A stretch of 64,000 bases of DNA from Selaginella moellendorffii (GCF_000143415.4 NW_003314388.1:62001-126000), one strand, 5' to 3'; positions 1 to 64,000 are shown, counted from the stretch's first letter. Made by a program: numbers and translations. The notes: generated from the letters alone by a model not told the origin.

Positions 1-1509
1 AAGTGTTGTCTTAGTAAAGTAGTATATATATTCTGCAAGTAATCAGGCTCATACGTTGAATGAATTTCAATTAAATTTTGTAAAATTTAATGCTATAGTT
101 CCCCCTTGCTAGATCTATTTTGATTTACCATTAATGGTCTTTATTAAAAGTAGTCTATTTGTCAATGGGGTTTTTCATATTTATCCTTTAAAAAACCATA
201 GAGTCAGATTTTAACATGCTTGAAACCAAAAAAAAGTAAAGAGGGGGTGATAACAAAGTGAGGATCAATGGAACTAAAGTCTGTTTTTGTGTAACCTAGA
301 TCCATGCTATTCACTCCACAAATGCATGCTCTTAATCCTTATAGGTTGTGAACTCTATGCATTATCTATGTCCCCAGCCTCATGTCGTTTTTGTATGATT
401 ACACTCATTATACCAATATAAGAGTTGATTGTGGAATCAATTAAGGTACACCACCCTCACTCAATCTCCATCCGTATGACATTTATGTTAGGGCTCTAGC
501 CTCAACCTTCTCTCACTTTTGCACTAGTGTGCTTACAGAAATGCTAATCTTTATATCTCTCACACTCAAGTGTGTCTTTTATACAAGAGAGGGAATATTT
601 TGAGGATCAAAATATTTTTAGCATCTAGCTATCTCTACAACATATAACTAGGGAGGAATGTGCCAGACTTTGTCACGCATGAGGACCTATGACCAAATTG
701 TTGTGTTGATGCTTTATACCAGTTATTGCTGGAAAGTGAAGAAACAACAAAAAAAAAAACAAAGGAGGAAGACAAAGGAAAAGCCAAAGAGAAGTGATGA
801 AACCAAGAGAAAGAAGAGGGGGGGAGAATGTGAAGTTTTGGAGTTCCATATGGGAAAAACCACATGGGAAAAATTAACATGGCTTAACACAAAAAAGTGG
901 CTACCCCACTGACTAACATGTTAGTTTATACCTAAGGTAAACACAAAACAAAGAGCAATATAACCCAACGAGACATAAACTAATATCTTAAATAGTTGGT
1001 TATGCTTCCAATTATCCCTATTATACATTTGGGATGTTGGAATGTTGGAATGATATTAGATTTAGGATGATGTTAAATTGCGAATTAGGACTTATAAACA
1101 ATACTATCATATTCAAGATATTCTCTATAGTTTATAAAGATGCTTTATTAGTAGATCTAAATGCTTTCTATAAATAGTAATGAAACATAAATACATAATG
1201 AGAGTGTAAGGAATATAATAAACTACCATTTAATGATATTGAGGGGCTAAACTCAATATCACAAGGGCTTTTTCCACTAGTCAGTGCAAAACAAAAGAGC
1301 TCTTTATTGGATTAAGCATGCTTGACTAAGAATTTCCTTATACTTCTTTAGTTTAAGTATACTTGTTATGCCCAATTAATTTCACAGCACAAAGACTAAT
1401 AGAAAAGCCAAAAAGCATCAATCTTCTAGTGATATAGCAATAAAAGAAGAATGTTAAAAAAAAACTAGTTCACAAATATTGTTCAATAACCAAAATAAGA
1501 TTTGAGGCA

Positions 1510-3931
1510 CTAAGCTTGTTATCCATAAATAATTCTTGTGTAAGTAGCAATGGTATTTGTAAATGAGGACCTTCTAGATCGTTTGATATATCCATTTGAA
1601 AGTTGGGTGATTCATGATACAATTCATGGATATCAATTGATATGAGACCAAGCTCCTTGTAAATTTGGTGCTAACCAGATCAAGGGTCATGTTGTAATAA
1701 TTCTAATACATAAGAAGGTATATACTTTATTCAGGATGAGAGCAAGAATATGTCAAGCAAAGTGTCAATGGTGGTGAAAGCACTTGTGTTTTGGTCTCTA
1801 TTTAGATTAGACTTACCCTACTTTAGTGCCCTTTTTCCATGTTTTATGCTGTTATAGAAGGTCATAGAGTTATGGTAGTCACCCTACCATATTAATTTAT
1901 ATATTAGCTTTCTCTCTTCTTGTTTTCCCTCTTGTCAACATTATTAGCAGTGCATTTTTATATACTGATTAGGAATAGGCCTAGAGATACCATTATTTGG
2001 GAATCAATTACAATCTAACAAGTTTAAAATATTCTCTAATTAAAATTCCTAGACCAATTAAGTGCTCCAAAGCTGGTGCTCTATATTAATATTTCAGAGA
2101 AATTTTTTAATAACATCAATATAAGACTAGCATATTTAGTTTGATTCACTAATTGACATAAAGCAGATTTTGAAGTTTTGATTCTAAATTAGAATATCAA
2201 CCATTTAAAAATTTGTGTTATAACCACTTATACTTATTATTACATATTTAAGGTCATCTAGCTAAGAAAAACAGTTTTCAAAGATGCTATACTTACCTTT
2301 TGAAATACATGTGTGGATAAGAATCTTGATTGAAGTCATGACCAACTTCCTTTGAGATGGATTTCTAAATCCAGATCCAAAACTCTAGTTACTATCTTTA
2401 GTCACCCTAAATGAAAGAATTGTTTCTCAAATAAGATCTTTGAATTTTTTCTCAAGTATTTTCTGGAAGAAGAGTCATTTCTTCCCAAGTTTCATCTAAA
2501 TGAAACATATTAGAATATTCATATATTCTAGACATATCCACTCTCTAGAAAGTATATTAAAAAAAGCTAATTTTTTTAATATAAAATTTGTTGAAAGCAA
2601 AACAAATCTGTTATAATATTTAATGTAAATATTTTGTTAAAATTATTTTAACAAAAAAGAATTTGTCTTTTGCAATATTGAAAAAAACTTTAAATTTTAA
2701 ATTATTTAAATTTTAGTTATTAATATTTTACATTAAATTTAATATATAAATATATACAAATCCTAAATATTTCCGTATGGCTAAATATATTAGATGTATA
2801 TTATTATTATTATTATTATTAATATTAACATATGGTGATGATCCTGAATTTGATTTTCCTAATAGCATAGATAATATTGATATGAGTACAATTGTTGATG
2901 CTATTGATGAATTAATACGTTTTATTGATCAAAATGAAAACTATCCAATAAATTGGTCTAATAGTATATCAGTGCTTTTAACCAGTGGAATTGTTTTAAT
3001 TAAAATTTCACGTTATTCTGGATATGCTCCTAATTGTGAAGCAAGTGGAGGACAAGGTCATACTTTGGGGCGTTCTTTGTATGAAGGCCTCAGAAGATTA
3101 TTTCGAAAATATTTTAATCAAATATTATTAACTGCTGCAAATTCTATAAAGCTCACTTCTAAAAATTTTGAAATCTCTTATGATAGAGATGGTATATCAG
3201 AACCTGAATTTAATAATAATTCAGTAGTAAAGAAACCAAAATCAATATATGATTGTAATATTTTTCAAAGTATAATTATAAGTGGTAAAAAACATAACCA
3301 TTATCATACATTATTTCAAGATAGCTTTTTATTATCTCCAAATAAAAATAATATCTTACTTCTAAATTTAAGTTGTAATCTTGTACTTTATTCTGGAAAA
3401 AATATAATTTGGGAAATTAAAACTAACAAGAAATACAATTCAAAATGTTTTTTACAAAATCAAATTAACGGAAATATAGTTCTCTTTTCATTATTGCATA
3501 ATGTAGAGTGGACAACTAATTTACATTGTAAAACATATTCTAATTGTATTTTCCTTACATTTTTAAGCCTTCAAAATGATTGTAATTTGGTTTTATATTC
3601 ATCAAGTTTTCCTAATAAAGCATTTTGGTCAAGTGGAACTTATAAACATAATTTATGTGTAAGATAAATGGATTCAAGTATTTAATTTTTAATTGATTTT
3701 AAATATAAATAAAATTTCTATATGAATATAATGAATAAATCTTAGGTGTGTAGTGTATATTAAACATAACATATATCCTTAATTATAGCAATATAGAGCT
3801 GGGGGTGATTGTCCTCCACACCCTTGATAGTAAGCCCCTCTAAAGTGGTGCCTAAACTTGTGATCAATGAATACATTTTGTATAAGTAGTAATGGTATTT
3901 GTAAATAAGTAGCTTAGAGATGGATTGATAT
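1510..3931 (+). repeat. Pair of diverged ~80-bp direct repeats (1510-1589 and 3852-3931) flanking the lectin gene
   Basis: Both read ctaa(g/a)cttgt(t/g)atc...taagtag(c/t)aatggtatttgtaaat...ttgatat. Confidence 0.7.
2777..3667 (+). CDS. Secreted protein: signal peptide + ~140-aa unrecognised domain + C-terminal bulb-type (GNA-like, B-lectin) domain; intronless
   Basis: 296-aa ORF in very AT-rich DNA. Hydrophobic N-terminus (ILLLLLLLILTYG). Three B-lectin subdomain repeats: NLSCNLVLY..IW, QINGNIVLF..EW, QNDCNLVLY..FWSSGT (consensus QxDxNxVxY). TATATAAA ~30 nt upstream. Confidence 0.8.
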   Translation: MAKYIRCILLLLLLLILTYGDDPEFDFPNSIDNIDMSTIVDAIDELIRFIDQNENYPINWSNSISVLLTSGIVLIKISRYSGYAPNCEASGGQGHTLGRSLYEGLRRLFRKYFNQILLTAANSIKLTSKNFEISYDRDGISEPEFNNNSVVKKPKSIYDCNIFQSIIISGKKHNHYHTLFQDSFLLSPNKNNILLLNLSCNLVLYSGKNIIWEIKTNKKYNSKCFLQNQINGNIVLFSLLHNVEWTTNLHCKTYSNCIFLTFLSLQNDCNLVLYSSSFPNKAFWSSGTYKHNLCVR

Positions 3932-5678
3932 GATAGACAGCTGATCCTGAAAGTAGTATAACAAAAAGCACACTAATTGAGTGTGTTATAGCTAAGAGTG
4001 CAAATGAGGTTTCTTCCTCTTCAATGGTAGTGCCTTCTATTCAACAGAAATGCCTATCACTCAATCCTTTGTCGATGGTAGTGCCATTTTATTCAATGGC
4101 AATGCCTACCACTCAATCCTTTGTCACTTTTTGAACCTCACTTTCTACTAACATTCTTGCATATTTTGAAATGATGAGCTCCTTGTAAGTTTTTGAATTT
4201 GCACCCAACACAATACTATTCAAACTTAAAGATATGTAACCCCAAATATCCATGACTTTTAACTAATTAGAAAAGAATGTGCACTTGTGAATAGAAGCTA
4301 TGAGCCATAACTCTTTTGAGCCCTGCCCTCTTAATATAGCCCCAAACATCCTAAAACCCTAAACCAATTGGAAAATGATGTACACTTGTGAACAAAAGTT
4401 AAAAGCTACAACTCTCCCAAGAAATCTGCTCTCTTGACATAAAGAATCAATGTGGTATTCCTTTTATACTAAATGTAAGCTCAGAAATTTAGACCTCTCT
4501 AATACCAAATGTAAGCTCATGAATTTGGACTTCTTAGAAGGTCACCTAACCTAATATTATTCAAACTTAAAAACATTTAACCCCAAGTGTCGCAAATGTG
4601 ATTTTGGGTATTGAAAGTTATTTGTTGACTAATTCTTTTGAATATTCTTTCCTTACTACAACAATGGTAGGAAGTCAGTATTGTTAGACCCTTTATTAAT
4701 CCCTTTGTAAATGACTAAATTTTCTATTCTACTTTAGTCACTTAACCATACTTTCAACCACTTAAAGAAGTCTTACTCACAACTTTCATAAATCTTATTC
4801 CGAACTTGGGGACGTGCTAGCCTCGAGAATGGCATCTATGCCCCTCAACCTTTGCACTTGATCCAAGTGCTCCACATGTCTGATCTCATAACTGACACCA
4901 CCACCAACATATTAACCCGTTATGCTAAAGTTATGCCCATTCACCTTTGTCACACTGGTGATCCAACACCATTTACACCACAATCCCATCTTTCAAAAAT
5001 TGAGCTATCCATCCATGAGTGATCATTCTAGATCCACTCCTTAGCATCCTTAGGATGCCCACAAACATAGGGAATGGCTTTCCCCAATATCCCTTTTTTA
5101 ATCCCCACCAAGTTCCTTTTCATCCATGGCCGTGTTTACCAACACTACCACTAGGTTAAGGTCCAAAGGCCCGACCACTATATCCCCTTGACATCTAAGA
5201 CTTCCTCACCATGGGACCGTATCTTTGGTCTCTACACCAAAGGATTGCTCCTCTTCCTTTCCACACTCCAAGACTTTGGGATAACATTTCAGAACACTAT
5301 AGCCTTATGCGAGCCTCATGGGTACTCTCCCCACCTTCTGCTTTTGGGTGCCCTAGCCATAGGCTAGAACGAGATTCCATTGAGCCACGCCAAGTATCCA
5401 AGTAGGTAGTGCCACCCACACTTGGATTGGGAGTATCAACTATTCGATCTCTCGAGGGAACTAAAACCGGCTCTTGAATATTTTACCAAGTTACCCCATT
5501 TGTTGGTTCGTATTCACTCTAGTTTTGGACTCGTCAATGGATATATCATCACCCAACACATGGGTATAGCCTTCCTTAGTCATACTAGCCTTTTCTAACC
5601 AAACTAGTTCCACTGGAGTCTAATCCCCACATTCTCCCTACTATACTTTTAGAACCACTTGCAACCCCCCCCCCCCCC

Positions 5679-5960
5679 CCCCCCCCGGGGGACGATCACT
5701 TTGGGCTTTCACCCAATAGCCTACATTAGTATTTGGACTCGGACTCGGTTTTGGTTTTGGTTTTGGTTTTGGTCTCGGTCTTGGTTCCATCTCGGACTCC
5801 ATCTCAGGTCCATCTTGGACTCCATCTCGGGTCCATTTAGGACTTTATCTCGGGTCCATCTTGGACTCCATTTTGGACTCCATCTTGGGTCCATCTTGGA
5901 CTCCATCTCAAACTCCATCTCGGGTCCATCTTGGGTCCATCTCGAACTCCATTTTGTTTC
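5679..5960. repeat. Poly-C run followed by (TTTTGG)n and a degenerate 11-12-nt tandem array (ggactccatct/gggtccatct)
   Basis: Directly visible; produces the low-complexity ORFs 5659-6105 and 5721-5984. Confidence 0.85.
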
Positions 5961-6344
5961 CATTTCGACACTTCCACGTGTCATGTTTTGGTCCTCTTGT
6001 ATCCCTTTTCTAAAGACTCACTTATTGCTTGCTTTGTGCTTGCTCCTTAAGCACTTCATTAAGTGTTCCACTTCTGCTCTTGATTTTTCAAGTTGGAGCT
6101 TTTAGTCCAAATCTGTTACTCTTGTTTGGCTTCTGCTTTTGCCATTACCATGTGGCACCCTTTCAACTCCACTTTTGGGGCTTTGGGATTTGTGTCTCAC
6201 ACCCTCTTATTTAGGGGGGGTTTGGGTTCCAAATGTATAGTAGAGATAGTGGGTAGGTCAAGTATACCTGACCAATCTGAGGCATAGTTTTAGCTCCTGC
6301 TTGCATGCTTGTCCTTGTCCTAGGTTCCGCTCTATTGTCCTTGA

Positions 6345-8075
6345 ACACATGGCATGTGGCATATAAAGGGTTTAGGTTCTGCTTCATGGTTAGTGGATCT
6401 CAATTGGGAACTTCCTTCCAAGAACAAAAAGCTCGGCATCAGCTATAGCTGATATGAGGTATTACAAACATCTAATAATGACTTCCATCATAATCATTGG
6501 CATGCTTAATGTATGGTAAATCACTATAGGATAAAGGGTGAAAACCACGTGTGCTACATTTAGTATTAGAGGATGAGTCTTAGCTAGTACTATCCAATGA
6601 GATTGAGTAACTAGTCTCATTGCATATGCAGAAATGAAAACAATGATCCAAATGGGTATATGTTTGGGTGCTAAGACTTCGTATTCGTTCATTGGGTATG
6701 GATTTAGTTACTTTTTTGTACCATATTATATGACCTAAGGATTTTCTTACCTTTTTGTACCATATTATGTGAGGTTGCTCTTGGGCTCGTAGGTGTAAGC
6801 TCATGAGTTTGGACTTCCTAGGAGGTCATCGAGCCCAATACTATTCAAACCCAAGGACGCTTAGCCTTAAATATTTGTCACGAATATGACTTCAGGTATC
6901 AAAAGTTACCTGTCGACCTGTCCTTATGAACACTCTTTCCTTACTGCCACAACGGTAAGAGGTCAGTATTGCTAGACCTGTTATCAGTTCCCACTTGAGC
7001 TAGTTGAGAAATTGGTCAATGACTATACATTTAAATTACATAAACATAAGGTAGGAACTCTATGTGTTTCTTGCTGAGCATACTCGGCCTGGTTTGAGAA
7101 ACTTATGTCATTGGCTTGCACTTGCTAGTATCAAGAACCCCCGTGATATTGATATTGGTCCCTTAATATTTGCTAAATGATAGCTTACTGTGTTTGCCAA
7201 ACACCCTCGTTCTCATGCCTTTTGTGTTAGTCTAATTTCAGTCCCAAATGTTAATTATAAAAAGTGTCTAGATTTGCTCATTTGGCATATCTACAGAATG
7301 TAGAGATTGTTTTAAACATAATATTGTTCATCCCGTGTCCAAATTTGCAATCTAAGGACATTCTATATTTAGTAAGTTTTGAGTTTGTCTCAAAGATTAA
7401 CTCCTTGTACTAAGGGAGGCTTGGGGTGAAAGCCTAAAGCGGGTGGGTCTACTCCTAAACTCCACACTATGCTAGCTGGTGGAGTACCCATATCCTCACA
7501 TTAGGCCACTAATATGCTGAAATAGTGCCAAACTCCATTTGGCTCCATTTTGCGTACTGATATTAGCATTGGGATGTTAGGTACTTTAGGACTATTCCAA
7601 GTCACTCTATACTCTTGTCCTTTCACTCCTTAGGCTGTATGCTCGAGAGTTGCTCTATGGTCTGGTTCCTTTCCTTTTTGGCTCCACACTTGGGAGTTTG
7701 GCACCGTTCCTTAGTTCAATGGCCCAAAGCCCTAAAAATCAGGTTCCACACCACTATCCTTTGGATACGTGGCATGTGATACATAACATATGACACGTGG
7801 CATATAGAGGGTTTAAGTTCTGCTTCGTGGTTATCTTATAGTAAATCACTATAGGATAAAGGGTAAAAACCATATGTGCTACATTTGGTATCAGAGTTAG
7901 AGTCTCAGTGAGTACTATCTAATGAGATTAGGCAACTAATCTTGTTGTATATGCAGAGATGAAAACGATGATCCAAGTGAGTACACGTTTGGGTGCAAAA
8001 GCTTTGCAATCATTCCTTGGGTACAAGTTTAGTTACCTTTTTGTATAATATTATGTGACCTTGCTCTTGGGCTCA
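6345..8075 (+). mobile_element. Two decayed copies (~6345-6790 and ~7790-8075) of an old LTR end + tRNA-iMet PBS + leader
   Basis: Aligned direct repeats. The second has ...GCTACA tt TGGTATCAGAG (7886-7896), the canonical plant iMet PBS. The first has the decayed TAGTATTAGAG (6561-6571). Confidence 0.7.
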
Positions 8076-9359
8076 TAAGATAGATTGAGATGTTCTGTTT
8101 AACACGAATTTGTGCTTGGGCTCGTGAGTGAAGCACATTAGCAACTCAAGGTTACATTTTGAGTTGGCAGGATTAATGTTAGCCTATTGGTGGTTCCATG
8201 AGTTGATTCATGTACTATGGGAAAAAGTAAACCTTCCCTAGGTTTGCTACAAGTGGCAAATACGCTAGTCCATAGCTGTTTAGCACAATATTAATAGATC
8301 CTTCTTAAGCATGATTACAAGTGGATCAACCAAGATTATAGAGATTAGTCTGTTGGTTCAAATAGTCATTGCTGTGCTCTCTTATAAACTTTTCTTGGAT
8401 CGAATTGAAGGCAGTGTGAAAGCAACCTTAAGGTTTGGTCAAAGATGAGACCGAAAAGAGAGTCGTTGGGGACAAAGGATCAAATACGTAAATCATTTTC
8501 TCTTCTTGGAAAGATGATCTGCAACAAAGTGTTAATTCATTGCTTGTGTTCATATTATGCAATCAAGAGTCCCTATCTTGATGCATGTTAGAGATGATTG
8601 TCTTATAAATGGTGAGTTGTGGGATGGATAACGATGAAGTGCTATACCATTTTATCTAGGCTTGTTACTGAAGACTTGGGTTATAATGTTTCTAGAGAAC
8701 CTTGCTATTGCTCCTTGAGTAGCTTGGTGTTGGATTAGTTTTGAGTTTGTTTGGATAAACAGTTGTATGAGCTTGTTCGTATTGTGAACAAAAGTTAATG
8801 GTGTTGGGTGTTGTAAGTCTCTATTGGTGGAGTGTGGTATTTATGTTGCATTTTGTTGAATTAAGTTCACATTTGATACTTATATAAACCTTTGAAGTAA
8901 TGACATCGGCATTGCTCGTGGTGTTGCTTGATTGATGATCAAGACATTGTGATTTTTATATCATATATATGTAATAATGAGCAATGTGTTTACGAAGTTT
9001 CTTAGTTACACAATGATCAACCCCAATGTGGTTGATAGTGAAGTTAGTCTAGTTGCATGTAGCAGTATTATAGTAGCTTTGATTGGATTCTTGATGGTGG
9101 TCCATTATGCTAAGCTTGAGTTAATACCTTATTTCCTTGAGGGTTTGCCCATTGAGATGTAGGAAAGGGTTATAGCATTCACTTGCTATAGCTTGTCGAT
9201 GAATTCATTGCACTTAGAATAGATTATTGGATGGAGAACATATGTAGTTGAGGCATTAACAATGCTAGCACTTGTGTTAGTGAAAGTGACATTATTGTTT
9301 CAAATGATGAGGAATTTCCCTTAGACCTTGATTTTTCATGTTGTTTTTCTTGTTAGTGT

Positions 9360-9746
9360 TGTCAAGACCCCCAACAAGATCAAGACTGGAAAATGCTAAA
9401 GACAAAGAGAAAAAGCTAGTGAAAACAAAGAAGAGGCCTTAGACTGGTGTTGATTCAGATTGTGGAGAAATGGAACAAGGCTAACCTATATATACTATAG
9501 GTTGATGAAGCTCCACCACTCTTGGATCGAGGACAGCCTAAATACAGCTGAGGTCGAGGAGGTGCCACATCATCATCAGGAATGTGGCTCGAGACTCAGG
9601 AATCGGGAAGTGTCTCGAGAGTCAGGAATAGGGAAGTGTCTCGAGAGTCAGGAATAGAGAAGTGTCTCGAGAGTCAGGAATGTGGTCTGCAGGTCAGGAA
9701 TCCGGCGAGAGTCAGGAATGTGGCAAGAATTGGGGGATTCCTGACA
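9360..9746 (-). repeat. 3' LTR
   Basis: TG..CA termini; no difference from 14574-14960 found by eye; contains 26-nt tandem repeats (gtctcgagagtcaggaatagggaagt) in U3. Confidence 0.97.
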
Positions 9747-9748
9747 GC

Positions 9749-9760
9749 ACCCCCTCCTCA
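9749..9760 (-). other. Polypurine tract
   Basis: Minus strand TGAGGAGGGGGTGC immediately before the 3' LTR. Confidence 0.85.
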
Positions 9761-12700
9761 AGAACGAGTGGAACGAGGATGTGAACGAGAACGAAGAGGA
9801 GGATGAGATGAGCGGCGAGGGATGGGAGATGGAGAAAAAGAATGAGGACTGGGACGAGAAGGATAGCGGCGGTGGAAGTCCTGAACAAGGTCAGGAGAAT
9901 GAATCAGGTTGTCCGCAGGTTCCCAAGTGCGTTCCTCAGGTCCGTAACCCTTCCAGTCCACCAAATAGTAGAGTTTAGATCGTGAAATCTTGGAATCAAG
10001 GATGTCCTGAACCTCGTACTCAGACCCATCCTCGAGCTGCACTGGTGGAGGCGGAGGAATGACCCGATTTGGAATAGGACTGGGAATATAAGGCGCAAGG
10101 AGAGAGGAGTGAAAAACGGGGTGAATTTGATATGAGGAGGGAAGTGCAAGGCGATAAGTGACAGGATTAATGATGGCAGTGATAGGGAAAGGACCAAGGC
10201 GTTTGAAATCGAGTTTTGGACAGGGCCTGGTGGTGGAGATATTTCGCCTGAGGAGCCAGACTTTATCCCCGATATTGTAAGGGGGACAATCCTGACGATG
10301 GACATTGGCAAATGTTTTATGAGATTCCTGAGCACGATGGAGGTGGAAGGAGATGGAGTTGTGGATTTCCTGAAGGTTGGAGAGAAATGATTCAGAGCGG
10401 GGATTTGAACGAGAGGATTCAGATGGAGAAGGAAGTGAGAGATTGAATCGGGGATTTCGGCCAGAGTTCGCAAAGAAGGGGGAAACTCGAAGAGAGGAGT
10501 GAACAGAGTTGTTATAGGAGAACTCAGCAAGGGGAAGGATATCGAACCAGTTATCCTGATGATAGTTGATGAAGCACCTCAAGAACTGTTCCAATGTCTG
10601 AATCGTTCGCTCGGACTGCCCATCAATTTGAGGATGATATGCCGAAGAGAGGTTGGCCTTCACTCCAAGCAACTGCAAAAACCGTTGCCAGAAATGAGAG
10701 ATGAACTGAGGCCCCCGATCCGAAACCACATCTATAGGAATCCCATGAAGTCGGAAAATTTCCCTGAATACCAGTTTTGCCATGTCCTCGCCCGAAAACT
10801 CCTTGGTACATGGCAAGAAGTGCGCCATCTTTGTGAAGCGATCCACCACGACTAAAATGCTGTTGAAGCCTCCAGAACTCGGAAGATCACTCAAGAAATC
10901 CATGGAGATGGATTCCCAAGGACCTGAAGGGACCGGAAGGGAACGAAGCAAACCTGAAGGAAGGTGGCGAGGTACCTTATTCCGGGCACAAGTGTCACAG
11001 GAGGTAACAAAAGCTTTGATGTAGTCGTCCATGTGAGGCCACCAAAAGTCCCGTGCAACTAGCTCATAGGTTTTCGCAATGCCGAAGTGACCAGCAGCCG
11101 GGCTATCGTGGCACGCCATCAGAATCAACCTTCGAGCATCACCTTCAGGAACGTAAAGCTGCTCCCCACGGTACAATAAGCCATCTAAGAACTCGAACTC
11201 GTCAAATCGCCGGCAGTCGGGAGTCACTGGGTGTCCAGCCTGAAGATGGGGAAAAATGTCGCTAGCGAGATCATCGGATTGAAGATCGTTTCTGATTGCA
11301 TCCATCAAGGAGGAGTCCTGAGGGGCCAGGGAAATTGCCATAACTTGAAGCCGATCAGGACCGAGGATAACTTGATCCTGTTGATCGAAGGCAGGATTAC
11401 CAGGCCTGAGACTGAGATAGGAGCGCCTTGAAAGAGCATCAGGAAGGCCTTGAAACTTTCCAGGTCTGTACTTGATAACAAAGTCAAACCGACTCAGGAA
11501 TTGTGCCCACCTTGCTTGACGACGGCTTAAAACTCGGGAAGTGGCAAAGTACTCGAGATTTTTGTGATCCGTCCAGACTGTTGTTTGATGGCTCGCCCCC
11601 TCCAAGAAACGGCGCCACTCTCCAAAGGAATCCACGATGGCAAGAAGCTCCTTGTCGTGGATTTCGTAATTGATCTCCGCAGGCTGGAATTTCCGAGAAT
11701 GGAAAGCGACCGGATGAAGTTTGTGATCCGCTCCGAGTTGAGATAGCACAGCACCAATGGCAAAGTCGGAGGCGTCAGCCTCGATGAAGAAAGGTTGTGA
11801 GGAATCAGCATGGATCAAGACAGGAGCAGAACTGAAGGCCGCCTTGAGTGTGTCGAAAGCCTGCTGGGCAGCAGCAGACCAAGAGAAGGAAACATCCTTG
11901 CGAGTGAGATGTGTGAGAGGAAGGACAATGTCAGAGTAGTGATCAATGAATTTGCGGTAGAAGTTGGCGAAGCCAAGGAAAACCTGAACGTCTGACATTG
12001 ATTGTGGAGGCTCCCATTCGAGAATAGTCTTGACTTTTGCAGGATCCATCGTGATACCCTCAGGAGTGACAATGTACCCAAGGAACTCCACAGACTACTG
12101 ATCAAAGGAACATTTCTCAAGCTTCGCGTATAGGCCGTGTTCTCGCAGCTTCGCTAGCACCTTGCGAACATGTTCGTCATGCTCCTCCTGAGTTTTTGAG
12201 TAGATGAGGATGTCATCGAGGTAGACGATCACCATCTGATCAAGAAACTCCCGAAAAACATCGTTCGCCATGTGTTGGAAAACCGCTGGAGCATTTGTCA
12301 AGCCAAATGGCATGACAGTGTACTCGAAGTGGCCATAGCGGGTTCGGAACGCAGTCTTCCATTCATCACCAGGCCGGATCCGGATCAGGTTGTATGCTCC
12401 ACGGAGGTCGATCTTGGTGAAGAAGCGGGCACCGCTGAGGCGTTCTAACAGGTCCGAGATCAGGGGCAGTGGATAACGGTTCCGAACAGTCACCTTGTTC
12501 AAACCTCGGTAGTCGATGACTAGCCGCAAGCTCCCATCCTTCTTCTTGACAAAGAAGACAGACGCTCCAGCCGGGGACTGCGAATGCTGAATGTAGCCCG
12601 AGGCAAGGTTCTCATCCACGTACTCTTTGAGGGCCTTAAGCTCGGACGGGGATAACCCGTAGATAGGCCCCCACGGAGGTGACGCTCCTTCCTGTAAATC

Positions 12701-12991
12701 AATGGGACAATCATAAGGCCGATGAACAGGCAGTACACTAGCTTTTTTCTTGTCAAACACATCCCCAAAATCATGATACTTCTCAGGAAGACTGACAGGA
12801 GAAACATGCAAAGCAAAAAGAAAAAGAGGTTCTTCATGAAGGAGTTCTTTCATAGTGATTGTGGAGATAGGAGGAGGAGTACCGACTAAATGGAATGATG
12901 AGACGAGGATACTGTCCAGTGTAATATGGAAGAGAGAAAAAAGAAGAGGATGAAAACTGCGTAGAGTCAGGAACAGAACCCCGACTTGAGT
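9758..12991 (-). CDS. pol: Pol: RT-RNaseH-integrase-chromodomain, with one in-frame TAG at 12095-12097
   Basis: [15 protein letters not shown] and YLDDILIYS; RNase [14 protein letters not shown]; integrase HHCC, SMDF, SDRGPQF, GPF; chromodomain [27 protein letters not shown]. The two ORF-track pieces are in frame: KCSFDQ*SVEFLGY. Confidence 0.93.
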
Positions 12992-13532
12992 TTAGGGAAC
13001 TTTTCCTGATTCGGACTCGATGAACACCAGGGGAAGCCGTGGGAGATGGTGATGTGGGAGAGATGAGCTGTAAGTCCTTCCAACAAATCTGAGGCTGATG
13101 TAGTTGGAACCAAGGAAGACCGAGCACCACAGAGGAAGACTTGCTGTTGATGATGTTGAAGGCGATATCGGTGACGGTGGACCCGATGTGTACTCGAACG
13201 GGCAACATTTCCCTAAGTCCAGAAGATGGAGACACAAAATGCCCGCCGATGCCTTCAACCCTCAGATCCCATATGGTAGGAGAAAGAGGAACGTGATGTC
13301 GGGCAGCAAAGTCCGTGTCCATGAAGCAGGAAGTTGCACCCGAGTCTAGTAGCGCCAAAGCCTTGAGTCCTGATTGTCCGGTGAAAGAAAGGAGACATGG
13401 GACGCGGAAGTTGCGGGAATTGGTGGTGGCTTTGATGAAAGGTGGTGAGGAGCTTGATAAGGAAGAAAAGTGATTTTTATTTGGGGAGTCCAAACAGACA
13501 GCTCCTACTCTGTTTGGACAGGGTCGTTTCCC
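12834..13532 (-). CDS. Retrotransposon aspartic protease, in the -1 frame relative to gag
   Basis: [12 protein letters not shown] catalytic motif and VVLGLPWF; entered through the G GGA AAC slippery site. Confidence 0.9.
13448..13532 (-). promoter_or_regulatory. -1 programmed ribosomal frameshift signal (slippery heptamer + H-type pseudoknot)
   Basis: GGGAAAC (13532-13526) in gag phase, 6-nt spacer, 11-bp stem GTCCAAACAGA/TCTGTTTGGAC, loop AGGAGCT complementary to AGCTCCT (13454-13448). Confidence 0.85.
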
Positions 13533-14482
13533 GACTGCAACAGTGGTGGACTTTGAGGCAGAGTGAACTCGAGCAATCGGGGAGGCTTCCTGGGACACAC
13601 AGCTGCTTTGTGATTAGGATCAGCACAGTAGAGGCAAAGATTATGAGATATTCGACGTTGCCTCTCAGCAGGACTCAACTTCCCTCTAATGAGTCGGGGA
13701 GTACCAGAAATATCCATCGGGACCGGAGCAGTAGGTTCAGGACTATGCCCCGAAGACTCAAGCTGGGATTCCTGAGTCTGGGACGGAAAAACAGCGGCGC
13801 GGCAACTTTCCTGACGACGTTCAAAGAGACGATTGTCACATCGAACAGCTTTGTTGATGGCGTCCGACAGGTCCTTGGGATCCTCCATGGTGAGCAACAA
13901 ATCCTTGACACCGTTGTTGAGGCCGAAACGAAATTGGTCAATCAGGGCCCGCTCATCCCACTGAGTGTCCAAGGCAAGGAGTTGGAACTCTGCAGCGTAG
14001 ATCGAGGCAGGACGAGACCCCTGAGAGAGACGTCTCATCTTTGTGGTAGCAGCCCGAACCCGATCCGTCTCGCCAAAACATGCTTCGAGCTTCTCTTTGA
14101 ACAATTGAAGATCCATCAGCTCCGGAACCACGACCCCTTTCATGCTCTTCTCCAGAAGAGGAGAAAACCATGACAAAGCTGCACCCTCGAGCAACGTCCC
14201 AATCGCGCCGATTTGAGACTCGGGAGTGGGGTACCGCCGATGTTGAAGTGCAAAGATCAGCTCCATTTGATTCAAAAATCCACGAAGCTCCGAACGCTTG
14301 CCTGAAAATTTCGCCGGGAAACTCACCTTCGGTTCAGGAACTTTGCTGGATCCTTGAGCCGAAAGTGAAGCAAGCTCCTGCTGCATGCGAAGAAGGGTCG
14401 CCTTCAGCTCGGTATTCTCAGACTGGATTTTTGCAAGGACTTCGGCAAAGAAATCAGGATGGCTTGGAGACTCCATTGGCAA
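13505..14482 (-). CDS. gag: Retrotransposon Gag
   Basis: PAKFSGKRSELRGF, LSQGSRPASIYAAEF, PVPMDI motif, CCHC knuckle CLYCADPNHKAAVC. Confidence 0.95.
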   Translation of the reverse strand: MPMESPSHPDFFAEVLAKIQSENTELKATLLRMQQELASLSAQGSSKVPEPKVSFPAKFSGKRSELRGFLNQMELIFALQHRRYPTPESQIGAIGTLLEGAALSWFSPLLEKSMKGVVVPELMDLQLFKEKLEACFGETDRVRAATTKMRRLSQGSRPASIYAAEFQLLALDTQWDERALIDQFRFGLNNGVKDLLLTMEDPKDLSDAINKAVRCDNRLFERRQESCRAAVFPSQTQESQLESSGHSPEPTAPVPMDISGTPRLIRGKLSPAERQRRISHNLCLYCADPNHKAAVCPRKPPRLLEFTLPQSPPLLQSGNDPVQTE

Positions 14483-14556
14483 GAAGAAAGAAAAGAAAGG
14501 GGGGAAAAGACAAAGGCAATCAAATAATCAAAACAAGCTAAAAAAAAAGCAAAAAA

Positions 14557-14571
14557 CACAATCTGAATCAA
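14557..14571 (-). other. Non-tRNA (self-priming type) primer-binding site
   Basis: TTGATTCAGATTGTG lies 2 nt after the 5' LTR, lacks the TGG of tRNA PBSs, and is the exact complement of LTR 14678-14664. Confidence 0.85.
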
Positions 14572-14573
14572 AC

Positions 14574-14960
14574 TGTCAAGACCCCCAACAAGATCAAGAC
14601 TGGAAAATGCTAAAGACAAAGAGAAAAAGCTAGTGAAAACAAAGAAGAGGCCTTAGACTGGTGTTGATTCAGATTGTGGAGAAATGGAACAAGGCTAACC
14701 TATATATACTATAGGTTGATGAAGCTCCACCACTCTTGGATCGAGGACAGCCTAAATACAGCTGAGGTCGAGGAGGTGCCACATCATCATCAGGAATGTG
14801 GCTCGAGACTCAGGAATCGGGAAGTGTCTCGAGAGTCAGGAATAGGGAAGTGTCTCGAGAGTCAGGAATAGAGAAGTGTCTCGAGAGTCAGGAATGTGGT
14901 CTGCAGGTCAGGAATCCGGCGAGAGTCAGGAATGTGGCAAGAATTGGGGGATTCCTGACA
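14574..14960 (-). repeat. 5' LTR
   Basis: Same sequence as 9360-9746; TATATATA box at 14701-14708. Confidence 0.97.
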
Positions 14961-17900
14961 AGTGTTTTGGCTTCACATTGGATTTTGAAAATGGTTGAAA
15001 AAGAGTGTTAGTGCAATATGGATATTTGAAGATATGGTCTTTGTGATCAAGCCTTGGATGTTCATTTTGCATTTTGCGAATGTCAGTGTTGGATGTCAGA
15101 AAATGAGCAAAAATGTTCGATGTTTAGACATACTGTTGGGTCATAAAAATTTGTGTTAAGGTAAACCTTTGTGAAGTTGTTAATAGGAAGAAGTTGGTTG
15201 AGTCTTGAAAGTTTGCATTGTTAGACTAAGAGTCATTCTTTCTCTAGGATGGAAAATTTTCACAAATTTTATTAAACTTTTCCAATGACTAATCTGTTGA
15301 TCACTTTGCTCAAAAACCATTTTGTTTTCATAAGCGAGTACAAGTTAGTGAAGGGGTTGAAGTTGACTTCGGTTAGCTTAAACCTTAGTAGGTAGTTTGT
15401 ATGATGTAAACCGAAAAAGACGCTAACCTTTGGGGTTAAGGCAATTGAGTTAGATAAAGTTTAGAATTGGTGTAGAAGAGTGTCTATTGCACTTTTCTAG
15501 AAAGGTGACCCTTACACCTTTCTTTCATAGCATTGTGCTTGGTGGTAGGTTGCATTTTGCATTTTGTTACACTCTATGAGAGTAGTGAGCTCTCATTGAT
15601 CTTGACTTGGTCTTGGTAGTCTTGTACTTTGGCTGAGAATAATGATGTCCAACTTAGTTATTTGAAGTTAAGATGTTGGTACCCATACTATAGCTTTGTT
15701 TATGAGGAGGTTATGTACCAATATGAGTCCATCTCATGATCTTCACTTTAGTTTCGACTGAGTGTTGATCATGCATAGATAGCCTCTTCAAGGCATGCTC
15801 AGAGATATTGACTAGATGTGTTGGTGAGCTTATTATGGTTGAGCTAGATTCGAGTGGTCATTTAGATCATGTTTGTCTATGAACCTTTATTTTGTATCTA
15901 AGGTATTACATTTATGTTGGACAAGTGTATGACTCAATGATGAGAGTTTAGTGTTTGGGTCTTGTGAAGGCAAGTTGAAGAATGATTGTTAGTTGCTTTG
16001 TGACTAGTGATTACTTGTAAACTTCGTCAAAGACTATTAACACTTGCTTTGCTTGATAATGATTTTGTAGTGATAGGCTTGTTTTACTGATTGGTGTTGT
16101 AGACGATCGTGTTGTTAGACTTACAAAGGTTTTCCATGTTAGCATGTCAACTCTACCTCTGTCGATATCCTTTGGTTGTGTTTAGTCCATGGTGTTGGAT
16201 TTCATGGAATCTTAGATGTGGTGAATCACTCCTTGATAATATGTTATTTGAAACTGAATATTGTTGAAGGATTAATCTCAAATACTAACTAAAGTATCTT
16301 CAACTTTAGCTAACTTAGTTGTTAAAGAGTTTTGAGTGGTAATTCACTCTTGCTTTTTACTAGCTTTGTGATGTTGATGGCATTAAAAGGGTGCCTTGTC
16401 GTTGACACTATTGCTATTGAAATTCGAGTGAAATGAGATGTCTTTCCATATGATTGATATTGACTTTCATTGGTCTTGATAAAGATACTGTTGATAATTT
16501 GGTTGTAGCTTTTTGTTATTAACATTTGTACAATTGTTAATTAGCAATTGTATTGGCGTTCAAATAAACTGAGTGGCAAGTTGAGTTAGTTGTGTTTTAG
16601 ATGAGATTACTTAGTAGAGGTTGAGCTTTAACTTGTCCTTAAAAAGTGATTCAATTATGAACTATGCTAGCTTTAAGGTATATGAGAATAATATCTCGCC
16701 CAGTCAAGGTGGTCAAGCCTGCATTGGACAAATTGCAATAGGGTAAGCAATTGTAAACTGTACGTGTAGATATTCAGCTTATTGGACTACCAATAACCTT
16801 GAGCCTTGTACAACTATACGGCCGAGATGCAATCATGTATCGCAAGAAGCTCCATGTTGAGTGGAGATTGTCGACGATAGGGCTCCCGTTTTGCACCAGC
16901 TGTTCTCCTGTGGGACTTGTACCGCCATGCCCATCCCTTTGTGGGACTCCTCTCCAGACAGGAAGTAGATGCCGTACCCTGCCAAGAGCGATTCTTTATC
17001 GAAGGATATCAATGAATACATTCCAAGGAGATGATGCTTTTATTTCATCAAGTCCTTGCTCACAAGTACAAATGGTAATGGCCCATTTCTCCCATGGCTT
17101 TCCTAATCTTACTCCTACACCGCTACACCTTGTTCATGATGCACGCTTCAACACCAGCTTTGCACTTGAGAGCCATCATCATGTGTACTAAGTTTTGGGG
17201 CCCCAAGTTCCAAATATATAGAATCCTTGACTAAAGGTTCAGCAGCCTACAAGAAACAAAGAGATGGATGGACAATGAAAAAGTGAAAAGAGTAGAGACA
17301 AGGAGCTCACTAGATGAAAGGCTTCGACTGCAGTGTCCCTTTTCGCAATCTCTCCACTTGATCAAGCTTCCACCAGTTAACTCGTAAGTGCTTCAAATAT
17401 TAGCAAATGGAGAAACAAAGTCTTTCCTCTTGTATAAAGGACGTGGTTCTCGCCATTAATTGGGGACTCATGTCTTTGTTCTTCCACACAGTTGTCTGAT
17501 CCGGCCCCTGGGTCGCAGTCTTTAAACCATGTCTCTGCCTGGAAGATGCAGTTCCCGGGTAGGGCAAGCACATTCTGGAGGGAATGAGCGAGCCCGTGCC
17601 CGGGAACGGCCTTAACAAGCTGTGGCGAGACCATTAACAGACACATGGAATAATGTTATTGGAGGATGAAAGGGTTCTCTAGAACCTGGCAGCTGGCAGC
17701 TGGGTTCTGAAGAACCTAGCAGTTGTCAGCCACGTTCTCGTAGAGAACCTGACTCGATCTGACGGCTGCCAACAATTGGATCAAGTTAATGGGCAAGCCA
17801 CAGCCCGTTAAGGGAGAATCAGAAATAGATCAAGACTAAAACTATTTTCTCACCTCCCTGAACTGTCAGAACATCGCCATTTGAGCGACAATTCCTGTAG

Positions 17901-19243
17901 AAAAGTGAGGTTGAAAGATGAAAGGGACAGATTGCACCGATCCTCAGGATCATTTGTACCCGAGAGCGATGTGAATTGTCCACCGTGTTTGTTTGTGCCT
18001 TCTCTTCTGGGCAGTGACCGCGACGGTGAAAAGATGGGAGCGACAATGGATGGGCAAAGGATGTATGTTGAAGCTCGCAGCTAATTGACAAGGCAAGGGA
18101 TTTATCTCGCTTGTCAGATTTCTGTTTCCAACATTGAGCTTTTACTACAGAGAAGTCCAAGAGTTACTCACGATTCTCTCAATTCTCGCTCCGGCCAGAA
18201 GTGGAGCAGCAATCGAGCTGCAGTACCACCTCCCTGATGACCAAATAACAAGGAACTCTAGGAAGCTAACCGGGAGAGCTAGGAAGAAAATCAACAGCTC
18301 TTACTACTGGGAATGATCGGTGGAAGCGAGGAGAACTCGTCCTTCAATCAAACAAAGAATATAAACTTTCTTTTCACTCCTCAAGACAGGAAGTTATATA
18401 CCCAGTATGAACCGACCCACACAGAATCCACATTTCCTACATTGGGTCGTAAAGCTCTCAAGAACCAAATGAGCTGAGATTGTTTACCTGTTTGATCCAG
18501 CAGCAGCAATCTAGGTCCCTCAAATTCACCGGGCGAATCTCTGGCCACCTCGAGAATCGCAATTGTGTTGTAGGAGCTCATCATGGATGTCATAGCGATG
18601 GGAGCGGCCGCGGTGGCCTCCAAAGCTCCACCGAGAAGTCCCTCTTGCGCTTGGACGAGGACGCGGCATTGGCGACAAGACGGGCATCTGGGCGATGCTA
18701 CTGGAATCGTCGGCAATGGAAGTGGATTAGCACGGCCATAGCAATGTCATTTCATTAAAATAACTATCCAACGTTTAAGGCCTAAATTCAGGCCATCTTA
18801 CCTGGAGCAAACGAAACGTGTCGCACTAGTGGATTGAAATTATCAACTACATCATCACTGGAGACTGTGAATTGGATCAAATGTTTGCAGACCGATTATT
18901 TCTCTTTGTTTTTTCGTGATCTCTTCTTCGAATTGTTTAACAGTGTTGAACCTTAGCTTTCAAAAACTTCGGGTCGGAGTAGTTCTCGCTTGCTTGTATT
19001 CATCGTGCCTGGAAGACAACGCCACTAAGAACACAGCCCCGATACACTCTAAAGAAAAACCTCACCTCATGATGCTTAGTACGAGGGCTTTCCCGAATTC
19101 TCAGGGCGAATCGTCAGCATTTTTGTTCCCAGCGGGAAGATCTTGCACGGCTTCGAGGCCAATGCTGATAATTTCCTTGTAAAGGCCTTCCATAGCACGA
19201 AAGGGAAGCTATCAAATCGCCCTCTCGTCAATATACACATCTG

Positions 19244-20615
19244 TCACACACGTTCGGATACTCCATATTGGAACGGCAGTATCTCAAGCGCGACTGTTTT
19301 CAGAGAAGGCATGGTTTCCTGTGAGTGAATGCAAACCATTTCTCCCTCTACGGATCTGAGAACTTGCCAAGGCCCGGGATAAGCTCTGCAAAAAAACTCG
19401 TCAGAATCACAAGTTACCAACACAAAACATAGAAATCCTAAGCAGTGACACTTACCTGAATAGCGTCCCTGCAAATCGTCCCTTGAAGTTGTGTATGTAA
19501 TAAACAGTCTCGAAGTCCGGAAGGAAAGTCTTGGCGAGAGCCCCTAGTTTCGGATAGAAAAACGGCGGATAATCTGAGAAAAAAGCTCGCTAAGGCAAAC
19601 CAAAATATTGAAAGGTCTTTAAGGATACACCCGTTTCGGATCTTGTCCAGATCTCCGTTGATAACTATTATCGGGCATCCACTTTCCTTCGCAGACTCTC
19701 TGTAGAGCTCTTCAACCGCAAGCATTTCTAGAAAACAAAGAATAGAGAAGAATAGAGAAAAGTATAAGCAAAAAAATTATTAAAAAAATCATCAGACCAT
19801 TGGGGTTGAAGAATGGATACGCCACAACAAACGTTGCATCTGTTGGTCTTGTGCGCTCGGACATTTTCACCTTCTTGCCGAGTCCAATATCATCCCACGG
19901 CGATGGTTTCGTCAAGTAGTCCAGCTTATACATGCTTCCATCAAACACGCCGCTCTTGGCTATGTTCATCTCGGCCAGCTCCGGAAAAAACTACACATCA
20001 AATCCAAGTTTCATCTTCTTTCTTCCTTGCTACGTGAAACTCACCACTCGAGTCCGTGGAGCCTTCTCCCCGGTGAACATCCCAGCACAGAATTTCTGGA
20101 CAATTTCCATGCTTATGTTCATCTCAATACCACCCTCTTCGTCTCCTGTAAGAAAGTCCCACATGAATAGAGCAGAAGAAATCGAAAAGAGAACAAAAGA
20201 TTCTTACACTTGTCACAGAAACTAGCGAGTTTCAGATCAATCACCTGAAACGGTGTTGAGTCCAGCCGGTGGAACTTCAACTTCCTAGGAAGAACATCAA
20301 AGAAAAGAGCAAAGAGAAGAATTCCATACCAGAAGTTTCTTGGAGTCGTCAAGAGCAGCCTGACAAGCGTCTTGTGCCTTTCAAGTAAACAACTCATGAG
20401 AAAATCTCTCTCCCGGCCTAGAACAAAAGATTTCCAAGAGATACCTGTTTGACCATCTCAATGTAATCCGATGGAAATGGAACACTGCCCACATTCCCAT
20501 CCCTAGAAGCGCGCAAGATTCTCCAGCTCAATTTTTCCCGCCGCGGGCGAAGATCACGGCATCGTCGGAGAGGGCAAGCACAGATCCTCCAAGCAGTAGT
20601 AGGAGCCGATAGCAT
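19244..20615 (-). CDS. LPA3: LOW PSII ACCUMULATION 3-like chloroplast protein (DUF1995), multi-exon
   Basis: Joined exons give VPFPSDY..LEVEVPPAGLNTVSGDEEGGIEM..FFPE..KLDYLTKPS..VAYPFFNPNEMLAVEELY..NGDLDKIRNGYYPPFFYPKL..YYIHNFKG..GTLFRAYPGPWQVL; transit-peptide-like N-terminus. Confidence 0.88.
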
Positions 20616-20689
20616 TTTGCCGGCAAATAACTTCTCCCTAGCTTAGAACCCTTATTTCTTCTCTCTGTTTTTAGGGTTTATCAGTCACA

Positions 20690-22603
20690 ATGGGCTTCTC
20701 CACCGCCTTGAAGCTCGCGGATCTCAACGACTTCATCGCGCCATCGCAGGCTTGCGTCGTATCGCTCAACAGCAAGAAGATCGAGGTGAGCTATGGTGCT
20801 ATAAGAAATTCCACTAGAATTTCACGGATTTTTCGTTTCGCACAGGATGACGGTGGAAGCGTCAAAATTCACTCGCGAGTTCCTTCCAGCTTCGATCAAA
20901 CGAAAAATGTAGCCGTGGAGAAGCCAGTCAAAGTGACGCTTCACGATTGCTTAGCTTGCAGGTGTGGATCCAAAGCTCTTGCTTTCGTTTTTACATATGT
21001 GTTTTTCTTTGCGCAGTGGCTGTATCACGTCGGCCGAGACCGTGATGCTGGAGCATCAAAGCATCGAAGAGTTTCTAAATCGTCTCTCGGACAGCGGCAA
21101 GAGTGTGATCGTCTCGCTATCTCCACAGTCGAGAGCATCACTGGCAGCTTACTACGGCTTGTCGCAACTTCAAGTAAGTCCAAGTCGGAGAATTTCTCCT
21201 AGCCTAGTAACGCGTCACAGGTTTTCAGAAAACTTACAGGCTTTCTCAAATCTCTCGGTGTCAAAGCCGTCTTTGACACCAGCTGCAGCAGAGATTTATC
21301 CCTCATCGAATCGTGTGTGGAGTTCGTTAATCGCTACAAAGAGAGACAACTTCCTGTGGTGACTTCTGCGTGTCCAGGTAGGCTGTTCAAAGCTTGTCAC
21401 ACTTGTGTGCTTATCGCGCCCCGGTTTTCTAGGATGGATTTGCTACGCAGAGAAAACGCTTGATGCAGAAATTCTTCCTTACATTAGTAGAGTAAAGAGT
21501 CCACAGCAGGCTATGGGTGCTGTGTTAAAGCGGCATGCGTGTTATGCTTTGGGCCTCAGGTTCGTGGCTTTCGAGACCGGAGATCTCGTAATCTTACTTT
21601 TGGTTTTCTTTTCGTTGTTCTAGACCGGAGGATGTATATCATGTTACAGTGATGCCTTGTTATGACAAGAAGCTGGAAGCTTCTCGGGACGACTTTATAT
21701 TCGCTCTAGAGAACGGGGCCTCTGGCCTTGCGGAAGTTGATTCAGTGCTAACCTCGGGAGAAATTTTGGATCTTCTTCAAGTGAGTCTTTGATAAGAGGT
21801 CCTTTTTATGAACATACTGAATTGTTTCTCTTCACAGTCTAGAGATATTGACTTCATGTCACTTGAGGAGCAGCCACTGGACAAACTGTAAGTTCCATTT
21901 CACTACGTTTTTTTCTTCTTCTCGACAAAGCTCTCATGTCTCGTAGTGCAGTCTTACAAATGTAGACGAACAAGGCCATTTGTACGGTGTTCCCGGCGGC
22001 TCTGGAGGATACGCCGAGTGTGTGTTTAAATACGCCGCGAAGCACCTCTTTGGAGCAGAGCCTGATCGCGTGGAGTTTCAAGTTGTCAGAAATGCCGACT
22101 TTCGGGAAGTCAAGCTGGAGGTTTGTGCCGTTTCTTTATTCCTCAATCGCTTCGATCTAACGTTCAGGCTCCCAGGTGGATGGAGAGGTTCGATTGAAAT
22201 TTGCTCTTGCATATGGCTTTCGAAACATTCAGAACCTCGTACGCAAGATCCGGCTAAAGAAATGCGAGTACCAGTACGTAGAGATCATGGCATGTCCTTC
22301 GGGGTGCTTGAATGGTGGTGGACAAATCAAACCAAAGGAAGGACAGTCTGCCAAGGAGCTCATCCAAAATCTGGAGAGCGCTTACTTGCAAGAGGTACTT
22401 CCTTTTCATGCTTTATATTCTTTTGCTCAAATCTCTGTTTGGGATTGCAGGTAGAGATGAAGGATCCCTTTGATAACCCCATTGTAAAATCTCTATACGA
22501 CTCTTGGCTTGGAGAACCTGCGTCACTGAGCTCTAAGCGAGTACTGTCCACCGAGTATCATCACAGAGAGAAGAATGTCACTAGCCAGTTAGCAAATTGG
22601 TGA
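20690..22603 (+). CDS. NAR1: Cytosolic Fe-S cluster assembly factor, hydrogenase-like (NAR1/CIAO3), multi-exon
   Basis: [84 protein letters not shown]-terminal W. Confidence 0.95.
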
Positions 22604-22653
22604 AAAGGGATGTACATTTTTTATCGAGAACGTTGCTGATATGTCGAGCCTGA

Positions 22654-23673
22654 TCAGCACAACTCCTTGGACGATGGTTGTCCTTTCACAAAATGGCGGC
22701 ATTGGAACCTGTAGTTACAGCAAGCTTGGACAAGAACTTTACGAAAGTAGTTCCAGTACCAGATTTTCTCGCTGTTAGCTTCTTCTAGGCTTTCTCCTCG
22801 TAGGAAGTCGATTGATATCTCAGATGCCTACACGAGAAACAAGGAAAAAGAATTGTCAAAGGCATGAGGAAACTTTTGCAAGAACCTTGGCGGAATTCCA
22901 CGTAAATGCTCTTTTGGGAAGAAAGTTCTCTGACAGTGTTGGCATGAACTCTGGGGAAGCTTTTACAAGAAGAAATAGCTTCGTCGGCCCTGCCAAAGGA
23001 ATGAGAACAAGAATATGGATTTAAAAGTCACTGCGAAAGCTCTACCTGCGACTTTCTCCGTGATACCACTCGACAGAAGCTCTCGAATCATCTGCGATGA
23101 GACCATTTCTTAGAATAAACAAGAAGAAAAGTAGTACCTTTGTCGTGAGCTGCTTGAGATCGATCTTTGTTTTCTCCGCCGACGACGAAGAATCCGACAG
23201 TTCTCCAAAGTTCTTCAATCTGTAAACTACCTGTGGCCGCGCGACGTTGGATCCGATGAGAAGCACAATCTCCACAACACCTGGGGCAGTGCTGTTGATC
23301 GCGCTCTCTACCGCCACCATCAGCCTCTCGACGCAATCCAAGAACTTGTGGAGCTTCTTTGTCTTTCGGACGAATCTTTGCAAGTTCTTGCCGAGCGATT
23401 TGCGGGTCGTTTCGTCACGAACACTCCCTTCCTGCATCTGTACTAAGGCTTCTGCAAAGAAAGAGTGAGCTCACCATGCCTCGCAGCTCAATTTGCATCT
23501 GATCAAATGTCCTGCGATCGATCAAATGATGATGAGATCACACAGGAAAACTGCTTGTACCTCGGCATTTGCTGGTGCATGTAGAGGACGAAGGCGATGA
23601 GCTCCCTGGCCAGAAACCCTAGCACCTGGCCGTCGAGGGCGCCATAGCCGAGAGAAATATCGACGCGCGCCAT
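22654..23673 (-). CDS. COMET: p31comet / MAD2L1-binding HORMA-like protein, 7 exons
   Basis: Assembled by hand: MARVDISLG..FVLYMHQQMP..VEIVLLIGSNVARPQVVY..GPTKLFLLVKA..FLPKRAF..IWFQCRHFVKG; these motifs match plant p31comet. Confidence 0.85.
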
Positions 23674-23795
23674 TTTGCTCACGCCCTAGGCTTTCAAAAT
23701 GGGAATCCAATGGATATCCTTCTTCGCATATCCTATGAATATGCTTTTATTACAAGGTATATTTTATAAGATGTCTCTCTGTTTTTTTTCGTCAC

Positions 23796-26700
23796 CTATG
23801 CCGTAGGGAAGCTCCTGTAAGGGTTTCCCAACGCTGCCGCGTTCCCAGAGCGGGAGAAAACAATCTTGTAGCGCTGCGTGTCAGTAAAAAGAAAAGAAAA
23901 GAACAACTTCTAAGGGTTTGCGTACCTGTAAGTTTCCTAGAGTGCACGTCAGAAATCCTGCTGCGCAGTAAATAAAGTAGTAGTCCCATTTGCGCATGAA
24001 GCTCTCACTAAAGCCGAGCTTGGCTATTTCACTGCAAAGACAAAAGGAGAAGAGTAAGGGATTGAGACGTAATCGAGCCGGAAACAAGTAGCATGCCTTG
24101 TTTTGGAGTTGAAGTTTCTTCGCCAGCACATTAGAGTCTGGTAGTAGTGCAGGCCAATGTTCTCCAGATGCTCCACACTGCATTCCAAAGCCCATGAGAA
24201 TGCGTCCAGCCAGCCTCTTACTTCTTACTTACCATAGCGAAGATGCACGGAACATCGCTGCAGTCAGTGCTGCCAAGCAAGGTAAAGAACCGCCGGGGAA
24301 AATGTACTCTTTGATGAACTCTGAGCTCCTCCTGAGCTCGTCGTATCTTTCTTCGGGGACGGTGATCACCTTAATGGACAGCAACCATTGAGTTTTGCTC
24401 CAATGATCATATAACTTTTTGAAGTACCTGAATAACAGCGAGACCATCCTCAGCAAGCAAGTAGTCACACTTTGCGAAGAACTCGTCGTAGTATTCAGGC
24501 CCGACTGCTTCCATCATTTCACTGAAAGAGTTTAAGACAATAGAAATCAGGTGGTTTATATAAGGCGGTATCTCACCATGAAATGATCCTGTTGTATTTC
24601 TTGCATCCTTCAAGGCAACGATAGTCGCATAGCTTCAGCGTGATCTTGTCCTGTGACAGATGATCATAAGAAAAATGAGATAAACCAACACAAGTATACC
24701 TCCAAGCGTTCTTGCGTAACAAGTTGCTTAGCAAAAGCAAGCTGTTCTTCAGACAAGCTTATTCCCGTGTACTTGCATCCCGTTCTACGCACAACTTCTA
24801 CAGCCATGCTTCCCCATCCAAAGCCAATCTCAAGAACTTCGTGGCTGTTATCGATCCTGGCCTGTTCAAAGTACTTTAGAAACAAAAACGGGAATCGGGG
24901 TACATGTGCACCTTATCGATCAGATGGTGGATCTTCCTCAGCTGCGCATCCTTAAGCGGCTCCTCCGGTCCCTGATAATATTCACAGTTAGATTACAGTG
25001 GGACACACACACATAAACTTATTACCTTGAATATAGCGCAAGAGTATGTCATAGTCTCGTCTAAGAAGAGACTGAACATCTCATTGCTCTAAACAAGACC
25101 GTTGTTACAACGAAATTTAGACGCGAGCTAATCAAACATACCAAGTCGTAGTGCTCGGAAATGTTTTTCCGAGCATTCACAATAGAGTTGTTTCGAAGCT
25201 TATGCTTAAGGTAAGCGACAGCGGAACCAAACGCTGCTGTTAAAATAGGAGGAGTCCACCAGCCTCTGAGAAACACAATAAAGCTAGTAACATGCCCATA
25301 AGTAAATTTACAAAGGTTACCTCTTTTCATCCTTGAGAGATTTCAGCATCCAGTCTCTATTCTTGATTATTATCTGCACGAGAAAAAATTTGACACAGAA
25401 GAAAATAAAATAAAATTATACGAGCAGTAGGTTGAGCAATCCATTTTGCGAATCTATGCATGTAAAATCTCCATCCATGTAAGCTTCTGCGAGTCCTAAG
25501 TCAGATCTCGTTGCGATCTAAGAAAACGCAATCTAGTTAAGAAAAATAAAAGAAACCACGAAACAATGCTTACCTTCCAGTAAAAATCTGGATGGTGAAT
25601 CCTCAACTTGCTTGTCAAGTCGCAATCCTTCCCGACGAAGTCTAGAATCGTTCCACCGGCTTCAATAAATCTGTATACATCCAGTTAGCATACCTTTCCG
25701 ATGAAATAAAGAACAAAGAAGCTCAACTGAAGCTTGCCGAAAACAATGTACTTCTGAAGAAACTTTGTCACTTCTCTTCTTGCTTGACTTTGGCACCACG
25801 TAAAATTCAACTGCTTTACGTTCGATAAAGCCTGGTACTTCGCTCCTAATAATGAATTAGCCGCAGCCATGCCTGCCTGCGTCATTCAAAATATGAATAG
25901 CAAGAAAAAGTAAACACGCAGCAAACCTTTAGTCCGTCCTCGTGAAAACCATAGCCTGCACTTACAATCACATTTTGTCAGGTAACTCCGCTCTGTTGAT
26001 CACCAAAGTCTCTCACCTTGATAAGCGCCTGCAAACCAGATTTTTCTTGCGCCTTGTATTGTGTCCAGTTCCTTAAGTGCCGTGGCTGCACCGGGAGATG
26101 GCACGGGATGTCCTGTTCGCCACTTGGAAATCAAATTCTTGGGAGGCCTTGGAGGATTGAGAGTAACTAAATACGGTTTGCCTTCTGTATCACCGAGGTT
26201 CTGCAAGGAAAAGAGTTGGAAGTGTTTATTCATTTCAGAATACTAATCCCATACCTGAAGAAGATTCAACCAGTACGTGACGCAGACACGCCCTTGCACG
26301 CTTCCTAAAAAATTCCACGCACTCCATGCAGCGGTACTTTTAGGCATTAAAGCTCGATCTCTATGCAGGTAGATGTCGCTGCAACAGAAGAAGCATAAAA
26401 GCTGGCCCAATAGAATTTTGTTTTCTTTGAAAGTACCTGTAGCTGTATTGAAATGCGCCAAGAAGTCGTCGCTCGTCAAAAGTTGCAGTTTCTCCTAGCA
26501 AAGTGAGAGCATCCGGAGCATGAGCGGCAACCAGACAAGTGTCGTACACGACTTTTTCTCCGCTCTCCAATATCAGTTTGACACCTGCATCTTATTCTGG
26601 CTGAAAAGTTAGAAAAGTAAATATGTTGTTACCTCCTTCGGTGCTTGATATTCTGGAGACAGCACATCCCAACCGCAATTCGCAGCCCATTTTCGTTAGC

Positions 26701-27647
26701 TCTGCGACAATCTACTGTACTAATGAGATCAGAAGATGGTAAAAAAAAAATGCAAACTTTTACCTTTTCCACGTACTTAATTGATCGGTCCTTGACAGTT
26801 AACCACTGGGGCCTTCCAAATATCTGACAAGACAATGGATCACACCACTTTTTATTCGTTCGTCACTCCTGAACTACCTGAAGGAGGTGATGATTTCTGC
26901 AAAAGGTGAGAATGCTGGCCGCAGAGAAGCCCAAGACTTGCTCAGAAGAACAAGACCAAATTGAAGCACACACGGGAATCTGAAACACGGCATCAAGTAA
27001 GCCAAAGACCTTAGCGATGGTAAATATTGTACCAGATAGCAGTCTCGGAATTTTTCAGAGTAGCCATGAAGTTGAAGGAAGGAGCCAAGAGTCTGATTGG
27101 GATCAACAGCGTCGTCCCCCTGTTCCAGCTTATTTAGATAGCTGGAAAACTGCTTAGTAACGGCTGCAAGCTCGCGATTGTAGATAAAAGCGAGAAACTT
27201 ACTTGAGAACGTCGTCCTGGAACTTGACAATTTCCCGAATCATTCTCAGGAAGTACGGGTTGACAAGGTTGGATTTCTGTGCAAAGACTGCTGCCAGTCC
27301 GGTGCTTCCCCACTCGCAGCCTTTACCCCCATCGAGGCTCACAGAGAATGACATGTCGGAGGTTTCCATGTCCACTCCCAGTTCGTCAAACAGAGAAACC
27401 ATGTTGGGATAAGTCACCTGGTGCATCAAACGCATCACTCACACATATGCAAATGAGAGATTCTTACTTGATTGAAAACCATGAAGCCGAGGTCCACAGC
27501 AATCCCATTCGCATCCTCCGTGCGTGCGTGACCTCCAAAGTAGTTCTCCTTTTCGTAGAGGACAACCTCATGACATCCGGCTTTGCACAGAGTGTAGGCC
27601 GCTACAAGCCCGGAAACACCAGCTCCAATGACTGCAATTCTCTTCAT
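23796..27647 (-). CDS. Plant-type cyclopropane-fatty-acyl-phospholipid synthase (N-terminal FAD/amine-oxidase-like domain + SAM methyltransferase), many short exons
   Basis: RIAVIGAGVSGLVAAY, VDLGFMVFN.VTYPNM, AAWSAWNF, ARKNISEHYDL, VLEIGFGWG, EFIKEYIFPGGSLP, RKWDYYFIYCAAGF. Confidence 0.93.
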
Positions 27648-28775
27648 CCTTTTCGCCCCTCCTTGCCCTGTTCTCAATGTCAGAGCTTCCCGCTACGAGC
27701 ACTTCTTGCGGATTTCGAGCTGCTGCTCACTGGTCATCTTTCATGTTAGAAGAAAAACAAAAAGGTTCAGACACGACGCGATTATGAATATGCAACTTGG
27801 GTCTGTACCATAAAAACCAACGAGAGCATCCCGACACTTAGAAACTGCCTGGCGATGCTCCTATGACAGAAAACCTTTTTGCCACATGAGAGACCTTTGA
27901 AAAAAAGAACAAAAGAAAACAAGACAAGAGAGAAAAAATTACAAAAAAAAAAAAAAAACAAGATCGATAAAGAGAAACGAAGAAGAAGAAAGCAGACAAG
28001 GAAGAAGGCAAGTGGTAGGGAGCAGACGAGATAAGGCAGGGGTGGCTGTGAGGCTCAGCAAGATCCACAATTCAACATAAACAGAAGAAACCAGCAATGA
28101 AAATGCAGGGAAGAAAAAAATGGTACCTGGAAGCAGTTCTTTTCTTTCTTTTTCGTGCTGCTGTGGTGCTGATGTGAAGAACGTGGCCAACCCATGCCCC
28201 ATACTGAAAGTGTGTCGTTGTCCGCTATAAGTAATCATCTTTGACCCGTGATGCTCGACTCCGCCAACCTGTTGGGATGGGAGTCCGGATTTGCTGCAAA
28301 TCTTTCAGAAATTTACCTGTACTGTGCACTTGCGTCAATTTGAACAGGCCGAGGTGGAGCCCTCTCAAGGTGTTCTATATAAACTTTCCTGATGTTGATT
28401 CGTGCGTCCTGATTACGAATGAACAGAGTGAGAAGCATTCTTGGCATGGAGCAACTTACGTGATGTGTTTGTTCTGCGCGGCAAGATGCAGATTTGGACT
28501 TAAGCCACAGACATTTCAGAATCTTGGTCCTGAAAAAACAAAAAGTCAAGTTTGTGCGCAAAAGGGACCAGTTAGCTTACTTGGAGTCATTGAACTCTTG
28601 CGCTCAAACGAAGTCTTCAAACAAGCATGAATTCTTGGCCTTCTAAAAGATGGATTAATTAAACGAGCATTGAAGCTTTTCCTGATTAAACGAACTCTCT
28701 TTGGTACACTGGGAAGGCTTCCACGACCATATAGACCGCGAAGCTCGCACACGCAAATTACAAAACAACAAGTCG

Positions 28776-30926
28776 CTACTTAAGCCTCGTCTCAGTTTCC
28801 TCCGCAATCGATCCTAGCTGGTCGCTCTGTTGCTGTTGCGGCAGCTGCTTTCCATATAAACCGGCATAGACTCGCATCGTTCTCCTCACCAGGAGCATGC
28901 ACAGCCCGGAGCCGAGTATGCAAACTCCCATGAGTATCAAGAACGTCATCCTGAAGCACACGGCCCCCTTGCAATGCAGCCCGTTGTTCTGGCCGCCGTG
29001 GTGGTGATGGTCCCTGTGTCGCATTCCGAATTGCTTCTCGGCTTCACTGTCGTAGATGCTGCCGGCGATCACCCCGGAGAAGAGCAGCGACGCAAGAGGA
29101 TTCGCTACCGTGAGGAAGTTGTAGAGGCTTCCAAAGTTTTTCAGGCCGAAAAGCTCCGAGACGGTAGAAGGCGCAATGGCCCAGTGCGCACCGTAACCCA
29201 GGCCAACCAGTAGCGAGCCAATGTACAACGAGGCAGGCCAAGCCATCGCATAAAAAAAGTGTCCGACTGCCATGACCAGTTGAGCACCAGCGAGTACCAA
29301 GGGCCGAGGATATGCATAATCTCTAAAACACGTAAGAAAACATTAGTGTTATAATACACAAACTCAAAGAAAGTGTTTTCCTGTACCTGACAACCCACTC
29401 GGAGACGAATCCACCGCCAACGCGTCCCAAAAAGTTCCATATGCTCATCATGGACACGAAGATGTGAGCATTTGGATAACCCTGTGCCTGTCCCATTTGT
29501 CCAAGGTTGTCAATGGCCGTGACGCCCGAGCCAGCTCCACAAAAGAGGGCGAAGAACATGAGTAGGAAATCAGCCTTCACGAGAGCTTGCCTTAGTGTGA
29601 AGTCCTCACCACGGCGAGGACCTTTTCTTCTCTTCACCTTGATAGCTCCCTCCGCTACGGCTCGGTACAAGTTGGACTGCATTCTCTGAAGCTTGGCATG
29701 AACCACGCGTTCCGGAAGAGCTCTCGCAGCGCGCTTCTCGTCCTCGAGCTCGCTGAAGTATGGATCATAGACTGGAGCATCGGTTGCTTGACTTGAGCCA
29801 GCACCGGCCTCTGCTTGAACCAGAGGCTCCGTCAACTTCGCTTCTTGAAGCTGCTGCGTTTCCAGCTTCAAAGGTATCGCCAGTGGTAGCACTATCAAGA
29901 TAAACATGCCAAGAGCAAATATCCCCGTCACCAGCTTGCTAACGTCCAGGAGGTCTTGAACCAGCAGCACCACCAACAAGTACCCAGCCATGATCAAGCA
30001 GAGGTTGTAGATAAACCCCAGGTTGACGGCTTCCTCCTTATCCTTCTCTTCGCAAGTGACGGGTGCTTCGGTCTCGATTGGACGTATGATCGGCATCACG
30101 AGCAGTCCAACAAAGACCGGAGCAACGGCAACGAGCAGGATAAATGCGGCTTGATTCGGAGAGAGTAGAGCTCCATACACCAACGTGAAGATGGCTCCGC
30201 AGAGACCCGTGAATCCTTTAAGAATCCCGACGACTGGACCCCGGTTCCTGGGAAAGTTGCGCACCGACGAGACTAGAGCAACCGTGTTGAAATAAGTCTC
30301 TCCATTGGTACCAACGAACATGAGCACGCACATCTACAAACCAAAACAAAGATAGAATTGTCTAAGCGTTAAAACGATCTCGCTAGCAACCAAAACGCCT
30401 ATATGAACTACGAGACAATCGTCAGCCATGCAAACGTTTCACAAAAAAAAGAGAACGAAGAACCAATTAAAAAAACCTCGAAACTGTCGATGGATCCTGG
30501 AAGCCAAGACAAAACGATCAACAGTAACTCCCTCCTATGGCAAGCAAACAAATCCATCCAAATCCAGCCAGGTCGATGCGTACGTATACGTACCAGCCAG
30601 AAGAAAGATGGAAGCGCCGGGTTCGTCACGATGAGCCAAATGCCTCCATAACCGACGAAATTCTGCAAGCTCCCCAAGAACACGAGACCCCAGGGAGGGA
30701 TCACATCCGAGAGGGAGCCCGCAAAAATCCCCACGCTGTCGCCCATGTCCTTGGCCACGCCCAGGATGTTCATCTGCTTCTGGTTGAAATGTAGCCTGCT
30801 CTTGATCAATGGCGAGTAGCTGCCATAGACGTATCCCACCCCCGCGCACGCCTGGATCCAGATCGACGCCACAAGAACCAGCCATCGGCTGTTCCAAACG
30901 CTTCGATGCTGCCGCGATAGCTTCAT
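28776..30926 (-). CDS. Nodulin-like MFS transporter (NFD4 family), tandem copy A, 3 exons
   Basis: RWLVLVASIWIQACAG, NFPRNRGPVVGILKGF, GPRRGEDFTL, IDNLGQMG, SELFGLKNFG. Confidence 0.93.
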
Positions 30927-31822
30927 GGTGTGATCGATCCCCCTCTCTGCCTCTCAAAATCTCGCGAAAATCCCTCTTCCTGACGATCAGACCCTATCGC
31001 CCCACCGCATTCCAAGGAAGACGAATCGATCACGCAAAAAGGAGGCGCCGCCCCGGCATTCGATGCGCCGTGGCTCCGAAATACGCCAGAGGACAAGCAA
31101 CCGATCGATCGTCCCGTGGATCGGATCAAACGGGAAGAAGGCGACGAGGATGAGCAACACATGGAAAATAAAGACACCTAAATCACCACCACTACACCAC
31201 TCTAGTTCACTTTTCACCTTGCGTGAATAGTAACGCACTTTTACATGCGATGGGAATGTCGAACACGTTTTTTTTTCCGGTGGGGCGTTCCAAAAGGTAA
31301 AACAGCGTATTATTTTATGTATTAGTGACAAAGCCTGATTAACCACAAACAACACACACCAACATTGTCCTTTGGACGCTCTTGGCGACTTGCACAGAAG
31401 GAGACAACGTTTGACAACACGGGCGATCGTATCTCCAGTTCAAATGGATGAGGCTAGCTTCTCGGTGTCTCGGCCGGCCGATTGATCCATCGCGAACGAA
31501 AGAAACCAATCTCTCCAAGTTTACTTTCATTTTTTTTCTGTCGGCAAGATCAAAGTGGTCCCTCGAAAAAAGCGGAGACAACATCTCATAAAGATCTTCA
31601 CGTACAAACAAGAGGTCGTAGAAATCGAAAATAAATGCCAACGTGCCAGAAATCTCTAAAGCCACTGCTCGTTTTCCACTCGCAAGCGCCAGTAGTCTTT
31701 CAAGTCGCGCCGAGTCCATCTCCTTCTTCGAGGGTTTTTTCGAGCTTATGTAGACAGACCATCTCCCCAAACTCTTATAGAGCTCAAACTCCTGGCCTCA
31801 CGCTTGTAGCTCGTCTACATAG

Positions 31823-34077
31823 TCAAGCTTCCTCCTCGATAATCGTTTTCATGTTTCCACTATTCTCAGCTCTACTCGCCTGAGACCCCTGTTCTTGTTC
31901 CTGCTGTTTCCCATACAGTCCAGCGTAAACCGGCACCGTTCTCTTCACCAGGAGCATGCAAAGCCCGAAGCCAAAGATGCAAACTCCCATGAGGATGAGA
32001 AAGGTGAGCCTGAAGCACACCGCTCCTTCGCACAGCAGGCCATCCTTGAAATCCTCCGGCCTCCCGTGGAGCTGTTTGGCGGCCTCGTTGTCGTAGACGC
32101 TGCCGGCGAGGACTCCAGAGAAGAGAATCGTCCCTAGCGGAATCGAGACGGTGAGAAAGTTGTAGAAGCTGCCAAAGTTCTTGAGGCCGAAGAGCTCCGA
32201 CACCGCCGACGGGAAGGCAGCCCAGTGCATACCGTAGCTCAGTCCCACCAGCAAAGAACCAACGTAAAGTGACAACGGCCAGGCCGTCGCGTAGAAGAGA
32301 TGGCCGAATGCCATTAGGAGCTGAGCCACAGCCAGCACGCATGGCCTTGGATAAGCATATTCTCTAAATTGAAAAAGCAACAAGCAAACTTGTAAGTTTA
32401 CGTCAGGTCCAGGAAAGAACAAACATAAAGAAACAGAGTACGTATGTAAACAAGCAAACTTGCAAGATCATCTCCAGGAAAGAACAAACAGAGAGAAACA
32501 AAGTAGTAATAGTACCTGACAATCCACTCCGAAACAAAGCCTCCGGAAACTCGTCCCAGGAAGTTCCATATGCTGATCATCGAGACAAACATATGAGCGT
32601 TGGAGTAGCCCTGTGCTTGTCCCATTTGCCCGAGGTTGTCTATGGCTGTCAAGCCTGAGCCGCATCCACAGAAGAGAATTCCAAACATGAGAAGAAAGTC
32701 CGCTTTCCTCAGAGCTTGAATCAGCGTGAAGTCCTCTCCGCGACGAGGTCCTTTCCTCCTCCGTTTAACTTTCACTGCTCCCTCGGCAACGGCTTTGTAG
32801 AGCTCCAATCGCATTTTCGACATCTCCTTCTTGAAGAGAGGCTCCGGAAGGCTTTTCGAGGCTCGCTTCTCGTCCTCTAGCTCGCTGAAGTAGGAGTCAT
32901 AGCCCGCCAGCTTGCTGCCATCGTCTAAGCTCTGGTTTGATCCGGCTGCCTGTTGCATCAGCGGCTCTACCATCTTTCCATTGCCTTCGAAACCCACACC
33001 ACCTCTGAAAAACTCGAGCTTGAGTGGTATAACCAGCGGGAGCGCAAAAAGCAGCAGCATTCCCAGGTAAAAGATGGCGGTCACAAGCTTGCTCACGTCC
33101 AAGATATCCTTGATGAGCAGTACCACGAGGAGATACGCCGCGATCACGAGGCACAAGTTGTAGATAAATCTCATGTGTTCCGATTCTTCCTTGGTGTCTT
33201 GCGGGATCCCGGAGTTTTGCAAAGGCCGGATGACCGGCATGACAATCACACCCACAATAATCGGTGCCACGGCCACGAGAAGGATGAATGCCTCCTGGTG
33301 TGGAGCCAGCAGCGCTCCATAGGCCAGCGTGAAGATTGCTCCACACAGCCCGTTGAATCCTTTGAGAATTCCCACCACGGGGCCTCTGTTCCTGGGGAAG
33401 TTACGTACCGCGGAGACGAGAGAGACGGTGTTGAAGTATGATTCTTCGTTAGTACCGACCATAATGAGCACGCACATCTGCAAGTTTAGCGCAAATCGTC
33501 AATGAACAAATTCCAGGACAATGGAACAGGACAGCTCACAAGTTTAGCGCGAATCAACGAACAACACTGGAACAAGAAAACTCGCGCCACCTTGTGAGAT
33601 TAGGAAGCCAAACAAGTATTCTTCTAGAAAATAAAAACAATCAAATGCTAGACACGAGAACTTGACAATGGCAAGCAAAAACACCGAATACCAGAGGAAA
33701 AAAATGAAAAAAAGATAAAAAGAAGAAGAGATAATCGAGAAACTTACCAGCCAAATGGGCGAAGGAAGAGCCAGATTAGTGACGAGCATCCAAATCCCAC
33801 CATAGCCGACTAAATTTTGTACTCCACCGAGCAAGACGAGCCCCCAGGGAGGGAGCACGGCCGACAGGGATCCGGCAAAGATCCCCACAAACGCACCGAT
33901 GTCTTTGGCGACCGCGAGCGTGTTCATCTGCTTCTGGTTGTACAAGAGCCTGGCCTTGATCACCGGAGAGTAGCTCCCATAGATGTATCCCACGCCGCCG
34001 CAAGTTTGGAGCCACATTGATGCCACTAGAACCAGCCACCGGTTGCGCCAAATCCCACGTCCCGGGAGATGCTCCAT
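31823..34077 (-). CDS. Nodulin-like MFS transporter (NFD4 family), tandem copy B, 3 exons
   Basis: Same motifs and intron positions as copy A; start at MEHLPG assumed. Confidence 0.92.
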
Positions 34078-34522
34078 AGCCTCGAACTGTAGAGATCGCG
34101 CTGCGCGAGAAGGAGATGAAGAAGAGGAGCGCCAATCTTGATTGAAATAACCCGAAGTAAATGCCATGCAAGATTTCCACCATTGCGTTTTACCGAGTAA
34201 ACCAGCTTGCACAAGAAAACAAAGATGTGTCTCTTCATGGAGTGGAGGGGCCATGTACTAATGCCGGGTGGAAGCGAAACACCACCGCGAGAGGAACTTT
34301 CTTCTACCAAGAACACTATCTTGTTTCGATATCATTTTTGAGAGTTTTGATGTTTTTGGAATCATAGTTCATCGGATTGTATGACGCGTTTGGCCTGAAG
34401 TTCTTTAGCTCTTGGATGTGTAACTTGAAGGTTCTTGCTGCTTTCCAGTTAGTCCAGCGTAACCGAGCACCATATCCATCTTCTAGCCAGATTGGTATGA
34501 ACGTAACCGATACTGTCCAAAC

Positions 34523-36669
34523 TTAAGGTTCCTCGGGAATCGATTTCATGTTTTCACCCTGTTCCTGCTGTTTCCCATATAATGCAGCGTAAACCGGCAC
34601 TGTCCTCTTCACCAAGAGCATACAAAGCCCGGAACCGAAGATACAGACTCCCATGAGGATAAGAAACGTGAGCCTGAAACACACGGCTCCCTTGCACAGC
34701 AAACCATTGGCGCCACTCTCACCTGCATTGAGTTGTTTGGCGGCTTCGCGATCGTAAATGGTCCCGGCAAGGACTCCCGAAAAGAGGATGGTTGCCAGTG
34801 GACTTGCGATGGTGAGAAAGTTGTAGAAGCTGCCAAAGTTTTTGAGACCGAAGAGCTCAGACACTGCCGACGGCACAGCTGCCCAGTGCACGCCGTAACT
34901 CAGTCCCACCAGCAAGGATCCGATGTAAAGTGAGAATGGCCAGGCCATGGCATAGAATAAAAGACCCACAGCCATTACCAGCTGAGCCACAGCTAGCACG
35001 CATGGTCTTGGATACGCGTGAGCTCTGAGGGAGAACAAAGAAGAAGAAAGTAAGCAAAGAGTTCGATATCTAGAGCAATAATAGGCAACTAGAGCAAATA
35101 GAAAGTACCTGACAATCCACTCCGAAACGAAGCCTCCAGCAACTCTTCCCAGAAAGTTCCATATACTTATCATCGAGACAAACATATGAGCGTTCTCATA
35201 GCCTTGTGCCTGTCCCATTTGTCCAAGGTTGTCTATGGCTGTCAAGCCGGAGCCACAACCACAGAAGAGTATTCCAACCATAAGAAGAAAGTCAGCTTTC
35301 ATGAGAGCTTGCCTTAGCGTGAAATCCTCTCCGCGACGAGGCCCTTGTCTTCTCTTCACCTTCACAGCTCCCTCGGCAACAGCTTTGTAAAGATCCGAGC
35401 GCATTCTCGCCAGCTTCAGTTTGAAAAGCGGCTCCGGAAGGCTTCTCGATGCTCGCTTCTCGTCCTCTAGCTCACTGAAGGAGGACTCGTAGCCCGCCGA
35501 CTTGTTGCTATCGCTTGATCCTGCTGCCTCTGGAATCAGCGGCTCCACAAGCTTTGCATCAGCGCCACCTTTGAAGAACTCGAGCTTGAGTGGTATAACC
35601 AGCGGGAAAACCAAAAGCAGCAGCAATCCCAGATAAAAAATCCCAGTCACGAGCTTGCTCACGTCCAGCAAGTCGATGATCAGCAGCACCACTAGGAGAT
35701 AAGCAGCGATCACCAGGCACAGGTTGTAGATAAATCCCATGTTCTCCGATTCGTCCTTGGTGTCTTGCGTGATCCCGGAGCTCTCCAAAGGCCGGATGAT
35801 CGGCATGACAATCACACCCACAATAATCGGTGTCACGGCCACGAGAAGGATGAATGCCTCCTGGTGTGGAGCCAGCAGCGCTCCATAGGCCAGCGTGAAG
35901 ATTGCTCCACACAGCCCGCTAAATCCTTTGAGAATTCCCACCACCGGGCCCCTGTTCCTGGGGAAGTTACGTACCGCCGAGACGAGAGAGACGGTGTTGT
36001 AGTATGATTCTTCGTTAGTACCGATCATAATGAGCACGCACATCTGGAAGAACAAAAGGAATGTCAATGCGTATCAAAAAGGAGATCATTCCAGGACAAT
36101 AATAAAAGCTGAGATCATGCCATCTTTCGCGATTGACAGGAAGTTTTCTACCAACCGGTCTCTCTCTCGAACATGTGAAAGCTCTACATTGCTTACCTCT
36201 GACGAAACTTGCCAGATCCAAAACTCTGGCAATGACAAACAAATCACGCAAAACAACTCTGTACGCTAGAGGCAAAGACCAGGAAGAGGAAGAAAAACCA
36301 AAGAGAAGAACTCACCAGCCAAAGGGGCGAAGGAAGAGCTAAGCTCGTGACGAGCAGCCAGATTCCACCATAGCCGACGAGATTTTGGAATCCCCCGAGC
36401 AAGATGAGCCCCCAGGGAGGGAGCACCGTCGACAGAGATCCAGCAAAGATCCCGACGCTGCCGCCAATGTTCTTGGCGACTGCGAGCGTGTTCATCTGCC
36501 TCTGGTTGTACAAGAGCCTGGCCTTGATCACGGGCGAGTAGCTCCCATAGATGTATCCCACTCCGCCGCACGCCTGGAGCCACATCGACGCCACAAGAAC
36601 CAGCCAGCGGCTCCGCCAAATGCCACCGCCATTGCGCGCTCGGCGAAGGGGATCCCCTCCCCGATCCAT
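34523..36669 (-). CDS. Nodulin-like MFS transporter (NFD4 family), tandem copy C, 3 exons
   Basis: Same motifs; intron 2 happens to be in frame, so it appears inside the 514-aa ORF. Confidence 0.93.
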
Positions 36670-36831
36670 GGTTTGAAACGCAACAACCTAAATTACATGC
36701 AAATATATTCAAAGTTTAGCTTTGCCCAGATCCAACGCCTGAGATTAGATTAAATGTGATGTTCAAGCTTGATATATACACAGATTAATATACAAAAAAT
36801 TTCTTTCTTCCTTCGCTTAATTTAAGAGACT

Positions 36832-39800
36832 TTAATTCTTCCTAGCATTTCGGAGGAACTCCTCAATTCTAGCTTTGAGTTCCACGTTAGGAACTAGCAT
36901 ATCGGCCGTCAAGAGCGAGCGATTGAAAGGATCCGTCTGGAGGAAAGAAAAAAGGTGTCACAGTTATAGCAAAATAATGAAAAGTTTTTTCTTGTTTACT
37001 TGGTCGCTCAGGAGATGTCTCTGTATCGTCGCTCGATCAATCGTGGTTTTCGACGACGGAAGAATCACGGGATCCTTCATCAAAGTGTACTGGGAAAGAA
37101 CACAATCAGCAAAAGCAAAACAAAAGAAAAGAAAGCTTACTTGAATAGGATCCAAAAACTCCTCAGGAACGTCACCGAGGAGAGCCTCAGTGTCCTGAGC
37201 CTCAGACACAGCTTTCTTCACTTTTTCACCAAGCAACACAAAGTCTTGCATCGTTTTCGGTGGAAGCTGATTGATCATATGGATCGCGTCAATTGCCTCC
37301 TTGAACAGCTGTTGCATTACGACCAGACACGTGAGAGAACGAACTCAGAAATTTTACATGTACCTCATCACGATACGAACGACCATCGAGAGATATTGCC
37401 TTTGAAAATTCTCCATGGATGTCACCTCTGGCAAGATTTGCATAGATCTCCACAATCTGCAGGGTATAAGTCAAGCCTTTCTACAACAGTGAACAGGAAA
37501 AGAGGTTACCTGGCAAAGCAGTTCCTTGGGTCTAAATTCGTACTTTTCTGGGTCCCTGATCCTCAGAGCTTTCCTTTGCGTGATCACTAGTTGCAGCAAG
37601 AAGTAATTGAGCATGGATGCAATTCTTTCCACCATTTCCGGAAGAAGAAACGGAGTCGTGATCTCTGAAGACGTGTATTGCAACATCTTGACGTTCTCAT
37701 TTGCCAGAATCATGTCTGAGCGAACATGCTGCAGAGAAAAAAATTAAATGTAAGTACAGGAATGGCACAAAAATAAAACTGATATACTTGTTCAATCTGG
37801 TGGAACAGTCGGAGTCTTTCCTGCCTTTCTTGTGGCGGCCTACGTTCCCACTCTGGAACGTTTGACCTTTCCGCTTCCATCTCCTTCAACTCGGGGATCT
37901 TCTTTAGGCTCTCATCCAGAAGGAAGATACTGTCGTTGATCAGCAGATTCAAGTACCTCAAGTAAAAACCTCTTTCTTCTGTTACAGCAATCTGAGGAGA
38001 CAGGAAGAGTCAAAACGTTGCTGCAAGCATTGAAAAGTTTGTGTTACCCTTTTCCACGCATTATGATGGCAGGGAACGAGCCACAAATACTCGAGGAGCT
38101 CTGCGATATTATGCCGAATATTAAATTTATCATAAAACTACGGTGAGAAAATATGATGGTCAGGCTCGTGCTGAAAGACCTACACGCAAACAGACCTGGG
38201 TATGAGAACCAGTGAATTCGATGTCCACATAAAGTTTCAGCAAGTCTGGAACAAGATGATCCATGGCCAGCTGATGCCCTTCAAATAATGTCGTCAGAGA
38301 TGAAGACAGTGCTGGTGCATAATGGCTGCAAGAAAAAAGAGAAAGAAATCATTGCTATAGCATAATCTTACTCACTTCTTTGAAGGCATCCATGCGTTTA
38401 GAACTTCCACCATTTTTGCCCGCAGGTAAGGGTTCTTCACGTAGAGAGGACTGCTCATAAACATGACAATAAAGCTCATGAACTCGTCCTGCACGAGACA
38501 CATGAGAAACATTCTTCCTTTACCAAATAGAACACGTACCAGAGAAACGCCTTCTAAACCCTTCGGCACCCGTGCGGTAAAAAGCAGCATTTCCAAAGAG
38601 TCCTCTACAAAATGTTCCGGCATGGATGCAAACTCCATCGGGCAGGGTGCAGGGAGAGGAACTCTAAAACCACCAACAAGACTTACAAGCCAAACAATCA
38701 TCAGGCGATAAAACCGGACACATTCTTGCAAGAGTTGCAAGTCCTACAAGATGAAAAAGAGAAAGTGTCAGTCAAGGGGAGAGGCAGTACTGAAGTTTAC
38801 CCGTAAAAATTGCGCCTCATAACAGTATCGGTCTTGTGTAAGCTGCTCTATGTTGTTTTCTGTGTTCTTGATAGTATTTTCTAGATCCGCCGGTGCCCCG
38901 GGGCCCTGCATGGCCTTCAGCGCCTCCAAGGAATCCTTTTGTCTCGAAAGATCCTGACGCATATCGATCTTGTCAGTCAGAAAGACCAACTCTAGAAGTG
39001 ATTTACCTGTAGTAGAGTCTTGAAATCTGAAACAGCTTTGAGTGGTCCTATATTCAGACTTCTGGCTGTCAAAAAGAAACATTCGCAGATAAACGAGAAG
39101 CTTCCTTGACCAGAAACCGAAGCTTGTACTACAGAAGCTGAAGCTCCCTGTGATTGAAGCCGCATCAACTCTTCTTGCTCACGTTGTGCCTGGGCCTGCC
39201 TGAAACCTTCAATACGGGCATAGTTGCGCTTGTCAACCCATCGAGAGAGCTCTTCCGAGGTAGCATGAATAGCTGTCAAGTTACTAACAACAAGAAACCA
39301 TTCAGAGAGGCTCGACGATTTAAAAACTGACCAACCTGAAGTTTACACGGACGTTTTTGAGAACGTAGTTTAAATCAATCTTGTCCATTTTAGTGAACGG
39401 AGGATCAAGAAACGGGTCGCAGAGCTTGAGCATGACGGCGCTCAAGTTGACGAACGACCCCGTGCTACCATTTACAAGCGGGTTGACCTACAAGGCACGC
39501 ATCAAGAGGAGAGCAAAACTGTGATGGAAAAGGAACAAAAACCTGAATTTGTGCTCTACCCGCATTCTTCTCTATGAAATCTCCTAAAAAGCCCAAGACC
39601 TGCTCTCGTGTATCGACCGAGCGAAGCAGCTTGAGCACTATCTCATGCAGTCCATCCTGGAGATGGTGCAAGCAAGACTTGATGGCCGAACAAGAAGATA
39701 GTATATCTGCCGGCCTCCTAGACGAAGCATCTGAAAAGCATTGCCGGCTGCAAGAAGAGAAGGAGAAAGCATTAGAAAGCCGAAAAAGAGAAGCAAAAGC

Positions 39801-40652
39801 ACAATACCCGATGTCCGGCTCGCCTTTCACAAACGCTACCAAGTCGGGAACAGCAGCGATGTGGAAGAACGGGCCCAAGATGGTCTCCAACTCGAAAATC
39901 CTTCCATTGACATTACTGCCCCTGACGTGAAAGTTTGGGTGCCTCACCAAAGCTCTAGCGAGTGCTGGATACGAGACCAACGTGACGAGAATCCCCAGAG
40001 GCTTTTGGAAGGGTCCGAGAGCCGAGAGCCTCATCACACTGTCGCGAAGGCCGATGAACACCCCGTGAAAGATGGCGTCCAACTCCTCGCCCTGGAATCT
40101 GGCTATGGTCTGCTCGATGAAACCTTGTGGTAGATTGGAGCCGCTGTAACCGGAGCTCTCGGAGGAGGGCGACTCGTCCATCATCGCGGCCAGTAGCGGC
40201 GATAGAGGCTTGGAAGAATTTCGCTGGAGCTCCTGCTGTGGAAATGTTCCTGGATGGATGATCGAGATCCCGGCATAGGAAACAACCAATTCCTTGACTT
40301 GGTTGAGAGTCTCCTGGATCCACACCATGGATTTCTTGTCCTTCATGGCCTGGGATTTGCGGCCCTCGTCCACGGCCCTCCGATAGCAGGCGATGAGATA
40401 GAGCAATGGCTCCTCCCGAGCGTGGAAATACGTCGTGAGCCTGTCCATGAGCGCGCGCTCGATCAGGTCCCGGGACAGCAGCATCGGCCGATCCTCGCTC
40501 ATCAGCTCCGCGGCGATCTGCTCGAGAAAGACGAGATTGGAAGAAGGGGCATTGCTCGCGTCAGCTGGGGGCGAGAGAGTGAGCTGCAAGACGCGGCGGA
40601 GCATGAGATCTTCAATCTCCTGGAGGCTCCTCTCCGCCTTTGGGATCGCCAT
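36832..40652 (-). CDS. UFD2: U-box ubiquitin conjugation factor E4 (UFD2/PUB1/UBE4), multi-exon
   Basis: SFICECFFLTAR, PEHFVED, KNPYLRAKMVEVL, LLINDSIFLLDESL, U-box PEEFLDPIQYTLMKDPVILPSS..IQRHLLSDQTDPFNRS. Confidence 0.96.
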
Positions 40653-41024
40653 GGTGCTCTGCGCCTCCTACCCGACCTAAGCGCCTCACCTAGATTCCCT
40701 TCAGCTGATCGTCGCTCTCCACGGAAAACCCTAAGCGAACCATCCTCTACAAGAACCCTAAAACAAAGGATGAAAAAATATAAAATGAAGATTTTTCTGG
40801 TCTAGCCACTGCGTGTGGGAGTGTAGTCTGAGAGATTGTGGAATTTTTAATATACAATAGAAAGATATAATGATATCCACGAAATAGTTGGAATATAAAA
40901 TATATGGCAACTAATATGTGCTTGCACATCGAAACCATTATATATGGAAAAATATCAATCACTTTTAGATTGTTATATATAATTGAAACATGATTATGTA
41001 TATAATATTTTTGTCATAAAGTAT

Positions 41025-41027
<3 letters not shown>

Positions 41028-41064
<37 letters not shown>
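41028..41064. repeat. (AT)n microsatellite
   Basis: Directly visible. Confidence 0.95.
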
Positions 41065-41067
<3 letters not shown>

Positions 41068-41329
41068 ATATATATATAGTATTACACCTTAGATTGCGAT
41101 GCAAGACTGATACCACATTATTTAAGATGATGTGATGTTATTATAAATCTAGTGAAAGCCTTTTTTTTATCTCATTCTTATGTTATTAAGTGTAGATTTA
41201 TGATCTTCAGATTGTGATCATTTCTTTTCTCTCATTTTGCACAACTATAATTTATTTTTAACATCTTTGAAGCATATTTCAATTATAACATATGATGGAA
41301 AAAATCATATGTGATTAATTGGAGCACAA

Positions 41330-43020
41330 AAGTTAGGTCAAAACATTTTTTTGGGTATTTGGGGCAAGTGCAATGGTTTTTCTATGAGTAAATAGAGTTT
41401 GTTATAGTGATAATAAAGTATTAATTTCTCATATTTTTAATTACACATTGAAGTTTTTAACATTGCAATGATTTATTGTGTTTGGCTTATTGCACAAACA
41501 CATCTTACCAAATAAAAAACCTTTAAACACACAATGATGGTATGTTTAACTTATAACATCTAAAAGCATTCAAAATCTAATTTGCATACTGAAAAATATT
41601 ATATCCATATTCCTGAAGTATAAACAATATAATGAGTAAAACCAAATTAACATGGAGTGGAAATTCTCTCAATATAAAAAATTATATTGAATTGGACTTT
41701 AATGACCACTAATGTATACTTATATGTAAACAAATGTTACACTTAAAATATTTTTTTGTGAGTCATACATAACAATAATTAAACACATATGTGTTTCTTT
41801 TCATATATTTTGCAAAATTTAGCAATTTTTTATAAACTTCTGACCCTAAGTACACCTCCTCTCTTGGCAAATGTACTATAAACAATAATGACTTAAAAAA
41901 CAATCTATAAAAGTTTAAATATATATATTAAAAAGCCTTTTTCCCAAATTGATTAACCTTAAACATCCAAATATTTTTATGTGTCATTAGGTTTGAATGG
42001 ATAACCTCTTAGGAAATTTAAATTTATAGTATCAAAAACAATTTTAAGTTTAACTTTATTAATTTTTAGGGGAATCATAGTGCATATTAAAATTGATATT
42101 TAATAATTGAATTTATTTTAGTTGAACTTGACCTAAAGGGTGAAGTGTCAAAAGAGCAAGGTTTTTAATAGAATTATAGTTCTTAACTTTTGTTTACGAG
42201 GGCGTAAACTTGTAAGGAAGCAATAAAAAAAATATTTATAAAGGTTTAAATATAAAATAAAAGACTTATAAACAAGAGTGTATCTTTTTTATAAAAGATT
42301 TTAAGATATTTGAGGTTAAGGATTTTAAAATATTTAGGGTTTGAGCCTCCTTGGATTTTGCTGAGCTGAATAAATTCTTTGGAAATTCAAATTCAAAAGT
42401 TAGTTATATAGGTTTTTTTAGGCTTTCTAAATTTTAAATAACAATAACATTGCAGACAATAATACATATTTGCCATACATATATGGGACAATAATATATA
42501 CATGTGTTCAGAATATTATTTTGGGAGACATATATATGTGTTAATAAAAATTTAAACATATATGGGTGGCATAGGTGGAACCCTAAAGAATAAATACCCC
42601 ATCATAAAATAAGCATTTCATATATACAAAATCTAAATCAGTGCCACATATGCAATTTTTTACATTACATAAATTTCACTCCATGTTAAATATTTTGATT
42701 GGTTAACACTTAAGGTTTATGGGTGTGATATTTTTCAGCATGCAAACTTGATTTTGAGTTTAGATGGCATGGGCTAAACTCACAAACACTCTATGTTTAA
42801 AACTCTCTCCCTAATGAGGGTAATGAAAAGTGTTTTGCACAATAAATTTAAGTGCAATAAACCATTACAATGCTAAAACTTTTAATGAGTAATTAAGAAT
42901 GCAAAAAATCAATAAAGCTAACACATTACTAAAGTTATAACAAAATCTAGTTGCTCACAAAAAAACTATTGTGCTCAACACCCCAAACACCCAGAGAAAT
43001 ATTTTGTCTCACCTCCTAAT
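41330..43020. mobile_element. Degenerate AT-rich non-autonomous element with long imperfect terminal inverted repeats (foldback/MULE-like)
   Basis: ~41330-41670 is an imperfect reverse complement of ~42665-43020 (e.g. ttaacatggagtggaaatt / aatttcactccatgttaa). No ORF. Boundaries approximate, TSD not identified. Confidence 0.55.
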
Positions 43021-43836
43021 AAAATCCAATGGCATAAAGATTAACTCTGTGATACTTACCCAACACTGTTGATTTTCAGCGAACATAGGGCTCATAATCA
43101 CCTGCATTACATTGGCTTGCTTAAGATGACTTATGAGGATCTGGAGAACAAGAAGGGAATTCTTCTATAGTTGTTACTTAGCCATGGCTTCCTTTATTTT
43201 ACTGCTTCTTCTTCTAAGTTAAAGATTTGTGAGTTGCCAGAGATCCTGGAGTCATCGAGGTTTGTGGTATGTGCATAATTCACAAGATAGATGAGAGTCT
43301 TCCTCTCTAATCCGCTAGCAGCAGACACTTTCAGGACGTAGAGGCTTGCAAGATATAATGGTCAATAGAGCTCTTGAACCAAATAGTCCAAGTATCTTGG
43401 AGAAAGAAGAGAGGAAGAAACCAAATACTTGAGAAGCATAAGAAGATGGCTGATAAACTGGAGCACGATGAGCTCGAGGATCAACAATTGATTCATACTA
43501 GGACTCAAGGAGTAAACCTTACAAACCAAGCAGCAAAATGAAATGGAGATGCTTCTCCAAAAGGGGACCAGCTAGGAGAACGATCTGTAGCAAATCCATC
43601 ATATTTTCCTCCTCCCAGTGACATAAGAACATCCGAAGTAGTACCAATCAAACCTAGGGAATATGGTTGCCTTGGATTTTACAACTCGAGGACACACAAA
43701 GCACGAAAGAGAACGTTTTCTCCTTGAGGTTAGGTTAACCAGAGTTTCACATAACTAAATTTTAAAGTGTATGTAAAAAGAATATAAAGTGTTTATATGT
43801 AATATGGAACTAAGAAAAAAAATGTTTACAAACATC

Positions 43837-45230
43837 TCAGGAAGAAAAGGCTGCTACAACCATATCCACGCTTCTCTCAATCTCTTTCAAGTACTCAACG
43901 AGAATTCTTTGCTTGTAAGAGCCACCTTCCTGCTTATAAGCTTTTGCTCAAAAAACCAAGAAAAGAAAAAAAAAATGAAGCAATGAGACTTACTGTTCTA
44001 AGAAGAATTCGCTCAATGCGTTTCTTAGCCATTTTGCGAAGATCTACGCTCTTAACTGGGCCACCGCCCAAGTCCACTCCGGACCTTATCATGCTATCCC
44101 AAGCTTCGCTGTCAGCTATAAAAAATAGAAGTTGTCTAGCTAACCACGAGAAAAGGAAGATGCAAAAGCGAACCTGAGATTATATTCTCGAGCAGTTCCT
44201 CAGCTTCGTCTACGACTCCATCTGCTTGCATCAAACAAAGAAAAAAGGATTACAGCGTAAGTTTGTTGTGAGAAACGATTGAAGCTACAAACCTCTCTTG
44301 GCATAGCTTGTCTTTGCAAGAAACGTTGCTGCATAAAGTTGTAGCACTTTTTGTAGCAAAGCCAGCAATCCGGGCTTATCAGCATCTTTTTTGGCCTTTC
44401 TAGCAACGAAAAATGTGAAAATATATGAAAATACAAGAAAAGGAAACCTTCCATCCATACCTGACGAAGTTGAGCGTTCACTTCTGCGAGAAAACCATCA
44501 TCCAAGTAGCCGGAACTTTCCCTGTGCATCAGCTCCTGAGATTGAGAAAGAAGGAAAAAGGAATTTAAAAAGAACAAACATCTACAAAAACAGAGATACC
44601 TTTCTCACTCTTTGCAGCGCATCAGGATCACGAGGCGGCCAGACAATTTCTTCGTTTTTGGAGCCTGCGACTGGCTCTAGAATCGCCATAAGCACATCTG
44701 TGGAAGTTTCAATCTTTTCCTGTTGATTCAGACAAATAAACATTCTTTCAGACAAAAATTGGGTGATAACAGATATGTGTAAACCTCTGTCTTCTGTACA
44801 ATGCGCTCGACTAGCTGCATTATGTTGGATGCAAGCTCTTCAAGATCCACCTTCCAAATTTTATTTTTTACAACAAGATAATACGAAATGGATGAAACCT
44901 TACCTCATCATCTTCCGATTTACAAAGGTCTGTCCTGGTAGCCAGTCGAAGCCAGAACTTACTATCAAACGCCAGGACATTCTCCGCAACTATCTGTGGT
45001 AGCTAGAGAATAAAAACGAAAAACAAAACTTTCAGTGATCATTATTTAAGTAGCCAGTTCTTTCCGACTCGCTCACCAGTTGGGAGTCTGTGCTCCGCAG
45101 CTTATCTATCAATCGATCAATCTCTTCGCCGCTGCTCGATTCTGATGCCTGGCTGGAATCAGCAGCAGCAGCACAAATGCAAAAGTTTCTCCTTGTCTCC
45201 GAGCACCTGAGAGAGATATAAGCAACGAAA
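43837..45230 (-). pseudogene. PRDA1: PRDA1 copy 1, 5'-truncated (exons 1-2 and promoter detached by the rearrangement)
   Basis: Near-identical to 53524-54908, then breaks within intron 2 at 45230. Confidence 0.88.
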
Positions 45231-45236
45231 TGATGA

Positions 45237-45381
45237 ACGATGAACTCGAGTGGATGGCGATGGAGCAGGGACAGGCCATGGAGGACGAAGAGCTTCTCAT
45301 GAATGAAGCGTTCTTTGATCAGATCCGGGGCTCCGATGGGTTTGAGGAGGGCAGGGGAGGGTTTGAGGATGTGAATGCCGG
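45237..45381 (+). pseudogene. CTF18: Inverted fragment of CTF18 exon 1
   Basis: Reverse complement of ~59067-59219 ([20 protein letters not shown]) with a 9-nt deletion. Confidence 0.9.
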
Positions 45382-46097
45382 TGCGTGTCCAGCGATTTTT
45401 TTCCCTTTAGGTAGAGTTTGATTCTTGATTTGCAGCTGCTGTTTTGTAGCTATTCTTCGATTGATAATTATGGACACTCAAATCCAATAACTTAAGAGAA
45501 TCAAAGCTGATTTGTTTCGTTCAGAATCCCCTCCCTTTTCTTTTGAAGCTGTTGTTGCAATGGCGACAATGGCGGCTGCTGCTGCTTCAGCATTCTGCTG
45601 TATTCGGTCTTCCAATGGAAATGGCCACTGGGTAACGAGGGTTCTCCGGTGTTTCAGATGTAAATCTCTTTCTTTCATATTTTATTTTGTTAGGCTTCTG
45701 GATACGTTCCAACGAGGCCCTGGGTTCTTCGAGTTCATAGCATTGCGGAGCCGAATCTGCGAATGTGAGTCACCTCCTACCCTGTGTTTTGTTGGTTTTT
45801 CGTTGCTTATATCTCTCTCAGGTGCTCTGAGACAAGGAGCAACTTTTGCATTTGTGCTGCTGCTGCTGATTCCAGCCAGGCATCACAATCGAGCAGCGGC
45901 GAAGAGATTGATCGATTGATAGATAAGCTGCGGAGCACAGACTCCCAACTGGTGAGTGAGTCGGAAAGAACCGGCTACTTAAATAATGATCACTGAAAGT
46001 TTTGTTTTTCCTTTTTATTCTCGTTTGATAGTAAGTTCTGGCTTCGACTGGCTACCAGGACAGACCTTTGTAAATCGGAAGATGATGAGGTAAGGTT
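45380..46097 (+). pseudogene. PRDA1: Inverted PRDA1 upstream region + exons 1-4 (ATG at 45560), with a 35-nt deletion removing an acceptor site
   Basis: Reverse complement of ~54573-55325. Confidence 0.9.
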
Positions 46098-46220
46098 GAC
46101 AATGCCCAAATGCCCAAATGCCTTACAAATTCTGCTAGCCCAAATATTCTGTTTAGCAGGTCAGAACACTCCGTCTATTTACAAAAGATTCTGTTTACAA
46201 AAAAAAGGGAGGGAAAAACA

Positions 46221-49124
46221 TCAATCCACAAACGGCAGAGGCACCGACTTGACAGCACGAAACTTTCCAACGTTGTTGAAATGCTCGTTCTCCAGCCTAG
46301 ATCAAAGACATTGCGAATTTTAGGGCCAGAGAATCGAAGAGATGGAAGAATGTGACGAGATTTACCTGTAATAGTTCCATTGTCCACGCCTGATAACTTC
46401 CAAGCTAGCCACGATGAGCGACAGCCCCTTGGGATTTATCCCTGGCATCGAAATCGGTATCAAGGATTGGAGCCACGCGAATCTCAGCAAAATGTTTGAC
46501 ACCTACATTGTCACCGAGAGCTTTAGAACTGAAACCGATAAGTTGATGGCAAGAACTTACAATGGCGAAGTAGTAGACCGACTTGTATGGGATAGCGAGC
46601 TTGTCCCTGAGCCAGGGATTGGCGGAGTTTCGCTCGAGAAGGCCCCAGTCGTAGACTAAATCCCAGTAAGTTGAGACAATGGCTGCTGTGGCTGAGATGG
46701 CGATGGTGAAGCCCAGCAGCAGTGGATCCTTGTAGTATCCGTAGGCCAGCCTCGCTGCCACGGCCAGGATCGCCGAGAAGTATTTGAGAGCGTTGTACAG
46801 CTGCATCACATCCTTCTCATCGTACCAACGCCGTAGACACTGTCATGAGGAGAAGGAGCTACGTAAGTTACCAAGGAGGAGCTCAACAGAATCTGCGAGA
46901 CGCATGAAGTTACCTGCGAGAAACGGCACCAGTAAGGTAGCAACGCCATGACGAATCCAAACGTGATGAAGGTCGGGTTCTTGAGGCAGGCATTGCTGTT
47001 GCGGTCCTTGAAAAATCCACCACCGAAGTAGCATAGAACGTATTCCAAATCCCTCAGTGCCGGAACCTGCAACTCAAAGTTTGTCACAAAGCTGAGAATG
47101 AGGCTGGCCGATTTTACCTGACTCGTAAGCTGGTCTGCGAGAAGAAAATCCGTGATGATAACCTGTCATACAGACAAAACCATGAATACCAACTTGATAT
47201 ATCACGAGAGACACTGCGAACCTTGTAGAATGGCGTCAATAGGCAATGCCAAAGGGCGTTCAGGAAAAAGTAACGGGTGGCGCGGTAGAGTATGTTGAAC
47301 GGCATAAACAGAAGCACGACCATTCCCTGAAGTACAACACGGAAGTTCAGGCATTTGGTACAAAAAATCTTCTAAAGCAAAATCCTTACGGCGACAACGA
47401 GGAGCGGGATGATTTCCTGATATGTTTGGCAGCATATCTCACCAGCCGTCACTTGCAAGTGTAGTATCAATCCACTCAGAGCTAATGTGCTCAGCCCCGT
47501 TGCGAGTAAAAACACATCTCGGAAGCGTAGCTCGGACTTTCGGTTGAGCCCAAGAATAAACGTGTGATTTATTCTGGTCCTTCTCCACATATATATGTTT
47601 AGTCCGTAAAGGAAGAAGTGCAGCATTACTGCTGCAAGCATACTGTAAAGAGAAGTATATCTCATGAGAAAGTTAGACAAAGATATTAGCTGAGGTCTCA
47701 CCTGAAAATCGGGAACACTGCATCCATGTATGTCGTAGCATATTCACGAACATATAGCCTCTCGACGCGAATGGTTAAAACGAGAGACACTAGAAGAGCA
47801 ACAGAGAGACCAAAGAATACACCTGCGCAAACAAAGCTGTTAAGTTAACCAGGCACCTTGAGGACTCTCAAGAACATCGCATTACCTACAAAGAATGATA
47901 TCCGGTGCCTCTCATTCCGGGCCTCGGGTCTCAAAACTTGCATTGCGTCGCGACGGTTTGAATCCGTGAAATGCTTGGTGAAGAGTACCTCTACTTTTTC
48001 CATAAGCTTTTGGATCTGAAAGTGAGAAACATCGAGTGGCATTGACACCGATGGAGAATATTAATGTGCGATCACTTACAATCTCAGATTGTCCGATGTA
48101 TGAATCTTCTACGGCTTTCATGTACTTCCTTCCAAGGTTCCGCTGAGTAACCTGGAGGCATCGTACAAAGAATCTGTGTCAATTAAACCGGTGGATGTCA
48201 AAAAGCTGGCTGACCTTGTCGTATTTCTTCAGGAGCTTTGAAAACGCAATTATGTTCAATGAGCTGCAGAGGAAAAGGACAACATGAAAACACGAACTTT
48301 CGAAAAGCGAACTTACGTACCAAAAGTTTCTCAAGATGTAGAGGCCCTTGTAAAACTCCACGAAGGCGTTCTGAAGCATCTCCTCGGCTCGCTTCAGTCG
48401 CCGCGAGTTTAAGTTCGTGATGGACTTGTTGGCCAGCTCCGCGAAGAGAGCAGCCAGCGCGTCGGCTGGCTTCGCCGCAGGGATGTCAATCTTTATCTGT
48501 CGCACGCTCCCTCCATCTTCCTCCACCACGGACAGGTGGCCATGGCTGCTAGCGTTGCTCTCCCCGTTTCCAGCGTCTAAGTTGTCCACGGATTTCTTTG
48601 CCGAGAGGAGAGCTTCCATCTGGGAATCCAGCGCCGTCGCCTGCGTCACGAGCTCCTTCTCCTTGGACTTGTAAAACTTGTTGAGCTTGGCCAGCTCCTC
48701 ATCGAGCAGCCGAAAGAACGTTCTCTCGAGCTCGTTGTGCGGGCTACCAACACCCAAGAACGCTGTCTGGAACTCCATGCCATCGCTAGTTTGCTTTGGC
48801 TCGATCTATATCCACAAAAGAAAAAGTGTCACAACGTTAAGTGAATCCCGAAGAAGAAGAATCTCATACCATGATCATCTCTTCCTCCCGTGCTTCCGGA
48901 GAGGTCGGCGATCGCGCCCCCCGCGGCGAATGCGCATGTTGGAATCCGCTGACGAGCCTCCGGAAGTTTGAGATCCTCCTGGAGAGGTGCGGCTCGCTCT
49001 CCTCTTGCCATTGCTTCTTGATCTTGGCCATATGCTTGACGATCTCCTTGCCCTGCCGGTAGTCCAAGTACGCCTCCCTCCATTCCGGGACCTGCTGCGT
49101 CTCAAACTGCTTGCCAAACTTCAT
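46221..49124 (-). CDS. PHO1: PHO1-family phosphate exporter (SPX + EXS), copy 1
   Basis: [92 protein letters not shown]. Confidence 0.94.
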
Positions 49125-49703
49125 CGCGATCGAGATCGATTCAGCGCGAGCGACAAAGAAATATCGATCGGCCCTCCCTCCTCGCAGATCCAAATCGGCC
49201 CCACTCTAATCGAAATGCTGCTTTCTCAGATCGAAAATCTCACCTCGCACTCCGCTTCAATCCAAATGCCAGTTAAATCTCATCTACTGCGGGAGCTGGA
49301 GAGATTTCCAGCGTTATAAGCTAGGGCTTTATTAGAGCTCTATAGAAGTCATTACAACTCGATCCACTCTAATGTGTCAGAAGAAAATCACCATAGCCAA
49401 ACACACTAGGACAGACTGTTTGGCACACGTGGAAGAAATGCGGATTAATATATATAGCCTCTTGACCTGGACTTGAGTACGTTAGAGAGAAAAAAGGCTT
49501 TCAAAGGATATAGTAAGCAGTCATGTGATGTTTCTTGTTGGAACTTAAATATCAAAAGGGCTGCAACCAATGATGATTCGTGGACATCAACTATTATATA
49601 AGTGGAACTGAGGTTATTTTGCCCGTACACAAAAGTTTTAGTGTTTTTATACACATGTCCAAAGGAGCCAGCAGTAAGCGCGAGGGATATATCCGGAAAG
49701 ATT

Positions 49704-51582
49704 TCAATCTTGACAAGGCCACTTGATTTTTCTTTCCCTACTCCTTCTCTGCGCTTGTCGCCACCGATGAAGATGTTTGGACTTTTTGGACTTTTTGTGC
49801 GCGTTGGCGTGGCTCCGGCTCGGCTTCTTCACCTTCTTGCTACCACTGGAGTGCCAAGTTTTCTAGTCAGTTTGCTTGAGAGTGCAAGCTCAAGTTTGAC
49901 TCTTTACCTGAAGGTACTCAACACCAAATGCATCGCTACAGCCGCTGGTAGCACCAAAACCGCCATCGCCTAAGAGAGGAGAAGTAAATTAGAGCTGGCA
50001 AACACGCAACCGGAAATAAATCTCTTACGAGAAACCAAACGAGCTCTTTACTCGCCACCTCGTGCTTCAATAAAAGCCCGCGAACTGAGTTTTGCATCTG
50101 AAAGTAAGTGAGAAGAATCAGAAGCTGCCAGTAATATTCGGCTTCTAAGACTTACCTTATTGTGATAATTTACAGCCGAGGACAGTGCCTCCTTGGAAAC
50201 TTGCTGCACCTTTTCGATGTGAGGAGCAGCGTATTCTTGAGATTTCTCGTAATAAGGACGGACGTATGCAGCAGCTTTGTCTACGTGCGGCCGAAGCTGT
50301 TTCCGTAGAGACTGCAAATGAGAGAAAGGATGTAAGAAACCTATCCGATACATGGACGATTGCAGACCTTGATGCGAGGCATAAGTTGTTCGTTCGCCTT
50401 AACAAAGTGGGGCGACAAGTGAACATTATAGGCCTCTGACACTTTAGAAGCCAGAACTTTGCCGTTCGTGGAGACAGTACTCCAGTACGCACTCGCAGAA
50501 GGGCCTACTTTCTGGAGAAAAAACGAAGCTCATCTTAAAGCCATTGACAAAAGCAAGATAATGTTTACCTTCTTAAGAGTATCTACGTGAGGTTGAGCCC
50601 ATTCCTTCGCCGTTGTGGCGTGTCGAGAGGCCTGATACAGATAATGGTTATAGATGAGACATGCTATTGAAGAAATAATCGGCTTACGTGCTCCGCAGCT
50701 TTCTTAAAAACTGGTTCACCGTGCAGGGTCCAATACACTGCCGAAGTTGACTATACAGGCACAACAGATGAATGAAAATATCAACAAAAACACTTTTTAC
50801 CTGTATCTGCGCTAGTCGGCCCGCGGTTCATGGTGGCAGCCAAGCCTCGTAAACCTGCAAATCTTGTCACAACGAACGACGAATGAAAAATCGAAACACC
50901 TTATAAAGTTCCTGAGCCTTTGCAGCTGCCTCGGACTTTGCCTTTAGCAGAAGATTCTCAGCTATCTTACGTGCCTCTTCAGCATCACGCGTTTTCTTTC
51001 GCAGATGGGTACTGCTCTTCTCGGCCTGGTTAGAAAAAGAGAATTTTTCTCGCATCAAAGGATTCGAAAAGGATAATCTTCGTGCAAACCTGTGCGAGTT
51101 TTGTGGTTAGCTCATCAACTTTGGCTTCCGACAATTCCAGCTTGTCTTGCAACTTCTGTGTGTTTTCCCTCGACTTTTTCAAGTTCCCCTCGAGTTGTTC
51201 CACCTAAAAGTCGCGGTGTTACGACAGAACAACAAGAAAGTACGACCGACAAATTCCACCACCTTTGATAATTCTTCCGCCTTTGCTTTAAATTTTCTTC
51301 TCCAAATCGCCAGATGCCCAGTTCTACCCACAGCACAGTCACTTCCAGTCCAAAAAATCGATCTATAGAACTCACCTGGAGAGAATCTATTTCGCTCTCC
51401 AATGAAACGATTTTTTTGCTCTTCTCAAAGGACTCTTGCTTCGCTTGCTTTAAGTTAGAATCTGGCAAGGAGGAAAAACACATTAGACAATGTATGGATG
51501 ATAAAAGGAATTTTCTCTACCTGTGACCGATAGCCGTGCCTCCAGCTCTAATACTTGCTTGTGGAGCTCAATAATCTCCCGA
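49704..51582 (-). pseudogene. Coiled-coil 'myosin heavy chain-related' membrane-anchored protein, copy 1, disabled
   Basis: Exons give AWLPP*..WTLHGEP..WAQPHV..SKELVWFLAMAVL. Premature TGA at 50828-50830, 5' end cut at 51582, 15-nt deletion and last-exon frameshift relative to copy 2. Confidence 0.75.
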
Positions 51583-53523
51583 TTTAAAATATTATTTTGT
51601 GAGTCATACATATGTTTTACAATAATTAAATATACATGTGTTTTTTTCATATATTTTGTAAAATTTTACAATTGTTTACAAACTGCACCTTAGGTACACC
51701 TCTCCTTTTAGCAAATATACTATAAACAATTAACAATAATAATTCAAAAAACAATCTATAAAAGTTTAAATAAATGTCTTTTTCCAAATTGGTTAAGATA
51801 TTTAGCGTTAAGTGTCATTAAGTTTAAATATGTGACATCTCAGGAAGTTAAAATTTATAGTATTAGAGTAGTTTTATGTCTAACTCTGTTAATTTCTAAG
51901 GGAATCACACTATATATTGAAATTGATATTTGGTAGTTAAATTTACTTCGGTTGGATTTGACATAAAGGGTAAGGTGTCAAGAGAATAGAACTTTTGGAA
52001 GGACTGTAATTTTCAATTGTTGTTCATAAAGGCGTAAACTTGTAAGGAAGCAACTAAAAAAAAATAAATTTATAAAGGTTTAAATATAAAATAAAGGATT
52101 TATAAAAAAAAGTGTATCTTTTTTATATGCTTAAGGATTTTAAAATATTTAAGGTTAAGTGTCTTTGGATTTATAAAGCTAGATGAGTTCTTGGGAAGCT
52201 CAAATTCAAAAGTTAATTATATAGATTTTCTTAAGCTTTATTTATTTCATGCTTATTTTATGGCAGGGGTAGAAGCCTATAAAATGTATTACTAAAAAAC
52301 ACAAATATGTTTAAATTTTTATAACACATGTGTGTGCCTCACAAAATAATATTCTAAACACATACATGTATTGTTGTCCCCATTTTCACATAGTAAATAA
52401 ACATGTATTATTGTTTGCCATGTATGCATGGCAAACAGACATATATATTATTATTTGCAATATATGTATGGCAAAGTCCAAATCAATGCCACATATGTAA
52501 TTTTTCACACTATATAAATTTCATTCCATGTTAATTATTTTGACAGATCAGCACTTAAAGTTTGTGAATGTGATATTTTTCAATACGCAAGTTTTATTTT
52601 GAATTTGAATGGCATAGGCTAAGCTCACAATTTAGTGTGTAATTAAGAATGCAGAGTTAATGTGTTATAGTTGAACAAGATCCACTTGCTTGCAAAAAAA
52701 TTATTGTTCTCAACACCCTAAGCACCTAGAGAAATGTTTTGCCTCACCTCTTAATAAAATCCAATGGCATAAACATTAGCTCTGTGATACTTACCCAACA
52801 CTATTGCTTTTTAGGGAACATAGGGCTCACAATCAGCTGCATTACATTGGCTCGCTTAAGATGACTTATGAGGATCTGGAGAACAAGAAGGGAATTCTTC
52901 TATAGTTGTTACTTAGCCATGGTTTCCTTTACTTTACTTATGCACTAGCTTCTTCTTCTAAGTTAATGAGAGATCCTGGAGTCATCAAGGTTTGTGGTAT
53001 GTGCATAATTCACAAGACAGACGAGAGTTTCCCTCTCTAATCTGCTAGCAGCAGACACTTTCAGGATGTAGAGCTTTGCAAGCCATAATGGTCAGTAGAG
53101 CTCTTGAACCAAAAGTATCTTGGAGAAAGAAGGGAGAAGCATTCAGAGTGAAGTAGACTGGAGCATGATGAGCTCGAGGATCAACAATTGATTCATACTA
53201 GGACTGAAGGAGTTAACCTTACAAACCAAGCAGCACAGTGAAATGGAGATGCTTTTCCAAAAGGGGACCGATCTGTAGCAAATCCATCATATTTTCCTCC
53301 TCCCAGTGACATAAGAACATCCGTGAGACAGCTCCACATGCTTAAGTATAGGGAATATGGTTAGGTTCAACAATTTTTCCTTATCTAAAATGAGGTTAGG
53401 TTAACCATAGTTTCACAAAGTAATCCTTTAGTTCATAACTAGGGTTTATGAGAAATGCAACATTACCTTGAAATTTTAAAATGCATGTAAAAAGAATAAA
53501 AAGTGTAATAGTTTATAAACAAC

Positions 53524-55145
53524 TCAGGAAGAAAAGGCTGCTACAACCATATCCACGCTTCTCTCAATCTCTTTCAAGTACTCAACGAGAATTCTTTGCT
53601 TGTAAGAGCCACCTTCCTGCTTATAAGCTTTTGCTCAAAAAACCAAGAAAAGAAAGAAAATGAAGCAATGAGACTTACTGTTCTAAGAAGAATTCGCTCA
53701 ATGCGTTTCTTAGCCATTTTGCGAAGATCTACGCTCTTAACTGGGCCACCGCCCAAGTCCACTCCGGACCTTATCATGCTATCCCAAGCTTCGCTGTCAG
53801 CTATAAAAAATGGAACTTGTCTAGCTACGAGAAAAGGAAGATGCAAAAGCGAACCTGAGATTATATTCTCGAGCAGTTCCTCAGCTTCGTCTACGACTCC
53901 ATCTGCTTGCATCAAACAAAGAAAAAAGGATTACAGCGTAAGTTTGTTGTGAGAAACGATTGAAGCTACAAACCTCTCTTGGCATAGCTTGTCTTTGCAA
54001 GAAACGTTGCTGCATAAAGTTGTAGCACTTTTTGTAGCAAAGCCAGCAATCCGGGCTTATCAGCATCTTTTTTGGCCTTTCTAGCAACGAAAAATGTAAA
54101 AATATATGAAAATAAAAGAAAGGAAACCTTCCATCCATACCTGACGAAGTTGAGCGTTCACTTCTGCGAGAAAACCGTCATCCAAGTAGCCGGCACTTTC
54201 CCTGTGCATCAGCTCCTGAGATTCAGAAAGAAAAAAGGAATTTAAAAAGAACAAACATCTACAAAAACAGAGATACCTTTCTGACTCTTTGCAACGCATC
54301 AGGATCACGAGGCGGCCAGACAATTTCTTCGTTTTTGGAGCCCGCGACTGGTTCTAGAATCGCCATAAGCACATCTGTGGAAGTTTCAATCTTTTCCTGT
54401 TGATTCAGACAAATAAACATTCTTTCAGACAAAAATTGGGTGATAACAGATATGTGTAAACCTCTGTCTTCTGTACAATGCGCTCGACTAGCTGCATTAT
54501 GTTGGATGCAAGCTCTTCAAGATCCACCTTCCAAATTTTATTTTTTACAACAAGATAATACGAAATGGATGAAACCTTACCTCATCATCTTCCGATTTAC
54601 AAAGGTCTGTCCTGGTAGCCAGTCGAAGCCAGAACTTACTATCAAACGCCAGGACATTCTCCGCAACTATCTGTGGTAGCTAGAGAATAAAAACGAAAAA
54701 CAAAACTTTCAGTGATCATTATTTAAGTAGCCAGTTCTTTCCGACTCGCTCACCAGTTGGGAGTCTGTGCTCCGCAGCTTATCTATCAATCGATCAATCT
54801 CTTCGCCGCTGCTCGATTCTGATGCCTGGCTGGAATCAGCAGCAGCAGCACAAATGCAAAAGTTTCTCCTTGTCTCCGAGCACCTGAGAGAGATATAAGC
54901 AACGAAAAAACAACAAAACACAGGGTAGGAGGTGACTCACATTCGCAGATTCGGCTCCGCAATGCTATGAACTCGAAGAGCCCAGGGCCTCTTTGGAACG
55001 TATCCAGAAGCCTAGCAAAATAAAATATGAAAGAAAGAGGTTTACATCTGAAACACCGGAGAACCCTCGTTACCCAGTGGCCATTTCCATTGGAAGACCG
55101 AATACAGCAGAATGCTGAAGCAGCAGCAGCCGCCATTGTCGCCAT
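53524..55145 (-). CDS. PRDA1: PEP-RELATED DEVELOPMENT ARRESTED 1-like chloroplast nucleoid protein, intact copy
   Basis: ENVLAFDSKFWLRLATRTDLCKSEDD, IVWPPRDP, LDDGFLAEVNAQLRQAK, LQKVLQLY, KKRIERILLRTEGGSYKQRILVEYLK; transit-peptide-like N-terminus. Confidence 0.88.
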
Positions 55146-55356
55146 TGCAACAACAGCTTCAAAAGAAAAGGGAGGGGATTCTGAACGAAACAAATCAGCT
55201 TTGATTCTCTTAAGTTATTGGATTTGAGTGTCCATAATTATTAATCGAAGAATAGCTACAAAACAGCAGCTGCAAATCAAGAATCAAACTCTACCTAAAG
55301 GGAAAAAAATCGCTGGACACGCACCTAGAAAGGAGAAGAATACACGATCATCGCGC

Positions 55357-58300
55357 TCATAGAAAATCACGCATAAGGACGGGCTTCTTCACAGCGTTTG
55401 TAAATCCCTGAAGCAAAGAAAACGCTCAGCTATGCACTACAAAAAGAAGCGTCCGACCTCGTGAAATTTAAAGAGCAATGGCCTCGAATCTCTTTTAGCT
55501 GTTGAAACTTCCCGTTTGGAGGAGTGGCCTTCCGTGCTTCCTGTTCTAAACCTGCAACGACAGTGTGGATTTGAACAGCACAACGAGCCTACCTGTCAAA
55601 GAAAGAAGCTTTCTTCAAGACAGTGTTTGCCTTGACAACTTCGGTCTTAGATGTTGTCACGAGTTTTCCAGTGGATGTTGAAGCTGATACGATTGTCCTC
55701 TTTTCAATGGTAGTAGACTTGACAATGGTATTATTGTTGGCAGAACCAGATGGCTTCTGCTGGAATGGTTTAGAGGACCGCTTTGCAGTTTCGCGTTTTA
55801 TCGCTTCTATTTCAACCTGAAATATCGCATTAAGCATGCATTCTTTGTGTGTGAGCTTCTGCACCTCGTGGCTCAGCATCTGTTGAATGGTTGAAGAAAG
55901 TTCTCCATGGCTGTGGGCGTATTCCTGATAGGCAAGGAAGAATGAAATTCAAAACTTATAAAACAGAAACAATAACGATTACCTTGAAGGTTATAAAGGT
56001 GTGCAGTGGAGGATCTAACAGGAATGCTTCCCCCGAGAACTTTTGTACTGTGAGATTGTCAGCCTTGGACTTTTTGTACCGAAGTCCATAACTTATCATT
56101 GTATCCACAAGCTGCTTAAGGTCTTCGCGTTCTTGCTGAGAAAGAAGATTAGACGCAACCTGCACGTACCACGGCATCAGCACGCTGAAAATACGTTATC
56201 TAGTTCTTACGGGCCGCAACTTGGGAGCCAAAATCGATAACAAAGGAGAAAGAACATCCTGGATCAAAGAGGGACACAAAATGGTTCGCGATAGGGCCGG
56301 TGTCATTGAAGTCAGCCACGACTTCAAAATTTCTGTGTTTGCTGCATGGACTTGACGATTTCTGGAACGACAGAAACCCATCAGTACAGACTTTCTACAA
56401 TATTAAACCATACCTCTGAAATGATTTCGGCCACTCAAGCTTAGGCCGAACAGGCTGCGAAATCAAACGGCGAATAGCAAGTTTAAAAGAAGGTCGATAC
56501 GCTGTTTCATGCAGAGTGAAAAAGGTCTTTGGAACAAGAACAAACGGTACCATTCAGAAAAAACTGCTGCTGCGAAGCTGTTTTTCGTCCAAAAATATCT
56601 GACGCGCCTATCACTTCCAGGCATTGAAGCTAAGAAGTAGCAATGAAGACCAATGAGGCAGACAAAAACCAATTTCGATATTTACCGTCTTTTGGAGGTA
56701 TACATCATGATAATGCACATGCAAGAAGTTCTCAAAAATACCCTCCATTCCAAGGTCATACTCTCCGCTGCATAAAAACATTAGCAAATAAGCAAATAAT
56801 TCTAGAACTTTAGAACGTACTGGTTCGCATAAACGTCATGGACCCGACTGAACTCCGTGTGTGCCTGCTTCATTCTGGTTCTGTTTCTAGTCCAGAATGT
56901 CTAGCAAAACCACTTAAGCAGATAGAAAATGAATTGGAAGCAACTTACCTCAAGCCATATGTCGAACATGCTGCTGGTCATGTCTTTTTTACCAATAACC
57001 TGAGAAGCAACTTCTAGCTGCAAAGTAGAGCGCCTTAGAAAGTTTGATAAAAAAAATGGCAGGATTACCGCTTTCAGCGACTGTCCGTTCCGAAACAAGA
57101 ACTGAAGAGTGTTTAAACACGAGCGAATATCTGATTCTGTAATTCGAGTCAAAAATTTGCGCCGACAGCAATTGTTTGTTACCAGTGTGCACAGCGAGGG
57201 CAGCTAGAGCGCGTGTGTCCACCTTGTAACCTTCTGACTTGCAAATGAAATTTAGTCTGCATAGACACCGTGAGTGGTTTTGAAGAGCAAATGAAAAAGT
57301 TACAACCTTGTCACTATCCTATGAGGACTTGGAGGAGAAAATATATGAATCCTGCCAAAACTGCTGTTAAGATACAAAAGAGATGGTGTTGTGGTACCGG
57401 GCAATTTGACGCAAAGGCCGTAAGGCAGGAGCATAAAGGTCGTTGCAAATGCAAATGATCTGTGCCACAAAAGTTGGCGAGGTTCTCTATAGGACGCAAG
57501 CTTACGGGTCTAGATAGTCGAGCGATGGCAGTCTTCTTCCTTTGAGGTTTGGACATTTTATCGTCGTTATCATTTCGTGACACAGCCTTCGCCTCTGCAG
57601 AAAGCTGTAGCAAAAATGATTCAATTAACGTTTTGTAAATTGACACATACCAGATCAACTAAAAAACTGACAGACGATTTCCCTTCCGTGCCGCTGACCG
57701 CTCCGTCTATTTCATCAAGAATCTGTCAATGACATAGCATTCAGTAAATCTTCCACATTTTCTCTACGAGAGCAGTGAAAAATTACCAGACAATTTGGCT
57801 TAGAATCTCCTGTGACTGTCTTCATTTGAAGAGCATCCAAAATTTTGGTCTGAAAAGAGGAGGCTGTGCGATCATCACTGGCATTAATCTGCATGAGTTG
57901 AAACGATACATACAAGGAACTTGAATTACAGGAACATGCCAACCTCGACGACGCGGTATCCACAATGCTTTGCTGCAACATGTGCAAGCGTCGTTTTCCC
58001 AAGGCCCGGAGGGCCACATAAAAGAAGGACCTGCTTCAAAGAAGCCATAAAACTGTTGTACATGTAGCAGGGACCAAAGAGGTACCTTTTGATCTGGCCG
58101 GTCACCTGAAGAACTCTTATTATCACCTGAAGAGCTCTTGTCATGACCTGAAGAACTCTTGTTATCGTTGACGCTGTTCCATTTGCCCTTCGCCTCATAT
58201 CGTTTAAACTTGTTATCAGAAGGTTGTTGCCCAAGCTTGTGTTGTTGCAAAGCTTTGAGAACCTCTTTAGGTGTAGAGTGCCTTGTAACACCGTAAACGC

Positions 58301-59235
58301 ATAGATCCCACTGCTTCAACCAGCTTAAGACCTACTAATGAAAACGTTACACACATGAAACAATCCGTAAAATCATGACACACCTCTCGATTGATCTGTT
58401 CATCGCTCAAAAGCTCGGTGAACGACTTCGGCGAGTATTTATCAACCCACAGCTGGTCAATCCTCTCCGCCGAGACAGCGATAGGATCTTTTTCCTTCTC
58501 AGCGAGCTCGCAAGCCTTTGAGAAAATCCATGAAAATAAATTGATCAAGAACGAAAAGCTGCCATACTTGTTTGAACTGTTCGAGCTCCAGTTGTTCAAT
58601 CATTTTCTCGATGGGCATCGAGAGAAGCTGGTCTGGAGCAACAAAGTCGAGTTAAGTTCGTCACGAGTCCAAATGATCATACCTTGTTTCTTCTCACGCA
58701 GCACCGGCTGAGGAGAGAAGTTTCTATCAACTTCGGCATAGACTCGTTCACCTGATGGCCCAGTTATGGAAATCAGCTCCCCGGCAATGTCCGCCGCACG
58801 CTTTCGCGGGAAATGGTGTTGATCCAATTCTTCGCGAAAATTTTCTTCCCGGCAATCTTCGAGAACCATGGTACTTTCCTCTTCCACGGCAATCGCGCAT
58901 TCCTTTCTCGCTATAGCATCTTGGACTCTCCTTGATTTGATCGGCGACACGCACACATCGGGAATCACGAGCTTTCTCTTCACTATAGGGGAAAAGGAAA
59001 AATCCATGAGAAATTTCAGAATGTTGGCCAAACCTGGCAGATCGCGCTGCGCATCCTCGCCGCCGCCGGCATTCACATCCTCAAACCCTCCCCTGCCCTC
59101 CTCAAACCCATCGGAGCCCCGCCGCCGCTGGATCTGATCAAAGAATGCTTCATCCATGAGAAGCTCTTCGTCCTCCATGGCCTGACCCTGCTCCATCGCC
59201 ATCCACTCGAGCTCATCGTCGCCAGGCTCCTCCAT
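55357..59235 (-). CDS. CTF18: Chromosome transmission fidelity 18, alternative RFC large subunit (AAA+), multi-exon
   Basis: [55 protein letters not shown]-terminal [11 protein letters not shown]. Confidence 0.95.
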
Positions 59236-59366
59236 AGCCGCCACAACTCAAAGCCCGCCAAAATGCCTTACATAGTCTGCTAGCCCAAATATTCTGTTTA
59301 GCAGCTAAGAACATTCCGTCTATTTACAAAAGATTCCGTTTACAAAAAAAAAGGGAGGGAAAAACA

Positions 59367-62261
59367 TCAATCCACAAACGGCAGAGGCACCGACTTGACA
59401 GCACGAAACTTTCCAACGTTGTTGAAATGCTCGTTCTCCAGCCTAGATCAAAGACATTGCGAATTTTAGAGCCAAAGAGATGGAAGAATGTGACGAGATT
59501 TACCTGTAATAGTTCCATTGTCCACGCCTGATAACTTCCAGGCTAGCCACGATGAGCGACAGCCCCTTGGGATTTATCCCTGGCATCGAAATCGGTATCA
59601 AGGATTGGAGCCACGCGAATCTCAGCAAAATGTTTGACACCTACATTGTCACCGAGAGCTTTAGAACTGAAACCGATAAGTTGATGGCAAGAACTTACAA
59701 TGGCGAAGTAGTAGACCGACTTGTATGGGATAGCGAGCTTGTCCCTGAGCCAGGGATTGGCGGAGTTTCGCTCGAGAAGGCCCCAGTCGTAGACTAAATC
59801 CCAGTAAGTTGAGACGATGGCGGCTGTGGCGGAGATGGCGATGGTGAAGCCCAGCAGCAGTGGATCCTTGTGGTATCCGTAGGCCAGCCTCGCTGCCACG
59901 GCCAGGATCGCCGAGAAGTATTTGAGAGCGTTGTACAGCTGCATCACATCCTTCTCATCGTACCAACGCCGTAGACACTGTCACCGAGAGAAGGAGCTAC
60001 GTAAGTTACCAAGGAGGAGCTCAAAAGAATCTGCGAGACGAATGAAGTTACCTGCGAAAAACGGCACCAGTAAGGTAGCAGCGCCATGACGAATCCAAAC
60101 GTGATGAAGGTCGGATTCTTGAGGCAGGCATTGCTGTTGCGGTCCTTGAAAAATCCACCGCCGAAGTAGCATAAAACGTATTCCAGATCTCTCAGTGCCG
60201 GAACCTGCAACTCAAAGTTTGTCACAAAGCTGAGAATGAGGCTGTCGGAATTTACCTGACTCGTAAGCTGGTCTGCGAGAAGAAAATCCGTGATGATAAC
60301 CTGTCATATAAACAAAAGCATGAATAACAAGTTGATATGTCACGAGAGACACTGCGAACCTTGTAGAATGGCGTCAATAGGCAATGCCAAAGGGCGTTCA
60401 GGAAAAAGTAACGGGTGGCGCGGTAGAGTATGTTGAACGGCATACACAGAAGCACGACCATTCCCTGAAATACAACACGGAAGGTCAGGCATTTGGTACA
60501 AAAAATCTTCTAAAGCAAAATACTTACAGCGACAACGAGGAGCGGGATCATTTCCTGATATGTTTGGCAGCATCTCTCACCAGCCGTCAATTGCAAGTGT
60601 AGTATCAACCCACTGAGAGCTAATGTACTCAGCCCCGTTGCGAGCAAAAACACATCTCGGAAGCGTAGCTCGGACTTTCGGTTGAGCCCAAGAATAAACG
60701 TGTGATTTATTCTGGTCCTTCTCCACATATATATGTTTAGTCCGTAGAGGAAGAAGTGTAGCAGTACTGCTGTAAGCATACTGTAAAGAGAAGTATATCT
60801 CATGAGAAAGTTAGACAAAGATATTAGCTAAGGTCTCACCTGAAAATCGGGAACACTGCATTCATGTATGTCATAGCATATTCACGAACGTATAGCCTCT
60901 CGACGCGAATGGTTAAAACGAGAGACACTAGAAGAGCAACAGAGAGACCAAAGAATACACCTGCGCAAACAAACTGTTAAGTTAACAAGGCACCTTGAGG
61001 ACTCTCAAGAACATCGCATTACCTACAAAGAATGATATCCGGTGCCTCTCCTTCCGGGCCTCGGGTCTCAGAACTTGCATCGCGTCGCGACGGTTTGAAT
61101 CCGTGAAATGCTTGGTGAAGAGGACCTCTACTTTTTCCATAAGCTTTTGGATCTGAAAGTGAGAAACATCGAGTGGCATTAACACCGATTGAGAATATTA
61201 ATGTGCGATCACTTACAATCTCAGATTGTCCGATGTATGAATCTTCTACGGCTTTCATGTACTTCCTTCCAAGGTTCCGCTGAGTAACCTGGAGGCATCG
61301 TACAAAGAATCTGTGTAAGTCAAACCGGTGGATGTCAAAAAAGCTGGCTGACCTTGTTGTATTTTTTCAGGAGCTTCGAAAACGCAATTATGTTCAACGA
61401 GCTGCAGAGGAACAGGACAACATGAAACACGAACTTTCGAAAAGCGAACTTACGTACCAAAAGTTCCTCAAGATGTAGAGTCCCTTGTAAAACTCCACGA
61501 AGGCGTTCTGAAGCATCTCCTCGGCTCGCTTCAGTCGCCGCGAGTTTAAGTTCGTGATGGACTTGTTGGCCAGCTCCGCGAAGAGAGCAGCCAGCGCGTC
61601 GGCTGGCTTCGCCGCAGGGATGTCAATCTTTATCTGTCGAACGCTCCCTCCATCTTCCTCCACCACGGACAGGTGGCCATGGCTGCTAGCGTTGCTCTCC
61701 TCGTTTCCAGAGTCTAAGTTGTTCAAGGACTTCTTTGCCGAGAGGAGAGCTTCCATCTGGGAATCCAGCGCCGCCGCCTGCGTCACGAGCTCCTTCTCCT
61801 TGGACTTGTAAAACTTGTTGAGCTTGGCCAGCTCCTCGTCGAGCAGCCGAAAGAACGTTCTCTCGAGCTCGTTGTGCGGGCTACCAACACCCAAGAACGC
61901 TGTCTGGAACTCCATGCCATCGCTAGTTTGCTTTGGCTCGATCTATATCCACAAAAGAAAAAATGTTACAACGTTAAGTGAATCCCGAAGAAGAAGAATC
62001 TCATACCAGGATCATCTCTTCCTCCCGTGCTTCCGGAGAGGTCGGCGATCGCGCCCCCCGCGGCGAATGCGCATGTTGGAATCCGGTGACGAGCCTCCGG
62101 AAGTTTGAGATCCTCCTGGAGAGCTGCGGCTCGCTCTCCTCATGGCTTTGCTTCTTGATCTTGGCCATATGCTTGACAATCTCCTTGCCGTGCCGGTAGT
62201 CCAAGTACGCCTCCCTCCATTCCGGGACCTGCTGCGTCTCAAACTGCTTGCCAAACTTCAT
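59367..62261 (-). CDS. PHO1: PHO1-family phosphate exporter (SPX + EXS), copy 2
   Basis: Same exons and motifs as copy 1 with scattered substitutions. Confidence 0.94.
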
Positions 62262-62934
62262 CGCGATCGAGATCGATCCAGCGCGAGCGACAAAGAAATA
62301 TCCCTCAGATAGATCGGCTCTCCCTCCTCGCAGATCCAAATCGGTCCCACTCTAATCGAAATGCTAAGCTCGCTCTCTCAGATCGGAAATCTCACCTCGC
62401 CCCACTCCGATTCATCCCAAATGCCAGTAAAATCTCACTAAGCGCTGCCGCCGCAACAGGAGCTGGAGAGATTTCCAGGAAGCAAACAAAGAATGGGGAC
62501 CTAGGAACACACGTTATAAGCTAGGGCTTTATAGAACTCTATAGAAGTCATTCCAACTCGGTCCACTCTAGGACAAACACACTAGGACAGACTATTTGGC
62601 ACACGTGGAAGAAATGAGGATTAATATATAGCCTCTTGACCTGGACTTGAGGTGTACGTTAGAGAGAAAAAAAGGACGATGCCAATTTTATCCATCACAA
62701 AGGATAAAGTAGTAGAATTGTGACTTTACTGTTTCTTGTTGGAACTTAAATATCAAAAGGGCTGGAGCCAATGATGATTCGTAAACATCAACTATTATAT
62801 AATGGAATTGATGATATTTGCGCGTACACAAAAATTTTAGTGTTTTTATACACATGTCCAAAGGAGCCAGGAGTAAGCGCGAGCGATATATCCGGAAAGA
62901 TTTCAATCTTGACTGCCACTTCGTTTTTCTTTTT

Positions 62935-63870
62935 CTACTGCTTCTCTGCGTGCTTCTCTGCGCTTGTCGCCGCCGATGAAGACGACGACGATTGATGCTT
63001 TGACTTTTTGGACTTTTTGTGCGCGTTGGCGTGGCTCCGGCTCGGCTTCTTCACCTTCTTGCTACCACTGGAGTGCCAAGTTATCTAGTCAGTTTGCTTG
63101 AGAGTGCAAGCTCAAATTCAACTCTTTACCTGAAGGTGCTCAACACCAAATGCATCGCTGCAGCCGCTGGTAGCACCAAAACCGCCATCGCCTATGAGAG
63201 GAGAAGCAAATTAGAGCTGTCAAACACGCAACTGGAAATAAATCTCTTACGAGAAACCAAACGAGCTCTTTACTCGCCGCCCAGCCTGCCGACACCTCGT
63301 GCTTCAATAAAAGCCCGCGAACTGAGTTTTGCATCTGAAAGAAAGTGAGACGAATCAGCAGCTGCCAGCAATATTCGGCTTCTAAGACTTACCTTATTGT
63401 GATAATTTACAGCCGAGGTCAGTGCCTCCTTGGAAACTTGATGCACCTTTTCGATGTGAGGAGCAGCGTATTCTTGAGATTTCTCGTAATAAGGACGGAC
63501 GTATGCAGCAGCTTTGTCTACGTGCGGCCGAAGCTGTTTCCGTAGAGACTGCAAATGAGAGAAAGGATGTAAGAAACCTATCCGATACATGGACGATTGC
63601 AGACCTTGATGCGAGGCATAAGTTGTTCGTTCGCCTTAACAAAGTGGGGCGACAAGTGAACATTGTAGGCCTCTGACACTTTAGAAGCCAGAACTTTGCC
63701 GTTCGTGGAGACAGTATTCCAGTACGCACTCGCAGAAGGGCCTACTTTCTGGAGAAAAAATGAAGCTCATCTTAAAGCCATTGACAAAAGCAAGATAATC
63801 TGTACCTTCTTAAGAGTATCTACGTGAGGTTGAGCCCATTCCTTCGCCGTTGTGGCGTGTCGAGAGGCCT
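62935..63870 (-). CDS. Coiled-coil 'myosin heavy chain-related' protein, copy 2, 3' part only
   Basis: Paralogous to 49704-50632. Homology stops at ~63892 inside an intron; the 5' part is not in the window. Confidence 0.7.
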
Positions 63871-64000
63871 GATATAGATAATGGTTATAGATATTATGCT
63901 TTATTTCGTTAAAGTGGGACTTATTCAGTAAAGTGGGACATTAATTAGCATGTGTCCACATGCCATTTCCTAGTACTTAATTAATATTTATTAATATTTC

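Follow-up and report, generated by a model that had tools for sequence, protein, structure and literature searches.

Does an inverted repeat built from a piece of PRDA1 represent a new silencing locus, or is it only the remainder of a chromosomal rearrangement? This question arises from the window, i.e., the whole stretch of 64,000 nucleotides of Selaginella moellendorffii analysed here (GCF_000143415.4 NW_003314388.1:62001-126000), in which coordinates are counted from the first letter. According to the original prediction, a minus-strand transcript, which might start from an orphaned CTF18 promoter or arise by read-through of PHO1, would fold into long double-stranded RNA able to silence or tune PRDA1. 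We have examined the genes around the repeat, the junctions within it, the history of its two arms and the clues to its transcription.

Self-BLAST divides this part of the window into two tandem blocks, block 1 at 41743-50655 and block 2 at 51584-63892, the latter reaching the window end. In block 2 the genes follow one another on the minus strand in the order PHO1, CTF18 and PRDA1. PHO1 is identified by its N-terminal SPX domain (Pfam E = 5e-25 and 4e-16) and its C-terminal EXS domain (5e-22 and 2e-12). The block 1 copy with both domains occupies 46221-49124 on the minus strand, and its stop codon (46221-46223) lies 124 nt upstream of the right arm of the repeat; the stop codon of the block 2 copy is at 59367-59369. 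CTF18 of block 2 (55589-59235, minus strand, with an approximate 3' end) has its ATG at 59233-59235, only 131 nt from the PHO1 stop. The five best PDB matches of its P-loop exon are all CHTF18/Ctf18 (top E = 9e-10), and CTF18 is the sole match of a second exon among solved structures.

Of the 131-nt interval between PHO1 and CTF18, 110 nt are kept in block 1, and the ATG together with the 21 nt adjoining it is gone. The retained piece (46112-46220, minus strand), which is PHO1 3' UTR and CTF18 upstream region at the same time, matches block 2 at 59257-59366, as part of a longer match between 46112-50655 and 59257-63892. The prediction that the sequence at 46110-46220 corresponds to the region upstream of the block 2 CTF18 ATG, and that both this region and PHO1 point into the repeat, is thus in agreement with the self-BLAST result and the minus-strand position of PHO1.

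For the PRDA1 product, the domain search found no Pfam family. A 113-codon ORF with exons 9-10 was compared with a representative library, and the fern protein found in this way was used in a word-index search. The translations of the PRDA1 exons were placed as separate, unspliced rows in an alignment, which then served as a profile query. Exons 3-11 are collinear with proteins of ferns, mosses, a lycophyte and a conifer; they align with the Diphasiastrum protein without gaps at 45-73% identity, and the profile search returned 635 plant matches at E<=1e-10. At this level, the gene shows full-length collinear homology to a land-plant family (IPR038961). A study in rice has described PRDA1 as a plant-wide family that is single-copy in most species, with a tree that holds Physcomitrium and Picea homologues, one per species (PMC11896912). 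Since the Physcomitrium and Picea homologues are members both of the family found here and of that tree, the gene is most probably PRDA1, a chloroplast gene; none of the homologues is so named by its own source, and the name rests on the link through the tree.

The intact PRDA1 gene of block 2 (53524-55145, minus strand; LOC9650247 in RefSeq) has 11 exons and 332 codons in our exon model, which runs from E1 at 55074-55145 through E11 at 53524-53616. It is located 9677 bp to the right of the repeat, in line with the predicted intact and near-identical copy about 9 kb away, and would be the putative target of any silencing. Altogether, the 407,360-bp scaffold on which the window lies carries three PRDA1 loci, namely LOC9650244 (block 1), LOC9650247 (block 2) and LOC9650250 (332 aa). 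Because neither block in the window matches the protein of LOC9650250, this locus should lie outside the window, and we infer that it belongs to a third block there. Two more PRDA1 loci are found on a 4,143,896-bp scaffold, which we take to be the other assembled haplotype. We have also considered that blocks 1 and 2 might be two haplotypes wrongly set in tandem, and have rejected this on the basis of their intergenic divergence of 11-19% and of the three loci on this scaffold in addition to the two on the other.

What does the repeat consist of? Its arms lie at 44896-45230 (335 nt) and 45798-46097 (300 nt) in block 1, around a loop of 567 nt. Repeat finding in 43000-48000 has yielded two collinear inverted pairs, one of 225 nt and 97% complementarity (45006-45230 with 45798-46022) and one of 76 nt and 100% (44896-44971 with 46022-46097). 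In a three-way alignment with block 2, exactly six substitutions separate the two arms, and the right arm shows a single gap of 35 nt. With 300 bp at 98% identity, the repeat cannot be a product of chance. These results bear out the predicted geometry, i.e., about six mismatches, a 35-nt bulge and a loop of about 570 nt.

Both arms are the same piece of PRDA1. The left arm, on which repeat finding, self-BLAST and the alignment agree, corresponds to block 2 54573-54907 and comprises 24 nt from the end of intron 2, exon 3 (45077-45206), intron 3, exon 4 (44904-45002) and 8 nt of intron 4. On the minus strand it is PRDA1-sense and runs on to the left into exons 5-11. The right arm carries this piece inverted, on the plus strand, and its 35-nt deletion removes the acceptor site of intron 3 together with roughly the first 31 nt of exon 4. 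By self-BLAST and the exon model, the repeat is a partial inverted duplication of PRDA1 (exons 3-4 with intron 3), with intact copies of the gene near by, in agreement with the proposed PRDA1 inverted repeat. The loop is composed of two inverted pieces on the plus strand. One of them, e' (45237-45381), is a fragment of CTF18 exon 1 (~codons 6-57) without the ATG, which differs from block 2 59066-59219 by four substitutions and a 9-nt deletion. The other, c' (45380-45797), is the 5' stump of PRDA1, with 180 bp upstream of the ATG, exon 1 (45560-45631), intron 1, exon 2 (45694-45764) and most of intron 2.

The anatomy of REARRANGEMENT can be read from self-BLAST as a-b / e'-c'-b' / g in block 1, compared with a-b-c-d-e-(f)-g in block 2. 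In block 2, a is 52674-54572; b, the 335-bp piece with PRDA1 exons 3-4, is 54573-54907; c, with PRDA1 exons 1-2 and 180 bp upstream of the ATG, is 54908-55325; d, 3740 bp with most of CTF18, is 55326-59065 and is deleted in block 1; e, ~codons 6-57 of CTF18, is 59066-59219; f is about 37 nt with the CTF18 ATG; and g extends from 59257 onward. Three new junctions separate these pieces in block 1. J1 (45231-45236, between 45230 and 45237) has a filler of ~6-8 nt in which the neighbouring heptamer recurs, i.e., a templated insertion; J2 (45380/45381) has 2 nt of microhomology; and at J3 (46098-46111, between 46097 and 46112) the filler is ~14 nt long and includes a duplicated octamer. Such marks are end-joining signatures. 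The breakpoints are free of transposons and of pre-existing repeats, and block 2 sequence accounts for every flanking base.

Such an arrangement is best explained by an inversion. As we infer the events, the segment between PRDA1 intron 4 and the CTF18 start codon was inverted in block 1, which left the 335-bp breakpoint piece b at either end, one copy inverted relative to the other. Piece d, 3.7 kb with most of CTF18, was lost, and end joining closed all the breaks, leaving filler or microhomology at each. The products are a headless PRDA1 body (exons 3-11, minus strand) and a 5' stump (promoter region and exons 1-4, plus strand) that faces the PHO1 3' end. The staggered-break model of inversion predicts an a-b / ...b' pattern (Ranz et al. 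2007, PMC1885836). In block 1, the inverted segment is indeed edged by inverted copies of an otherwise single sequence, and the junctions are of the non-homologous end-joining type. On the other hand, the two copies in such a model should be identical at birth and then diverge equally, and all six differences found here are on the right arm. Because of this unequal divergence, either a later conversion is needed or the left arm stems from repair synthesis. Accordingly, two routes may be considered: a staggered-break duplication followed by conversion, or a simple inversion in which the broken end first underwent repair synthesis with block 2 as the template and was then closed by end joining.

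The history of the two arms can be followed further by comparison with the other PRDA1 copies. Only the right arm carries the six substitutions and the 35-nt deletion; the left arm is the same as block 2. Actually, the identity with block 2 covers a tract of 555 bp (44676-45230) with no difference at all, which ends exactly at J1. The rest of the block 1 PRDA1 body differs from block 2 by 13 substitutions and four indels in about 840 bp (1.55%), and at this rate about 8.6 differences would be expected over 555 bp, with a probability of about 2e-4 for observing none. The inverted part c'b' shows 12 differences from block 2 in 718 positions (1.67%). In addition, exon 3 of the right arm encodes S6 and Q22, the same states as in the third copy (P0185) and in one copy from the other scaffold (P0146), where the left arm and block 2 carry R and E. 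Taken together, these comparisons show that the right arm is the original, of the older block 1 lineage and with ordinary inter-block divergence, and that the left arm is a recent copy of, or a recent conversion from, block 2. Since the arms come from different paralogue lineages, the 2% difference between them should be read as paralogue divergence and not as the age of the repeat. The description of the repeat as newly formed is thus apt only for the present sequence of its left arm, which is very recent. Methylation-driven C-to-T decay in the right arm was considered as well and was rejected, since four of the six differences are transversions.

The two PRDA1 pieces in block 1 have also fared differently in their coding parts. 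Exons 3-11 have kept all splice sites and the stop codon, and differ from block 2 at six nucleotides, five of them synonymous; the block 1 copy has therefore been constrained during most of its existence. By contrast, the copy in the stump is decaying, with five exonic differences, at least four of them non-synonymous, and the 35-nt deletion.

Is there any sign that an RNA runs through both arms? A clue comes from the RefSeq model of the headless body, LOC9650244 (XP_002992052.2, partial; 43837-45316, minus strand), which covers exons 3-11 and begins with a first exon at 45077-45316. Residues 1-80 of XP_002992052.2 are 100% identical to the translation from 45316 to 45077, across J1. This first exon therefore enters PRDA1 out of the antisense CTF18 fragment, and 37 of its codons are without a protein homologue. 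The rearrangement thereby explains why the RefSeq gene model is an odd, "partial" one. The model is 5'-partial and starts at 45316 inside the loop, although upstream of this point the frame continues uninterrupted through another 30 codons, as far as the stop at 45407-45409. Because evidence that extended beyond this stop should have given a complete CDS from a downstream ATG, the supporting RNA would start in the loop, short of the right arm, as judged from the end of this one RefSeq model. The inverted PRDA1 upstream region, which is near this putative start, may fire in both directions. An RNA started in the loop would carry the left arm only, and a plus-strand RNA from the stump would also be PRDA1-sense; therefore the two would not pair with each other. 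Judging from the likely transcript start in the loop, an RNA that spans both arms, and hence a hairpin, would currently not be indicated.

Among the close matches of PRDA1, all of which come from NCBI, UniRef or similar records, none is an assembled S. moellendorffii transcript. Seven ORFs spanning or adjoining the junctions were looked up by exact match and not found, and the same was true of three control ORFs from block 2. No papers were found in a literature search with the locus identifiers. It should be kept in mind that precursors which are rapidly diced are rare in RNA-seq.

Based on the above analyses, we consider that the locus is probably a rearrangement scar, which block 1 acquired through a micro-inversion with breakpoint duplication and a 3.7-kb deletion, and from which no arm-spanning RNA is indicated. 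The original prediction had the anatomy right and had missed this origin, including the three-copy array, as well as the different ancestry of the arms.

An active hairpin siRNA locus would need a minus-strand Pol II transcript, from the CTF18 upstream region or from PHO1 read-through, whose ~300-bp stem is diced by DCL4, DCL3 or DCL1 and which acts on PRDA1 of blocks 2 and 3. Part of this proposal has stood well. The minus-strand RNA from 46230 to 44850 is predicted to form a long stem of ~300 bp, made of a 225-bp and a 76-bp portion, with an MFE of -743.2 kcal/mol, as expected from the claim that it folds into long dsRNA. PHO1 and the retained CTF18 upstream region both face the repeat, and the PHO1 stop is so close to the right arm that a degree of read-through is plausible. 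Of the PHO1-CTF18 interval of 131 nt, 110 nt are still present, and between the left arm and block 2 exons 3-4 the identity is 100%. Endogenous inverted-repeat siRNAs (endoIR-siRNA) are a recognised class (PMC10827316), and S. moellendorffii has orthologues of DCL1, DCL3 and DCL4 (PMC5569507), by which the dicing of a long hairpin would be possible. However, DCL2, a peak at 24 nt and phased siRNAs are all missing from the species (PMC5569507), LOC9650244 begins in the loop where no stop codon forces that end, and the minus strand has canonical AATAAA signals at 46014-46019, within the right arm, and at 45681-45686, within the loop. The arms show no upkeep of their complementarity, as the right arm has the 35-nt deletion and pseudogene-like substitutions, and Rfam gave no match to a miRNA or other RNA family above noise for the locus. 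The geometry and the predicted fold of the proposed hairpin-RNA locus are thus confirmed, but we regard its activity as unlikely. We consider it distinctly unlikely that the locus is a working siRNA generator which, under the control of PHO1 read-through or of the CTF18 upstream region, acts as a dosage brake for the other PRDA1 copies.

Antisense action could also occur without a hairpin. If the PHO1 3' UTR of block 1, part of whose native downstream context is lost, reached into the right arm, its antisense PRDA1 exon 4-3 sequence would pair in trans with PRDA1 mRNAs, or else the plus-strand transcript of the stump could run towards the PHO1 3' end and form a cis-natural-antisense pair with it. 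The layout would permit this, with the PHO1 stop at 46221-46223, the right arm starting at 46097 and the stump (ATG at 45560) aimed at PHO1, and natural-antisense siRNAs are a known class (PMC10827316). We hold it to be very unlikely, since the retained 110 nt of PHO1 3' UTR contain U-rich and UGUA-type motifs, as read off the sequence, so that normal polyadenylation is possible there. Even less credible is an assembly artefact, in which the Sanger-era assembly would have joined the inverted segment wrongly, in a region with several copies and two haplotypes. A three-copy tandem array in two assembled haplotypes is, to be sure, a place prone to mis-assembly, but a mis-join does not sit well with three separate new junctions that are packed into less than 900 bp and all bear filler or microhomology, nor with an inverted copy that has its own substitutions and its own 35-nt and 9-nt deletions at an ordinary inter-block divergence from block 2. 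Moreover, the RefSeq model crosses J1 by 37 homologue-less codons, for which RNA reads over J1 would be the easiest explanation.

Regarded as a rearrangement scar, the locus mechanistically belongs with inversion-breakpoint duplications, which are a known kind. As in those described by Ranz et al. (2007), formerly unique genic sequence is duplicated in inverted orientation at the edges of a segment, transposons and pre-existing repeats are absent from the breakpoints, and marks of end joining are present. Unlike those inversions, the locus is tiny, with about 4.7 kb inverted and 3.7 kb of that then deleted; one breakpoint is duplicated here, inside one unit of a tandem array; and one duplicate has since been homogenised with, or copied from, the neighbouring paralogue.

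From a functional point of view, a different group of loci comes to mind. Gene-derived inverted repeats that produce siRNAs from a foreign promoter include Arabidopsis PAI1-PAI4, the soybean CHS I locus, rice Lgc1, maize Mu killer, Antirrhinum SULF and Mimulus YUP. To our knowledge, a read-through transcript, siRNAs and a silencing phenotype have been demonstrated for all of them. By analogy, the present locus would resemble gene-derived inverted repeats read from foreign promoters, a resemblance confined to structure: of the features of endogenous inverted-repeat siRNA loci, it has the long near-perfect repeat able to form dsRNA. As in these loci, a protein-coding gene is partially duplicated in inverted orientation with intact paralogues near by, and unrelated upstream units, here PHO1 and the CTF18 upstream region, point into the repeat; as in Lgc1, the parts have been brought together by a deletion. 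In contrast to that class, this locus is known from its sequence, and the annotation clue suggests a transcript start in the loop. Proto-MIRNA genes are born by inverted duplication of their targets (Allen et al. 2004, cited in PMC10827316). Here, as in proto-MIRNA genes, the homology of the arms to the would-be target extends from end to end. However, a young MIRNA gene should have a short foldback with a miRNA/miRNA* pair or belong to a known family, and 300-nt arms around a 567-nt loop, with no Rfam miRNA family match, are far from a miRNA-like foldback.

At present, the value of the finding is the more modest one of a cleanly resolved micro-inversion, breakpoint duplication, deletion and gene-conversion tract in a tandem array, and PRDA1, which is single-copy in most plants, is found to be tandemly multiplied in S. 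moellendorffii. Should transcription in fact cross the whole repeat and its RNA be diced, a lycophyte would offer a gene-derived hairpin locus that can be dated, with donor, targets and borrowed promoter all within 20 kb, and with it a useful natural case for the birth of silencing loci and miRNA genes outside seed plants. If it acted as a dosage brake, it would tie plastid transcription to phosphate status or to cell proliferation, and this in a lycophyte without DCL2 and most 24-nt siRNAs.

The intact PRDA1 gene of the second block (RefSeq LOC9650247) occupies 53524-55145 on the minus strand. Its RefSeq model is 285/282 aa long and starts at an ATG that is split between exons 2 and 3. Exons 1 and 2 are nonetheless intact in the window, and their product would be the transit-peptide region. 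In the RefSeq model of the third PRDA1 copy, which is 332 aa long, exons 1 and 2 are included.

In the same array, PHO1 and CTF18 share a strand, and the gap between the stop codon of PHO1 and the start codon of CTF18 is only 131 nt (59233-59369; compare 46112-46223 in the first block). Since this gap is so short, the PHO1 3' UTR must overlap the CTF18 promoter/5' UTR. Immediately to the left of the array is a gene with a UFD2/E4-type ubiquitin elongating factor core (37000-40652, minus strand), and three tandem copies of a Nodulin-like/NFD4 major-facilitator transporter gene are found at 28776-36608, also on the minus strand, with periods of ~2.6-3.1 kb and identities of 62-88%. In addition, a pair of direct repeats, each 300 nt or longer, lies at 9360-9659 and 14574-14873; the two are 100% identical at a spacing of 5214 bp, and they probably flank a very young retrotransposon as its LTRs.

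In most plants, PRDA1 is reported to be present in a single copy (PMC11896912). Here the gene belongs to a tandem PHO1-CTF18-PRDA1 array (41743-63892 and beyond), and the annotation places three PRDA1 loci on this scaffold and a further two on that of the other haplotype. The divergence between the array blocks is patchy, being 0-4% in the genes and 11-19% between them, and this pattern suggests that gene conversion is ongoing.
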